64,000 nucleotides of DNA from an uncultured delta proteobacterium (GCA_963816145.1 CAWFJP010000008.1:1-64000); one strand, 5' to 3'; shown: positions 1 through 64,000, numbered from the stretch's first letter. The notes: generated by a model not told the origin, from the letters alone. A program made the numbers and translations.

Positions 1-681
1 CTTTGGGCGATAGCAAATGGGCTAGGGAAGCTATTAAGATTACCGGCAAATGATATTGCAGGACTGACACTAATTTCAGCTTTTACCGTAAACTATGGCA
101 TTCCACTTATCTTACTTGCTTTCGGTCAACTAGGGCTTGATAAAGCATCCGTTTATGTTGTCTTACAAATGGTAATTGTGAACACAGTTGGGGTCTACTT
201 TTCCGCACGATCTCATTTTACGATAAAAAATGCCGTAAATCTTGTTTCACTACCAGCTATTTTGGCAATTTTGGCTCTTTTATTTCGAACCTTCGATTTA
301 ACCTTACCAAGCGGGATTGCGAGTGGGATTTCAATGATTGCTGATTCTTATTCTCCAATCGTTCTCGCTATTTTGGAAATCCAAATGACAAATGTGAAGA
401 CGGATAAGTTGGAAAGAATAACGCAAAATTGCCTTTTGGACAGGTATGGGAATGAGATTGCTTGTTGCACCTATGATTGCGTTAGTGGTACTAAAAGTAT
501 TAAACATTGAAGGGATACTACACTGTTCTTCTTGTATTGGCGTGTATGCCAGTGGCAGTTAATGCGGGGATTTTAGCACAAAAATTTGACGCTTCTCCGA
601 AAATTGTCACGAAATGTATACTTTGGACAACGCTTATTTCTTTTTTTCTTTTACCTTTTATTATAGTGTTAGTGAAGTAAT
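1..681 (+). pseudogene. AEC (auxin efflux carrier/malate permease) family transporter, 5'-truncated by the window and frameshifted
   Basis: NYGIPLILLAFGQLGLDKASVY upstream of the 169..510 ORF. C-terminal LACMPVAVNAGILAQKFDASPKIV lies in another frame ending at TAA 681. Confidence 0.75.
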
Positions 682-740
682 ACGATATTAACAATCCAAA
701 GTAGTTTTTGTATGTTAGTCAAAATAATGGATATATAAAT

Positions 741-778
741 AAAAAACGTAGGAACTTTACAAATTCTTACGTTTTTTA
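741..778. terminator. Bidirectional intrinsic terminator
   Basis: AAAAAACGTAGGAA...TTCTTACGTTTTTT hairpin between convergent genes. Confidence 0.7.
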
Positions 779-782
779 ATCG

Positions 783-1022
783 TTATAGAACAACTGAAGT
801 TGCCTCTATATGTTCATATACATTCTTGACTAAATGCTCTGATGTTTCTCCCACAACGACTTCACCATTTACAATGGCATAAAGGTTACGGTCGCATAAG
901 TTTTTACATCTTTTTAAACATCCATACCCAATCACATCTATAATCTTCTTCAATGTTTCTTTTGCCATGCGAGAGCCATTTTCTAAAATTATCTCACAAA
1001 ACCACACTGTTGGATTCGCCAT
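783..1022 (-). CDS. DUF1450/YuzB-family small Cys-rich protein
   Basis: V.FC near the N-terminus, YGCL..C..C...YA.VNGEVV.GET motif; GAGGTG RBS. Confidence 0.75.
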   Translation of the reverse strand: MANPTVWFCEIILENGSRMAKETLKKIIDVIGYGCLKRCKNLCDRNLYAIVNGEVVVGETSEHLVKNVYEHIEATSVVL

Positions 1023-1369
1023 CTGTTTTCACCTCATATCCTTATTTAATCGCTTACATTATTTTTAAACTAGTTATTACATATCAAGATTCTAGTTATT
1101 AAACTATCATTCTTATTGGAGAAAATTGTAATATTTCCAATATGCCAATATTAATAATAGCTTATTGAACGAGTAATTTCAATATATTGGCTTAATCATA
1201 AATGAAGGAAGGTAAGTGAATGAGAAATAAAAATAATAGTTTTGGAATTATTATAAAAAATACTGGAAAAAATTATACAACTGTTATATAATAAATTTAA
1301 TAAAACTAATTGTTATATAACATAGTAAACTTTTAAGTATACTAATAATTAAAAAAGTGAAAAGGAGAA

Positions 1370-1699
1370 GTGAATATGAATAAAATTAGTGGTGTTGCTC
1401 GTAGAATATTAGGGTGGAAACTTAATAGATGGGATCGTTGGTATGATTTTGAAAAACGGAAATTCATTCCAGATACTGATTTTCAACCAGAAGAAAATAT
1501 AAATCATGCCATGCTCATCGTCGATCGGTTGGAGCAATGCGGCTATACTTATACAATGAAAAGTCCAACAGAAGTTCATTTCAATGATATTTCTGGGACA
1601 GGTCGTACACTTGCACAAGCAATCACAGATGCAGCTTTCAATCTTGTTGAACGCCACTCGGGTCAAGACAACACTGAAAATTGGCGTACATTATGCTAG
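1370..1699 (+). CDS. Conserved Bacillaceae hypothetical protein (BC1872-like)
   Basis: AGGAG RBS before GTG; ARRILGWKLNRWDRWYD...F.PEEN..HAM.IV. Confidence 0.6.
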   Translation: MNMNKISGVARRILGWKLNRWDRWYDFEKRKFIPDTDFQPEENINHAMLIVDRLEQCGYTYTMKSPTEVHFNDISGTGRTLAQAITDAAFNLVERHSGQDNTENWRTLC

Positions 1700-1733
1700 C
1701 AATCATTATTAATAATTAAACTAGTTAAATACT

Positions 1734-1780
1734 AAAAAGACTGCTAAACTCTTTGCAAACTAGAGTTTTAGCAGTCTTTT
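1734..1780. terminator. Bidirectional intrinsic terminator
   Basis: AAAAAGACTGCTAAACTC...GAGTTTTAGCAGTCTTTT between convergent genes. Confidence 0.8.
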
Positions 1781-1822
1781 AGAAATTACAAAAATTCTGA
1801 GTATAATACACCTTTTACATAA

Positions 1823-3016
1823 TTATAAAATCAACGTAATCAATGAACCACCTATTGCACCAGTTATCACAACGATCCAAGGAGGAAGTTTCCAAAAAGC
1901 TAACATACTATACAAGATGGATGCAAATGCAAAATCAATGGGAGATAGGATGGAGCTGGTCCAAATTGGATGATAAAAGGCAGAAATTAGTATTCCAACA
2001 ACGGCTGCATTGACCCCCATCAATGAACCTCTCATTTTAGGATGACTTCGTAGAATGTCCCAAAAAGGGAGTGTTCCAATTACAAGCAAAAATGCAGGTA
2101 GGAAAATCGCGATCGTTGCTAGAATACCACCTTGCCAACCAAACATAACAGTTCCTAAATAGGCAGCGAATGTAAATAACGGACCCGGAACTGCTTGAGT
2201 CGCACCGTAGCCGGATAAAAAGGCCTCTTCAGTGATCTGGCCTGTTGGAACAAATTCATTTTGCAATAAAGGTAAAACAACATGACCTCCACCAAATACT
2301 AAAGCACCTGAGCGATAAAAACTGTCAAACATAGCTAACCAATTAGAAGAAAGTATTTCGTTAATGATTGGTAGAAAGATTAGTAATGCAAAAAATAATC
2401 CTAAACAAATAATTGCAAAAAGCCGAGAAATCGGAAAGTTTATTTTACCACTATCTGGTATTTGTTTTTGTTTAAATAAAAGATATCCAAATAGTGCAGA
2501 AAACACAATGACCAATACTTGTGAGAAAGTTGTCTGCCATAATAGAGTAGCAACTAAGGCGAATATGGCAATTCCTTTCCTTTTTAAATCAGGAGTCAAA
2601 TTATGAGCCATACCAATTATCGCGTGAGCAACAACAGCTACTGCGACTACTTTTAACCCATGAATCCAACCGGACTCGGTCACATCAAACGTTTGTAGAA
2701 TAAGTGCAAATATAATTAAGGCAATAATAGAAGGAAGCGTAAATCCAATAAAGGATACAATTCCCCCTAAAACCCCTGCTCGAGCGACTCCTATTCCTAT
2801 ACCAACCTGACTACTAGCAGGACCTGGTAGAAACTGACATAAAGCTACTAAGTCAGCATAGCTTTTTTCATCCATCCACTTTCTTTTTTGTATGTATTCG
2901 TTATGAAAGTAGCCTAAATGAGCGGTTGGACCTCCAAATGAAGTAAGGCCAAGCTTTGTGGAAACGGTAAGAATCTCCAGCAATGATTGAAAAAGATTTT
3001 TTGAATTTTGCAGCAT
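1823..3016 (-). CDS. chrA: Chromate ion transporter (CHR family, long chain)
   Basis: LGLTSFGGP, QFLPGPASSQ, VFGGGHVVLP and QAVPGPLF motifs; AAGGAGG RBS before ATG 3016. Confidence 0.92.
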   Translation of the reverse strand: MLQNSKNLFQSLLEILTVSTKLGLTSFGGPTAHLGYFHNEYIQKRKWMDEKSYADLVALCQFLPGPASSQVGIGIGVARAGVLGGIVSFIGFTLPSIIALIIFALILQTFDVTESGWIHGLKVVAVAVVAHAIIGMAHNLTPDLKRKGIAIFALVATLLWQTTFSQVLVIVFSALFGYLLFKQKQIPDSGKINFPISRLFAIICLGLFFALLIFLPIINEILSSNWLAMFDSFYRSGALVFGGGHVVLPLLQNEFVPTGQITEEAFLSGYGATQAVPGPLFTFAAYLGTVMFGWQGGILATIAIFLPAFLLVIGTLPFWDILRSHPKMRGSLMGVNAAVVGILISAFYHPIWTSSILSPIDFAFASILYSMLAFWKLPPWIVVITGAIGGSLITLIL

Positions 3017-3288
3017 GATGTCCCTCCTTGATTTTCCAACTTTCAATTAACGTGTAGATGATTAACGCTCAATTCTTTTTTAAAAGGCTCTCCTATTTAA
3101 TATAATCTGTCTCTAACGCAAAAGAAGGATATTAACAAAACATTTACAATAATAAAACCTTATATATTTATCTACCAGTCCTTATCATAAATTTGCTAAA
3201 ATATAAAAATATCTAGATTCTCCTTTACAACCCATTTGTAAAAATGTAGAATATCTATATACATAAAATATCTAGGTAGGTGATAAGG

Positions 3289-3636
3289 ATGTTTGATCGG
3301 GAATTGGTAAAAGGAAGTACTTCGCTACTGTTGCTACAACTCTTAGGTGAGCGAGATATGTATGGATACGAACTGGTAAAGGAATTAGAAAAGCGTAGTG
3401 GTAATGAATTTTCTATTAAAGAAGGCACATTATATCCAGCACTCCATAAACTTGAAAAACAAGAGTACGTTGAATACTATTGGCAAGAGCAAGAGAAGGG
3501 GCCGGCAAGAAAATATTATCACATTACGGATGCAGGAAAAGAAATGTTACAAGAAAAAACCCGTGAATGGAACGACTTTGTTTCAGTAATCAACAAAGTA
3601 ATAGGGAGAACAAGTCATGGAACGGCTAAAGAATGA
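3289..3636 (+). CDS. PadR-family transcriptional regulator
   Basis: [27 protein letters not shown]. Confidence 0.93.
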
Positions 3637-4028
3637 GTTTTTATCACAACTGAATGATTGTCTTGGAGAACATCTAGAAAAAGATTCCATCTTAAAGGAA
3701 TATGAAGTCCATTTAGATGAATTACTTTTGGAACTTCTCGATTTGAAGGATGAATCAGAAATACGGATCGATCTATACGAGGTTAGGCACGCCAGAAGAA
3801 ATTGCTGATATGTGGGAAGATGAACTTTCGGTGACTCCAAGTCGTATGAAATGGCTATTCATTGCCGTTAATATATTCCTTTTTGGCGGGGGAGGTGTTC
3901 TTACTTTAGCTCACAATCTATTCCAATGGAATTGGATTTCTAATTTGTGGAATCAATTAACATCCATACCGATATTAATTGCCCTCATTTATATGTGTTT
4001 TTGGGCCTTGCTGGGTTATGAAATAGGG
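3617..4028 (+). pseudogene. PadR-partner membrane protein (HAAS-like N-terminus), frameshifted near 3765 and cut off at the compositional junction
   Basis: FL..L...L....EKDSIL.EY..HL continues in another frame as RLGTPEEIA plus TM helices; the fit ends after LLGYEIG. Confidence 0.7.
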
Positions 4029-4040
4029 ACGGCGGAGAAT
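4020..4040. other. Junction between AT-rich Bacillaceae-like DNA and GC-rich DNA
   Basis: Abrupt change in composition and codon style inside the apparent 3750..4421 ORF; no att site, IR or mobility gene seen. Confidence 0.8.
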
Positions 4041-4091
4041 GAAAGTAAGAGAGAGATAGGCGGGCTCGATAAAAGAAATCAGGATATTTTT

Positions 4092-4421
4092 ATGCCCAAG
4101 TTTTTAATCCAAGCTACTTTCAACCAGGAGGCCGCGAAGCGACTTGTCGAGGATGGCGGCACCAAGAGAGCGGCTGCTGTTCAAGAACTCCTTAGACAAC
4201 AGGAAGCGCGCTTAGAGACTTTGTATTTTAGTCCACAGAACGAAGGGCCTGATGTTTTTGCCATAGTCGAGGTGCCAGTAGGTGGGGCCGACGCTTTTGC
4301 GGTTATCGCTCTCGCCGGCAGGACTGCAGGGATTACGTTAACTGCCAGGAGGATATTTACTCCGGAGGAGTTGGATAAGCTAGCGGCAAAGAGTAAGAGC
4401 ATTCCTGTGCCCGGGAAATAA
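4092..4421 (+). CDS. GYD domain-containing protein
   Basis: MPKFLIQATF....AKRLVEDGGTKRAAAV..LL....LE.LYF....DV.AIVEVP...TPEELD. Confidence 0.75.
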   Translation: MPKFLIQATFNQEAAKRLVEDGGTKRAAAVQELLRQQEARLETLYFSPQNEGPDVFAIVEVPVGGADAFAVIALAGRTAGITLTARRIFTPEELDKLAAKSKSIPVPGK

Positions 4422-4550
4422 GTCTCGGTTCGCAGATTCATTTCGGACGAAATAATTTGCTCTAGAATGCGGCACGTGAACTCCACGCGCCGCCTGGAGC
4501 CCAATCTTGCAGCGACGCTAGTTAGGATGAAACTAAGGAGGTCAGCTGTC

Positions 4551-5369
4551 ATGCCGATCATCACAATTTATCAAGGCGCTTCTGGCGATGGTCAGGAATT
4601 GGCCGAAGCGGTGGCTCAGGCTCTCGGCTATCGCTGCGTCGGACGCGAGGTGCTCGTCGAGGCGAGCCGGCGCTATGGCATTCCCGAAGCGAAACTCAAC
4701 GAGATCGTCGAAAAAGGCCCGCACTGGTGGGAACGTCTGCTGCAAGATCTGCGGCCCTACCGGATCGCGCTTCAAGCGACGTTGTGCGATCTGGGGCAGG
4801 ACGGGAAACTGGTCTACCACGGCCACATGGGTCATGAGCTGTTGTCCGGCATCGGCCATGTCGTCAAAGTTCTGCTGACCGCGCCAATCGAATTTCGCGT
4901 CGAACAAGTCCGGGCACGACAAAATCTGACTGATGTGGCGGCGCGCCATTATATTGATGAGGTCGACAAGGCGCGCAGCCGCCGGCTAATGGAGATGTTC
5001 GGCGTCGATTGGTGCGATCCCAATCGTTATGACCTGGTCCTCAACATGGGCAAAATGAGCCGAGAAGGCGCGCAGCGAGTGATTATCGAGACAGCCAAGC
5101 TCGACGAGTATCAGCCCACTGCCGCATCGAATCTGGCCTTCAACGACCTCTCTCTCGGTTGCCGGGTTCACGCCACGTTATTTGCGTCACCCTACGTACG
5201 AGGGTCGACTATCGAAGTTTGTGCCAAGGGTGGCGAGGTTCAAGTGAAGGGAAGAGTAGAGCTAGGATTGGAAGACGAAGTCTTGAACGTAGTGAAGAGT
5301 GTACCGGGTGTCAACAAGGTGACATCTGAACTTTATTCGGTCCCGGCCGAAGGTTATCTAGAACCTTGA
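4551..5369 (+). CDS. Cytidylate kinase-like family protein with C-terminal BON domain
   Basis: IITI.QGASGDG.ELAEAVA..LGY, V.LTAP.EFRV, YDLVLN; C-terminal GEVQVKG...VKSVPGV..V; AGGAGG RBS. Confidence 0.85.
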   Translation: MPIITIYQGASGDGQELAEAVAQALGYRCVGREVLVEASRRYGIPEAKLNEIVEKGPHWWERLLQDLRPYRIALQATLCDLGQDGKLVYHGHMGHELLSGIGHVVKVLLTAPIEFRVEQVRARQNLTDVAARHYIDEVDKARSRRLMEMFGVDWCDPNRYDLVLNMGKMSREGAQRVIIETAKLDEYQPTAASNLAFNDLSLGCRVHATLFASPYVRGSTIEVCAKGGEVQVKGRVELGLEDEVLNVVKSVPGVNKVTSELYSVPAEGYLEP

Positions 5370-5440
5370 GGGAGGGAGAATTTTCAGGATCAATGAAATC
5401 CCGATTCTGAGGCCTTTTTTTTTGCCCAGGAGGAATCACG

Positions 5441-5875
5441 ATGGCGAAACAAACACAATCCATGGAAAAGAAAACCCTGAACACTCCGGACGAGATCAGA
5501 ACGTTCGATAAGGGCAGGGTCGAGCTGGCGACGGTTGGTACGGTTACGTTTGGCCGGGCCAGTTTCCAACCAGGGTGGAAATGGTCCGAGTCGGTTAAAC
5601 CGCTTGTGAAGACCGAATACTGCGAAGCGCCGCATGTTCAGTATCACGTTTCTGGACGACTAAAAGTAAAAATGTCGGACGGCAGCGAACAGGAATTTGG
5701 CCCTGGCGATGTCGGAGTTATTCCTTCCGGCCATGACGCCTGGGTAGTTGGCGACGAGCCGGCAGTGATCATCGACATTTCAGGGATGACGCGTTACGCC
5801 AAGCCGGCGGCCAGGAAGGTCGCTAAAAAATCCGCCAAAGCAAAAGCTGGAAAGAAAAAGAAACGCCGACGCTAG
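5441..5875 (+). CDS. Cupin-domain protein with Lys-rich tail
   Basis: FQPGWKWSESVKP, C..PH..Y..SG.L, IP.GHDAWVVGDEP; AGGAGG RBS. Confidence 0.88.
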   Translation: MAKQTQSMEKKTLNTPDEIRTFDKGRVELATVGTVTFGRASFQPGWKWSESVKPLVKTEYCEAPHVQYHVSGRLKVKMSDGSEQEFGPGDVGVIPSGHDAWVVGDEPAVIIDISGMTRYAKPAARKVAKKSAKAKAGKKKKRRR

Positions 5876-6046
5876 TGTCATGGTCCAGAAGTTCCCAAAA
5901 CAAGTCAGACGGCCTCATATCGTCATGCCGGAGAAAGCCGGCATCCAGGTTCGCGATTTTCCTGGATTCCGGGTCGCGCTAGCTATCGCCAGCTTGCCCG
6001 GAATGACGGATGAAATATGTAGCGAACTTTTGGGTCGGCACACTAG
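5872..6046. mobile_element. 175-bp MITE, family A, copy 1 (CTAG at both ends, internal REP-like palindromes)
   Basis: Near-identical to 60445..60619; imperfect TIR CTAGTGTC.TGGTCCAGAAGTTC / GAACTTTTGGGTCGGCACACTAG. Confidence 0.85.
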
Positions 6047-6167
6047 TAGCAGCCAAGAGCGGACCGTTAGTTCTTAAGCTGCCGTCCCTCTGCCCGCACA
6101 CAAAAAGCTTTTTAATGTCCCTTTCGGGGATGGTTGAAATCTGTCGCCTTCAGGCAAAGAGAAGGTT

Positions 6168-6325
6168 TGTCATGCCGGCGGCTAACGTCACCCCGGTGAA
6201 AACCGGGGTCCATCCCCTGTCCCCAGAATCTGGATACCGTTTTTCAACGGTATGACGGACGCTGTCCGTCACCTGGATTCCGGCCCCGGATCGCGTCCGG
6301 GGCAGGCTCTGCGCCGGAATGACGA
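6168..6325. repeat. Cluster of GTCA...TGAC REP-like palindromes
   Basis: GTCACCCCGGTGAAAACCGGGGTCCA, CTGGATACCG...CGGTATGAC, CTGGATTCCGG...CCGGAATGAC. Confidence 0.7.
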
Positions 6326-6499
6326 AAGCAAGAGTCGACTTCCGGTCGATAAATTCAGAACCCCTCGACTTAAAGCCGAGGGTCATTCATTTCGTCCTCA
6401 GTGGCGATCCTTGTGCCCTTGCGCCAGAGATCGATTTCGGATTTCAATCTTGATCGTGCCAAGCATGTCCTGAGTCTCGTCGAAGGGTTGCCAAATCAA

Positions 6500-6745
6500 C
6501 AAAATCCGAAAATCCGAAACTCGAAATCCGAAACAAATTCGAAATGTTGAAAACAAATACAATGTTCCAAACGACATCAAGTGGGATCCGATGTTTTGAA
6601 TTTTCCGAGTTTTGAATTTAATTTTGGTCCCAGTTTGTTTCGGATTTTGTGCTTGGGATTTCGGATTTGGTGTTTGTGTATTAGTTTAGACTTTCGGTTT
6701 GCGGAACCGCTTTAGTGCTTCGAATTTTGTGATCCCGAAATTTCA
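6500..6745. repeat. Inverted repeat built from ~7-nt AATCCGA/TCGAAA units
   Basis: AAATCCGAAAATCCGAAACTCGAAATCCGAAACAAA mirrored by TTTGTTTCGGATTTTGTGCTTGGGATTTCGGATTT; relative at 46492..46635. Confidence 0.75.
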
Positions 6746-6812
6746 AATCTATTTGGTTAGATTGCATCATTGACGCCACCAAACGCCTGAAGTACAAGTC
6801 AGCTCAGCCGCT

Positions 6813-6869
6813 GGGGGAGCTTGGTGCCGCAGCGTCAGCCGATCCCGTCATACGCATAGTTTCTCCCCC
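6813..6869 (+). ncRNA. Probable Acido-Lenti-1-like structured RNA
   Basis: GGGGGAGCT/AGTTTCTCCCCC closing stem around GGTGCCGCAGCGTCAGCCGATCCCGTCATACGC; family match is from memory, not searched. Confidence 0.55.
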
Positions 6870-6903
6870 CGACCGACATCTCTGTTTCGGTCTTTTTGTT
6901 GAT

Positions 6904-13548
<6,645 letters not shown>

Positions 13549-13599
13549 TTTTGGCTTTTCGATTTTGGATTGGGGATTGGGGAAACCGGAAAAATCATT

Positions 13600-13995
13600 G
13601 TCTCGCGCAAAGGTCGCAAAGAACGCCAAGTAACAATGATATTCCGGAAAGGCGGTGAGACCTTTGCGGACTTGGCGAGCTTGGCGCGAGAAAATCCGAA
13701 TCGGAAAGAGTATCTCTCGCAAAGGCGCAGACAAGGTGACGGGCCGAGGCCCGTCATCCCGAGCCAATGCGAGGGATCTAAGATAGATTTCTCCCTTCGG
13801 TCGAAATGACAACAAGTCCGAACTTAGCGGACTTGGCGAGTTTGGCGCGAGGAAATCCCAATCTGAGAAGAGGTGTCTCGCGCAAAGGACGCAAAGTTCG
13901 GAAAAGTGATACATGGATTTATCTCTATCTGATTTTCTCAAAACTTTGCGCCTTGGCGCCCCTTCGACCTTGCTCAGGGCATGCTTTACGGGAAA
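13600..13995. repeat. Compound repeat of 9-nt-period CGCAAAG/CTTTGCG inverted units with a nested GTCAT REP pair
   Basis: Three CGCAAAG.../...CTTGGCG blocks; GTCATCCCGAGCCAATGCGAGGGATCT-AGATTTCTCCCTTCGGTCGAAATGAC at ~13753..13810. Confidence 0.75.
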
Positions 13996-14032
13996 AATTC
14001 CGAGTCGGAAAAAGGAATAAGGAAAACCTTCC

Positions 14033-14743
14033 GTGAACCAACAGATCATCGAAGATCTGGTAACCGCCAGCCATATTCTTGCCAATGAAGGCGTGCTCGA
14101 TGGGCTCGGCCATGTAAGCGTGCGTCATCCGGATAATCCACAGCGTTACTTAATGTCGCGTTCCCTGGCGCCGGCTCTGGTGACGGCGTCGGACATCATG
14201 GAATACGATCTCGATTCCAACGCCCTCGACAGACAGGGCCGAGCGCTGTTTCTTGAACGGTTTATCCACGGTGAGACCTACAAAGCCCGGCCCGATGTGA
14301 TGGCAGTGATTCACAGCCACTCGCCGACGGTCATCCCATTTAGCATCAGCCAGACTCCTTTGCAGCCAGTGTTTAATGGCGCAGCATTTCTCTCCCCATC
14401 GGCTCCGGTCTTCGATATCCGGAAAGTCGCCGGCATGACCGATTTACTCATCGGCAACGGCGATCTCGGCAAGGCGCTCAGCGCGACTCTGGGTCAGGGC
14501 GCAGTGGCGCTGCTGCGCGGCCACGGCAACGTCGTGGTCGGAGAAACCGTACAGCAAGTCGTCTATCGAGCGATCCAAACCGAACTCAATGCCCGGCTGC
14601 AGCTTCAAGCCGTGATGTTGAACGGACCGTTGATTTACTTGGCGCCGGAAGAAGCCGCAAAAGTAAACGCCCGCTCAGGACCCGACGCCACCCAGATTGG
14701 GCGGACCTGGGAACTCTGGAAGCGGCGAGTGCCGGACCGATAA
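14033..14743 (+). CDS. Class II aldolase/adducin family protein
   Basis: GHVSVR, ERFIH.E.Y..RPDV.AV.HSHS, LLRGHG. Confidence 0.9.
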   Translation: MNQQIIEDLVTASHILANEGVLDGLGHVSVRHPDNPQRYLMSRSLAPALVTASDIMEYDLDSNALDRQGRALFLERFIHGETYKARPDVMAVIHSHSPTVIPFSISQTPLQPVFNGAAFLSPSAPVFDIRKVAGMTDLLIGNGDLGKALSATLGQGAVALLRGHGNVVVGETVQQVVYRAIQTELNARLQLQAVMLNGPLIYLAPEEAAKVNARSGPDATQIGRTWELWKRRVPDR

Positions 14744-14882
14744 GCGGTGATCAACACCTAAAGAATCCGCATCGCTCAAACTTTTAGAATTTTTCCCCTG
14801 GACAAATGCGATTTAGCTAATGCTGTAAATAATACGTTTCGCAATCACTGTGTGCGTGATCGCCTCCAGATCGAGGTAGGCA

Positions 14883-15866
14883 ATGAAGAGAGCTGGTTGG
14901 TCATCAGTCTTGTTTGCAACGTTAGTGCCTGTTCTTAGCGTCGCGGCCGAGGCGCAGCAGGCGAAGAAAGTCCCGCGCGTCGCATTTCTCTCGTTGCCCT
15001 CATCGGGACCGGACTTGCGCTCGGAGGCGTTCCGGCAGGGGCTGCGCGAGTTCGGCTACACGGAGGGACAAAATATCGTCGTCGAATATCGCTGGGCTGA
15101 TGACAAGACCGAGCGGCTCGCGGGACTCGCTGCCGAGTTGGTTGGCCTGAAGCCCGATGTGATCGTCACCGCGAGTACGCTTGCGGCACAAGCGGTCAAG
15201 AAGGCGACTACGACAATTCCTATCGTCATGTCCGGCGTCGGCGATGCGGTGGACTCGGGGCTTGTTGCCAGCCTGGCGCGGCCAGGTGGCAATCTCACCG
15301 GGACGACTTTAATCACGCCGGATCTCATGGGCAAGCAACTCGAACTCCTCAAAGAAATCGTACCTCGGATCACCCGCGTGGCGGTTCTCGGCATTGCGGG
15401 AAATCCCACTTCGGGTCTTGATTTGCGGGCGACAAGGGATGCGGCCCGTATACTGGGCCTTCAATTGCAAGTTATTGAGGTGGGTGGTCCTGAAGAGTTC
15501 GGGAGCGCCTTTTCGGAATTCGCCAAAGGGCGTTGTGGAGGGCTGCTGGGCCTGGGCAGCCCTATCATGGTTAATAACCGACAACACATCGCGGACCTCG
15601 CGATTAAATACCGGCTCCCCGCAGTGTTCTGGCAGAAGGAACACGCAGAGGCGGGAGCGCTTATGGCTTATGGGTCGCCGTTCACGGACTCCTTTCGGCG
15701 CGCAGCCTACTTCGTGGACAGGATTTTGAAGGGAGCCAAGCCCGCCGATCTTCCAGTGGAACAGCCGACGAAGTTTGAGCTGGTGATCAACCTCAAAACA
15801 GCGAAGCAGATCGGCATCACGATTCCGCAGTCGGTACTGTACCGGGCGGATAGAGTGATCCGATAA
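14883..15866 (+). CDS. ABC transporter substrate-binding protein (ABC_sub_bind type)
   Basis: Signal peptide ending AEAQQ; SLARPGGNLTG; [25 protein letters not shown]. Confidence 0.92.
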   Translation: MKRAGWSSVLFATLVPVLSVAAEAQQAKKVPRVAFLSLPSSGPDLRSEAFRQGLREFGYTEGQNIVVEYRWADDKTERLAGLAAELVGLKPDVIVTASTLAAQAVKKATTTIPIVMSGVGDAVDSGLVASLARPGGNLTGTTLITPDLMGKQLELLKEIVPRITRVAVLGIAGNPTSGLDLRATRDAARILGLQLQVIEVGGPEEFGSAFSEFAKGRCGGLLGLGSPIMVNNRQHIADLAIKYRLPAVFWQKEHAEAGALMAYGSPFTDSFRRAAYFVDRILKGAKPADLPVEQPTKFELVINLKTAKQIGITIPQSVLYRADRVIR

Positions 15867-15911
15867 GGTAAAAGTAAAAATGAAAAAGGCAAAATAAACG
15901 GGGTAGTAGCG

Positions 15912-16045
15912 ATGAAAAGGGAAATCGTTTTCAGTCGCTGACGCATGTCTTGCTGACCGCTGCTTCGTCCGCCCACGCGCAGCAGTCAAAGATTATCCCT
16001 CGTATTGGCTATCAATCCGCTCCCAGTGGCGAAGAAGTTCGCTAA
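15912..16045 (+). pseudogene. 5' remnant of an ABC_sub_bind gene
   Basis: Decayed signal peptide followed by AHAQQSKIIPRIGYQSAP. Confidence 0.65.
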
Positions 16046-16069
16046 CCAGCAGATGACGAGAGGTGCAAA

Positions 16070-16534
16070 GTGAACCTGCCCCTACCAGAGGCTAATTCCG
16101 AGACTGCGGCGGAGATACGTGAATGGCTCGATCGCTTCGCCGTTTGCGTGCGCGAGGTCGACTATGCGGCGGCGCGACCGTTCTGGCACCCCGACATCGT
16201 CATCTTCGGCACGTATCAGGAGCTGGTGAAGAGCCTAGCGGCCTGGACGGAACGGCAATGGGACAATGTCTGGCCGCGCACGGCGGAGTTTCGCTTCGAC
16301 CTGGCAAACACTATGGTCATGGCCGCGCCGGACGGCGCGATGGCGGTCGCGATCACGCCCTGGACGAGCACTGGTTTTCATGAAGATGGAACGGCCTTCG
16401 ACCGTCCGGGCCGGGCGACAATCGTTCTGGCGAGGCAGCCGGACGGTCGGTGGCTTGGCGTTCATTCGCACATGTCGTTGGCCCGCGGCGTACCGCAGGA
16501 TAGTCATGGAAAACGCACGGTGAAGACGCGTTAG
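16070..16534 (+). CDS. SnoaL/NTF2-like (YybH-type) protein
   Basis: WL..FA.CVR.VDY..A..FW.PD; PGRAT.VL.....RW...HSH.S. Confidence 0.85.
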   Translation: MNLPLPEANSETAAEIREWLDRFAVCVREVDYAAARPFWHPDIVIFGTYQELVKSLAAWTERQWDNVWPRTAEFRFDLANTMVMAAPDGAMAVAITPWTSTGFHEDGTAFDRPGRATIVLARQPDGRWLGVHSHMSLARGVPQDSHGKRTVKTR

Positions 16535-16559
16535 CTGACCGCCTTTGTCCGCGCTACTC

Positions 16560-16685
16560 CGGGCGCCGATTTTCCCGTCGAGCAGCCGAAGGAGTTCGAC
16601 CTGGTGGTCAATTTAAAACCGCCAAGCAGCTCGGCCTGACGATCCCACCGAACGTGCTGGGAGATCGGATAAAGTGATCAAATAA
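16560..16685 (+). pseudogene. Orphan 3' tail of an ABC_sub_bind gene
   Basis: ADFPVEQPKEFDLVVNL-TAKQLGLTIPPNVL-DKVIK* with small indels. Confidence 0.8.
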
Positions 16686-16738
16686 TAGCGATCAGCAGTC
16701 AGTGATCAGTTGTCAACAAAAACATCGGAGACAATTCC

Positions 16739-17728
16739 GTGATGAAATCTATCCTCTACTGGTTAATGGCAACTGCCATTCTGATTTCTGCCCCCGCCGT
16801 CGAGGCGCAGCAGCCAACGAAGGTTCCCCGTATAGGTTTCATGGATAATAGCACTGCTTCTGGTAGCGCCGGCCTCTTGGAGGCGTTCCGGCAGGAGATG
16901 CGCAGGCTTGGCTGGAACGAGGGGAAAAACATAACCATCGAGTACCGGTTTACCGAGAACATAGGCGCTGCGCGCCTTCCTGAACTTGCGGCGGACCTGG
17001 TTCGTCTGAAGGTTGATCTGATCGTGGTCACGGGGACTGGGGCGGCGTCAGCGGCCAAGAACACCACTACTACCATCCCCATTGTGATGACGAGCCCTGC
17101 AGACCCCGTGGGCCAAGGTTTGGTTGCCAGCCTTGCGAGGCCGGGAGGCAACGTCACCGGGCTCTCGAGTTTAGGGACCGAGCTTCATAGCAAAAGGCTG
17201 GAGGTACTCAAGGATGCGGTCGCCAAGCTCGCCCGAGTTGGGGTTCTGCGGCTGCCGGGAGTCAGGGTACAAGAACTTCAATTGAAAGAGCTCAGGGCTA
17301 CGGCTCCGGCATTGAAGCTCAAGTTGGAGGAGATCGAGACGCAAAACGACCCCAAGGGTTTCGAGGGCGCCTTTCAAGTCGCAAAGCAGAAACAGGTGGG
17401 CGCGATTTTGACGATGGCCAATCGTGCTTTTTTCGGCGAAAGAAAGCGGATCGTTGAGCTTGCCGTCAAATACCGGTTGCCGGCTGTTTACCCACAGAAG
17501 GAGTATGTCGATGAGGGCGGTCTCATGTTTTACGGGGCGGACTACGCTGACCTCTATCGTCGCGCCGCTGTTTACGTGGACAAGATCTTGAAAGGCGCCA
17601 AGCCGGCTGATTTACCGGTACAGCAGGCGACCAAGTTTGAGTTTGTCGTCAACTTAAAAGCAGCGAAGCAGATCGGACTGACACTCTCGCCGGAATTTCT
17701 CTCGCGGGCGAATCGGGTGATCAAGTGA
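16739..17728 (+). CDS. ABC transporter substrate-binding protein (ABC_sub_bind type)
   Basis: Same family motifs; complete ORF with signal peptide. Confidence 0.92.
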   Translation: MMKSILYWLMATAILISAPAVEAQQPTKVPRIGFMDNSTASGSAGLLEAFRQEMRRLGWNEGKNITIEYRFTENIGAARLPELAADLVRLKVDLIVVTGTGAASAAKNTTTTIPIVMTSPADPVGQGLVASLARPGGNVTGLSSLGTELHSKRLEVLKDAVAKLARVGVLRLPGVRVQELQLKELRATAPALKLKLEEIETQNDPKGFEGAFQVAKQKQVGAILTMANRAFFGERKRIVELAVKYRLPAVYPQKEYVDEGGLMFYGADYADLYRRAAVYVDKILKGAKPADLPVQQATKFEFVVNLKAAKQIGLTLSPEFLSRANRVIK

Positions 17729-17792
17729 CAGCGGTCGAGTGTCGGGGCTCGGCTGTCTGCGCTGTGAGGGTGACGGCGGTTTTAATGAGGCG

Positions 17793-17996
17793 TTACAGAC
17801 GCGGAGATTTCTTGGGTTTTAGCTCTTTCACCCGTCTGCGCTGAGGTTTAACTCGAGCGCTTTGCTTTGCCGACGAGCGAATGACTATTTGCCCGGTCGA
17901 AACGATCACTTCCAGGCGCTTGGCCATGTGGCGGAAATATACCGTCGGAAGGAACAGCCCCTTAGAAGTAATTTTTATGCCGTTTTTCGTTTCCAT
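17793..17996 (-). CDS. Small basic protein, possibly AbrB-like
   Basis: KITSKGL.LP...LEVIV..GQIVIR pattern; overlaps the antitoxin 3' end. Confidence 0.4.
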   Translation of the reverse strand: METKNGIKITSKGLFLPTVYFRHMAKRLEVIVSTGQIVIRSSAKQSARVKPQRRRVKELKPKKSPRL

Positions 17997-18178
17997 GGGC
18001 GTATCGAAGTCGGGTTGGCCACTACAATCTTTTTTACGCGCCCTAATGCGCCGCGTTCAATCACCAGTGGAGTCGAGTCCTCTTGCAGATCGAGTTCGGT
18101 CAAATCATGGGTGGACCAAAATTCATCTTCCTGTTCCCAAGAGTTAAATTTAAGGATGACCCGCGAATTTTTTCCCAT
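17975..18178 (-). CDS. CopG/BrnA-type antitoxin, N-terminal part only
   Basis: KF.S.EQEDEFW.THDLTE; directly downstream of the BrnT-like gene. Confidence 0.7.
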   Translation of the reverse strand: MGKNSRVILKFNSWEQEDEFWSTHDLTELDLQEDSTPLVIERGALGRVKKIVVANPTSIRPWKRKTA

Positions 18179-18441
18179 AGCGCTTTCTCTCCTTGGCTGT
18201 CATGTCCATGGCCGTCACCAAAAAAATAGCGCCCATTTCCATGGAACTGCAATACGATTTTGAGGAGCCGGTCGCCGAGCGTCGCACCCATGACGACAAC
18301 TCTAACGGGGTCCTGCCTGTGCCGCAATCGGATCGCCCGACGATGCGTCAGCGCTTCCTCTATTTCGGACCGCGTGACTCGATGTTTTTCCCATACTTTC
18401 TCTTCAATGAAGGCTTTGACGATGAGTTTGCTGAGCCACAA
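18150..18441 (-). CDS. BrnT-like toxin with a +1 frameshift in a homopolymer
   Basis: EK...KH.VT..EIEEAL, G.T...RLL.IV; removing one base from A7 at 18220..18226 restores LVTAMDMTAKERKRY. Confidence 0.75.
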
Positions 18442-18449
18442 GTGGAAAT

Positions 18450-18785
18450 CTATTTTCTTTCTAAAATCTTCTCAAGCTGAACCTTGAGGCCTGGCAGCTT
18501 TTCATTTATTACGTCCCACAAGATATTCCAGTTTACGCCAAAGTACTGGTGGATTAGTTTATCTCTCATGCCTGCGATGTTTTTCCAATCAATCTCCTTA
18601 TGTTTTCGTCTGAAATCAGTGGCAACGTTTTTTACAGCTTCACCCATAATCTCAAAACTTCGCGCACAGGCGCGTTTTAGTACGGCATCTTCCATGAAGT
18701 CATCGAAAGTCAGCCTCCGGGTATGCTCCAATAAAAAAGTGATTTCATCTAGCACATGGCGGAGAAATACCTCATTCGACTTCAT
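18450..18785 (-). CDS. HepT/DUF86 HEPN ribonuclease toxin
   Basis: EI.GEA.K, W..IAGMRDKLIHQYFG (RX4HXY). Confidence 0.92.
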   Translation of the reverse strand: MKSNEVFLRHVLDEITFLLEHTRRLTFDDFMEDAVLKRACARSFEIMGEAVKNVATDFRRKHKEIDWKNIAGMRDKLIHQYFGVNWNILWDVINEKLPGLKVQLEKILERK

Positions 18786-19083
18786 GCCACCGGACCTGCT
18801 TCTCGACGTATGGTTTGATGTAGGGGCTGAGACTGCCGTCGGTAATTAGGTCGATTTTTTTTCCGAATAACCGTTCAAGATGAGAATTCAATCCCATAAA
18901 ATTATCAAATGTTGGCTCTTCAAAATCGACCAGAAAATCAATGTCACTTCTCGGCGTCTGCTTGCCCGTGGCATATGAGCCGAACAAGCCTATTCTCCTA
19001 ACCTTGTATTTCCGTAGTATTTCCTGACCGTCCTTTAGGGACCTTAAAATCTGTTGCCGTGTTAGATTGCCGTTTCTTTTCAT
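18772..19083 (-). CDS. MntA-type minimal nucleotidyltransferase antitoxin
   Basis: GLFGSYATGKQTPRSDIDFLV (GSX10DXD). Confidence 0.92.
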   Translation of the reverse strand: MKRNGNLTRQQILRSLKDGQEILRKYKVRRIGLFGSYATGKQTPRSDIDFLVDFEEPTFDNFMGLNSHLERLFGKKIDLITDGSLSPYIKPYVEKQVRWHEVE

Positions 19084-19279
19084 TTTCAGTCTTGTGTGAC
19101 ACTCAAAGTAACATAGGGTAAGGACATTATAAAGTTACCTTCGCAGCACGACAGCAAGCTTGGGTCTCCGGTTTCGAGTCTAGAGTTGACGCGAAACCCG
19201 AAACGCTCGAAGAATTGACACAGCAAAGGGCTCGGTACTCAAGGCGTTGGTTTACCCGCTGCAAGGTATTTGCCGCGCT

Positions 19280-19628
19280 GTTTAAGGAGAAGCAGGTGGG
19301 CGCGATTATGACGGCCGCCGGTAGCCCCTTTTTCAACGAAAGAAAGAGGATCGTCGAGCTTGCCGGCAAATACCGGCTGCCGGCTATTTACCGAACGATG
19401 GACTATGTCGATGAGGGCGGTCTCATGTTCTACGGGATCGACCCCACTGACAACTATCGGCGCGCGGCGGTTTACGTGGACAAGATTTTGAAAGGCGCCA
19501 AGCCCGCTGACCTGCCGGTGCAGCAGGCAACGAAGTTTGAGTTTGTCATCAACTTGAAAGCGGCGAAGCAGATCGGCCTTGCACTCTCGCCGGAATTTCT
19601 CTCGCGGGCGAATAAGGTCATTAAGTAG
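19280..19628 (+). pseudogene. 3' third of an ABC_sub_bind gene, close copy of 17380..17728
   Basis: KQVGAI...ERKRIVELA.KYRLPA...QQATKFEFV.NLKAAKQIGL.LSPEFLSRAN.VIK; no 5' part. Confidence 0.85.
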
Positions 19629-19836
19629 GCAATGGCCATTAGGCAATAGACGACAGCAAGAATTTTGGATTGCGGTTAAAGTGTTTCAAGAATTGCTGAA
19701 GTCATTTTTCGTTTTAAACGCCTCCCCGACTCCAACATGTAATCCCAAGCAAACTCGATCTCGATTAGACGATCATTGGAATCAATGATTCTCATCCGAA
19801 ACTGTTGCCTAATGCCTATCTGACCATTGCCTACCT

Positions 19837-20577
19837 TCACCCTTCCCGCGCCGTTTCGTCGACCAGCTTGCCGTTGTCATAGGCGAAGCATTTGCCGCTT
19901 TGCGTGATCGGCAGCTGCGCGCACAGCACAAACCCCGTGCCCAATACCGCTGGACCGGGCAAGCGCTGAATCGCTTCCGCGGGAGCGGTCTCGGTGGCGA
20001 TCGGCACGCGCGGAGAAAACGTCACTACACAGATGTTGGAATCGCGCACTTCCTCGGCGACGTAGCGTGAGAACGTGCGGATGCCGTCCTTGGTGACCAT
20101 GTAGGTGCAAGCGCCGCCGGGTTTGACGCCGCCGCCGCCGTAGAGATTGATGATATGGCCGGATTTGCGCTTGGCCATATGCGGAATCGCGTGCTTGGTG
20201 CCGAAAAATGTGCCGTAGAGATTGGTCTGCACCACGCGGTTCCAAAAATCCACCGGCATGTCGGCGATCAACGGCCAGCGCGGAATATTCCACGCGAAGT
20301 GCGGCACGATCGCCGCGTTGTTCATCATCACGTCGATCTGGCCGAAGCGGCCGATCACCTGGTCGATCAGTTGCTTGACGCTTTCCTCTTCGCGCACGTC
20401 GGCGTGAACCGCCATGGTTTCGGTCAGCGCACTGAGTTCCGCGGCAGTCTTTTTCGCCAACTCGGCATTGAAGTCGGCGATCACCACCTTTGCCTTCTCC
20501 TTGGCAAAAGTAATCGCCGCATGTTTGCCGATCCCCTGCCCGCTGCCGGTAATCACCACTACCTTATTTTCCATCAC
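19837..20577 (-). CDS. SDR family oxidoreductase
   Basis: TGSGQGIG, NNAA, YMVTK (YxxxK). Confidence 0.92.
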   Translation of the reverse strand: MMENKVVVITGSGQGIGKHAAITFAKEKAKVVIADFNAELAKKTAAELSALTETMAVHADVREEESVKQLIDQVIGRFGQIDVMMNNAAIVPHFAWNIPRWPLIADMPVDFWNRVVQTNLYGTFFGTKHAIPHMAKRKSGHIINLYGGGGVKPGGACTYMVTKDGIRTFSRYVAEEVRDSNICVVTFSPRVPIATETAPAEAIQRLPGPAVLGTGFVLCAQLPITQSGKCFAYDNGKLVDETAREG

Positions 20578-20667
20578 GATTTACCTCCGAAATGTTCTGG
20601 TTATATCAAGAGCGAATACCGCAATCGCGCCATCGATTCAAATCGAGTTCTTATGCCAACATCGTTT

Positions 20668-20757
20668 TCACCACGAAGGCACGAAGAGCACGAAGTTCAG
20701 AAAATCAATTATCAGAAACCTTTCCTTAACCTTCGGTCCTTCGTGCCTTCGTGGTGA
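20668..20757. repeat. Inverted repeat of 9-nt-period CACGAAG units
   Basis: TCACCACGAAGGCACGAAGAGCACGAAG ... CTTCGGTCCTTCGTGCCTTCGTGGTGA. Confidence 0.8.
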
Positions 20758-20791
20758 GTATTCCCTGGACTCAAGAGCAGACGCTCTGCGC

Positions 20792-21799
20792 TTAGCGTTG
20801 CCCGCCGTACAAGCGGTCGATAAAACCGCTGTCGTCCAGCTTGCGCACAAAGCGCGCGTCGACCAAATCGTCCAGCTTAAGCGCGGCGACCTTGGGATTC
20901 TGCTGGGCCATCAATCTTTGCGCGCTGCGCAGACCGTCGAGCGAGGGATACGGTTTACGGTTGAGTGTCAACAGATGATCTTGATAGCCCTCTTCGACTA
21001 CCGCGGGATCGCTGACGCGCAGATGTTTCATGAGAATTTTCACGACAACCGGCTTGTTCGCCGGCAACTGGACGAAGGCCAATCCTTCGGTCAAAGCCGT
21101 GACAACCTTTTCAAGCGTCGCCGGCTGCTGATCGAGATAACTACGCGTCACGCCAACACCGAGGCCGGGAAAGCTCGCGTTAGTTTTCGCCAAATCGACC
21201 AATTGCGAAAAACCCTTGCCGGTAAGACGCCGGCTCAGCGGCGGATCGAGCACCGCGGCGTCGATGCGGCCGGCTTCCAAGGAGTGGCCGATGGTCACGA
21301 GATCGCCAATGGGCAAGAAAGTAATATTGTCGCGCTTGGGCTCCAGCCCCAATTGCTCCAGCGCCAACATGGCATACATCCAGGTGCTGCCGACGATGCT
21401 TTGCACGCCGAAGCGTTTGCCGCGCAAATCGGCGGCGGTTTTGATTTGTGGGTTGGCGATCAGCTTCCAACTGACGCGGCTGGAAATCGAAGTCAGCATT
21501 TTCACATCGACCCCCTGGGCCGCCGCGCCGAGCACGGACACACCCGAGGTAAACGCCATCTGAATTTCCCCGGTCACCAAGCTCGCGACCAATGTCGAGC
21601 CGCCGCGAATGAGAATCAATTGAGCGTCGATGCCATTCTTGGCAAACAGCCCCTGCTCCTGCGCCGCCCACAGACTGAGCATGCTGCTGCTCGCCGAAGC
21701 GGCACCGATATTGATGCGCACCGGCGCCGCCGCCACGCACAGATCCGACGGCAAGTACAACACCAAAACCAATAGTGAAATAGATCGAATAATCCTCAC
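20792..21799 (-). CDS. ABC substrate-binding protein, NMT1/THI5/SsuA-like
   Basis: W.AQEQGLFAKNG.D, ADLRGKRFGV, D.RFV.KL..SGFI; GTG start after GGAGG. Confidence 0.88.
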   Translation of the reverse strand: MRIIRSISLLVLVLYLPSDLCVAAAPVRINIGAASASSSMLSLWAAQEQGLFAKNGIDAQLILIRGGSTLVASLVTGEIQMAFTSGVSVLGAAAQGVDVKMLTSISSRVSWKLIANPQIKTAADLRGKRFGVQSIVGSTWMYAMLALEQLGLEPKRDNITFLPIGDLVTIGHSLEAGRIDAAVLDPPLSRRLTGKGFSQLVDLAKTNASFPGLGVGVTRSYLDQQPATLEKVVTALTEGLAFVQLPANKPVVVKILMKHLRVSDPAVVEEGYQDHLLTLNRKPYPSLDGLRSAQRLMAQQNPKVAALKLDDLVDARFVRKLDDSGFIDRLYGGQR

Positions 21800-21899
21800 G
21801 GCACAGCATCCTCCAGACTGAGTGGTCGCATCATATTGGACACACGGCGGCAATTCCAAGACGGTTCCAATCGAGTGATGCGGCTAGGAAGGGGAATTC

Positions 21900-22040
21900 T
21901 CTCACGCAAAGGCGCAAAGACGCAAAGGTGACGGGCCGGCGCCCGTCATCCCGAACGAAAGTGAGGGATCTAAGAAAGATTTCTCTCTGCGGTCGAAATG
22001 ACAACATCCTACCCTTTGCGGCCTTAGCGCCTTTGCGGAA
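21900..22040. repeat. CGCAAAG 9-mer inverted repeat enclosing a GTCAT REP pair
   Basis: Nearly the same composite as ~13715..13850. Confidence 0.75.
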
Positions 22041-22140
22041 CACATTCCGACTGGCGCGACGTATCGCCTGACAGATTGACCTTACCACCGCGGAAGCGTA
22101 AGTCTGCGCTATCCGGAATCACTGAAGGGAGCCCTGGCCT

Positions 22141-23133
22141 ATGCGAGTCCAGAGAATCGCCGTTCTTTGTTTCCTCATGGTCGTCTGGCCATTTCACCGC
22201 GCTAGCGCCGCCGACAAGCTCGTCGGCATTCATTCCGCGCTGGCGATCTCGCAATCCTTGCCCTGGATCGCTCGCGAATCGGGCATCTTTCGCAAGCACA
22301 ATCTCGACTTCGATTTGGTTCTGATGCGCTCCGCAAGCACCGCAGCGGCGGCCATGATCGGCGGTGAAACCGATGTCGGATTGATCGGCGGCATCGGCAT
22401 CCTGAGCGCCTATGTTCAAGGCGCGCAAGATTTTGTCATCGTCGGCGCTGTAAAGAATATTCTGACTCATAGCATCGTCGCCAAACCGGAGCTCAAACGG
22501 CCGGAGGATCTCAAAGGCAAAAGCATCGGCGTCAACCGTCTCGGCAGCAACAACCATTATTTTGCCATTCAAGTTCTACAGCGTATCGGCTTGGATCCGG
22601 CGAAGGATGTGAGCTTCCGGCAGACCGGCGGCGACGCCGCCGATCTGATCGCACTATTGAACGGCTCGGTGGACGCCTCGGCGATGCTGACCTACGGGCA
22701 AAACGCCGTCGCCCAGGGGTTTCACTATTTGATCTACGGTCCCGATCTGCGCATCCCTTATGCCGCCGCGGCTTTCGTCTCCCGGCGCTCGGTGATCGCG
22801 CGCAAACCGCAGGTGATCGGCCAATTCATGCGTTCGATGGCCGAGGCATCAAAAATATTTCACACCGACAAGGAAACCACATTTAAAATTCTCGCTAAAT
22901 ATTTGCGCGTCACCGACCGGAAGATTCTCGAAATCTCCTACAACAACGAAGTCAAAGCGATGGAGCCGAGATTCGACGCGCGCCCGGAAGCGCTGCAAGC
23001 CATCCTCGACGAGCTCGCCGTCAACGACCCGCGCGCGAAAAAAGTCCAGCCGGCGCAACTGATCGACCGCCGCTATCTCGACGAGATGGAGAAAAGCGGT
23101 TTCTTCGACAACCTGTGGGGCGGCAAACGGTGA
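22141..23133 (+). CDS. ABC substrate-binding protein, NMT1/THI5/SsuA-like
   Basis: PWIARE.G.F.KH.LD, EDLKGKSIGV, IDRRYLDEMEKSGFF. Confidence 0.88.
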   Translation: MRVQRIAVLCFLMVVWPFHRASAADKLVGIHSALAISQSLPWIARESGIFRKHNLDFDLVLMRSASTAAAAMIGGETDVGLIGGIGILSAYVQGAQDFVIVGAVKNILTHSIVAKPELKRPEDLKGKSIGVNRLGSNNHYFAIQVLQRIGLDPAKDVSFRQTGGDAADLIALLNGSVDASAMLTYGQNAVAQGFHYLIYGPDLRIPYAAAAFVSRRSVIARKPQVIGQFMRSMAEASKIFHTDKETTFKILAKYLRVTDRKILEISYNNEVKAMEPRFDARPEALQAILDELAVNDPRAKKVQPAQLIDRRYLDEMEKSGFFDNLWGGKR

Positions 23134-23160
23134 AGCAAGCTTTGCGCGACCGATGACGCC

Positions 23161-23250
23161 CGAGATTCCTCAGTCGCTACGCTTCTTCGGAATGACAGAG
23201 TTGCACCGCGTGCTACAAAGTCTGTCATTTCGACCGCAGGGAGAAATCTC
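23161..23250. repeat. GTCAT-type REP pair between convergent genes
   Basis: AGATTCCTC...CGGAATGACAGA and TCTGTCATTTCGACCGCAGGGAGAAATCT. Confidence 0.7.
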
Positions 23251-23263
23251 TCTTCCCTGAAAA

Positions 23264-24295
23264 CTACTCTCCCATCACCTTCTTCATCGCAGCGATAACT
23301 TCGGCGGGTTGGTTCAACACTTCCTTGGCGAGCGCTTCAATCTCGTCGCCGTGAATCAGCTCAGGCTCGAGACCCTGCTTTTTGGCATCGGCAATGAGCT
23401 CAGGGCTGGTGAGCGCTTTGGCGTAACCAGCGCGCAAAATCTTGGTTAGCTCCGGCGGAGTTCCCGGAGAAGCGAACATCGGCGCGGCGCCGAATTCTCC
23501 CGATCCCATCATCACGGTCACCAGTCGCCGATGCAGATCCGAGACCTTGTATTGATCCATTAACTCACTCAACAGCGGTGTTTCCGGCAAGCGCGGGTCG
23601 CGCTTTTTACCACCTTGAATCAGAACCCGCACCAGATTCTTGCTGCGCCAGGTGTTAAACGGCTCGCGGCCGAAGAACACTTGCACGGTAAACGCGCGGC
23701 ACTGCACTTCGCCGCGCTCCACCGCCAATTCGATACTCGCGCCGCCTTCATAACCTGTGACGATTTGAAACTTCGCGCCGATGGTTTCTTCGAGCAATCT
23801 CGGTAGATAGTAGCCGGTGTTGCCCGTGCCGGTCGCGCCGCACTTCGGCGGCACGGTCGCGGTGCGCACGTCTTGGATGGTTTTGTAGGGTGTGTTCGCC
23901 CACATATACAACAAGGGGTTAGTCGGCGTCGTGCTGCCGACCCAGGTGAATTTCGCCCAGTCGTATTGAGCTTCTTTCTTTTTGAGCAGCTGTTCGAAGT
24001 AAAGCGCCGCGTTGTTGACGCCGAGAGTCAAACCGTCCGGTTTCGCCACGCTGTAAATGTAGTTGGTGGCGGTCATCGCGCCGGCGCCGGGCATGTTTTG
24101 AACGACGGTGGCCGGGTTGCCGGGAATATGTTTCGTCAGTTGCGGCGCGATCAAGCGCGCCCACAGGTCATGGGCGCTGCCGGCCGGATAGCCGACGACG
24201 ACGCGAATTGTCTTGCCCTGAAAGTACGGCGTCTGCGCCGAGGCCTCGATCGACCATAGGAAAATGGATCCCAGCAACATTCCGATCTTTTTCAT
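23264..24295 (-). CDS. TctC/Bug tripartite tricarboxylate transporter substrate-binding protein
   Basis: GKTIRVVVGYPAG, HIPGNP..VVQNMPGAG, AKPDGLTL, ERGEV. Confidence 0.9.
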   Translation of the reverse strand: MKKIGMLLGSIFLWSIEASAQTPYFQGKTIRVVVGYPAGSAHDLWARLIAPQLTKHIPGNPATVVQNMPGAGAMTATNYIYSVAKPDGLTLGVNNAALYFEQLLKKKEAQYDWAKFTWVGSTTPTNPLLYMWANTPYKTIQDVRTATVPPKCGATGTGNTGYYLPRLLEETIGAKFQIVTGYEGGASIELAVERGEVQCRAFTVQVFFGREPFNTWRSKNLVRVLIQGGKKRDPRLPETPLLSELMDQYKVSDLHRRLVTVMMGSGEFGAAPMFASPGTPPELTKILRAGYAKALTSPELIADAKKQGLEPELIHGDEIEALAKEVLNQPAEVIAAMKKVMGE

Positions 24296-24461
24296 TTCGC
24301 CTCCAAATTGCATTTGTAAGCGCCGATCTCGTCGAAGCGACCAACAAGGATTGCACCATAAAGCAGATCGAAATCGAACGTCAAGGACGATCGATGGCAG
24401 ATCTCGCGCCGATGCCGATCGCCGGCGCAGGCAAGAAAGTGAACCCTGTGGCAGTCCTTTC

Positions 24462-24491
24462 TTGACAAGCGGCGCGCACACGTCGTTTAAT
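24462..24491 (+). promoter_or_regulatory. Candidate sigma-70 promoter
   Basis: TTGACA-N18-TTTAAT in the divergent gap ahead of the long + strand gene run. Confidence 0.4.
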
Positions 24492-24574
24492 CATGAGCCG
24501 CAAGAACGCTCGCGCGGCACAGACACGGCGTGCTCGTGCACGAGATCAAAACCAACGCGGCGAGGTGAGACTAA

Positions 24575-25645
24575 ATGCTTGAGACATGTTTATTCGAGTT
24601 GCGCGCGCTCACGCGTGTAGCGGCGTTGATCTCGGTGCTGCTCTGCGGCGCATTGACGGCTCCCAGTCAGGCCCAGACGCAGCCTTACTACCAAGGCAAG
24701 ACGATTCGGATCATCGTTGGCTTCACTGCCGGCGGACTGTCCGATCAATGGGCGCGCATGTTCGCCCGCACCATGCCGAAGTATATTCCGGGGCGACCGG
24801 AGATCATCGTGCAAAACATGCCCGGCGCCAGTTCGGTGGTGGCGGCCAACTATGTTTACAGCGTCGCCAAACCGGACGGCCTCACTCTGGGCATTCCGAA
24901 CAGCAGCCTCTATCTGACGCAACTGGTCGGACGCACCGAAGTCAAGTTCGACGTGCGCAAATTCGAATGGATCGGCAGCCAAGAAAAGTGGACGCAAATG
25001 ATTTATTTTCGCGCCGACTCCCCCTTCAAAACCATCGGCGATATCATCAAGGCGAAGGAGCCGCCCAAGTGCGGCGCCTCGGGCTTTGCCAGTTCCGGCT
25101 ATATTCTTCCCAAGGTTCTGGAAGAAACCGTCGGCGCCAAATTCACCGTCATCGTCGGTTACGCCGGCGGCAAGGAAATCGATCTCGCCGTGGAAAAGGG
25201 CGAGGTCGCCTGCCGCGGTCATGACATCGCCTCGCACTTCGGCCGCGAACCGTTCAACACCTGGCACGCCAAGCGTTACGACCGCCACCTGGTGCAGGAC
25301 GCGCGCGCACGCGATCCGAGACTGCCCGAGACGCCGACGATTTGGGAGCTCATGAACGACTACAAGACCCCGCAGGTGAGCCGGAGTGTCGCCGAAACGG
25401 TTCTCACGGCCAATGATTTTGGCCGGGCGACGATCGCCCCGCCGGGCACGCGCGCAGAACTCGTCAAGATCCTGCGCGCCGCTTATGCGCAAGCGCTCAA
25501 GGATCCCGAGCTGCTCGCCGAGGTAAAAAAGAGCAACTTGGATGTCGACTACACGGCGGGCGAACAGTTGCAAAAGCTGGCGCACGAAGTTATGGATCAG
25601 AGCGCCGAGGTCATCGAGAGAGTAAAAAAACTCCTCGCCGAGTAA
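24575..25645 (+). CDS. TctC/Bug substrate-binding protein
   Basis: YQGKTIRIIVG..AGG..D, QNMPGA, AKPDGLTL. Confidence 0.9.
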   Translation: MLETCLFELRALTRVAALISVLLCGALTAPSQAQTQPYYQGKTIRIIVGFTAGGLSDQWARMFARTMPKYIPGRPEIIVQNMPGASSVVAANYVYSVAKPDGLTLGIPNSSLYLTQLVGRTEVKFDVRKFEWIGSQEKWTQMIYFRADSPFKTIGDIIKAKEPPKCGASGFASSGYILPKVLEETVGAKFTVIVGYAGGKEIDLAVEKGEVACRGHDIASHFGREPFNTWHAKRYDRHLVQDARARDPRLPETPTIWELMNDYKTPQVSRSVAETVLTANDFGRATIAPPGTRAELVKILRAAYAQALKDPELLAEVKKSNLDVDYTAGEQLQKLAHEVMDQSAEVIERVKKLLAE

Positions 25646-25855
25646 GCGCGCGAAAGCAAAATACGAATTAGTTAGGTTTGGCCGGAGCTCTCTCGCGCTT
25701 GCGTATAACAGCGCCCCTGAATTTGTCATTTCGAGCGAAGCGAGAAATCTTTCTTAAGTCGGTGCAACCAGACTGAAACCCAACTGAAGCATCACGAAAA
25801 TTACCGGTTGATTACCTTCCGGCTAGATCATAAATAGGACCAGGAGGATTTACCT

Positions 25856-27520
25856 ATGGCTGACAGCATTAACGGAACCCAAAACAACTCCGTGTTAAAC
25901 CCGGTGGGCTACCCGCCCAAGATTACGCCCAAAGCGCTGGCTCCCCGGCTCGACAGCCTGGATGGCAAGACCGTCTATCTGGTCGATCCGCGCTTCGACG
26001 ACTCCGGGTTGTTTCTGCGCCAATTGCAGAGTTGGTTCGCCGACAACATGCCGGCGGTCAAAACCAAGTTCATCGAGATGAACAACGTCTACACCAAAGA
26101 CGATCCGAAAACCTGGGAGAAGATCAAAGCCGACGGCGACGCCGCTATCGTCGGTGTCGGTCATTGAAGCACCTGCGCGCCGGCGGTCGCCGCGCATGCC
26201 ATGACCCTCGATAACAAATACGGCGTGCCCACCGTGGCGCTGCATACTCATGTCTTTGAAAAGGTCGTCGAATCGGTGAACCGCGTGCACGGCATGCCGC
26301 GGGCGCCGCGGGCGTTCGTGCCGCAGCCGGTGATGGGCAAGACGGCCGCGCAGTTGCGCGCCTATATCGAAGGCAAAGATCCCATCACCGGCCGGCCGGT
26401 GATGCAGGAAGTCATCGAAGGCCTAACCCAGCCCATCGACGACGCCGGCGTTCTCAGTGAGAAGTTGGCCTACGCCGCAACGCCGCGCTTGGTCGATGCC
26501 GATAGCGAAGAGAATTTGCAGCAGCTATTTCTGGATATGAATTGGACCGACAAGCTGCCGATCGTTTTGCCGACCGAAAAGCGCGTTCAGGAAATGCTCG
26601 CCCACACCAGCCACAAGCCGGATGAAGTGGTCGGCCATATGCGCTCGACCCATTTCCGCGACTACTGGGAATACACGGTGGAAAAAGTCGCGGTCAACGC
26701 GGTGATGGCCGGCGCCCGGCCGGAATATTTTCCAGTGATCCTCGCGCTCGCTGCCACCGGCGTCACCGCCCGCGGCAGCACGTCGAGCTCGGCGGCGGCC
26801 ATGGTGGTCGTCAACGGACCGATTCGCAACGAAATCAAAATGAACAGCGGCACCGGCGCCCTGGGGCCGTTCAATCACGCCAACGCAACCATCGGCCGCG
26901 CCTACGGCTTGCTCTCGCAAAATGGCCAAGGCAGCTCGGTGCCCGGCTTCACCTACATGGGCTCCCAGGGCAACAACTACGCCTACAACAACGTGACTTT
27001 CGCCGAGAACGAAGAGCGCAGTCCCTGGACACCATTCCACGTCGAACATGGCTTCAAAGCCGCCGACAGCACCGTCAGTGTCTTCACCGGCTGCCGTTCG
27101 ACGGCGTTCACCCTCGGCGTGCGTGAGAAGTTCTGGCGCGAGCATGTGCGCAGCATGCTGCGCGGCTTGGACGCGCACAGCCAACCGACCTTTTTGCTCG
27201 ATCCTATCACCGCGCGCCAGTTCATCGACCGCGGCGGCTTCGATACCAAGGAGAAGTTGATCGACTGGGCTTATGAGAATTCACTCATGGCGGCCAAAGA
27301 ATATTGGGATTATCAACTGATCCAAAATTACATCCTGCCGCGCGCCACCTTCGGCGAAGAACCGTACGCTTCGAAATTGAAAGCCGCGCCGGACGAAATG
27401 GTTCATATGTTCAAACCGGAAGAAATCCATGTCGTCGTCGTCGGCGGCGAGACCAACGGTTACTGGCGGATTATGGATTGTAACTATCAGAAAACCGTAT
27501 CGGTGGATAAATGGAGATAG
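25856..27520 (+). CDS. UGSC-family selenoprotein (554 aa with UGA 26165..26167 read as Sec)
   Basis: ORFs 25856..26167 and 26201..27520 share a frame; readthrough gives GVGH-U-STC-AP (UxxC); LAPRLDSLDGKT N-terminus; D.LPIV.PT, VEKVAVNAVMAGA.P, NATIGRA, ENEE.SPW. Confidence 0.9.
26174..26196 (+). promoter_or_regulatory. Putative SECIS hairpin
   Basis: CGGC-GGTC-GCCG upper stem, extendable with GCG/CGC; loop begins after a 17-nt gap from the UGA. Confidence 0.7.
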
Positions 27521-27525
27521 CATCC

Positions 27526-27651
27526 GTTCAAAACGTTAAAGCCGTTCAACCGCTACGCTCCGTTCGATCCCCCACCTCTTTCCTCCCCCGCGACGCGGGG
27601 GAGGATGAAGGAGGAGGCTTGAGCGTTTTGAACGGCTTGAACGATTTGAAC
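27526..27651. repeat. GTTCAA-flanked palindromic element, copy 1
   Basis: Core TCCTCCCCCGCG-A-CGCGGGGGAGGA; 9-nt-period GTTCAA left arm and TTGAAC right arm. Confidence 0.85.
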
Positions 27652-27679
27652 TTTTGGAGCAAAAGCAGCGACACGAACT

Positions 27680-28603
27680 ATGGCAAATTTTGACGTAATA
27701 ATCGTTGGCTCCGGCCTGGCCGGCCTCACCGCCGGTCTATTCTCGGCACGCCAAGGACTTTCAACTTTAGTTTTCGAGTCGAACATCCCCGGCGGCCATC
27801 TGATCAGCATCGAAAAGATCGAAGACTTTCCCGGCTTTCCCGACGGCGTGTCGGGTTATGAAATCTGTCCCAACTTGCAACGCCAGGCGTCAGATCATGG
27901 CGCGGAGTTTCAACGCGCCGAAGTTTTGCGCCTCGAAGCAGCAGACAAATCTTGGTCGGTGGTGACCGAAGAAGAAACCTATCGGGCCAAGGCAGTCATC
28001 GTTGCAACGGGTTCAACGCTCAAACATCTCAATGTCCCAGGGGAGGAAAAACTCATGGGCCGCGGCGTCAGTCATTGCGCCAGCTGCGACGGCCCGCTGT
28101 ACAACGGTCAGACCGTCGCCGTCGTCGGTGGCGGCGATTCGGCGCTGCAAGAAGCGTTGACGCTGACGAACTACGTCGACAAAGTATTGCTCTTCCATCA
28201 AGCCGACTCGTTTGCCGCACAACAAACTTATTTGCAAAGAGTGTTGGAGAACGCGAAGATCGTGCCGCGCTACCAAACAATCATCGAAGAAGTCCTCGGC
28301 GGCGAAGTCCTCACCGGCGTGCGCGTGCGCGATTTGAAATCCGGCGAAACCTCACAGGTCGAACTCAACGGTCTTTTCATCTACATCGGTTTGCAGCCGA
28401 ACACCGCACTCTTGGGCAACATTGTACAACTGAGCGAAAGCAGTCATGTTTCGACGGACAGCTGGATGAAGACCGGACGCGACGGCCTTTACGCCGTCGG
28501 CGATATTCGCCAAGATTCGGCGCGCCAAGCGATTACCGCCGCCGGCGACGGCGCGACCGCGGCCATCGCGGCCGCTCGCTATGTCAAAGGCCAAGCGGGA
28601 TAA
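27680..28603 (+). CDS. trxB: Thioredoxin-disulfide reductase
   Basis: GSGLAG, SHCASCDG (CxxC), VVGGGDSA, YAVGD.R. Confidence 0.88.
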   Translation: MANFDVIIVGSGLAGLTAGLFSARQGLSTLVFESNIPGGHLISIEKIEDFPGFPDGVSGYEICPNLQRQASDHGAEFQRAEVLRLEAADKSWSVVTEEETYRAKAVIVATGSTLKHLNVPGEEKLMGRGVSHCASCDGPLYNGQTVAVVGGGDSALQEALTLTNYVDKVLLFHQADSFAAQQTYLQRVLENAKIVPRYQTIIEEVLGGEVLTGVRVRDLKSGETSQVELNGLFIYIGLQPNTALLGNIVQLSESSHVSTDSWMKTGRDGLYAVGDIRQDSARQAITAAGDGATAAIAAARYVKGQAG

Positions 28604-28631
28604 TTACCACACCCGAGAAGCGGACGATTCC

Positions 28632-29687
28632 ATGAAGATTTCGTTGCGTCACATGTCATTGCTGGGATATTCATTCACCCTGGCATCGACCTTGACCATG
28701 GCGCCCTTGGTGCACGCGCAAGCAATTTTTTTCCAAGGCAAAACCATTCGCGTCATTCGCGGCGGACAGCCCGGTGATCTTTACGATCTATGGACGCGCC
28801 ACATCGCGACCTATTTAGGCAAACATATTTCCGGCAATCCCAGCGTCATTGTTCAGAATATGCCCGGCGCCGGTTCGGTGATCGCGGCCAATCATGTTTA
28901 CAACATCGCAAAGCCCGATGGTCTCACCATTGGGTCGCTCAATCCGGGCATCTACATGGACCAGTTGGTCGGCCGCAAGGAAGTGCAATTCAACTGGGCC
29001 AAATTCGGCTGGCTTGGCACGCCGGAGCAGACCGAGTCAGTAGTATTTTTCCGCGGTGACAGTCCGTACAAAACCATCGACGATCTGCGCAAAGCGACGG
29101 AACCGCCCAAGTGCGGCTCCACCGGCACCGGCTCGACGACCTATCACATTCCCAAGCTCATCGAGGAAGTGTTCGGCGTGAAGTTCATCATCATCACCGG
29201 CTATCAGGGCGCCGCGGATATCGATGTAGCGCTGGAGCGCGGCGAGATCCAATGCCGGCTCATTACCATTGCCGCCTTCTTCGGCCGCGAGCCGCATATC
29301 AGTTGGTACAAAAGGGGGTTCACCCGTCCTTTCGTCCAGACCGGCCGGAAGCGCGACCCGCAGCTGCCCGACACGCCGACGATATATGAGCTGATGGAGC
29401 GCTACAAAACCCGCGACGCCGAGCGCCGCTTGGCCACTCTGGTCATGGCGCCCAACGAATTCGGCCGCCCCTGGACCGCGCCGCCGAACATGCCGGCGGA
29501 CCGATTGAAAACCCTGCGCGACGCTTGGAGCAACACGCTACAAGATCCCGAGCTACTCGCCGAGGCAAAGAAACGCGGCTGGCCCGTGGAGGCGATCGGC
29601 GGCGAGCAATTAGCGGCGCTGGCCCACGAAGTCATCGCCCAGCCACCTGAAGTGATCGCTAGGTTGAAAAAACTTTTGGCGGAGTAG
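28632..29687 (+). CDS. TctC/Bug substrate-binding protein
   Basis: FQGKTIRVI, QNMPGAGS, AKPDGLTI, ERGEIQCR. Confidence 0.9.
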   Translation: MKISLRHMSLLGYSFTLASTLTMAPLVHAQAIFFQGKTIRVIRGGQPGDLYDLWTRHIATYLGKHISGNPSVIVQNMPGAGSVIAANHVYNIAKPDGLTIGSLNPGIYMDQLVGRKEVQFNWAKFGWLGTPEQTESVVFFRGDSPYKTIDDLRKATEPPKCGSTGTGSTTYHIPKLIEEVFGVKFIIITGYQGAADIDVALERGEIQCRLITIAAFFGREPHISWYKRGFTRPFVQTGRKRDPQLPDTPTIYELMERYKTRDAERRLATLVMAPNEFGRPWTAPPNMPADRLKTLRDAWSNTLQDPELLAEAKKRGWPVEAIGGEQLAALAHEVIAQPPEVIARLKKLLAE

Positions 29688-29726
29688 GATTAAAGGCAAG
29701 CGATAGAATCCCACTGAGGCGCAACG

Positions 29727-30455
29727 TTGTCTGACCAACACCATTCGAGAATCGGTTGGCTCGGTCCAAGCCTGCCGTCGAGTTCACATATCAAAAAGTT
29801 TCTCAACCTGGTGCCGGCCAACGTCGACGTTGTCTACGAACAGCTGGTGCTGCACGATGGCGTATTGAACGATGTCCTAGGCAAGCAGGAGATCATCGTC
29901 AGCCGGGCTGTGCTGTTTGCTGAAAAGCAAAAGCTCGACGGCCTGATTTTCCCCGGCGCGCCGCGCGAAGTGTTAAATCCTAATTTGTCTGACGCCTTTG
30001 CCAAGGCGCTCGAGATTCCCGTCGCCACGGCATTGCGCGCCTCGGCGGCGGCGCTGAAAACATTCGCCGCCAAGCGCATCCTTCTGCTCACGCCGTTCGA
30101 CCCATCGTTGAATCGACTGATCCGTGACTTCCTCGCCCAACTCGACCTCATTGCCACTTCGCCCAGCGAAACATTGCAGCACTACACCGACGCGCTTAAA
30201 ATGACGCCCGAGGATGTCATCGCCTACGCGCGCCGGGCGATCGCCGCAGAGCGCGAGATCGACGCGATCTATTTTCAAGGCGCGGTGCTCGATCCGATGG
30301 ACTGTTTGGCGCAGATGGAGCGCGAACTGAGCCTGCCGGTCGTCGCCAGCAACCCGGCGATGAATTGGTACATGCTCTCCAAACTTGGCTTGAAACACCC
30401 ACTGCCTGGATTTGGCAAGCTGCTATCCACTTGGCCGGGTTTGCCGATTGGATAA
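29727..30455 (+). CDS. Maleate isomerase/arylmalonate decarboxylase-like protein (Asp/Glu racemase fold)
   Basis: RIG.L.PS, A..AL....AKRI.LLTPF, DAIY, E.EL..PVV.SN.A..W..L. Confidence 0.8.
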   Translation: MSDQHHSRIGWLGPSLPSSSHIKKFLNLVPANVDVVYEQLVLHDGVLNDVLGKQEIIVSRAVLFAEKQKLDGLIFPGAPREVLNPNLSDAFAKALEIPVATALRASAAALKTFAAKRILLLTPFDPSLNRLIRDFLAQLDLIATSPSETLQHYTDALKMTPEDVIAYARRAIAAEREIDAIYFQGAVLDPMDCLAQMERELSLPVVASNPAMNWYMLSKLGLKHPLPGFGKLLSTWPGLPIG

Positions 30456-30468
30456 ACGTTTTTTAACA

Positions 30469-31512
30469 ATGAAACATTCAAGATCACTGACGTTCGCGGT
30501 GCTCGTACTACTGCTCACGATCCGCACCGCTTCCGGGCAAAGCGATTTCTATCGCGGCAAGACCATTACGTTCATCGTCAACATGGCGGCCGGCGATGCC
30601 AACGATCTATGGGCCCGTGCCTTGGCGCGCAGTTTGGTGAAATACATTCCGGGGAATCCGAACATCCTGGCGCAAAACATGGCCGGCGGCGGCTCGATGA
30701 TCTCGGCCAATTATCTCTATAGTGTCGCCAAGCCCGACGGCCTCACCATCGGACAAACCTCCGCCAGCCTTTATCTTCAGCAGCTCACAGCCCGGCGCGA
30801 AGTCCAATTCGATTGGCGCAAGTTCAGCTGGATCGGCTCGGCCGGCCAGGCGGAATCGTTGCTGATGATGCGCACCGATGCGCCGTACAAATCGATGGAA
30901 GATATCCGCAGCGCCAGCGAGCCGCCCAAATGTTCCGCCACGGCGCCGGGATCGGGCACGCATATCAGCCTCAAGGTTTTGGACGAGGCGCTGGGCGCTA
31001 AGTTTCGCATCGTCACCGGTTACAAAAGCGGCAGCGATCAAGACCTCGCCATCGAACGCGGTGAAGTGCAATGCCGCGCGGTCACCGCGGCATCTTTCCT
31101 CGCCCGTGAGCCCTTCCTCAGTTGGCAAAAAAAGGCATTCATCCGCATTCTGGTCCAGAGCGGCCGCAAGCGTAATCCGAAACTCGCCGAAGTGCCGACG
31201 ATCTACGAACTGATGGCGCGCTATCAAACGCCGGAGAGCAAACAGCGCATGGTCGAGGTGCTGCTCGGCGCCGATCATTTTGGTCAGTATCTCGCCGTAG
31301 CGCCGCCAGCCACACCGGCCGAGCGCGTCAAAATTTTGCGCGAAGCCTATGCCCGGGCGATGAAAGACGCCGACCTGATCGAAGAAGCGCGACGACGCAA
31401 TTGGAGCATGGAAACTGTTGCCGGGGAAGAACTGGAGAAGATGGCGAAACAGGTCATCGATCAACCGCCGCAATTGATTGGACGAGTGAAAGACCTCTTG
31501 GGCGGGAATTAG
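30469..31512 (+). CDS. TctC/Bug substrate-binding protein
   Basis: FYRGKTI, YIPGNP....QNM.GGG, AKPDGLTI, ERGEVQCR. Confidence 0.9.
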   Translation: MKHSRSLTFAVLVLLLTIRTASGQSDFYRGKTITFIVNMAAGDANDLWARALARSLVKYIPGNPNILAQNMAGGGSMISANYLYSVAKPDGLTIGQTSASLYLQQLTARREVQFDWRKFSWIGSAGQAESLLMMRTDAPYKSMEDIRSASEPPKCSATAPGSGTHISLKVLDEALGAKFRIVTGYKSGSDQDLAIERGEVQCRAVTAASFLAREPFLSWQKKAFIRILVQSGRKRNPKLAEVPTIYELMARYQTPESKQRMVEVLLGADHFGQYLAVAPPATPAERVKILREAYARAMKDADLIEEARRRNWSMETVAGEELEKMAKQVIDQPPQLIGRVKDLLGGN

Positions 31513-31594
31513 ACCATCGAACCGCGACCGCACGCGTTGACACCGGACCGGGCCATCCCATAGGATTTGCCGAAACAGGAACTTCTACGCGTAA

Positions 31595-31918
31595 GTGCAA
31601 TTAAAAGTTGACAGCATCGAAAGCTGCGTCATATGCCACGACAACAGCCGCAACGGTTCGCGCCGCCTCGACAAATATTTACATCTAATCCATTTCAATC
31701 GGGACAACTTTCCCGCAACGAAAAACCACTGCGCTGTCTGCCGTCTGAGCGCCGACGGCATCGAAAAAGTGCATTTCGAGGTCTGCTCTAATTGCCACGA
31801 GAATTTACACAATAACAACCAGCCCAAATACACCGACGCTCAGTGCATCGCCTGTCATCAAGACTTCAGCCGCGGCCATGTCGGTCCGATAGCACGAGCT
31901 AATGATCCAACTCACTAA
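31595..31918 (+). CDS. Multiheme c-type cytochrome fragment, possibly a pseudogene
   Basis: CVICH, CSNCH and CIACH plus degenerate CAVCR; no signal peptide. Confidence 0.65.
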   Translation: MQLKVDSIESCVICHDNSRNGSRRLDKYLHLIHFNRDNFPATKNHCAVCRLSADGIEKVHFEVCSNCHENLHNNNQPKYTDAQCIACHQDFSRGHVGPIARANDPTH

Positions 31919-31983
31919 CTTAATGACCTAGGACTGCGTCGATCAAATACGGCATCGGTGATGACGATCCCCCCTTTGGAAAA

Positions 31984-32115
31984 GAGGCTGTGTCGTAATG
32001 CGCAAATGTCCCACATTTGTCATCCCGAGCGCAGCGAGGGATCTCGTGTTTTCAGCCACATACGAAGAAGAGATTTCTCGGTTTCACCTCGAAATGACAG
32101 TTGCGACACAGTCTC
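31984..32115. mobile_element. 132-bp MITE, family B, copy 1
   Basis: TIR GAGGCTGTGTCG/CGACACAGTCTC; inverted near-copy at 40976..41107; splits a CCCCCTTT...AAAGGGGG palindrome. Confidence 0.85.
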
Positions 32116-32254
32116 AAAAGGGGGGAAGGGGGGATTTTTTCTGCGTTCTAAATGAAATCCCCCTCAGTCCCCCTTTTTCAAAGGGGGAAGCCTGAGCATC
32201 GAGATGAATTTATTTTTGGATCAGGACGCTAGCATCAGGAATGTCGATCTAGTA

Positions 32255-32346
32255 TTAAACGATTTGAACCGAACACCCCACCTTTCCTCCCCCGCATCGC
32301 GGGGGAGGATGAAGGAGGGGGATTGAACGGCTTGAACGATTTGAAT
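32255..32346. repeat. GTTCAA-flanked palindromic element, copy 2 (left arm degenerate)
   Basis: TCCTCCCCCGCATCGCGGGGGAGGATGAAGGAGGGGG then TTGAAC repeats. Confidence 0.8.
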
Positions 32347-32366
32347 CATTCGGACCGGAGGTTTTT

Positions 32367-32657
32367 ATGGTCCAAGAAATCCTCATCCAGCATGTCCAAC
32401 CGGAAAAGCGCGACGAATACATTCAGGTGTTCGGCGACATTCTTAAGAAAGCCGGTTACTCAGGTTCCCACGGCATCAAGTTTTTCACCAGCATGGAAGA
32501 TCCGAGCCGGGTGATATTGATGATCGAATGGGACAGCGTCGAAGCCCACACCCAGCACCGCGGCACGCCGGTTCACAACGCCATGCGCGAGGCGACGTCG
32601 AAGTATCAAACGGTTAAGAGCGACGGCGGCCATTACGTCATGCATGTGGTCAAGTGA
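32367..32657 (+). CDS. Antibiotic biosynthesis monooxygenase (ABM) domain protein
   Basis: V.PEK..E, S.EDP.R....IEWDSVEAH..H; GGAGG RBS. Confidence 0.85.
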   Translation: MVQEILIQHVQPEKRDEYIQVFGDILKKAGYSGSHGIKFFTSMEDPSRVILMIEWDSVEAHTQHRGTPVHNAMREATSKYQTVKSDGGHYVMHVVK

Positions 32658-32975
32658 CACAATGCGGTGGTGTTCGTAGTTTGTCTTTGTCTGACGCCGC
32701 TTCGATCGCGAGAATGTAAAACCCGCATGGCGCGCACTCGGAGCGGCACGCCCAGCCCCACGACCCACAGCGGGTGCAGCAGCCAGCCGCATCACACAGC
32801 CGCGAGAGTTTTGTTAACTCGCTCCGCGTCATTGAAGTCCACCCCGGCGAACGGGCAACCACTGAGACATTGGCGACCTGGAGCGCCCAGCGTTAAAAAA
32901 AATGGATTGCTCTAGCTTTAAGTCTTTTTTTTAGTAGAGTATGCCGCGCTTAAGTCACATATCAGGAGGTGCTCC

Positions 32976-34007
32976 ATGATCAAACTGTTCTGGCTGCTCC
33001 TAAGCGCTTTGCTCGCCAGTGAAGCGGCCTACGGCCAGGCGCCATTCTACCAAGGCAAAACCATTCGAGTTATTGTCGGCACGCCGCCCGGTAATCTCTA
33101 CGATCTTTGGGCGCGTTTGATCGTGGAACATATGGGCAAGCACATCCCCGGCAATCCCAACTTCATCGTCCAGAACATGCCCGGCGCAGGCCACGTCGTT
33201 GCGGTAAATTACCTGTACACCCAAGTGAAACCGGACGGCCTGACGATCATCGGCTCGGTAATACCGTCACTTTATCTTAACCAGTTGCTCGGCCGCCCTG
33301 AGATCCAGTTCGATTGGTCAAAGTTTAGCTGGATCGGATCGCCGGCACGGGGCGCAAGCCAAATGTACATGCGTGCCGATAGCCCTTACAAAACCATAGA
33401 AGATATTCGCACCGCCAAGGAGCCGCCCAAATGCGGCGCCACCGGGGTGACCGGACCGGACTCTTACCTGCCCAAAATGTTGCAGGAAACTGTCGGCGCC
33501 AAGTTCAACATCGTCACCGGCTACCCCGGCGGAACCGATATCGACCTCGGCGTCGAACGGGGCGAAATTCAGTGCCGGGCATTCACCATCGAAGCCTTCT
33601 TCGGCCGCGAGCCCTATCACACCTGGCGCAAGAATAATTTTGTCCATAATATCTTTCAGACCAGCAAGAAGCGCGACCCGCGCCTGCCGCAAACACCGAC
33701 GATTTACGAGCTCATGGACCAATATAAGACATCCGCTTCGGGCCGCGGACTAGCGACCGTACTCGTCGGCGCCGACGGCATGGGCCGTCCGATGTTCGGC
33801 CCCCCGGGGATGACCGCCGAGCGCTTAAAAATTCTTCGCGACGCGTACGATAAGACCATGAACGACGAAGCGCTGATCGCCGAAGCGAAACGGCGCAAGT
33901 ATGAGTTCGATCCAGTCGGCGGCGAGGAGCTCCAGGCATTGTCAAAGGAATTAACGAGCCAGCCGCCGGAGGTCATCGACCAATTGAAACGAGTACTGAG
34001 CAAATAA
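32976..34007 (+). CDS. TctC/Bug substrate-binding protein
   Basis: FYQGKTIRVIVG, HIPGNP..IVQNMPGAG, ERGEIQCR; AGGAGG RBS. Confidence 0.9.
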   Translation: MIKLFWLLLSALLASEAAYGQAPFYQGKTIRVIVGTPPGNLYDLWARLIVEHMGKHIPGNPNFIVQNMPGAGHVVAVNYLYTQVKPDGLTIIGSVIPSLYLNQLLGRPEIQFDWSKFSWIGSPARGASQMYMRADSPYKTIEDIRTAKEPPKCGATGVTGPDSYLPKMLQETVGAKFNIVTGYPGGTDIDLGVERGEIQCRAFTIEAFFGREPYHTWRKNNFVHNIFQTSKKRDPRLPQTPTIYELMDQYKTSASGRGLATVLVGADGMGRPMFGPPGMTAERLKILRDAYDKTMNDEALIAEAKRRKYEFDPVGGEELQALSKELTSQPPEVIDQLKRVLSK

Positions 34008-34078
34008 TCTCACAGGAGCCGCTTGACCTAATCCACAGTTCGCGTACAAGACCTGTGACCGATTTTGGAGGCAAACCT

Positions 34079-35143
34079 ATGTCATCGATGAATTTCGCTG
34101 GATGGACCGCCTCGGCGATTCTGCTGCTGTCCCAACTTTTCATGGATCCGGCGCTCGCCCAGGCGCCGTTTTATCAAGGCAAGACGATCACGATCGTTCA
34201 AGGCCGCGATCCGGGCGGAACCGGCGACTTGCGGGTGCGCGCCCTGGTGCCGTTCCTGCAAAAATATATTCCCGGCAGTCCAACGATCGTTATGGAGTTC
34301 ATGCCCGGCGGCGGCAGCCGCAAGGCCGCCAACCACGTGTACCGCTCTTCGCGTCCGGACGGCCTGACCATCGGCAACTTGAGCTCCGGCATGGTTTCCC
34401 TCGCCATACTCGGTGAGTCCGGCGTCTTATACGATATCGACAAGTTCCATTACTTGGGCTCGCCGTACAGTACCTACCATTCGGTGTTTGTCACACGTAA
34501 AGACGCCGGTTTCGACACCCTCGAGAAGTTGCGCGCCGCCAGCGGTATCAAAATCGGCGGCCAGTCCCTCGGTTTCTCCACTTATAATGAAGGCCGGCTG
34601 TTCGGCTATATGCTCGGTCTCAAAGATCCCCTGTTCATCGCCGCCTTCGGCGGTGCCGAGCTCGATCCGGCCCTGATGCGCGGCGAAATCGACGGCCGCG
34701 CCACCGGTCCGGACACCATCCTGCAACGCAATCGGGATTGGCTCGACAAAGGTCTAGTGAACATTCATGCGATCATGGAAACCCCCAGAGGCGATAAGCA
34801 TCCCCATCCGTTTTTTGCCAAGCTTCCCGAGATCGAAACCTTCGCGAAAAACGACCGGGAGCGAAAGATGCTCGCCTTGCAGCGCGGCTTCCGTGTCACC
34901 GGCACGCCATTCGTACTGCCGCCGGGCACACCGAAGGATCGCGTCGATACATTGAAAGAGGCGTTCCGCAAGACCTATTTGGATCCCGAGTTCGCCAAAT
35001 ACTATCACAAGCTCACCGCCGACGATCCGTCGCCGCTGCTGCCGGAGAATCATGAGAAGGCGATTAGAGACGTGCCGCGCGACCCAGAGGCGATCGAACT
35101 GTTTAAAATCCTCGCGGGTCCGAAGAAACTGCCTCCAAGGTAA
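34079..35143 (+). CDS. TctC/Bug substrate-binding protein (clade B)
   Basis: FYQGKTI, GG.GDLR, RPDGLTI, C-terminal PRDPE..ELFK...LPPR. Confidence 0.88.
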   Translation: MSSMNFAGWTASAILLLSQLFMDPALAQAPFYQGKTITIVQGRDPGGTGDLRVRALVPFLQKYIPGSPTIVMEFMPGGGSRKAANHVYRSSRPDGLTIGNLSSGMVSLAILGESGVLYDIDKFHYLGSPYSTYHSVFVTRKDAGFDTLEKLRAASGIKIGGQSLGFSTYNEGRLFGYMLGLKDPLFIAAFGGAELDPALMRGEIDGRATGPDTILQRNRDWLDKGLVNIHAIMETPRGDKHPHPFFAKLPEIETFAKNDRERKMLALQRGFRVTGTPFVLPPGTPKDRVDTLKEAFRKTYLDPEFAKYYHKLTADDPSPLLPENHEKAIRDVPRDPEAIELFKILAGPKKLPPR

Positions 35144-35155
35144 GCTGAATAAAGA

Positions 35156-35256
35156 GGTTCAAAACGTTCAAGCCGTTCAATCCCCCACCTCTGGTCCTCC
35201 CCCGCGTCGCGGGGGAGGATGAAGGAGGGGGCTTGAGCGCTTTGAACGTTTTGAAC
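35156..35256. repeat. GTTCAA-flanked palindromic element, copy 3
   Basis: TCCTCCCCCGCGTCGCGGGGGAGGA core. Confidence 0.85.
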
Positions 35257-35277
35257 GCGCAATAACCAGGAGGAAAC

Positions 35278-36312
35278 ATGCTAAAACTTTCCATTCTCAT
35301 CGCTTTCATTTTGTTCGCATTGACATCCGCGCACGCACAGACGCCCTTTTATCAGGGCAAAACGCTGACGATTGTGCACGGCCGCGCCGCCGGTGGATCG
35401 GGCGATTTGCGCGTGCGCGCCGTCGCGCCATTTCTAAAAAAATATCTACCGGGAAACCCCAACGTCATTCATGAATTTATGGACGGCGGCGGCGGACGAA
35501 AAGCGGCCAATCATATCTACAATAGCGCACGCCCCGATGGGCTCACCATCGGCAACGTCGGAGGCGGCGTGGTCGCCAACGCCGTGCTCGGTGAATCAGG
35601 AGTGCAGTACGACCTGGGGAAACTGCCCTTCATCGGTTCACCCTATAGCACTACCCATTATGTCCTGATCACTCGACGCGAGGCGGGCTTCAATACCCTC
35701 GACAAATTGCGTGAAGCCCCGGCGGTGCGATTTGGCGCTCAGAATGTCGGCCACACCAATTACAACATCGCGCGCATTGTCAGTTGGCTTATCGGCGTGA
35801 AAAATCACAAAGATGTCACCGGCTTTTCGGTCCCTGAGCGCGACGTCGCGCTTATGCGCGGTGAGATCGATGCCGTGGCATCTTCCGATGATTTGTTATC
35901 GCGCAATAAAGAATGGCTCGACAAGAAGTTGATCGATCTGCATGTAATTGTCGCCATCCCGCGCGAGGAAAAGCACCCGCAGTTTTCATACCTGCCGGAA
36001 CTCGACGGCTTTATTAAGAATGAGCGAGAGCGCAAACTGCTCACCATGTTTCGCACATTCAGGCTCTCAGGATCACCATTCATCGCACCTCCTGGCACGC
36101 CGCCGGAGCGTTTGGAGATCATCAAAGAGGCGCTGAATAAGACTTTTAGGGACAAAGAATTTTTCAAAGAGTACCACAAAGTGGTCGGCGAAGATCCGAC
36201 GCCGCTATTGCCGGAAGCCAATGAAAAGGCGATCCGAGAATTACCCCGGGACCCGGAAACCATCGAGCTGTTCAAGAAATTCGCCGGCCCGGGGCCGCTG
36301 CCGGGGCGATAA
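35278..36312 (+). CDS. TctC/Bug substrate-binding protein (clade B)
   Basis: Same motifs; AGGAGG RBS. Confidence 0.88.
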   Translation: MLKLSILIAFILFALTSAHAQTPFYQGKTLTIVHGRAAGGSGDLRVRAVAPFLKKYLPGNPNVIHEFMDGGGGRKAANHIYNSARPDGLTIGNVGGGVVANAVLGESGVQYDLGKLPFIGSPYSTTHYVLITRREAGFNTLDKLREAPAVRFGAQNVGHTNYNIARIVSWLIGVKNHKDVTGFSVPERDVALMRGEIDAVASSDDLLSRNKEWLDKKLIDLHVIVAIPREEKHPQFSYLPELDGFIKNERERKLLTMFRTFRLSGSPFIAPPGTPPERLEIIKEALNKTFRDKEFFKEYHKVVGEDPTPLLPEANEKAIRELPRDPETIELFKKFAGPGPLPGR

Positions 36313-36321
36313 AACCGAAAG

Positions 36322-36446
36322 GTTCAAGCCGTTCCAATCGTTCCAATCGCTCAAGCCCCCTCCTGCATCCTCCCCCGCGTCGCGGGGGAGGAAAGGTGGC
36401 GGATGGAACGGAGCGCAGCGGTTGAACGGCTGGAACCATTGGAACG
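36322..36446. repeat. GTTCAA-flanked palindromic element, copy 4
   Basis: Same core; GTTCCAA/TTGGAAC arm variants. Confidence 0.85.
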
Positions 36447-36462
36447 AATAAAGGAACAACCC

Positions 36463-37494
36463 ATGCTGAAGTTGTTAGCACTCATCGCTCTGTTTACATC
36501 AACCCCGGTCTTTGCCCAGACGCCCTTTTACCAAGGCAAGACGATCACAATGATCGCCAGCACCGCGCCTGGAGGGACTGGGGACCTGCGCGTCAAATCC
36601 ATGGTGCCGACGCTGCGCAAACATATCCCCGGTAGTCCTACGATCATCATCGAATACATGGACGGTGGCGGCGGGCGCAAAGGCGCCAATTTTTTGTTTC
36701 GTAACGCCAAGCCCGACGGGTTGACCATCGGGGCGCTCAGCGGCGGCGTCGTCGGCCTGCAAATCATGCGCGAAAGCGGCGTCATGTACGATATCGACAA
36801 ATTCATACAATTGGGTACGCCCGAGAGCACCAACCATTACACCATCTACACGCGCAAGGAATTGGGTGCCAATAGTGTCGAGAAGCTGCGCGCCCTAAGC
36901 GGCGTGCGCATCGGCGCCCAATCCGTCGGCCATGTGTCTTACATCGCCGGGCGGCTTTTCGCCTACCTTTTCGGTTTAAAGCAACCGCAGTTCATTGCCG
37001 GTTACACGGCGCCGGAAGTCGACGCGGCGCTTGTGCGCGGCGAACTCGATGCCCGGGCGAACAATGCCGCGTCGGTATTGCGGCGCAATCCGGATTGGCT
37101 CGACAAAGGGGTCATGGACTTCCACGCCATCATGGAAGTGCCCAAGGGCGACAAGCACGCCAAGCTCGGCCACCTCCCAGAGATCGAGAGCTTCGCCAAG
37201 AACGACAAAGAGAAAAAGCTGGTCGCCATGTGGCGCGGCTTCCGGCTCGTCGGCTCGCCTTACATGCTGCCGCCGGGAACACCGAAAGACCGCGTCGACG
37301 TGCTGGAGGACGCGTTTCGCAAGACTTATCGGGATGCGGATTTTCGCAAAGATTTTCTGAAACTGGTCGGCGACGACGCCGAACCGTTGATGCCCGAAGA
37401 GCTCGCCAAGGTGATCCGCGAGATTCCGCGCGATGCTGAAGTGGTCGAACTGTTGAGGAGTCTGGCTGGAGCCAGGCCGCTGCCGGCGCGCTAG
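36463..37494 (+). CDS. TctC/Bug substrate-binding protein (clade B)
   Basis: Same motifs; ATG 36463 after AAGGA. Confidence 0.88.
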   Translation: MLKLLALIALFTSTPVFAQTPFYQGKTITMIASTAPGGTGDLRVKSMVPTLRKHIPGSPTIIIEYMDGGGGRKGANFLFRNAKPDGLTIGALSGGVVGLQIMRESGVMYDIDKFIQLGTPESTNHYTIYTRKELGANSVEKLRALSGVRIGAQSVGHVSYIAGRLFAYLFGLKQPQFIAGYTAPEVDAALVRGELDARANNAASVLRRNPDWLDKGVMDFHAIMEVPKGDKHAKLGHLPEIESFAKNDKEKKLVAMWRGFRLVGSPYMLPPGTPKDRVDVLEDAFRKTYRDADFRKDFLKLVGDDAEPLMPEELAKVIREIPRDAEVVELLRSLAGARPLPAR

Positions 37495-37502
37495 AAGACA
37501 AG

Positions 37503-37651
37503 AGTTCAAAACGTTCAAGCCGTTCAAATCGTTCAACCGCTTCGCTCCGTTCAATCCCCACCTTCCTTCAATGAAATTCAGGCCGGGCTTTCCTCCCCCG
37601 CATCGCGGGGGAGGATGAAGGAGGGGGATTAAACAGCTTGAACGTTTTGAA
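37503..37651. repeat. GTTCAA-flanked palindromic element, copy 5
   Basis: Same core, with a short insert before it. Confidence 0.85.
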
Positions 37652-37699
37652 CCTTAATCGTATAAGTGCGCAGCAACTTCCCACTAAGGATCAATATTC

Positions 37700-39241
37700 A
37701 TGGACAGTTCACTGTTCGACGCCGCCATCAAAGGCTTTCTAAACATTCTTCAACTCAAAGTATTCTTCGCCATGCTCATGGGCGTTAGCATCGGTACTTT
37801 CACCGCCGTTGCGCCGCAAGGACTCGGCATGCCGCTAGTGTACGCCATCGCGCTGCCGGTGGTGATCAAATGGGAGCCGGTGACCGGCATCGCGTTTTTG
37901 ATCGGCGCCAGCGCGGTGAGCGCGATCTGCGCAGCTTATCTGCCGATCCTGTTCGGCATCCCCGGAGGCTCGGGCTCCCAGGCCACCGTGCTCGACGGTT
38001 ATCCGATGGGCAAAAAGGGTGAAGGCCGGCGCGCTCTCGGCGCCTCGTTCATGGCCGGCGGCATGGGCGCTTTGATTGGTACGTTTACGCTCGTAGCCGC
38101 GATCCCCGCCGCCAAACCGTTAATTTATTTGATGGGCTCGCCGGAGCTGTTCGTCATCATGCTGTGGGGCTTGAGCATGGTCGCTGTGCTCGCCGGTAGC
38201 CGGCCGCTCAAAGGACTGATCGCCACAGCCTTGGGCCTGTTGCTCGCCACCGTCGGGCAGCAGGCGCAGAGCGGCATAATGCGTTTCGTTTACGATCAAC
38301 CGTACTTACTCGACGGCATGTCGGTCAGCATCATGGCATTGGCCTTGTTCGGCGTACCGTCTGCGCTTGACCTCGCCTTGACCAAACTCGGTGTCGAACA
38401 ACAACCGGTACCGCTCAAAGGCAGCCTATTCGATGGCGTCAGAGATGCGTTGCGCGAGTGGTGGCTGGTTGTCCGCTGTAGCTTTGTCGGCGTCTGGGTC
38501 GGCATTGTGCCTGGCTTGGGCTCGCAAGTGGTCGACTGGCTTGCTTACGGCCACGCTGCGCAAACCTGCAAAGGCGGAAGACAAACCTTCGGCACCGGCG
38601 ACGTCCGCGGAGTGATCGCGCCGGAAAGCGCCAATGATGCCAAAGACGGCGGCGATTTGGTGACGACTCTACTCTTGGGATTTCCCCAAGGTGTAGTTAC
38701 GGCGCTGTTCATCGTCGCCCTGCTGGCGTGGGGATTCGTCCCCGGTCCCGAGATGATCAAGAAAAACCCCGAAGTCATTTATAGCATCGTCTGGCTTCAG
38801 GGGATCTCCGGCATCGTCGGCACGCTGATCGGGTTTTGCCTTGCCAGCCAGCTCGCCAAGCTCGCCGAGGTACGTTACACCTTCATGGTTCCGATCATGT
38901 TCATGTTCATCCTGATGGGCGCCTTCAGCGTCAACCGCGATCCGCTGGATCTGGTCGTAGTCGTCGCCTTCGGAATCCTCGGTTACTTCATGCGCCGCAC
39001 CGGCTATCCGCGCCCGGCGATGATTCTCGGTCTGGTGCTGGGCGATCTGATGGAAAAATATCTTTACCGCTCGGTGGCGAGCTATGGCTTCAGTTGGCTC
39101 GGCCGCCCTGCCGTCATCGTCCTGTTCATCATCGCCGGCGGCTCACTCTTTTTGACGCTGCGCGGCAAGATGGCCGCGAGCAAGGAAGATTCCACGGCGA
39201 CTTTTAGCGGCGCCATCGCGAGGTCCGACAATGAAGATTAA
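37700..39241 (+). CDS. tctA: Tripartite tricarboxylate transporter large permease
   Basis: IL.GIPG....AT.LDGYPM.K.G, G..RGVIAPESANDA, multiple TM helices. Confidence 0.92.
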   Translation: MDSSLFDAAIKGFLNILQLKVFFAMLMGVSIGTFTAVAPQGLGMPLVYAIALPVVIKWEPVTGIAFLIGASAVSAICAAYLPILFGIPGGSGSQATVLDGYPMGKKGEGRRALGASFMAGGMGALIGTFTLVAAIPAAKPLIYLMGSPELFVIMLWGLSMVAVLAGSRPLKGLIATALGLLLATVGQQAQSGIMRFVYDQPYLLDGMSVSIMALALFGVPSALDLALTKLGVEQQPVPLKGSLFDGVRDALREWWLVVRCSFVGVWVGIVPGLGSQVVDWLAYGHAAQTCKGGRQTFGTGDVRGVIAPESANDAKDGGDLVTTLLLGFPQGVVTALFIVALLAWGFVPGPEMIKKNPEVIYSIVWLQGISGIVGTLIGFCLASQLAKLAEVRYTFMVPIMFMFILMGAFSVNRDPLDLVVVVAFGILGYFMRRTGYPRPAMILGLVLGDLMEKYLYRSVASYGFSWLGRPAVIVLFIIAGGSLFLTLRGKMAASKEDSTATFSGAIARSDNED

Positions 39242-39695
39242 TTTCGCGCTGTTTCTGCTCGTGGTCTTTGCCGTCGCCACGGTATCCGGTTGGGGCTGGC
39301 CCGACATCGCCAAGATCATGCCGGTGTATGTCGCGGCCATGCCGGGGCTCGTGATGATCAGCGTCCAAATCTATCGCGAGGCAACCGGCTGGGAGACACG
39401 CAAGAACGCCACCGGTATGGATATGGATGAGAGCGGCGAGAATCAATTGGACGAAGCCACCGCACGCAAGCGCACGCTGTTATTCTTTGCTTGGTTCATT
39501 GGCGGCGCACTCGGCATCTGGCTCATCGGCATCGTCTATGCCCTGCCGCTTTTGGTTTTTCTCTACGCGCTCGTCGAAGGCAAAGAAAAATGGTTCACTT
39601 CGCTTATTCTTGGCGCCTGTGCCTATTTAATGATCTGGGGTCTGTTTGAATATATGCTCGAGACGCGCTGGCCGGCGGGGCTTCTTTTTGGATAA
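39231..39695 (+). CDS. tctB: Tripartite tricarboxylate transporter small permease
   Basis: About 150 aa with 4-5 TM helices, overlaps tctA, ends LF..L...WP.GLL. Confidence 0.85.
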   Translation: MKINFALFLLVVFAVATVSGWGWPDIAKIMPVYVAAMPGLVMISVQIYREATGWETRKNATGMDMDESGENQLDEATARKRTLLFFAWFIGGALGIWLIGIVYALPLLVFLYALVEGKEKWFTSLILGACAYLMIWGLFEYMLETRWPAGLLFG

Positions 39696-39707
39696 CAATT
39701 CAGAGGA

Positions 39708-39812
39708 GTTTAAAACGCACAATCCCCCACCTTTGTCTTCGAAGAAGCCACGATAGCGGTCCTCCCCCGCGCCGCGGGGGAGGATACAGGAGGGGGATTG
39801 AACGTTTTGAAC
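39708..39812. repeat. GTTCAA-flanked palindromic element, copy 6
   Basis: TCCTCCCCCGCGCCGCGGGGGAGGA core. Confidence 0.8.
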
Positions 39813-39836
39813 ATGTTTTTGGAGTAGGAGTAATCA

Positions 39837-40874
39837 ATGCTCAACTGGTTCACTCTGGTTGCATACATCATTATCGCGGCGCCCATAGCGTCCGCCCAGT
39901 CCCCCTACTTCCAAGGCAAGACCATCAAGATAATTCGCGGTGGCGAGCCCGGTGGCACCGGCGACATGCAGGCGCGCGCAGTTATTCCCTTCTTGAAAAA
40001 ACATATACCCGGCAATCCGACGATCATCGTCGAGAACATGCCCGGCGCTGCGGGACGCAAGGCCGCCAACTATATTTACTCGACGGCAAAACCGGACGGG
40101 CTGTCCATCGGTGCGGTGGGTGCGGGTCTGGTCGCGGGACAAATTCTTGAGTTGGCCGGCTCGCAGTACGACATCGACAAGCTGGTTTATTTAGGCTCCA
40201 CCGAAAGCGGCGATCCCTATGTCTTTGTCGGCCGTAAAGAGGACGGCCTCGACACCCTCGATAAGCTCCGCGCCGTATCGGGCATCAGGATCGGCGCCCA
40301 AGCGGTGGGCCATCCGATCTACGTCGCCGGCCGGCTATTCGCCTACTTGCTCGGTCTGAAAGAGCCAAGAATGGTTTTAGGTTATGGCGGACCCGAACTC
40401 GACATCGCTCTCGCTAAAGGTGAGGTCGACGTGCGCGCCAACGGCGCCGACACCGTGCTGCAACGCAACAAAGACCAGCTCGAAAAAGGTTTCTACCAAT
40501 TTCACGCGTCGCTGACGATTCCTAAAGGCCGCTACGCCGCCGGCCTGCCCAAAGCACCTGAACTTGACAATTTTGCTAGGAACGACAAAGAGCGCCAGCT
40601 GATTAATCTGTTTCGCACCTTTATCTATCCGCGCTGGCCCTACCTTCTGCCGCCGGCCACGCCGAAAGAAATTGTCACTATCCTGCGCGGCGCCATGACC
40701 AAAGCGTTGCGCGATCCCGAATTCCACAAAGAGTTCAAAAAAATCATGACCACTGACGCGACGCCGCTCACCGGCGAGGAGATGGAAACCGCCATCAAAG
40801 AACTGCCGCGCGACCCGGAGATCGTCGCACTGTATAAAAAAATCGCCGACCAGGGACCGGTACCCGCGCGCTAA
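39837..40874 (+). CDS. TctC/Bug substrate-binding protein (clade B)
   Basis: Same motifs. Confidence 0.88.
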   Translation: MLNWFTLVAYIIIAAPIASAQSPYFQGKTIKIIRGGEPGGTGDMQARAVIPFLKKHIPGNPTIIVENMPGAAGRKAANYIYSTAKPDGLSIGAVGAGLVAGQILELAGSQYDIDKLVYLGSTESGDPYVFVGRKEDGLDTLDKLRAVSGIRIGAQAVGHPIYVAGRLFAYLLGLKEPRMVLGYGGPELDIALAKGEVDVRANGADTVLQRNKDQLEKGFYQFHASLTIPKGRYAAGLPKAPELDNFARNDKERQLINLFRTFIYPRWPYLLPPATPKEIVTILRGAMTKALRDPEFHKEFKKIMTTDATPLTGEEMETAIKELPRDPEIVALYKKIADQGPVPAR

Positions 40875-40883
40875 GCGCGCGGG

Positions 40884-41167
40884 CGTTCAAATGATTCAAA
40901 CCGTTCAACCGCTTCGCTCCGTTCAATCCCCCACCATTCATCGAAGCGGTCACGAAGGCTTTCCTCCCCCGCGTCCAGACTGTGTCGCAACTGTCATTTC
41001 GAGGTGAAGCCGAGAAATCTCTTCTTCGTATGTGGCTGAAAACACGAGATTCCTCGCTGCGCTCGGGATGACAGATGTGGGGCATTTGCTCATTACGACA
41101 CAGTCTCGTCGCGGGGGAGGATCAAGGAGGGGGCTTGAGCGATTTGAACGGCTTGAACGGTTTGAAC
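40884..41167. repeat. GTTCAA-flanked palindromic element, copy 7, interrupted by a MITE
   Basis: Left half TCCTCCCCCGCGTC and right half CGTCGCGGGGGAGGA separated by MITE B. Confidence 0.85.
40976..41107. mobile_element. 132-bp MITE, family B, copy 2 (inverted)
   Basis: AGACTGTGTCG...CGACACAGTCT with a 3-4 bp duplication (C)GTC of the palindrome centre. Confidence 0.85.
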
Positions 41168-41182
41168 GTGTAAGGAGGGTAT

Positions 41183-42220
41183 ATGTTGAAGCTCTTCACT
41201 CTCGTCGCTTACATTCTGTGCGCCATAGATCTCGCATCCGCCCAGACACCCTATTACCAGGGCAAAACCATCACCATCATTCAGGGCACCGAAGCCGGTG
41301 GCAGTTCGGACATGATGACCCGCGCGATGCTCTCCCACCTGAAGAAGCATATTCCCGGTGAGCCCAATGTGGTCTCGGAATATATGCCCGGTGGCGGCGG
41401 CATGAAGGCGGCCAATCATATTTTTAAAAGCGTCCGTCCGGATGGACTGACCATCGGCCGGATCGGCGGCGGTTTGGTCGCCAATGCCGTCCTCGGTGAA
41501 AAAGGCGTGCTCTACGATTTGAATAAGTTTATTTATCTCGGCTCGCCGCATAGCACCTACCATTGGGTGTTCATCACTCGCAAAGAAGCCGGGCTGAAAA
41601 ATATCGATGCGTTGCGCTCGGCAACCGGAATCAGAATCGGCGCCCAGTCCGTCGGCCACTCGAATTACTTCGTCGGCCGTTTGTTCGCCTATCTGATCGG
41701 CTTCAAAGATCCCAGAATGGTTGTCGGCTTCTCCGGCACCGAGCTCGACTTGGCGCTGATGCGCGGCGAAATCGACGGCCGCATCAACAATCCCGACACG
41801 CTGGCGATCCGAAACGCCGACTGGCTCGCCAAGGGCATGATCGACATCCACGCCATCATGGAAGTGCCGCGCGGTTTGAAGCAGCCGGGATTCGACAAAT
41901 TGCCTGAGATCGAAGAGTTCGCCAAGAACGAGCGCGAGAAAAAGCTTTTGGCGATGGTCCGCGCCTTCCGCCAGGTCGGCACGCCATCGCTGCTACCGCC
42001 GGGCACGCCGCCGGAGCCGGTGAAAATCCTGCGCGACGCAACTACGCGCATGTACAAAGATCCGGAATTCCAAAAGGACTACAAAAAACTCGTCGGCGAA
42101 GAACCTTCGCCGCTGTTCGCCGAAGACATGGAGCGGACGATCAAAGAATTGCCGCGCGATCCGGAGATCGTCGAGTTGTTCAAGAAGCTTAATGCCGCAG
42201 GTGGGATGCCAATTAGATAG
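41183..42220 (+). CDS. TctC/Bug substrate-binding protein (clade B)
   Basis: Same motifs; AAGGAGG RBS. Confidence 0.88.
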   Translation: MLKLFTLVAYILCAIDLASAQTPYYQGKTITIIQGTEAGGSSDMMTRAMLSHLKKHIPGEPNVVSEYMPGGGGMKAANHIFKSVRPDGLTIGRIGGGLVANAVLGEKGVLYDLNKFIYLGSPHSTYHWVFITRKEAGLKNIDALRSATGIRIGAQSVGHSNYFVGRLFAYLIGFKDPRMVVGFSGTELDLALMRGEIDGRINNPDTLAIRNADWLAKGMIDIHAIMEVPRGLKQPGFDKLPEIEEFAKNEREKKLLAMVRAFRQVGTPSLLPPGTPPEPVKILRDATTRMYKDPEFQKDYKKLVGEEPSPLFAEDMERTIKELPRDPEIVELFKKLNAAGGMPIR

Positions 42221-42223
42221 AAG

Positions 42224-42371
42224 AGTTCCAAACGTTACAGCCGTTCCACCGCTTCGCTTCGTTCCAACCCCCACCAACTTCGAAGCGGTCACGAAGGCTT
42301 TCCTCCCCCGCGAAGCGGGGGAGGATTAAGGAGGGGGCTGAAACGATTGGAACGGCTGGGGCCATTGGAAC
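42224..42371. repeat. GTTCAA-flanked palindromic element, copy 8
   Basis: TCCTCCCCCGCGAAGCGGGGGAGGA core. Confidence 0.8.
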
Positions 42372-42386
42372 GAGTTAAGAGGAACC

Positions 42387-43427
42387 ATGTTCAAGATATT
42401 CGCACTGGTAATTTTTATCTTATCGACGTTGAGCTCCGCCCACGGTCAGTCGAATTTTTACCAAGGCAAACATATCTTGCTCATCATCGGTTCCGGCCCC
42501 GGCGGCATGGGCGACCTGCGCGCCAAAGCGTTGGCGGCGAGTTTGACGCGCAACATTCCCGGCAATCCGCCGATCGTCTTTCAGTACATGGGTGGCGCCG
42601 GCGGGCGCCGAGCGGCCAATCAAATCTACAATACCTCCAAGCCCGATGGGCTCACGCTGCTGCGCGTAACCAGTAGCATTATTCCCTACGCCGTTCTTGG
42701 CGAACCCGGTGTGCAGTACGACATCGACAAGCTGAATTATCTCGGCGCCACCGAACATCAGTTGTATTATATGTTAGTCACGCGCAAAGGCGCCGGCATC
42801 AATAGTTTGGAAAAACTCCGCACTACGCCCGGCATTCGCCTCGGCAGTAGCCCGGTGGGCCACACCGGCTACCTGCAGAGCCGGATAGTCTCCTATCTGC
42901 TCGACATGAAAGACCCCAAAATCGTCCCCGGCTATGAAGGCAAAGACCTCGATGTCGCCGTGGCCGCCGGCGAAGTCGACGGACGTATCGCCTCTACCGG
43001 GACGGTGACGCAAAACGATCTGTTGTCGAAAAACCTCGCAGATTTTCACATCGGCCTGGGTGTGCCGGCCGGCTACAAAGATCCGCGCTTCGCTCACCTG
43101 AAGCTCCCGGACCTCAGCAGCTTCGCCAAATCGGAAAGGGAAAGAAAACTCCTGACCATGATGGAAGGCTTTCGCGTCGTCGGCACCATCCTCATCGCCC
43201 CGCCGGGCACACCCAAGGACCGCCTCGACATTCTCAAAGAAGCCGTGCGCAAAACCTACGCCGATCCGCAGTTCGCCGCCGATTACAAAAAATTCACCGG
43301 CGGCGATGATCCTTCACCGCTGCTGCCCGACGAGCAAGCCAAGATCGTCCGCGGCATCCCCCGCGACCCGGAGATCATCGATCTGTTCAAAAAATTCGCC
43401 GCCACCGCGCCGCTGCCGCCGCGGTAA
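42387..43427 (+). CDS. TctC/Bug substrate-binding protein (clade B)
   Basis: Same motifs. Confidence 0.88.
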   Translation: MFKIFALVIFILSTLSSAHGQSNFYQGKHILLIIGSGPGGMGDLRAKALAASLTRNIPGNPPIVFQYMGGAGGRRAANQIYNTSKPDGLTLLRVTSSIIPYAVLGEPGVQYDIDKLNYLGATEHQLYYMLVTRKGAGINSLEKLRTTPGIRLGSSPVGHTGYLQSRIVSYLLDMKDPKIVPGYEGKDLDVAVAAGEVDGRIASTGTVTQNDLLSKNLADFHIGLGVPAGYKDPRFAHLKLPDLSSFAKSERERKLLTMMEGFRVVGTILIAPPGTPKDRLDILKEAVRKTYADPQFAADYKKFTGGDDPSPLLPDEQAKIVRGIPRDPEIIDLFKKFAATAPLPPR

Positions 43428-43443
43428 ACGCGACCGCCGTCAA

Positions 43444-43500
43444 ATGCCGGGCAATCCAACGATCATCCTCGGAAACATGCCCGGAGGCGCCGGCAGCGCG
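43444..43500 (+). pseudogene. Tiny tctC remnant
   Basis: MPGNPTIILGNMPGGAG matches the conserved TctC N-terminal block. Confidence 0.6.
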
Positions 43501-43639
43501 GTCACTCTCCTTGACATATTTCAAACCGGGAAGATAAAAGAATAACATCAGCGACAAGCTCGATTAGAGAATCAAGCACCCTCGGTGTGGAGAACCTAGC
43601 CCCGACCGTTTTCTCGTTATCACTTACAGACCGCTAACC

Positions 43640-45034
43640 ATGACCAAAACTCAACAATCTCAAAGCGCTTATCGCGCGATCAGCCAATTTCACGAAAATC
43701 AAAGCCTGATTTCATGGCTGCAAAACCAACGATTGATCATCTGGCTGACGCCCAATCGTCGCAGGTTTTTTTTAGTTATCGGCGCGCTTCTTGTCGGTGG
43801 TAAAGGCACATGGAGCCGATACCTCAAATGGCTGGAAGGCTCAACCGGAACCTGGCTGATCCCCGTGCTCACTTTTGTTTTCCTTTTAGGCTTGGTTTAT
43901 CTGGTTTACCAGGCCGCAGCGCACTTCCAGAAATTGCCTGGGTGGATTAAAAGACGTCCGCAAATTTCCCTGCACCTGCTTTTTTGGGGAGTTTTTGCGT
44001 TACTCTGGGCTATCCCGGAAGACGCTGGAGATTTTCGTAATGCTCTGATGCTCGTCGCGATCTCGCTGCCGATTCTGCTGTGGCGCTGCGGCTACATGGT
44101 GATGTCAGGGCAACGCGGGAAAGCACAGCGCACAAAATTTCGCGATCATTTGTTCTACCTATGGCCTGTTTGGGGGGGCACCAACACGCCGATCGGTAAA
44201 GGTTTCGACTACCTCTCGCAGCGTGAAGCCCAAACCCCAGAAGCTTATGCCCGCTCCGTACTTGCGGCGACCAAATTAATTATTCTCGCTCAGCTGCTCG
44301 ATCTCTTTAGAATCATCTTGGGAGCGATCCTTTACGGCGACTCCAGTAACGCCTTCACCCGCATGTTTGCCGGCCTAAATCTGGGGATGCCTCGCCTGAA
44401 CGAAATCGTGACCGGTCAAAGGGCGGCCTCACCATGGGTCGGTTGGATCGCCTTATACCTTGAGCTGATCTGGGAAACCTTAAGGCACGCCACGCTGGGT
44501 CACCGCTGGGTCTCGCTCCTGCGCCTTTGCGGCTTCAATGTTTTCCGCAATACCTACAAACCACTATTGGCCCAAACGATACTCGATTTCTGGAATAGGT
44601 ATTATTATTATTTCAAAGAATTACTTGCCGAATTCTTTTTCTTTCCGATCTACCTCCGCCATTTCCGCAACTCGCCCAAGTTGCGAATCTTTGCGGCTGT
44701 TTTCGCAGCCGCGTTCGTGGGTAACATGTACTACCACTTCCTGGAGGGGAGGATATCTTTCGCCAAGGGTGAATTTTTACAAATTGTCCGCGCTCTGAGC
44801 CCGCGAATGATATATTGCGGGCTGCTGACCTTGGGCATCTATTTTTCCATGATTCGGCAAACCCAGCGCCGTGGCAAGGTCGAGCGGAGCGATGCAGCCA
44901 CGGAAAGATTCCTCACCTTGCGGCGCATCGCCGGTGTCTGGACGTTCTTCGCTCTGATCAATTTATGGAACACAAGAGCTGCCGGGTCGATCGGCGCACG
45001 CATCACCTTTCTATTTTCGCTCTTCGGATTTTAG
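43640..45034 (+). CDS. Polytopic membrane protein, divergent MBOAT-like
   Basis: N.YKP.LA.TI.DFWNRY....F.P followed by AF.GN.YYHF, resembling the MBOAT FWxRW...H region. Confidence 0.6.
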   Translation: MTKTQQSQSAYRAISQFHENQSLISWLQNQRLIIWLTPNRRRFFLVIGALLVGGKGTWSRYLKWLEGSTGTWLIPVLTFVFLLGLVYLVYQAAAHFQKLPGWIKRRPQISLHLLFWGVFALLWAIPEDAGDFRNALMLVAISLPILLWRCGYMVMSGQRGKAQRTKFRDHLFYLWPVWGGTNTPIGKGFDYLSQREAQTPEAYARSVLAATKLIILAQLLDLFRIILGAILYGDSSNAFTRMFAGLNLGMPRLNEIVTGQRAASPWVGWIALYLELIWETLRHATLGHRWVSLLRLCGFNVFRNTYKPLLAQTILDFWNRYYYYFKELLAEFFFFPIYLRHFRNSPKLRIFAAVFAAAFVGNMYYHFLEGRISFAKGEFLQIVRALSPRMIYCGLLTLGIYFSMIRQTQRRGKVERSDAATERFLTLRRIAGVWTFFALINLWNTRAAGSIGARITFLFSLFGF

Positions 45035-45213
45035 CCGCCAGTGATTTTTGAGTACCTGGGAATCTGCTACTTCGCGCCGCACAGTGTCACCGATTCGGCG
45101 CTGGGTTTCGCTGTGACTGACAACCTCTACCAATCGCCAATCATCTGATATATCTGTACCGGCACAGCATACCGCGCTGCGACCACAATAAATTTGCCGA
45201 AACGGAAAATTCC

Positions 45214-46488
45214 ATGCGTTTAGAACTTGGCCTGTTTGACATTAGAGACGTCCGTTTCGGTCCATCCACCGTCATTGCGGATAGAGCTTTGTTGATTAAT
45301 CGCGACGAACTCTGCGCTTTGCTCGCACAAGAGCCGCTCTTCGAACGCGTCGAAATCGAGCTCGCCCACCCCGGCGAATCCTGCCGCATATTGCGCGTGC
45401 TTGACGTCCTCGAACCTCGCTATCGCTTGAACGGTCCCAACTTTCCCGGCGCGCTTGACGGCAACGGCCTGGTGGGCGACGGCGCGACGCGCGCGCTGAA
45501 GAATGTCGCGGTCGTCGAGACCGATCAGACCGCGCCGCGCTCGCGCAGTTTGATCGACATGAGCGGGCCGGCGGCGGACTATTCACCCATCGCCAATACC
45601 AACAACGTCGTCTTGCTGCCCTACCCGAAGAAAGATGTCGACAAGATCGAGTATCGACTGGCCGTCAAAAAAGCCGGACTTAAAACCGCGGTCTATCTCG
45701 CCGCGGCGGCGACGGATTTAAAACCGGACGAAACCCAGGTATACGAATTGCCGCCGGTGGCGGCGAATCAGGGGCCCAAGGAGTTGCCGCGCATCGCCTA
45801 CATTTTTCCGATGCACTCGCACCAGCATCCAACCCAGCAGAAAGAGACGGTCTTTTACGGCAGCAACATTCAGGGCTTCATGCCCACCGTCGTTCATCCC
45901 AATGAGATACTCGACGGCGCGTTGATGTTCTCCTACTCCGCGTTTACTTGGTTCGCCCAGAACCATCCGGTGATCTTGGAGCTGTACCGTCGTCACGGCA
46001 AAGATCTTTGGTTCGCCGGCGTCGTCCTCACCGTCGCGCCGGCGGTCGTCTCCGAGAAGGAGCGCAACGCTTTTCTCAATGCGCGACTGGCCAAAGAAGT
46101 CCTGAACGCGGACGGCATCCTCGCCACCAAGATCGGCGGCGGCGCCGTCGATACGGATTTAATGATGACCTATAGCCGCGCCGAAGAAATGGGCATGAAA
46201 GCCGCGTTGATTATCATGGAACGCTACCCCGATACTGGCATCACCTTCGTGCCGGAGAATGTCAATGCGCTGGTCACGCCGGGACTGACCCGCGATCCGA
46301 TCACGCTCCCCGCCGTCGAGCGCGTCATCGGCGGCGAGACCCTGCACCTGGATAATGCGAATCCGGACAATACCAACCCCGGCATCCCGCCGTTGCCGGC
46401 AAAGCAAGAGATCACCGTCTGGATGGGCGACCTGGTCGGCGCCATCAGTCAAACCGGCGCGTCGCGGCTAACGACGTATATGAGTTAA
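45214..46488 (+). CDS. Glycine/sarcosine/betaine reductase component B proprotein-like subunit (GrdE/GrdI family)
   Basis: MRLELG.F.I.DV.FG..T, PGES.RI..V.DV.EPR, IDMSGP.A.Y.P, MPT..HPNEILDGA, QNHPVI.ELY.RHGKDL.F.GV. Confidence 0.9.
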   Translation: MRLELGLFDIRDVRFGPSTVIADRALLINRDELCALLAQEPLFERVEIELAHPGESCRILRVLDVLEPRYRLNGPNFPGALDGNGLVGDGATRALKNVAVVETDQTAPRSRSLIDMSGPAADYSPIANTNNVVLLPYPKKDVDKIEYRLAVKKAGLKTAVYLAAAATDLKPDETQVYELPPVAANQGPKELPRIAYIFPMHSHQHPTQQKETVFYGSNIQGFMPTVVHPNEILDGALMFSYSAFTWFAQNHPVILELYRRHGKDLWFAGVVLTVAPAVVSEKERNAFLNARLAKEVLNADGILATKIGGGAVDTDLMMTYSRAEEMGMKAALIIMERYPDTGITFVPENVNALVTPGLTRDPITLPAVERVIGGETLHLDNANPDNTNPGIPPLPAKQEITVWMGDLVGAISQTGASRLTTYMS

Positions 46489-46491
46489 AGC

Positions 46492-46635
46492 AAATCCGAA
46501 ATTCGAATATCGAAGCTCGAAACAAATCCAAATGTTCATAATCCAGAAAACTCTAAAACCGGCCGGTTTTGAATTTTGAGCTTTGAATTTGGACCCAGTT
46601 TGTTTCGAATTTCGAGCTTCGGATTTCGGATTTTC
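46492..46635. repeat. Heptamer-built inverted repeat between the grdE-like and grdB-like genes
   Basis: AAATCCGAAATTCGAATATCGAAGCTCGAAACAAA ... TTTGTTTCGAATTTCGAGCTTCGGATTTCGGATTT. Confidence 0.8.
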
Positions 46636-46663
46636 CCGTGGACAAGGTTACGGAGTTAAAAAT

Positions 46664-47952
46664 ATGAACCAAAAGATCCGCGTCGTGCATTATTTGAATC
46701 AGTTCTTCGCCCAGGTGGGCGGCGAGGACAAAGGCGATGTCGGCCCCACCGTCAAAGCCGGCGTGATCGGCGCTGGACGCGCGCTCCAGCAGGCACTCGG
46801 CGAAGACGCCGAAATCGTCGCGACAATTTATTGCGGCGATAACTTTTTTGCCGAACAGCAAGATCAAGCCATCGCCCAACTGCTCCAGCACACGGCCGAA
46901 TTTAAAGCCGACTTGCTGATCGCCGGTCCGGCCTTCGAGAGCGGCCGTTATGGCGTCGCCTGCGGCGCCATCTGCCACGCCGCGCAGCAAAAGCTCGGCA
47001 TCGCTACCGTCGCTGGCATGGACGAAGACAACGTCGGCGCCGGCTTGTATCGCAAGAACGTCTATATCATCAACTCCGGCGCATCGATCGCCCGCATGGT
47101 GCCGACGCTGCAACGGATGGCCGCGCTCGGCTTGAAACTGGCGCGCCGTGAGGCGATCGGCAAACCGGCGGACGAAGGCTATCTCTCGCGCGGTGTGAAG
47201 CGAAATGAAATTGCGACCAAGCCGCCGGCCGAGCGCGCCGTCGACATGCTGCTGGCGAAGATCGCCGGCAAGGTATTCCACTCGGAAATCGCGCCGCCGA
47301 AATTTGCCGGCGGCAAGCCGGCCGCGCCATTGCGCGATTTGAAGTCGGCGGTGATCGCTTTGGTCACCGACGGCGGCCTGGTTGTCGAAGGCAATCCGGA
47401 CAAGATCGAGCCGGGACGGCCGACGCGCTTCACGACCATCCCGATTCACAACGTCAACACGCTCGACGCCGACAAGTTCGACGCCGTGCACTCGGGTTAC
47501 GACACCGCCAGCGCCAATCGAGATCCCAACCGCCTGGTGCCCCTCGATACCTTGCGCGAGCTCGCCCGCGAAGGCGTCATCGGCGCCGTCCATGAATTCA
47601 TTCGCTCCACCGGCGGCGCCCACGCCGCGGTGGAGAACGCGACGCAAATCGGCCGGCAAATCGCCGATCAATTGAAAGCCGCCGGCGTCACCGGGGTGAT
47701 TCTGACATCCACCTGAGGCTCGAGCACTCGCTGCGGTGCAGCGATCAGCAAGGAAATCGAAAAGCTGGAGATCCCGGTGACGCAGATCTGCACCATGATC
47801 CCGGTCGCCAAAGAAGTCGGCTCGCTGCGCACCATCGCCGCCGGCGGCATCGTCAGCCCAACGGGCAATCCGAATTATCACCGGAAAAAGAAAAACAGTT
47901 CAGACGGGAGCTGGTCTTGCGCGCATTGCAGACGCTGCAACAGGAAGTGTGA
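46664..47952 (+). CDS. grdB: Glycine/betaine/sarcosine reductase selenoprotein B-like (Sec at UGA 47714..47716; 1-bp frameshift near 47871)
   Basis: VVHYLNQFFAQ.GGE, IAGPAF..GRYG.ACG, ALVT.GG.V..GNPD.IE, VILTST-U-GSSTRCGA..KEIEK; shifted tail ELSPEKEKQFRRELVLRALQTLQQEV*. Confidence 0.88.
47728..47744 (+). promoter_or_regulatory. Putative SECIS hairpin
   Basis: Perfect TCGCTGC-GGT-GCAGCGA stem starting after an 11-nt spacer from the UGA. Confidence 0.8.
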
Positions 47953-47973
47953 TTTATACTTTCGGAATATTTC

Positions 47974-48100
47974 CCGCATAAACGCAAAGACGCAAAGTTA
48001 AGAGAAAATGTCATTTCGACCGAAGGGAGAAATCTCGGCCGAATTCCGGCATCTTCTCTGGATTGACGGGCTTCGCCCGTTACTTAGCGCCTTTGCGGGA
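47974..48100. repeat. CGCAAAG 9-mer inverted repeat with a GTCAT REP
   Basis: CGCATAAACGCAAAGACGCAAAG, GTCATTTCGACCGAAGGGAGAAATCT, CTTAGCGCCTTTGCGGGA. Confidence 0.7.
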
Positions 48101-48129
48101 TAAATCTTGACTATGGATGATTTGTATTC

Positions 48130-48327
48130 AACGCCGCAAAACTTTTCATCGATCTCACCCTCTCGAAGGAAGGCCAGGAGCTGATCAAGAGTTTCAACCG
48201 CATCCCCGACCGTGGCGACGTCACCTCCGAGCTGAAAGAAGGCCTCAAACTCTATCCCGCCGACCCGCGCTGGGGCGACACCTATGGCAAATACGTGGAA
48301 GAGTTCCGCGAGATCTTTTTCAAATAA
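48130..48327 (+). pseudogene. C-terminal remnant of an extracellular (Fe3+-type) solute-binding protein
   Basis: NAAKLFIDLTLSKEGQELI...RIP.R.DV...EEFREIFFK*; no start codon; absent from the ORF track. Confidence 0.7.
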
Positions 48328-48668
48328 GCGCAGCGGTTAGGCGCGCGCCAACGCCTCACCCTTTACCCCCTCACCCCTTACCGTCAACCTACCGAGTAGC
48401 AATCTTGCTACACCGAGTAGCAAAACGACTACACCTGTCCTTGCGACGGCTAGCCAACTGCACCGTCAGGCCGTGAACATTCCGTTTCATTTCAAGCCCT
48501 TTCGCTCGGTGCCACGCGCCACTCCACTGGCATGGCCCTTGTACTGTAATCAGTAAAGTTATCAGTAAAGTTATCGTTGACAGCCAATCACGATGGTGGA
48601 ACAAGATCGAGACAGCTCGATCCCTGACTTGTTATTTGGTGTCGCCCGTCCAGCCCTTGGAGGAAACG

Positions 48669-49646
48669 ATGCAGGCAAAACTAGTCCTTTCCATAATCGG
48701 CGCTTTCCTTCTCGCCGCGTTTCAGTCCGCTCACACGCAGCAACCAAAGAAAATCCCGCGCATTGGCGTTATCTCAGGAACTGGCAATACCAACGAGGCG
48801 GATTCGAGTGCCAAATTATTGCGCCAAGCGCTGCAAGACCTTGGCTACTCCGAGGGGGGAAATATCCAGTTTGAGTTTCGCGACACCGATGGCGATAGGG
48901 AGCGCATCCCGGCCATTATCGCCGAACTGATCAACCTCAAGGTCGATATTCTTTTCTCTACGCAGGCGATCGTGATCCGCGCCGCCAAGCAGGCGACCAA
49001 GACCATGCCCATCGTCATGGTGATTACTCCGGATCCGGTCGCGACTAAGCTAATCGACAGTCTGGCGCGTCCTGGTGGCAATATTACCGGACTCACCAGA
49101 CTTACCCGCGCCCTGAGCGGCAAACGGCTGGAACTGCTGACCGAGATGATTCCAGGCCTTTCACGGGTAGGCATCCTTTCAATGGCTGGCGTCGCTCCGT
49201 CCAAGGATTATGAAGCTGCGGCTCGTAGTCTCAAGGTGCCGTTGCAAATCCTCGAAGTGCCAGGGCCACCTCCCGACTTACCCAGGGCTTTCCAAGCAGC
49301 CGTCAAAGGGCGTGTCAGCGCGATTATCACAACCAGCACTCCAGGGCTCGCGGGTCACCAAAAGCAAATTGCCGATCTTGCCGTGCAAAATCGGCTGCCG
49401 TTAATGTCAGAGAGTATTGCAGGTGTCGAAGCCGGCGGCCTGGTAACCTACGATGCCAGCAGAGCTGAAGTTTTCAAGCGCGCCGCCGTCTTCGTCGACA
49501 AAATCGTCAAAGGCGCCAAGCCCGCCGACCTGCCGGTGGAGCAGCCGACCAAATTCGATTTCGTGGTCAATCTGAAAACCGCGAAGCAGATCGGCTTGAT
49601 TATCCCACCCGAAGTTTTAGCGCGGGCGAATCGAATAATTCGCTAA
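48669..49646 (+). CDS. ABC_sub_bind substrate-binding protein
   Basis: QQPKKIPRIG, SLARPGGNITG, conserved tail. Confidence 0.92.
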   Translation: MQAKLVLSIIGAFLLAAFQSAHTQQPKKIPRIGVISGTGNTNEADSSAKLLRQALQDLGYSEGGNIQFEFRDTDGDRERIPAIIAELINLKVDILFSTQAIVIRAAKQATKTMPIVMVITPDPVATKLIDSLARPGGNITGLTRLTRALSGKRLELLTEMIPGLSRVGILSMAGVAPSKDYEAAARSLKVPLQILEVPGPPPDLPRAFQAAVKGRVSAIITTSTPGLAGHQKQIADLAVQNRLPLMSESIAGVEAGGLVTYDASRAEVFKRAAVFVDKIVKGAKPADLPVEQPTKFDFVVNLKTAKQIGLIIPPEVLARANRIIR

Positions 49647-49670
49647 GGCGTGGGGGATTCGATGAAACGA

Positions 49671-49877
49671 CTACAGATCGCGAAACTTCTCTTCGGAAAT
49701 GCCGGCTTGCTTCAGGATCTTGCGAAACGTCCCCGTCGGCAATCCACCTGGATGCATGGCCACGTAAGTTTGCCTGCCGTCGGGGTGGCGCAGCACTTTG
49801 TGGCTGCCGCTCTGACGTACTTCTACGAATCCGGCGCGCAACAGTTTGGCAAGAACCTCACGGGCGGAGAACGGCAT
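49671..49877 (-). CDS. hicA: HicA-family toxin
   Basis: AREV...[13 protein letters not shown]...HPDGR...V..H..LP.GT..KILKQAG. Confidence 0.92.
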
Positions 49878-50100
49878 CGGCGATCTCAACCTGGGCGATT
49901 AGCGACTTGGATTCGACAGGAACCTGCTCGCCGCGCGACCGCTTCTCCTCGACCCACGCCTCGATTAATTCCTGTGCGGCAGCAATTGCGCCTTCGATAC
50001 CCTGGCCGTGGGTGGTCAGATCGAGAGTTGGAATATGCGCGTAGTAATAACCAGCAAATTCAGGTTCGTTGATCGGCTCAATATGCACGGAGTAACGCAT
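49858..50100 (-). CDS. hicB: HicB-family antitoxin (short form, upstream of hicA)
   Basis: Y.V.IEP...GYY.A.IP.L...T.G...E.A....QE.IE.W; GGAGG RBS. Confidence 0.88.
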
Positions 50101-51148
50101 GATCAATCCCTCCATAAATAAGTTTATAACAGCCACGCTGACGAGCACAAGGTTGTCGTTCTTGAGCGAGAAAAAGCTCATCGTGATGCTTTTACTCTTC
50201 CTGACGCCCTGCGGAGCCTTAGCCCAGGCGCAGCAGCCGGCGAAAGTCCCGCGCATCGGTTACATTTCCGGAACCGGCGACGCGACTAATCAGGGGCCAT
50301 TCGTCGAGGCACTGCGCCAGGGGCTATTGAAGCTCGCTTACGTAGAAGGGAAACACTTCAAGATTGAGTTTCGCGGCGCCGAGGGGCAGATCGACCGCAT
50401 TCCGGGTCTCGTGAACGAACTCGTGGCAATGAAGGTAGATATTCTTGTCTTGGCGATTCCGAATGCGATCCGCACCGCCAAGGAACTAACTCACACGATT
50501 CCCATTGTCATGGTGGCTAGTTTAGATCCAGTCGCAATGGGGTTGGTCGATACCTTGGCGAGGCCGGGTGGCAACATCACCGGAATTTCCACGCTCGCCC
50601 AGGACCTAAATGGCAAACGCCTAGAATTACTAAAGGAGGTAGTTCCGAAACTCTCTCGGGTCGGCATTCTTTTCGTGGAGGCTCTAAGCGCGGCTATTAA
50701 CTTAAAAGAGTATGAAACGGCTGCACGAGATCTGAAGGTACAACTTCGACCGCTTGAAGTACGAGGCTCGAAGCCTGATTTAGAAGCTGCATTTCAAACG
50801 GCAACTAAGGCGCATGTTGGAGCACTAATCACAATTACTAATGCCAATCTCTTTCTCCAACAAAAAAGGATCGCTGAGCTAGCCATAAAAAACCGACTGC
50901 CCTCCATGTTCCAAGGCAGCACCTGGGTGGAGTCCGGCGGTCTGATGTCTTACTCAACCGACGAACTTGGTGCATTTCGCCGCGCAGCGTACTACGTGGA
51001 CAGAATTCTTAAAGGCACAAAGCCCGCCGACCTGCCGGTTGAGCAGCCGTTAAAATTCGAGTTCGCTATTAACCTGAAAGCCGCTAAGCAGATCGGTCTG
51101 AACATCCCACAGTCAGTGCTCTTCCGCGCGGATAAAGTAATCAAGTAG
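50099..51148 (+). CDS. ABC_sub_bind substrate-binding protein (true start uncertain, probably ~50162)
   Basis: AQAQQPAKVPRIG, conserved tail. Confidence 0.88.
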   Translation: MINPSINKFITATLTSTRLSFLSEKKLIVMLLLFLTPCGALAQAQQPAKVPRIGYISGTGDATNQGPFVEALRQGLLKLAYVEGKHFKIEFRGAEGQIDRIPGLVNELVAMKVDILVLAIPNAIRTAKELTHTIPIVMVASLDPVAMGLVDTLARPGGNITGISTLAQDLNGKRLELLKEVVPKLSRVGILFVEALSAAINLKEYETAARDLKVQLRPLEVRGSKPDLEAAFQTATKAHVGALITITNANLFLQQKRIAELAIKNRLPSMFQGSTWVESGGLMSYSTDELGAFRRAAYYVDRILKGTKPADLPVEQPLKFEFAINLKAAKQIGLNIPQSVLFRADKVIK

Positions 51149-51198
51149 GCGTAAGCCGCGAGACGGATAGTCTGAGTGAAGATACTGGAGCGCAAACC

Positions 51199-52182
51199 AT
51201 GAAAACTACCGTCACTTTCTGGTTAATGATAACGCTGCTTCTTGGCACAATTCATGCCGCCCGCGCGCAACAGCCAACCAAGATTCCTCGCATTGGCTAT
51301 CTGCACTCGGGTACGGCGGCTACACCTCCCGGCTCGCTTAATGCCTTTAAGCAAGGATTGCGGGATCTCGGTTATGTCGAGGGCAAGAATATCCACATCG
51401 AGTATAGGTGGGGCCAATACAAACCTGAACGCATTCCCAAATTGGCGGCCGAGTTAGTGGCGCTCAATGTCGATGTCATCGTCACGTCGCAAACGCCGAG
51501 TGTTCAAGCGGTCAAAAAAGCAACGTCGACGATACCCATCGTCTTCGGCGTCCTCAGCTTTCCGGTCGAAAACGGCATCATCGCCAGCTTCGCGCATCCA
51601 GGCGGAAACGCCACGGGTTTGACCGTACTTTCAGAAGAATTAAACGGCAAACGGCTGGAGTTGTTGAAGGAATCGGCTCCTAAGGTTGCGCGCGTCGGCG
51701 TCTTTTCGAATTTAACGAATCCCACCCAACCGCTGGAGTGGAAAGAGCTTGAATCCGCGGCCAAAGTATTGGGGCTGAAATTGCAATCCCTGGGAGTGCG
51801 AAGCGCCAACGATTTTGACACCGTCTTCAAGGCAGCGTTGACAGAGCGTGCTCAGGCCTTGATCAACTTGCCCGAGGCACTCGTCAACGCAAACTTTAAC
51901 CGCATCGTCGAGTTCGCGGCTAAGCATAAGCTCCCCGCGATGTATTCCGACCTGTCGGGAATTGACCGCGGCGGCCTGATGTTCTACGGACCGATCAGCG
52001 ACGACCTATGGCGCCGCGCGGCTATCTATGTGGATAAAATCTTGAAAGGCGCCAACCCTGCGGAACTTCCCGTTGAACGGCCGACGAAATTCGAGTTTGT
52101 CGTCAGCTTAAAAGCTGCCAAGCAGATCGGCCTGACGATTCCGCCGGAAGTATTGGTGCGGGCAAATCGGATAATTCGTTGA
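51199..52182 (+). CDS. ABC_sub_bind substrate-binding protein
   Basis: Family motifs; complete ORF. Confidence 0.92.
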   Translation: MKTTVTFWLMITLLLGTIHAARAQQPTKIPRIGYLHSGTAATPPGSLNAFKQGLRDLGYVEGKNIHIEYRWGQYKPERIPKLAAELVALNVDVIVTSQTPSVQAVKKATSTIPIVFGVLSFPVENGIIASFAHPGGNATGLTVLSEELNGKRLELLKESAPKVARVGVFSNLTNPTQPLEWKELESAAKVLGLKLQSLGVRSANDFDTVFKAALTERAQALINLPEALVNANFNRIVEFAAKHKLPAMYSDLSGIDRGGLMFYGPISDDLWRRAAIYVDKILKGANPAELPVERPTKFEFVVSLKAAKQIGLTIPPEVLVRANRIIR

Positions 52183-52217
52183 ACGAAAGGTAATGGCCAC
52201 CACGCAATAAGCAAGGA

Positions 52218-53220
52218 ATGAAAGCCATGGCTAAGACAACCCTCATTTTGCTGCTGATAACTTTCCTACTGGCAAGTTCCTCCGCACAAGCCGCGCAACA
52301 GATCGGGCAGATTACCCGAATCGGCTTTTTAACCGGTCAAAACGCGCCTGTGTCAAACACTGTTGATCCCAATGTCGACGCGTTCCGCCAAAGTTTACGA
52401 CAACTCGGTTACATCGAGGGGAAGACTCTTATCGTCGAGTACCGAGGCGCGAGTGGGAAGATCGAGCGTATGCCGGAACTCGTCGCCGAGCTGATCGGCC
52501 TTGGCGTAAACATCATCGTGACGGTCGGCATGCCTGCGGTCATCGCTGCCAAGAAAGCGACGAGCACGATCCCCATCGTCACGGCTAACGCGGATAACCT
52601 AGTTGATGCAGGGGTTGTCGCCAGTCTCGCCCACCCAGGTGGAAACGTCACCGGTTCGACGAGAGTCGATGCCGACTTTAGCGCAAAGCGGCTCGAGATA
52701 CTGAAAGAGAGTTTTCCAAAACTGTCTCGCGTCGCGGTTCTTTCCCACGGTTCCCTTGGAGGCGACGAAGAAGAGCTGCAAGAGATCCAAACGGCAGGCC
52801 ACAAGTTGGCGATTCAGGTGCAATCGTACCCTACCCCCGATCCTAACCAATTTTCCGGCGCGTTCATGGAGATGAAAAAAAAGCATGCCGATGCCCTGAT
52901 TTTTCTATCCAGTAACTTCACCTCGTTCCACCGAAAACCTCTCGTTGAGCTTGCGACGGAGAATCGTCTAGCGACCATGTGTGCCAACAGCGCGTGGATC
53001 GAGGCCGGTTGCGTAATGGCCTATGGCCCCAACGTTTCAGACTTATACCGGCGCGCAGCGGTTTTCGTCGACAAGATTCTGAAAGGCGCCAAGCCCGCCG
53101 ACCTGCCAGTCGAGCAACCGACGAAATTTGATTTCATCATTAATCTGAAAGCCGCCAAGCAGATCGGCGCTGACGATCCCGCCGGAAATTTTGGCGCGGG
53201 CGAATAGAATAATACGGTAA
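52218..53220 (+). CDS. ABC_sub_bind substrate-binding protein with a +1 frameshift near 53168
   Basis: Removing one base restores GLTIPPEILARANRIIR* ending at 53220. Confidence 0.85.
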
Positions 53221-53244
53221 GGGGTGAAGCGTAAGGAGTAAGGC

Positions 53245-54231
53245 GTGAAAACACCAGTGCAAAAAAGTTGTCTTTGTCTCGCTCTCTGCGTTTTGTTCTT
53301 GGCTCGTTCCATTCATGGTCACGCACAGCAGCCGAAGATGCCGCGCATCGGAGTAGTGTCAGGGACTGACGGTTCGAGCGCTAGTTCAGGTATCAAACTG
53401 TTTCGCCAAGCGCTGCAGGATCTCGGCTACTCTGACGGAAACAATATCCTGTTTGAGTATCGTTCCACCGACGGGAATACAGACCGCATTCCACGAATTC
53501 TAGCCGAACTCATCAGCCTTAAGATCGATCTTCTTTTTTCAACTCAAGCGATTGTGATCCGCGCAGCCAAGCAAGCGACGAAGACCATTCCCATCGTCAT
53601 GGCGATCACACCGGATCCGGTCGCAACTGGTATAATCCAGAGCTTGGCGCGCCCTGGAGGAAATATCACCGGGCTAACGTTTCTTACGCGTGAGCTAAGC
53701 GGCAAACGGCTGGAACTACTGATCGAGATGATTCCTCGGCTCTCGCGGGTCGGCATACTTTCGATGGCGGGCTTTACGCCGTTTAAAGATTATGAGCCTA
53801 CGGCACGTACTCTTAAACTGCGGATTCAACCCATCGAAGTGCAGTCGCCCAATCCCGACTTTAGCCGGGCTTTCCAAGTTGCTGTTAAAGCGCGCGTCGG
53901 CGCGATGATCACGACCAGTGTTCCCGGTCTCTCAGGCCACCATAAGCAAATTGCCGATCTGGCGCTGCATCACCGGCTGCCGTTGATGTCAGAGAGTGTT
54001 TCAGTTGTTGTCGAAGATGGCGGTCTCGCAACCTATGATGCCAATAAAGACGAAGTTTTCAAACGCGCCGCCATATTCGTCGATAAGATTTTGAAAGGTG
54101 CCAAGCCCGCAGACCTCCCCGTCGAGCAGCCAACCAAATTCGATTTCGCCATTAATCTTAAAACCGCGAAGCAGATCGGTGTGACGATCCCACCGGAAGT
54201 CTTGGCACGGGCGAATCGGATCATACGATGA
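53245..54231 (+). CDS. ABC_sub_bind substrate-binding protein (close paralog of 48669..49646)
   Basis: Shared FSTQAIVIRAAKQATKT and RVGILSMAG blocks. Confidence 0.92.
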   Translation: MKTPVQKSCLCLALCVLFLARSIHGHAQQPKMPRIGVVSGTDGSSASSGIKLFRQALQDLGYSDGNNILFEYRSTDGNTDRIPRILAELISLKIDLLFSTQAIVIRAAKQATKTIPIVMAITPDPVATGIIQSLARPGGNITGLTFLTRELSGKRLELLIEMIPRLSRVGILSMAGFTPFKDYEPTARTLKLRIQPIEVQSPNPDFSRAFQVAVKARVGAMITTSVPGLSGHHKQIADLALHHRLPLMSESVSVVVEDGGLATYDANKDEVFKRAAIFVDKILKGAKPADLPVEQPTKFDFAINLKTAKQIGVTIPPEVLARANRIIR

Positions 54232-54246
54232 GACGCGGGTAACTCA

Positions 54247-55233
54247 ATGAAGAAAACACATCTTGGTATGACACTCAGCGCTTTCCTCTTGGCTCTTTGC
54301 GTTCGTGTCGACGCCCAGCAGCCTAAGAAAATCCCGACCATCGGATTGCTCAGCGCGCTCTCCCCTGCCGTAGTCTCAATCTGGGTGCAGGCAGTTTCAA
54401 CGCGGGCTGCGCGACCTGGGCTACGTCGAAGGGAAAAACATCATCATCGAGTATCGCTACGCCGACGGCAATGTCGATCGCCTTAGCCAACTCGCTGCTG
54501 AGCTTGTACGCCTGAAAGTCGACTTGATCGTCACCGGTGGTGCATTAACTACCCGGCGCGTCAAGGAAGCGACTTCCGACGATTCCCATTGTCATGGCGC
54601 AAGATGCCAATCCCGTTGGCTCAGGGCTTGTCACGAGCCTCGCGCGCCCTGGAGGCAACATCACCGGGCTGTCGTTCATGTCGCCGGAGATAACCGGAAA
54701 ACGGCTGGAGATCCTCAAGGAAACCGTTCCCGGCCTCAACCGGGTTGCGGTGCTCACCGCGGAGCGCAGTACGACCGATTCCGAGACCGCACGGGAACTC
54801 CAAAGTGCAGCGAAAGCGCTCGCTCTGAAACTACAATTTTTCCAGGGACGCAATCCCAAAGAGATCGACGACGCGTTGTCCAAAGATAGACAAAGAGCGA
54901 TTCGGCGCCTTCGTGGTCATAACGAGCCCAGTCTTGTCCGAAAATCGTGAGCGTATTTTGAACTTCGCTGTAAAGAACCGCTTGCCTGCAACCTATCCCA
55001 ATGAAAGCTGGGTCGAGTCGGGTGGCCTGATGACTTACGGGACAAACCTCGCCGACCTATGGCGTCGCGCCGCAATCTTCGTCGACAAAATCCTCAAAGG
55101 CACCAAACCCGCCGACCTGCCGGTGGAGCAGCCGCTGAAATTCGATTTCCTGATTAACCTTAAGGCCGCCAAGCAGATCGGCCTGACGATTCCGCCGAAT
55201 ATGTTAGCGCGGGCAGATAGGATTATTCGCTAA
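54247..55233 (+). pseudogene. ABC_sub_bind substrate-binding protein with several frameshifts
   Basis: Family segments spread over ORFs starting at 54247, 54524, 54594 and 54913. Confidence 0.85.
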
Positions 55234-55347
55234 GGCGATAAGCGGAAGGCAGCGGTAGAAATATCAAAGTGGAATCACCCGTTAGAATTGTGACGTGATC
55301 TTTGAACGATCGCAGATTGCCGTACGCAAAATGATTGTTTCGATGCA

Positions 55348-55800
55348 TCACAACTGCGCCTGGCTTGCCAGTCGTTGCAGAAAACGCTTAACCGTCACTA
55401 CTCGCACTCGATATTGCCGCGCTAGTTTGATGAGATCGAGATCGCCTTTGAGATCGTCGTCTCTAGTCACCAGGTATGTCGCGTTTCCTCGGATAGCTGC
55501 TTCAAGGATGGCATCGTCGTCAGGGTCACGGCAGGCCTTAAGCTCTCCGGAAATTTCGACCAGCATGGCACGCGCGGCGATCAGTCTGATAAACCTCTCC
55601 GCATCCCGACGTGGATATCTGAATCTTCGGAGGAGCCGTGGCCGATTAAGCACTTCCGCGAGTTCGCTGAGCTGGGAGATTGATGTTACGACGCTGAACT
55701 GGTCCCGGGTCCACGCGCTGACAGCTTGTTCGGGTGGCCCGGAAGGTTTTAGGAAAGCTGAAACCCAGACATTTGTCTCAAGCAGAGCGACGAACGGCAC
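55348..55800 (-). CDS. PIN-domain toxin
   Basis: LETNV.VSA, EL.EVL.RP, CRDPDDD.ILE.A..G.A.YLVT.D.DL. Confidence 0.9.
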   Translation of the reverse strand: MPFVALLETNVWVSAFLKPSGPPEQAVSAWTRDQFSVVTSISQLSELAEVLNRPRLLRRFRYPRRDAERFIRLIAARAMLVEISGELKACRDPDDDAILEAAIRGNATYLVTRDDDLKGDLDLIKLARQYRVRVVTVKRFLQRLASQAQL

Positions 55801-56056
55801 GGCGGTCAGCCTTTACTTCAGCCCTAGCTTTGGTGATCTCCGCGTCAACGTCGCTTTGACGGACGTTCTTTGTCCGGTTTTTCATCCGGCGCAACAGCTT
55901 TTCGAGTTCATCGCGCCACTCCTTCTCCGCATACATGCGAAGCGTGACGCGAGACTTCTCTTTCAATCGCAAAGGTTGAAGCGGTCTGAGGACACCGTTT
56001 TCAAAAACCGCGCGAATAGTCCGTTCTGGGGGACGTTGTGGTTTCCGCAGTGCCAT
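55778..56056 (-). CDS. DUF104/AF2212-like antitoxin
   Basis: TIRAVFENGVLRPL.PL.L.E...V; overlaps the PIN gene start. Confidence 0.85.
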   Translation of the reverse strand: MALRKPQRPPERTIRAVFENGVLRPLQPLRLKEKSRVTLRMYAEKEWRDELEKLLRRMKNRTKNVRQSDVDAEITKARAEVKADRRAVRRSA

Positions 56057-56231
56057 GAAAACGATTATAACGGCGATCGAAGAAATGAGTCAACGGCAAT
56101 GGCTACATCGCTGGTAGAATCGTTATTAGAGTCCAATGGAAAGCATCCTGGCGCGGTTAGATCGGGTGACAATGTCAAAAAACGCAAAGCGACAGGGCAA
56201 AGAGCCAAGGACAACAGACTGGAGAAATCAA

Positions 56232-57203
56232 ATGAGAACCAACGTCATGCGTCTTACGCTCTGCGCTTTGCTCTCTGCGTTTAGCGTTTCCGCTCAAGCG
56301 CAGCAGCCGACGATGGGATTTAAGGTTGGGTGGCTGAGGACCGCTTCCTCACCAGCACCAGAGTCGTTCCGGCGAGAGCTACGCGCGCTCGGCTACATCG
56401 AGGGAAAGAACATCGCTATCGAATATCGATCCGCCGAAGACAAGCCGGCTCGGCTGCCGGCCTTGGCTGAAGAGTTGGTGCGTCTCAGGGTTGATGTGAT
56501 TGTCACATCTTCGACTTCCGCTGCGCTTGCCGCCAAAAATGCAACCAGAATAATTCCCGTCGTCTTACTCGGAGTAACTGATCCAATCGCTGCCGGGTTG
56601 ATTGATAGCCTGGCACGGCCTGGGGGAAATATTACGGGGTTTACCACTATTGCGGAGGTTTTGGCGGGCAAACGACTGGAGTTACTCAAGGAAACGGCTG
56701 CCAACATTTCTCGCGTTGCGTTTTTGTGGAATCCAACCGATGCGGCATCTGCGCAACAATGGAAAGAAAGCCTACACCCGGCACGAGAACTGGGATTGCA
56801 GCTTTATTCCATGCAGGTAAGCAGTGCTGACAAATACGAAGTAGCGTTCAAAGACGCTATGAAGGCGCACGTCGTCGCGCTCGCGGTGCCTCAGGATGCG
56901 TTGGCTGCTTCACGTCGACAATTGATCGCGCGACTGGCGGCAAAGCATCGACTACCCGCGGTTTACCCCCGAGTGGATTTCGTCGCCAGCGGTGGCTTGA
57001 TGTCGTACGGGGCAGACCCAGACGAATCCTTCAAACGCGTCGCGGCAATGATCGATAAAATTCTCAAAGGCACCAAGCCTGCTGACATTCCGGTCGAGCA
57101 ACCGACGAAGTTCGAGTTGGCGGTTAATTTGAAAACCGCCAAGACTCTGGGGATTACAATCCCACCGATGGTGCTCACGCGCGCGACCAAGGTAATCAAG
57201 TAG
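56232..57203 (+). CDS. ABC_sub_bind substrate-binding protein
   Basis: Family motifs; GGAG RBS before ATG 56232. Confidence 0.9.
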   Translation: MRTNVMRLTLCALLSAFSVSAQAQQPTMGFKVGWLRTASSPAPESFRRELRALGYIEGKNIAIEYRSAEDKPARLPALAEELVRLRVDVIVTSSTSAALAAKNATRIIPVVLLGVTDPIAAGLIDSLARPGGNITGFTTIAEVLAGKRLELLKETAANISRVAFLWNPTDAASAQQWKESLHPARELGLQLYSMQVSSADKYEVAFKDAMKAHVVALAVPQDALAASRRQLIARLAAKHRLPAVYPRVDFVASGGLMSYGADPDESFKRVAAMIDKILKGTKPADIPVEQPTKFELAVNLKTAKTLGITIPPMVLTRATKVIK

Positions 57204-57223
57204 AATGAGGCGCGAGGACAACC

Positions 57224-57535
57224 GTGAAGAATCCTATTTTTGTAGTTTTCGGAGCGTTTCCCTTTTAGCTCTGTTCGGTCGTGTCGAAGCACAGCAGCCG
57301 GCTAAGATTCTTCGTATCGGCTACCCAGGAGTGGTTGGAACTGCATCGACGCCTAAGCCTCATGTTGACGCGTTTCTTCACGGGCCGCGAGATTCTCAAA
57401 GGCACAAAACCCGCAAATATTCCGGTCGAACAACCAACCAGATTTGAGTTAGTGATCAATCTCAAGACAGCGAAACGCATCGGCGTGGCAATGCCGCTGA
57501 ACTTCCTCGCGCGGGCGGATCGGGTTATCCGCTAA
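57224..57535 (+). pseudogene. Internally deleted ABC_sub_bind gene (head fused to tail)
   Basis: [14 protein letters not shown]...DAFLHG.R joined at ~57390 to [28 protein letters not shown]...ARADRVIR*. Confidence 0.85.
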
Positions 57536-57675
57536 GGCATAAGGGGTGAAGAGTAAAGCGACTCGGAGAAATGTTGGCTTGGACGGATAAACAAGTCGTC
57601 CGACGAAGGAAACGCAGGCTCGGTCTGAGCGGCGTCCTCTGATCAATGAGCGAAGGTTTTTCGATGTCGTTTGGG

Positions 57676-58134
57676 CTAAATAAACTCGGATGGGACGAGC
57701 ACTTCGAAGGCGTCGATCTTCTTCAGACGTTTGTCGTTGGTGATGAACAGGGTCGCTTCGCCTTGGATCGCCGCAGCGATTTGCAAAGCATCCGGCAGCC
57801 GAATGCCGTGGCGCGCCCGCACCAGAGCCGCAGCTTCGGCAAGCTTCTCGTCAATGGCTAACATGGTGAGCGTGGAGAAGGACTTCAAGGTGAATTTGAT
57901 TTCATCGACCAGGCCGTACTTTTTTTCAGCTAGAGGTTTGGCCAAAACTTCCGCCAGCGTGATGGTCGACGTGACCGCGTGCAAGCGATGGTTGCCCAAT
58001 AGTTCAAACACAGGTTCGAGAAGATCCGCGTAGGGCGCAACATCCTCGATAAAATAGATCAACGGCGCGGTATCGAGACCGACGATCCGGTGTTTTTCTA
58101 AAGTTCGGCGAAATTTAAGCGCGTTGCCATTCAT
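57676..58134 (-). CDS. VapC-family PIN toxin
   Basis: GLDT..LIY..E, TS.ITLAEVL..P, LPDALQIA.A, FITND. Confidence 0.9.
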   Translation of the reverse strand: MNGNALKFRRTLEKHRIVGLDTAPLIYFIEDVAPYADLLEPVFELLGNHRLHAVTSTITLAEVLAKPLAEKKYGLVDEIKFTLKSFSTLTMLAIDEKLAEAAALVRARHGIRLPDALQIAAAIQGEATLFITNDKRLKKIDAFEVLVPSEFI

Positions 58135-58361
58135 CGCGGAGTTTGTCGAGGTAGGCGTCGATCTTGGCGCGATCGCCCCAGGTGCCGTTACCGATGCCGC
58201 GCAACCGGGCCGCGGGGTTCTTGGGCTTCGGCCGCAGGATTATTTTGTCGCGCTCTACCAGCCGCGGCTAATTGATCGCCGGGTTTTAGTCCCAGGGCCT
58301 GGCGCATTTGCTTGGAGATGACGATTTGTGATTTCTCGTTTAGTTTTACTACGGTTTCCAT
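58115..58361 (-). CDS. AbrB/MazE-type antitoxin with a frameshift near 58262
   Basis: VKL.EK.QIVI.K..R.ALGLKPGD.L; second frame ends GIG.GTWGD...DAYLDKLRDEW. Confidence 0.8.
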
Positions 58362-58498
58362 ATTTGTCACCTGTTTTTGTCATTTGTAGGGTAAATTAAC
58401 AGAAATGGGTTACTTAAGCAACTTGCCACCGATAATAATGATGGGGCCGCTCGAATGGACCGAAGAAATTTGCGCAGCCGACCAGCTTGTGACCGTTG

Positions 58499-58560
58499 AA
58501 GCAGATCGGGGTAACCGTTAGCCAAATGTTCTGGCGAGAGCGGATAGAGTTTTACAGTAA
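58499..58560 (+). pseudogene. Orphan extreme 3' tail of an ABC_sub_bind gene
   Basis: AAGCAGATCGGGGTAACCGTT...AATGTTCTGGCGAGAGCGGATAGAGTTTTACAGTAA (KQIGVTV..NVLARADRVLQ*), then a TAAGGCG-type tract. Confidence 0.7.
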
Positions 58561-58746
58561 GGCGTGAGGGTGAATGGTAAGGCAACTCAGAAAGACTTTG
58601 GTGGGACGGATATGAGCTGAAAAGCTTGTCCTCGCTTGCTGTCTCATTCTCGGAACCATTTTTACAATTGCAGCGGGAACTTCGCCGCCGTATAGTCGCG
58701 CTGTTCGTGCGGACCGAACTGAGCATCCTGTACATGAGGTGCGGCA

Positions 58747-60435
58747 ATGTATGACTTGATCCTCAAAGGCGGACGGATTTACGACGGCTCCGGGTTGCCG
58801 TCGTTCAATGGCGATGTCGCGATTCGCGACAGCAAGATCGCGGCCATCGGCAGAATCAGCGAAGCGGCGGAGCGCGTGCTCGACGTTGGCGGTCTGGCGG
58901 TCGCGCCTGGGATCATCGACTTTCACACTCACTTCGACGCCCAGCTTTGGTGGGACCCGCTCGCTTCATCGTCGAATGAGCATGGGGTCACCACCGTGGT
59001 CACCGGTAACTGCGGCCTGACACTGGCGCCGTGCAAGCCGGAGAACCGCGACGCGCTGATCGGCACTTTCGTGCGCGTCGAAGCGATGCCGCGCGCGAGC
59101 CTGCAAGCAGGCATTCCCTGGGGTTGGATCAGCCACGGCGAGTATCTGAACGCTCTCGATCGCCAGCCCCTAGGCTTGAATGTGGCAACGCTCATCGGTC
59201 ACTGTGCGGTGCGCCAGCATGCCATGGGCGAAGCCAGCGTCGAGCGCGAAGCGACCGATGCAGAAATCACCGCGATGGAGGAACTGGTCCGCCAAGGCAT
59301 GGCGGCGGGCGCGTTCGGATTTTCGACCAACTCGAACCAGAGCCACTTCCGCGAGGACGGCAAGCCGGTGCCGAGCCGGTTTTCCAGTCTGAATGAAATC
59401 GCCCGGCTGTGCCGCGTAGTCGGCGAGAGCCAGCACGGCCTCGTGCAATTTACCCACGGCGCCTTCGCCACGCCCGAGCATGTCGCGCATATCAGCCAGT
59501 GGTACGACACGATTTTGCAAGAAACCCGGCGCCCCTTGATCGGCGAAAGCATCCGCCACCGCTGGAGCGAACCGGAACTGTGGCGCAAGCAATTGCACGA
59601 CGTCGAAGCGCGCGCCCGACAGGGCTACGCCGCCTACGCCATGACCAGCACGCGCCGATCGATGCGCCGCTGGTCGCTCAAAGACGGCACTCGTCTCGAT
59701 ATGATCCCAGCTTGGAAGAAGCTTACCGCGCTGCCGATTGCGGAACGCATGGAAAAACTCCGCGAACCGGCCGTGCGAACCGAACTGGCGCAGGAAACCG
59801 TCGAAGGCGATCCCATCGATTTCTCGCGGCGCTGGGATTTGATCGGCGTCAAAACAGTTGCTCGAAAAGCGAACCAGAAGTTTGAAGGTATGAGCATCGC
59901 AGCGATCGCCACAGCTCAAAAGAAATCTCCCATCGACGCTATGCTCGATCTCGCCCTGGCGGAGAATTTGGAAACTACTTTCGAAGATTCGACGACTCAG
60001 GGCGACGAGCAAGCGGTCAAAGAAATCTTTGCCAACCCCAACGTCCTGCTCGGCCAGTCCGACGCCGGCGCCCATGTCGCCAGCGGTAATCCCGGCTTCG
60101 GTTACGCAACCTTGATGCTCGCCTACTGGGTCCGCGAACGTAAATTGATGGCCCTGGAAGACGCCATCAAAAAATTGACTTTCTTGCCGGCGTCGATCTT
60201 CGGCATTCACGACCGCGGCTTGTTGCGCCGCGGCCTGGCCGCCGACATCTTCGTCTTCGATCCTGCAAAAATTGACTTAGCGGCGCCGCAGAAAGTGACA
60301 GACCTCCCCGAAGCCGCACCCCGTTTCACCCAAGGCGCCATAGGCATTCACTACACACTCGTCAATGGGAAAGTGTTGATGGACAACGGCGCGCACACAG
60401 GAGCGTTTCCGGGTAAGGTGTTGCGGAGTTTGTAA
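58747..60435 (+). CDS. N-acyl-D-amino-acid deacylase family amidohydrolase
   Basis: PG.ID.HTHFD, GVTTVV.GNCG, SDAGAH, DRG.L..G..AD..VFDP. Confidence 0.92.
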   Translation: MYDLILKGGRIYDGSGLPSFNGDVAIRDSKIAAIGRISEAAERVLDVGGLAVAPGIIDFHTHFDAQLWWDPLASSSNEHGVTTVVTGNCGLTLAPCKPENRDALIGTFVRVEAMPRASLQAGIPWGWISHGEYLNALDRQPLGLNVATLIGHCAVRQHAMGEASVEREATDAEITAMEELVRQGMAAGAFGFSTNSNQSHFREDGKPVPSRFSSLNEIARLCRVVGESQHGLVQFTHGAFATPEHVAHISQWYDTILQETRRPLIGESIRHRWSEPELWRKQLHDVEARARQGYAAYAMTSTRRSMRRWSLKDGTRLDMIPAWKKLTALPIAERMEKLREPAVRTELAQETVEGDPIDFSRRWDLIGVKTVARKANQKFEGMSIAAIATAQKKSPIDAMLDLALAENLETTFEDSTTQGDEQAVKEIFANPNVLLGQSDAGAHVASGNPGFGYATLMLAYWVRERKLMALEDAIKKLTFLPASIFGIHDRGLLRRGLAADIFVFDPAKIDLAAPQKVTDLPEAAPRFTQGAIGIHYTLVNGKVLMDNGAHTGAFPGKVLRSL

Positions 60436-60444
60436 CCGCTACAA

Positions 60445-60619
60445 CTAGTGTCCTGGTCCAGAAGTTCGCAAAACAAATCGGTCGGCCTCATATCGTCATG
60501 CCGGAGAAAGCCGGCATCCAGGTTCGCGATTTTCCTGGATTCCGGGTCGCGCTAGCTATCGCCAGCTTGCCCGGAATGACGGATGAATTATGTAGCGAAC
60601 TTTTGGGTCGGCACACTAG
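60445..60619. mobile_element. 175-bp MITE, family A, copy 2
   Basis: Near-identical to 5872..6046, same orientation, CTAG at both ends. Confidence 0.85.
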
Positions 60620-60737
60620 GTCGTTTAACACTCCGGGCGAGCTGCGCAAGCAACAGTCTCAAATGTTGGTTCGGTACCAATGCTACTTTTTAGATAGATG
60701 GGCCTCTGGCAGCAGCAGGAAACTGCCGGGAAGATGC

Positions 60738-61670
60738 TTATTCGATCTCCCGGACAAGACGGAATCCGAGCGCCCGAAACCGAGCACCCGCGCGGAAAAG
60801 CCCGCGAGACGATGAACGTGCATCTCCGATGTAACTACCACCGCGCCGCACACGCCCGTCGCAGTCGCCATTGTGTTCCTTTTCCCAAGCCGATCCATCC
60901 GACGGCGCTCCTTGGTAATTATCGTGCCAGCAATCCTGTACCCACTCCAATACGTTGCCGGCGGTATCGTAAAGGCCAAAGGAATTTGGCTTAAACGAAC
61001 CTACCGGTACGGGCTGTTTGCTTCCCCACCGGCTGTCGCAGCCAATACAATTAGCAAAGCCTGGCTTCTTCTCGTTGCCCCACCAATAGACGGTCTCGGT
61101 TCCGCCGCGCGCGGCATATTCCCACTCGGCCTCGGTCGGCAGCCGGTAGCGCTTGCCGGTTTGTTGCGATAACCACTCGGCATAGTCGACAGCATCGTAC
61201 CAAGAGACTCTTATCACTGGCCTGCGGCCCCGACCAAAACCTTCGTCGTCCGGTATTTGGCGGCTGGTTGCCTTGGCAAACTCGTTGTATTGATCAAAAG
61301 TGATTTCATACCGGCTCATTCCAAACGGTCTACTAATATGCACCTCGTGCACCGGTTGCTCATCTTTGGTGCCTTTACCCTGGATGTCGCCCATGCGGAA
61401 TCTGCCCGCAGGAATGACAATCATCTCAGGAGCGTCGGTTCCGTTTTTCAACCGGTCACGAAACACTTGTCCGGTTCTCAAACCAGGTCGCGCGGCCGAT
61501 GAAACGGACAGCGTTGGCAAAAGCCCTGCTTCCGGCTCGCCAACCAGCAGCAAGCCCGCTCCAAGAAGAACCATTGAGCCTTTGCCCACTAACATCTCAC
61601 TTAACCTTGTCTCTGGTACGGCATACGCCCGAGAACAAATCCCGCAGGGTTTGTTCGTAGAAAAAACCAT
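60738..61670 (-). CDS. Formylglycine-generating enzyme (FGE/SUMF1) domain protein (start uncertain)
   Basis: IPAG.F.MG, E.P.H.V, RLPTEAEWEYAARGG, N.FGLYD..GNV.EW, GFRL. Confidence 0.9.
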   Translation of the reverse strand: MVFSTNKPCGICSRAYAVPETRLSEMLVGKGSMVLLGAGLLLVGEPEAGLLPTLSVSSAARPGLRTGQVFRDRLKNGTDAPEMIVIPAGRFRMGDIQGKGTKDEQPVHEVHISRPFGMSRYEITFDQYNEFAKATSRQIPDDEGFGRGRRPVIRVSWYDAVDYAEWLSQQTGKRYRLPTEAEWEYAARGGTETVYWWGNEKKPGFANCIGCDSRWGSKQPVPVGSFKPNSFGLYDTAGNVLEWVQDCWHDNYQGAPSDGSAWEKEHNGDCDGRVRRGGSYIGDARSSSRGLFRAGARFRALGFRLVREIE

Positions 61671-61905
61671 TCACTTAGATTTGTAACGCCGTGCTCCGCC
61701 CAATATATTGCGCGTCGGTCCATTAAACGAAACCACTTCGCGGGCGGGGATTTAACCCCGCCCTGAAAAGGGGATGCTCGCCCCCTTTGGAAACCCCATT
61801 TAGTGTGCCCGCCTCAAGAGGCGGGTTAATGATAAAGTAGAGATGAAGCCTGAAGCCGGAACGTCCGCTTTTCTCTTCCCCGTTGGCGCGGCCTTTTCTT
61901 CGCCA

Positions 61906-62436
61906 TCATTCCTCCTTCTGGTAAACGCTGACCTCTATGGTGTGTCGTGAGTTGGCTATCAGCAGCTTGTATCGCATCGGTAGAGAATCGGACCGCGAGA
62001 GCAACGGAACATCGAAGATGAGATATCCCTGTCTGCCGGCTCCTGGATTGAGCGGCTCGCCTGCCAAAATAGCCTTGTCAGAACGCCTGGCGCGGATCGC
62101 GGTCACATCGGTTCTCCCGCGGGAATCTTGAAGAGTGAAAGCGGGGATTTGCCGAGGACTGTCAGAATTGTTGAAAATATTAATGTCTACGAAGAGGAAT
62201 ATGCCTTGGGCGATGGTCTCGCCACGCGGGTAGGATGCGGATTTACGGAAGAAACTGTCTTTGACCTGAATCAGAAAAGGTCCGCCAAGGTCCGAGTGTG
62301 GGGTCCCTCTATAAGCGGGATCATATACAGGGTCCAAATCGGGACGAGCTCGAGTGGGTTCCTGCGCTGTCGCTATAATTCCGATAGCAAGCCGTACTAG
62401 GATGACCACCGTCGATAAGACAGCAGCTTTCTTCAT
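61906..62436 (-). CDS. Secreted DUF4352-like protein
   Basis: G.FL.V...I.N.S......F.L.D..GR, LNPG....G.L.FDVP. Confidence 0.7.
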   Translation of the reverse strand: MKKAAVLSTVVILVRLAIGIIATAQEPTRARPDLDPVYDPAYRGTPHSDLGGPFLIQVKDSFFRKSASYPRGETIAQGIFLFVDINIFNNSDSPRQIPAFTLQDSRGRTDVTAIRARRSDKAILAGEPLNPGAGRQGYLIFDVPLLSRSDSLPMRYKLLIANSRHTIEVSVYQKEE

Positions 62437-62736
62437 GGCCCACCTCTTTCTTGGCGCTACTTACCACGCGCAAGGTAGGTGTGAAAAGCGAACCCTCCGA
62501 TTGTTGGAATTGTTTGAGTGTCTTGGGAAGCAGGTGTCGGACCGAAAGTGGACAGCGGAGATTCTGTTGACGGAGAATTCAGTTCAATCCTGGCACCATC
62601 GGTTGGTTATGCGATGGTTCACCTTGACCGCCCGCGCCATAACGGGCGTTGGCGGTGATTCTTTCAAGCAAAAATTCAAGCTATCACACTTCAGCGAGTT
62701 TCAGATGAGAGGGATTTCCTGGGAACGTCGCGCTTC

Positions 62737-64000
62737 CTAATCTCCAGTACGTTTCCAATCGCCGGTGCCGAACAGATCGCGACCGAGAAGCGTATAAAAA
62801 ATGCCGACCGTGTCTCTACTCTGGGTTGTCCTGCCTAGCTCGCGGGAATCCGAGTCACGCCGGGACAACTGATATCTTACCGAGACTGCATGCTCGCGAT
62901 GAATGCGCCAGGTGATCGATGCGTCGGCGCGTACGACGTTGTCGCGACGGCTATCGGATATATTTTTGACAAAGTATTCGCCGGCAGATAGGTCAAGGGC
63001 CGCCCGATCGCCCGCGATCAGCCGCAACGCCAAGTGTGCCTGCGGCGCACCGCCGTATTGATTCGCCTGCTCGTCGGAGATGCCATCAAGGTTACTGACG
63101 GCGGTGTAGCCGGCGCCCAGGAGAGCTGTTCCCTGCAGCCTAAGAAAATCGGAAAGTCGCCACTCGCCGGTCGTGCCGAGAGTGAGTGCCGTGCTCGCCA
63201 GGCGAAAAATCTGCGGCACCATATAATTATAACCGCCGTAGATACCCCATATACTGCGATAGCTGTTGCCGATATCGAAAGTGGTTCCCAACAAGAGTCC
63301 GCGAGACGAGAAGCTCTCTAAACCAATCGCGGTCGATAGAGCCGCCTGAAAGGTGAAGTAGTCGAAAGGACGTTCGTATGTGTAGCCGGGCTTGCCAGGC
63401 AAACCATAATCGAGGGCAAAATCCAAAAGGCCTTCATTGATCTTCTTCGATGTACCAAAGCCGTCTTGGGTCCCAAACGCGATTCCGACCTGCACCCGGC
63501 TGTAATACTCAGGATCCTTACTCGGAAATATACCCTTAAAACGTTCGCCGAAGGCGAGACGGTTAATGCCGACAGGCGGCGAGATTACCGCCCCCACGAG
63601 CTCGCGCAAAAAACTCGGTCCTATCTCCCGTCCGAGCCATAAGTTCGCCATGCGAAACAGCGCCTCGCCGAGGAAGCTGCCGCCGATTCCGCTACTGATC
63701 TGATCGTTTGTGGATGGCCGTTCGCGTTCCCCGGCTATCTCCCAGATCACGCTCGCGACGGAAGTGTAGCCCACACCTTCCCAATAACTCAACCCGGAGG
63801 CTCGCGCGAAACCATGGTACATGCTTCCTTTATAGGTGTGCCCCAGCTGATTGATCGCGAAGCTGTCACTGTCGGTCTGCCAGCTTCGGTGCAAGTTGCG
63901 TTCGATGGTCGAGAAATTGGTATTGTAATCGCAGCAGCCAAAGACGCCGCGGCTCATAAGATTCAGCCACAGTTCAAAGCCGAGGACTTCCAGAGTTGGG
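62737..64000 (-). CDS. DUF3943-domain outer-membrane-type protein, 5' end outside the window
   Basis: D.D.F..NQ.GH.Y.GS.Y...AR..GL, WE..GE...PS.ND; frame stays open to the window edge. Confidence 0.8.
   Translation of the reverse strand, partial: PTLEVLGFELWLNLMSRGVFGCCDYNTNFSTIERNLHRSWQTDSDSFAINQLGHTYKGSMYHGFARASGLSYWEGVGYTSVASVIWEIAGERERPSTNDQISSGIGGSFLGEALFRMANLWLGREIGPSFLRELVGAVISPPVGINRLAFGERFKGIFPSKDPEYYSRVQVGIAFGTQDGFGTSKKINEGLLDFALDYGLPGKPGYTYERPFDYFTFQAALSTAIGLESFSSRGLLLGTTFDIGNSYRSIWGIYGGYNYMVPQIFRLASTALTLGTTGEWRLSDFLRLQGTALLGAGYTAVSNLDGISDEQANQYGGAPQAHLALRLIAGDRAALDLSAGEYFVKNISDSRRDNVVRADASITWRIHREHAVSVRYQLSRRDSDSRELGRTTQSRDTVGIFYTLLGRDLFGTGDWKRTGD

Follow-up and report, generated by a model that had tools for sequence, protein, structure and literature searches.

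A GrdE/GrdB-like gene pair with altered cysteine motifs from a conserved clade of putative protein B-type selenoenzymes

Each new substrate of the glycine reductase-type enzymes (betaine, sarcosine, proline, fluoroacetate) has brought a distinct selenocysteine chemistry of carbon-heteroatom bonds. The UxxCxxC motif is given as a criterion for selenoprotein B in the accessible part of one source (PMC13188914), and the motifs AHGGxD..., RV[IL]PxD and TxGNxTxV characterize GrdB, while IHGGYDR and TTGTGT characterize GrdF (PMC9751293). In the proline enzyme, processing of PrdA needs Cys421, PrdB and PrdH, according to the available portion of PMC11229817, and a Cys of PrdB has been proposed to resolve the selenoether (PMC3091704). 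The betaine subunit GrdI reportedly is not a proprotein, FarB of the fluoroacetate reductase has no CxxC, FarE has no processing cysteines, and FarEB is reported to work with a GrdA encoded elsewhere (all from the accessible sections of PMC10838667).

We analysed a GrdE-like/GrdB-like pair in a stretch of 64 kb, the whole of which is referred to as the window. The pair shares with GrdE/GrdB and GrdG/GrdF the two Pfam families, the gene order, the position of selenocysteine (351 versus 347-350) and the motifs YxNx6GGE and CGD; it differs from them in having FSYS instead of SGNC(V)xxC, U-GSS-TRC instead of U-GTC-TRC, and a loop that is shorter by six residues. The betaine proteins GrdI and GrdH resemble it as a two-subunit protein B with no processing Cys in GrdI (Phe at the corresponding position) and with selenocysteine in a TST-U-G context; however, GrdH keeps U-GTC-TRC and TVGTGTTQ, GrdI and GrdH fall in another clade, and in E. 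gilvus they are encoded alongside trxB-trx-grdA-grdC-grdD and a BCCT transporter. FarE/FarB of Synergistota likewise have both kinds of Cys altered and an operon free of grdA/C/D, and the FarE-like protein P0221 has a shortened loop and is placed with the pair in one 43-row half of the GrdE tree, whereas the window pair keeps Cys357, has Ser242, and has no adjacent antiporter or radical-SAM gene. PrdA/PrdB have a homologous selenocysteine domain, need no GrdA/C/D, and provide a model for a GrdA-free route; PrdB differs in its length of 241 aa and in its motif U-GTC-HRS, which keeps exactly the Cys that is lost in the window protein. Thus, there are published precedents for Cys losses like those seen here, in GrdI for the processing Cys and in FarE/FarB for both kinds.

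The gene pair and its cysteine positions

The features of the pair are as follows.

45214..46488, + strand: GrdE-like subunit, 424 aa (Pfam PF09338, E 7.8e-95)
46664..47871, + strand: GrdB-like selenoprotein, ATG start at 46664, residues 1-402 up to a frame break (Pfam PF07355, E 3.8e-125)
47714..47716, + strand: UGA read as selenocysteine 351, with a homologous TGA in relatives and an open conserved frame beyond it
47729..47743, + strand: SECIS-like hairpin with a 6-bp stem (CGCUGC/GCAGCG) and a GGY loop, starting 12 nt past the UGA
47872..47952, + strand: displaced C-terminus of the GrdB-like protein by translation, 26 codons and a stop (ELSPEKEKQFRRELVLRALQTLQQEV), in another frame after a 1-nt deletion

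Translation of the GrdE-like gene gives NEILDGALMFSYSAFTW at residues 230-246, the motif that the initial annotation had quoted. Counted from the invariant Asp of LDG, Ser242 occupies register D+8, the position of the canonical processing Cys242; Cys is found there in GrdE and GrdG (Cys242) and in PrdA (Cys411), and the Cys nucleophile of a pyruvoyl proprotein is thus replaced by Ser in the window protein. The SYS loop is kept in 120/120 close homologues among the matches listed, and Ser242 is invariant in the same 120 sequences, and also in A1. Other family members that have no Cys at D+8 carry Tyr, Phe, Trp or His, with Phe in GrdI of E. gilvus and Acetoanaerobium noterae and Trp in a FarE-like representative. 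The gene has a dN/dS of 0.106. In the AF2 model (mean pLDDT 94.1), residues 238-244 form a coil, versus a strand at 241-245 that leads into the Cys in a canonical representative, a difference of limited weight for the question of cleavage. A sequence search of the PDB with both subunits gave only chance matches at E<=1, and a Foldseek search of the GrdE-like model against the PDB gave no matches at E<=1e-3.

In the GrdB-like protein, the reading around the UGA is ILTST-U-GSSTRCGA, which agrees with the earlier reading of TST-U-GSSTRCGA, and the canonical motifs used for comparison proved equally accurate: A. noterae has SGNCVSAC in GrdE and U-GTCTRC in GrdB, and GrdG/GrdF of P. acidaminophilum and GrdH of E. 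gilvus agree. The statement that both Cys features are missing has to be modified. The processing Cys and the first Cys of UxxCxxC are indeed gone; however, Cys357 is retained and an invariant Ser fills the processing site. The resulting UxxSxxC is present in the window protein and in all 15 full-length clade members (TST-U-GSS-TRC in each), compared to U-GTC-TRC in the GrdB, GrdF and GrdH references. Further motifs specific to the clade are GPAFESGRYG, VHSGYDT and TGGAHAAVENA.

The TGA followed by GSSTRC is kept in 19/19 related loci whose reading frame extends to the site. The listed database homologues (at least 120) cover 86-87% of the GrdB-like query, and therefore the database entries end at the UGA; dN/dS is 0.13 before the UGA and 0.055 after it. 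All six stem pairs of the hairpin are preserved in 16/16 sequences; four changes, each on one side only, yield G-U, and none is compensatory. The Rfam model SECIS_4 scores 22.9 bits (E 0.068) at 47717-47754, right after the UGA, which is below its gathering score of 38. Selenocysteine in the TST-U-G context is thus accompanied by a downstream hairpin, sub-threshold for SECIS_4, and by a conserved open frame. At gathering score, Rfam returned no matches in the window and four loci, so there is no riboswitch there that points to a ligand; the tRNA scan of the 64-kb window returned no genes, and so no tRNA-Sec.

Family position, clade and hosts

Scores of profile models, motif searches and trees were compared for the two proteins. 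The GrdB-like protein scores far above the cut-offs of the general family models TIGR01918 (432.2 bits versus 65.45) and PF07355 (418.2 versus 22). All models for particular substrates remain below theirs: glycine GrdB (TIGR01917, 384 bits versus 602.2), sarcosine GrdF (NF040794, 442.6 versus 800) and, on the GrdE-like protein, GrdG (NF040793, 251.6 versus 780), betaine GrdH (NF040795, 399.1 versus 775), D-proline reductase PrdB (TIGR04483, 79.3 versus 300) and PrdA (TIGR04480, 19.6 versus 700), and fluoroacetate reductase FarE (NF053623, 224.8 versus 675, on the GrdE-like protein). Neither the GrdB nor the GrdF motif expression matches any of 15 clade members, while the controls, GrdB of A. 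noterae and GrdF of P. acidaminophilum, match their own.

In the GrdE tree (120 rows, LG+G4 in "quick" mode), the clade has a stem of 0.46 and an SH-aLRT value of 100, this being the only support measure and its values to be read with care; it lies within a 43-row group that holds no canonical references, and it is not sister to the FarE-like P0221. In the GrdB tree, which includes only four references, the clade has support of 95/99 and is placed apart from GrdB, GrdF and GrdH. The phylogenetic check against known clades that had been proposed at the outset thus places the pair, for both subunits, in a clade of its own outside the glycine, sarcosine and betaine references.

The altered motifs define a clade and not a single odd gene. 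In environmental data, more than 120 distinct clusters at 90% identity lie within 80% identity of the window protein, and the clade is found mainly in soil Binatia-type MAGs. Of 27 related loci, 24 have the two genes side by side, and contig ends cut the remaining three. Other neighbours differ from one relative to the next (solute-binding proteins, Amidohydro_2/3, VOC/glyoxalase, PrpD) and outline no clear pathway. Oxygen-dependent families occur near the pair, i.e., Rieske proteins, FAD and luciferase-like monooxygenases, and cupins, which suggests aerobic hosts. Solute-binding genes are so numerous in the window that their adjacency to the pair means little. Our literature search found nothing joining Binatia/Binatota with glycine reductase and no description of the clade, and the accessible part of one preprint (10.1101/2022.07.06.499078) contains nothing on it.

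Because the models, motif expressions and trees all fail for the known substrates, the results support, at the level of sequence, an enzyme for a substrate other than glycine, sarcosine, betaine, proline or fluoroacetate. The labels "glycine reductase", "sarcosine reductase" and "betaine reductase" on genes of this clade are therefore unjustified annotation. The clade is abundant, occurs in aerobic-looking genomes, and carries invariant active-site motifs of its own; identification of its substrate would extend the chemistry of the family and account for one way in which soil bacteria use selenium.

Proposed reaction and partner proteins

The reading that we consider rather probable is that of a heteromeric protein B-type selenoenzyme, composed of the GrdE-like subunit and the selenocysteine-containing GrdB-like subunit and belonging to the narrow, strongly conserved clade, which would act on none of the known substrates. 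Contact between the subunits is expected from homology to GrdE/GrdB. The GrdE-like subunit would remain uncleaved and carry no pyruvoyl group, as in GrdI and FarE, and the substrate would therefore not be a Schiff-base-activated amine. A suitable candidate would be a carboxylate whose alpha-substituent leaves readily (for example a quaternary ammonium, a sulfonium or a halide), and one of the numerous solute-binding/TTT systems nearby would probably import it. Sec351 would attack the alpha-carbon and expel the leaving group to give a carboxyalkyl selenoether. This product would next be resolved reductively, being passed on to GrdA in genomes that encode it, as the arrangement in an Acidiferrales MAG described below suggests; alternatively, thiols (Cys357 or a thioredoxin system) might resolve it with no gain of ATP.

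As initially stated, the window contains no grdA, grdC or grdD (tblastn at E<=1e-3; Pfam on 62 ORFs). We searched the window and 27 related loci (439,363 bases, up to 10 kb on each side) by tblastn with GrdA, GrdC, GrdD, thioredoxin (Trx) and TrxB. GrdA and GrdC were matched in a single locus (L022, from the Acidiferrales MAG), GrdD and Trx gave no matches in this set, and TrxB was matched only in the window and in locus L007. Hence neither the window nor 26 of the 27 loci have grdA/C/D near protein B, the mark of a complete reductase complex. In L022, genes for GrdC, GrdA (with a CFVU motif) and a second GrdE/GrdB pair are located directly upstream of a pair of the type studied here.

These data bear on an alternative that is possible, but to which we give considerably less weight: the pair could be one more substrate-specific protein B, with GrdA, GrdC, GrdD and thioredoxin encoded elsewhere in the genome, so that the carboxyalkyl group would pass to GrdA and on to an acyl phosphate in an energy-conserving, Stickland-like process. 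The gene order in L022 is in its favour, as is the frequency in metagenomes of GrdC homologues with 61-76% identity to the L022 protein (at least 120 matches). The farEB genes, with similar Cys losses, also lie apart from the grd genes, and grdA is reported to be upregulated with the substrate of FarEB (accessible part of PMC10838667). In addition, the pair has no Cys of the UxxC type, the proposed resolver of the selenoether in PrdB (PMC3091704), so that self-resolution looks less likely. Conversely, neither the window nor 26/27 related loci contain GrdA or GrdC, GrdD is missing from 27/27, and the oxygen-dependent neighbours suggest aerobic hosts. The initial annotation had proposed a non-Stickland reductase for a different substrate. 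Its second half is upheld by the failure of the glycine, sarcosine, betaine, proline and fluoroacetate models and by the separate clade, whereas the non-Stickland half is called into question by the pair that adjoins grdC-grdA in L022.

A bolder version, which we regard as speculative and slightly less plausible than the preceding alternative, is a selenoenzyme that tolerates oxygen, is independent of GrdA/C/D and occurs in aerobic soil bacteria (Binatia and others). It would cleave a carbon-heteroatom bond reductively beside a carboxylate, in a substrate new to the family (a plant- or osmolyte-derived betaine, sulfonium or alpha-substituted acid), with a thioredoxin-type reductant only, and it might hold a pyruvoyl group derived from Ser, which would be the first in the reductase class. 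Independence from GrdA, if real, would mean that protein B is able to act as a stand-alone reductase.

The pyruvoyl group deserves separate consideration. The processing site holds an invariant Ser, and Ser is the usual precursor of pyruvoyl groups in the decarboxylase class (PMC11229817); a Ser-derived pyruvoyl and hence an amine substrate thus keep some probability, which counts against the uncleaved subunit of the preferred model. In that case the GrdE-like protein would be a proprotein cleaved by Ser242 at Tyr241|Ser242, and a primary or secondary amine would be bound as a Schiff base, as in the glycine, sarcosine and proline reductases. Ser242 lies at the same distance from the LDG Asp as the processing Cys of GrdE, GrdG and PrdA, and its invariance differs from the variety of residues at D+8 in the other Cys-less members. 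Work of Bednarski et al. from 2001 reportedly showed slow cleavage of GrdE C242S in vitro. Moreover, pyruvoyl enzymes of the decarboxylase class use Ser as their nucleophile; however, PrdA C421S was not processed at all (both from the available part of PMC11229817). The spacer between the two window genes contains no PrdH-like gene, the loop after residue 242 is six residues shorter, and a coil replaces the canonical strand in the AF2 model, all of which argue against processing. We therefore consider cleavage at Ser242 unlikely, and return to the uncleaved subunit as the preferred reading.

It is quite improbable, in our estimation, that the pair is a thiol-dependent peroxidase or antioxidant selenoprotein of aerobic hosts and not a substrate reductase. 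According to work attributed to Grobe et al. (2007), GrdB is said to have peroxidase activity that is stabilised by GrdE-derived subunits, and the hosts look aerobic. However, invariant clade motifs at positions that discriminate GrdB from GrdF suggest a defined small-molecule site, the two subunits show strong joint conservation, and the lost Cys is the one beside selenocysteine that is said to protect it from oxidation (accessible part of PMC10838667).

Another source of electrons had been suggested within the window, where a UGSC-family selenoprotein and a TrxB-like enzyme were proposed as possible replacements for GrdA.

25856..27520, same strand as the pair: UGSC-family selenoprotein, TGA at 26165
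27680..28603, same strand as the pair: TrxB-like gene

The two genes lie 17.7 kb upstream of the pair. The motif of the UGSC-family protein is U-STC and not UGSC, and the UGSC domain forms the N-terminus of a 554-aa fusion protein that belongs to its own family. Its partner domain of ~380 aa recurs with UGSC elsewhere (described in the available part of PMC2398784), which points to a job of its own. BLASTP did not align the UGSC domain with GrdA at E<=100 and gave no meaningful alignment to the GrdB-like protein; the sole similarity is a weak in-register hhalign match to the selenocysteine region of GrdB/PrdB (probability 18.6%, E 1.3e-3), which we take as no more than a lead. A GrdA-independent reductase that draws electrons from these two proteins is the least credible of the readings considered and the GrdA substitution is not sustained: the two genes are present on the same strand ~18 kb upstream, a UxxC redox motif occurs in UGSC, and in L007 they lie ~5 kb upstream of the GrdE-like gene, but only one of 27 related loci has UGSC within 10 kb of the pair, that one (L007) is a close relative in which gene order is conserved, and about 14 genes separate UGSC from the pair in the window.

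Integrity of the locus

The frame of the GrdB-like gene, open from 46664, does not run on to 47952: it is interrupted by a 1-nt deletion at ~47871, which the initial annotation had not reported. In a DNA alignment with five relatives, a single gap falls in the Pro403 codon (AATCC-GAA in the window, CCC/CCG GAA in the relatives), and therefore the canonical tail ELSPEKEK...QQEV and its stop codon are in another frame. In relatives, this tail shares one frame with the selenocysteine codon. Because of the break, 42 unrelated residues take the place of the last 26. Programmed frameshifting at 47871 was rejected, since there is no slippery site and the relatives are simply one base longer.

We find it doubtful that the GrdB-like gene is a pseudogene and that the locus is decaying in this particular genome. 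Consistent with decay, the deletion alters the C-terminus, the gene for a solute-binding protein (SBP) that lies 3' of GrdB in six close relatives is a mere remnant here, and an MBOAT-like gene is inserted upstream that is absent from 27/27 relatives. However, it is the only lesion in 2.6 kb, and the remainder has 87-92% protein identity to intact relatives. The GrdB frame is also broken in four related MAG loci (L019, L021, L024, L025), and the window has other fragmented genes, which fits indel errors of assembly. Thus, the deletion is most likely an assembly error.

The spacer of 175 nt between the two genes is largely occupied by a repeat.

46492..46633, no strand assigned: long imperfect palindrome (REP/MITE-like repeat) with 35-nt arms, 86% complementary

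Its fold energy is -60.8 kcal/mol (z -5.9). A regulatory RNA was considered and rejected, because a second copy of the same family at ~6500-6690 in the window marks the palindrome as a repeat, and the hairpins of relatives are unrelated: at this site they have other hairpin families or a spacer of only 10-12 nt. Within 44900-48700, there are two promoter-like sites (1.5 expected) and nine terminator-like sites (4.9 expected), none of either kind inside the spacer. The surroundings of the pair bear marks of local change, with the MBOAT-like insertion, the truncated SBP gene and the repeat element.

Selenocysteine decoding of the GrdB-like gene

The gene pair and the features of the window that bear on its decoding are as follows.

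Features of the window
45214..46488, + strand: GrdE-family ORF, 424 aa (Pfam PF09338, E 7.8e-95)
start ATG 46664, + strand: GrdB-family gene (Pfam PF07355, E 3.8e-125)
46492-46633, between the two genes: palindromic repeat element, at least 2 copies in the window (another copy at about 6500-6690)
25856-27520, + strand: UGSC-family selenoprotein gene, TGA at 26165-26167, motif U-STC (VGH-U-STC)
27680-28603, + strand: TrxB-like gene after UGSC (TIGR01292, 327 bits, slightly below the cut-off of 343)

The GrdB-like gene has an in-frame TGA at 47714-47716, which, read as selenocysteine (Sec), gives ILTST-U-GSSTRCGAAIS; the motif strings cited for both subunits in the initial annotation were exact on translation. 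In all of the best 120 GrdB-like homologues listed, query coverage was 86-87% (length 347-382 aa, mostly 350), which means that gene callers ended each of them at the UGA codon. Using 27 related loci from one-genome-per-species contigs, we found TGA followed by GSSTRC wherever the site was reached in frame (19/19); the remaining eight loci were cut at contig ends (five) or frame-broken before the site (three). In relatives, the frame stays open over the 78 codons past the UGA, where purifying selection is stronger than elsewhere in the pair: median dN/dS is 0.055 past the UGA, 0.13 before it and 0.106 in the GrdE-like gene (43-44 pairs each). A 6-bp stem (CGCUGC/GCAGCG, GGY loop) begins 12 nt past the UGA, and all six pairs are retained in 16/16 aligned sequences. 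The four changes seen are one-sided, to G-U; since none of the 16 sequences has a compensatory change, there is no covariation proof for the hairpin. The Rfam SECIS_4 model matches exactly at this hairpin, below threshold (22.9 bits versus a gathering score of 38, E 0.068). The UGSC-family gene in the window shows that the organism uses Sec.

The U-containing frame continues to 48001 with an implausible tail, while the canonical GrdB tail, ELSPEKEKQFRRELVLRALQTLQQEV*, lies in another frame and ends at 47952, the end point annotated initially. In a DNA alignment, one base is missing from the Pro403 codon (AATCC-GAA in the window versus CCC/CCG GAA in five relatives). Because GrdB is also frame-broken in four related MAG loci (L019, L021, L024 and L025) and further genes of the window are fragmented, we consider an indel error of assembly likelier than a pseudogene. 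Also relevant to assembly quality is a run of consecutive same-strand ORFs at 6904-13548 (+), all with GAF domains and with HisKA/HATPase at the end; the run resembles one large sensor kinase, or two, split by several frame shifts.

Motifs and placement of the clade

Reference operons were drawn from a plasmid collection.

Reference gene orders and Sec regions
Acetoanaerobium noterae operon: trxB-trx-grdE-grdA-grdB-grdC-grdD
Peptoclostridium acidaminophilum: grdG-grdF, with grdA
Enterococcus gilvus operon: trxB-trx-grdA-grdC-grdD-grdI-grdH
Terrisporobacter: prdA-prdB
Sec region of GrdB/GrdF/GrdH: TST-U-GTC-TRC
Sec region of PrdB: TAG-U-GTC-HRS
Sec region of the window and all 15 full-length clade members: TST-U-GSS-TRC
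Sec region of the second GrdB of related locus L022: TST-U-GTS-TRS

The Cys features of both subunits had been described as missing. For the GrdB-like protein, comparison of U-GSS-TRC with U-GTC-TRC limits the loss to the first Cys of UxxCxxC, the second being retained; PrdB, in contrast, keeps the UxxC Cys. In E subunits, the nucleophile Cys stands eight residues past an invariant LDG Asp (C242 in GrdE and GrdG, and even C411 in PrdA). This Cys is indeed missing from the GrdE-like protein; its slot is filled in exact register, with the same numbering as in GrdE, by Ser242, and the following loop is six residues shorter. GrdI also lacks the Cys, with Phe in place of the clade's Ser, and the second GrdE of L022 has His. 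The SYS loop is unchanged in 120/120 close GrdE-like homologues listed. Of the 105 full-length family representatives with the anchor that are nearest to the query, 41 carry Tyr at this position, 7 Cys and 6 Ser; in this sample the canonical proprotein type is a minority of the GrdE family. The motifs GPAF[ED][SG]GRYG, VHSGYDT and TGGAHAAVENA of the GrdB-like protein are invariant in the clade.

The GrdB-like protein exceeds the cut-off of one subfamily model only, TIGR01918 (432 bits versus 65), and falls below those of GrdF (443/800), GrdH (399/775), GrdB (384/602) and PrdB (79/300); the GrdE-like protein falls below those of GrdG (252/780) and FarE (225/675). The sequence patterns that define GrdB and GrdF in the Methods of PMC9751293 match the controls (A. 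noterae GrdB and P. acidaminophilum GrdF) and 0/15 clade members.

An exhaustive search gave 1044 GrdE-family clusters at E<=1e-3 (50%-identity representatives); the window's clade corresponds to approximately one of them, P0122 (66% identity), the next being at most 47% identical. We built a GrdE tree (LG+G4, quick search) of 120 rows, in which the window protein is joined by 3 references, 4 locus proteins and 112 full-length representatives (395-470 aa, from 150 listed). SH-aLRT support for the clade is 100, on a long stem; the clade lies within a 43-row group (96) together with the second L022 GrdE and the FarE-like representative P0221, which scores 622/675 on the FarE model. GrdG, the SGNC-type representatives and GrdI form another clade of 14 rows (99). 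For the GrdB-type subunit, a careful tree was built of 21 proteins, with four references only; there, too, the clade (95/99) stands apart from GrdB+GrdF and from GrdH. The phylogeny against known Grd subunits, envisaged in the initial annotation, places the clade outside the GrdB+GrdF, GrdH and GrdG/GrdI groups. The clade is real and conserved, an uncharacterised branch within a known kind of enzyme, and present database names for its genes are over-specific. Its kinds of motif change have precedents in GrdI and FarEB, and GrdB/PrdB-like selenoproteins from oxic environments have long been on record (tables of PMC2398784). We found no published description of the clade; the supplementary tree of PMC9751293 (Fig. 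S6) may already include it.

Processing of the E subunit and predicted chemistry

The GrdE-like subunit is probably uncleaved. Processing at Ser242 seems unlikely, even though this residue is invariant and in register and GrdE C242S is reportedly cleaved slowly in vitro. Ser is the nucleophile in another class of pyruvoyl enzymes, according to the introduction of PMC11229817. The nucleophile site, however, is without Cys, and the PrdA C421S mutant described in PMC11229817 is wholly unprocessed. PrdA processing there requires PrdB and the factor PrdH, and the GrdE-GrdB spacer of the window holds no small PrdH-like gene; moreover, PMC10838667 reports GrdI and FarE as non-proproteins. AF2 gave confident models of the window protein (pLDDT 94.1) and of P0208, a canonical representative (96.4). 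P0208 has a strand at 241-245 running into Cys246, with a short helix after it, whereas the window protein is predicted as coil at 238-244; this difference is suggestive, pointing against processing, and short of decisive.

By homology, Sec351 would attack the alpha-carbon of the bound carboxylate and displace its substituent. If the enzyme carries no pyruvoyl group, this leaving group would have to depart unaided, as do the quaternary ammonium of betaine and the fluoride of fluoroacetate. The selenoether would then be either transferred to GrdA or resolved by a thiol. The UxxC Cys of PrdB has been proposed as such a resolver (PMC3091704). Loss of this Cys from the clade mildly favours a GrdA-type acceptor, whereas the lack of grdA in 26/27 neighbourhoods mildly disfavours one.

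It should be noted that formylglycine in the GrdB STUG motif is raised as speculation in PMC10838667; a formylglycine-generating-enzyme-like gene (FGE-sulfatase domain; 60738-61670, - strand) lies 13 kb downstream of the pair.

Neighbourhoods and the proposed relay

GrdE and GrdB are adjacent in 24/27 loci, the other three stopping at contig borders, and no clade-wide conserved partner beyond these two genes was seen in the 27 loci. We searched the window and the 27 loci (439 kb) by tblastn with GrdA, GrdC, GrdD, Trx and TrxB. GrdA and GrdC matched in L022 only, TrxB in the window and L007 only, and GrdD and Trx nowhere, which bears out the reported absence of grdA, grdC and grdD from the window. 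The UGSC/TrxB pair had been proposed as a relay in place of GrdA. This is unsupported: the UGSC protein has no similarity to GrdA, and UGSC is close to the pair in 1/27 loci, the UGSC/TrxB pair being kept in L007. Its Sec region aligns weakly, in register, with that of GrdB/PrdB. In this 554-aa protein the UGSC domain is fused to a domain of ~380 aa, which accompanies UGSC in other clusters as well; similar fusions were noted in PMC2398784.

L022 (an Acidiferrales MAG) would lend itself well to testing whether the pair depends on GrdA. Its gene order at 3084-12584 is grdC, grdA (CFVU), GrdE', GrdB', Amidohydro_2, VOC/glyoxalase and the clade-type GrdE and GrdB; GrdB', the second GrdB of this locus, has lost both Cys (U-GTS-TRS), and grdD was not found within 10 kb.

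In close relatives, a TctA/TctB/TctC-like cluster precedes the pair (6 loci); behind it come a solute-binding gene of the SBP_bac_6/8 type, in 6 loci, and Amidohydro_3, in 8 loci. In more distant members, the direct neighbour is Amidohydro_2 (L016, L017, L022) or a two-domain VOC protein (L018, L020, L022). Oxygen-dependent enzyme families near the pair suggest that the hosts are aerobic.

Three features are specific to the window. The first is a gene for a 464-aa membrane protein (43640-45034, +) without Pfam/NCBIfam matches, which is closest to the Atlas cluster "MBOAT family protein" (0.98); such a gene is present in 0/27 related loci, so in this genome it was inserted just upstream of the GrdE-like gene. 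The second concerns the SBP gene that follows GrdB in the six close relatives: at about 47953-48476 most of it is gone and its C-terminal end (ORF 48117-48476) is all that is left, pointing to a deletion of some 850 nt. The third is the palindromic repeat in the 175-nt GrdE-GrdB spacer. Among the spacers of L001-L026, the long hairpins at the same place belong to three different sequence families, distinct from that of the window, and the spacer is merely 10-12 nt in L015, L018 and L022; it is either a repeat hot spot or selected for a hairpin between both cistrons.

Orphan solute-binding genes are massively expanded in the region 14883-57203: ABC_sub_bind (PF04392) occurs in 10 ORFs, of which two are fragments, and no fewer than 8 ORFs are TctC-like, around a lone TctA/TctB pair (37700-39695).
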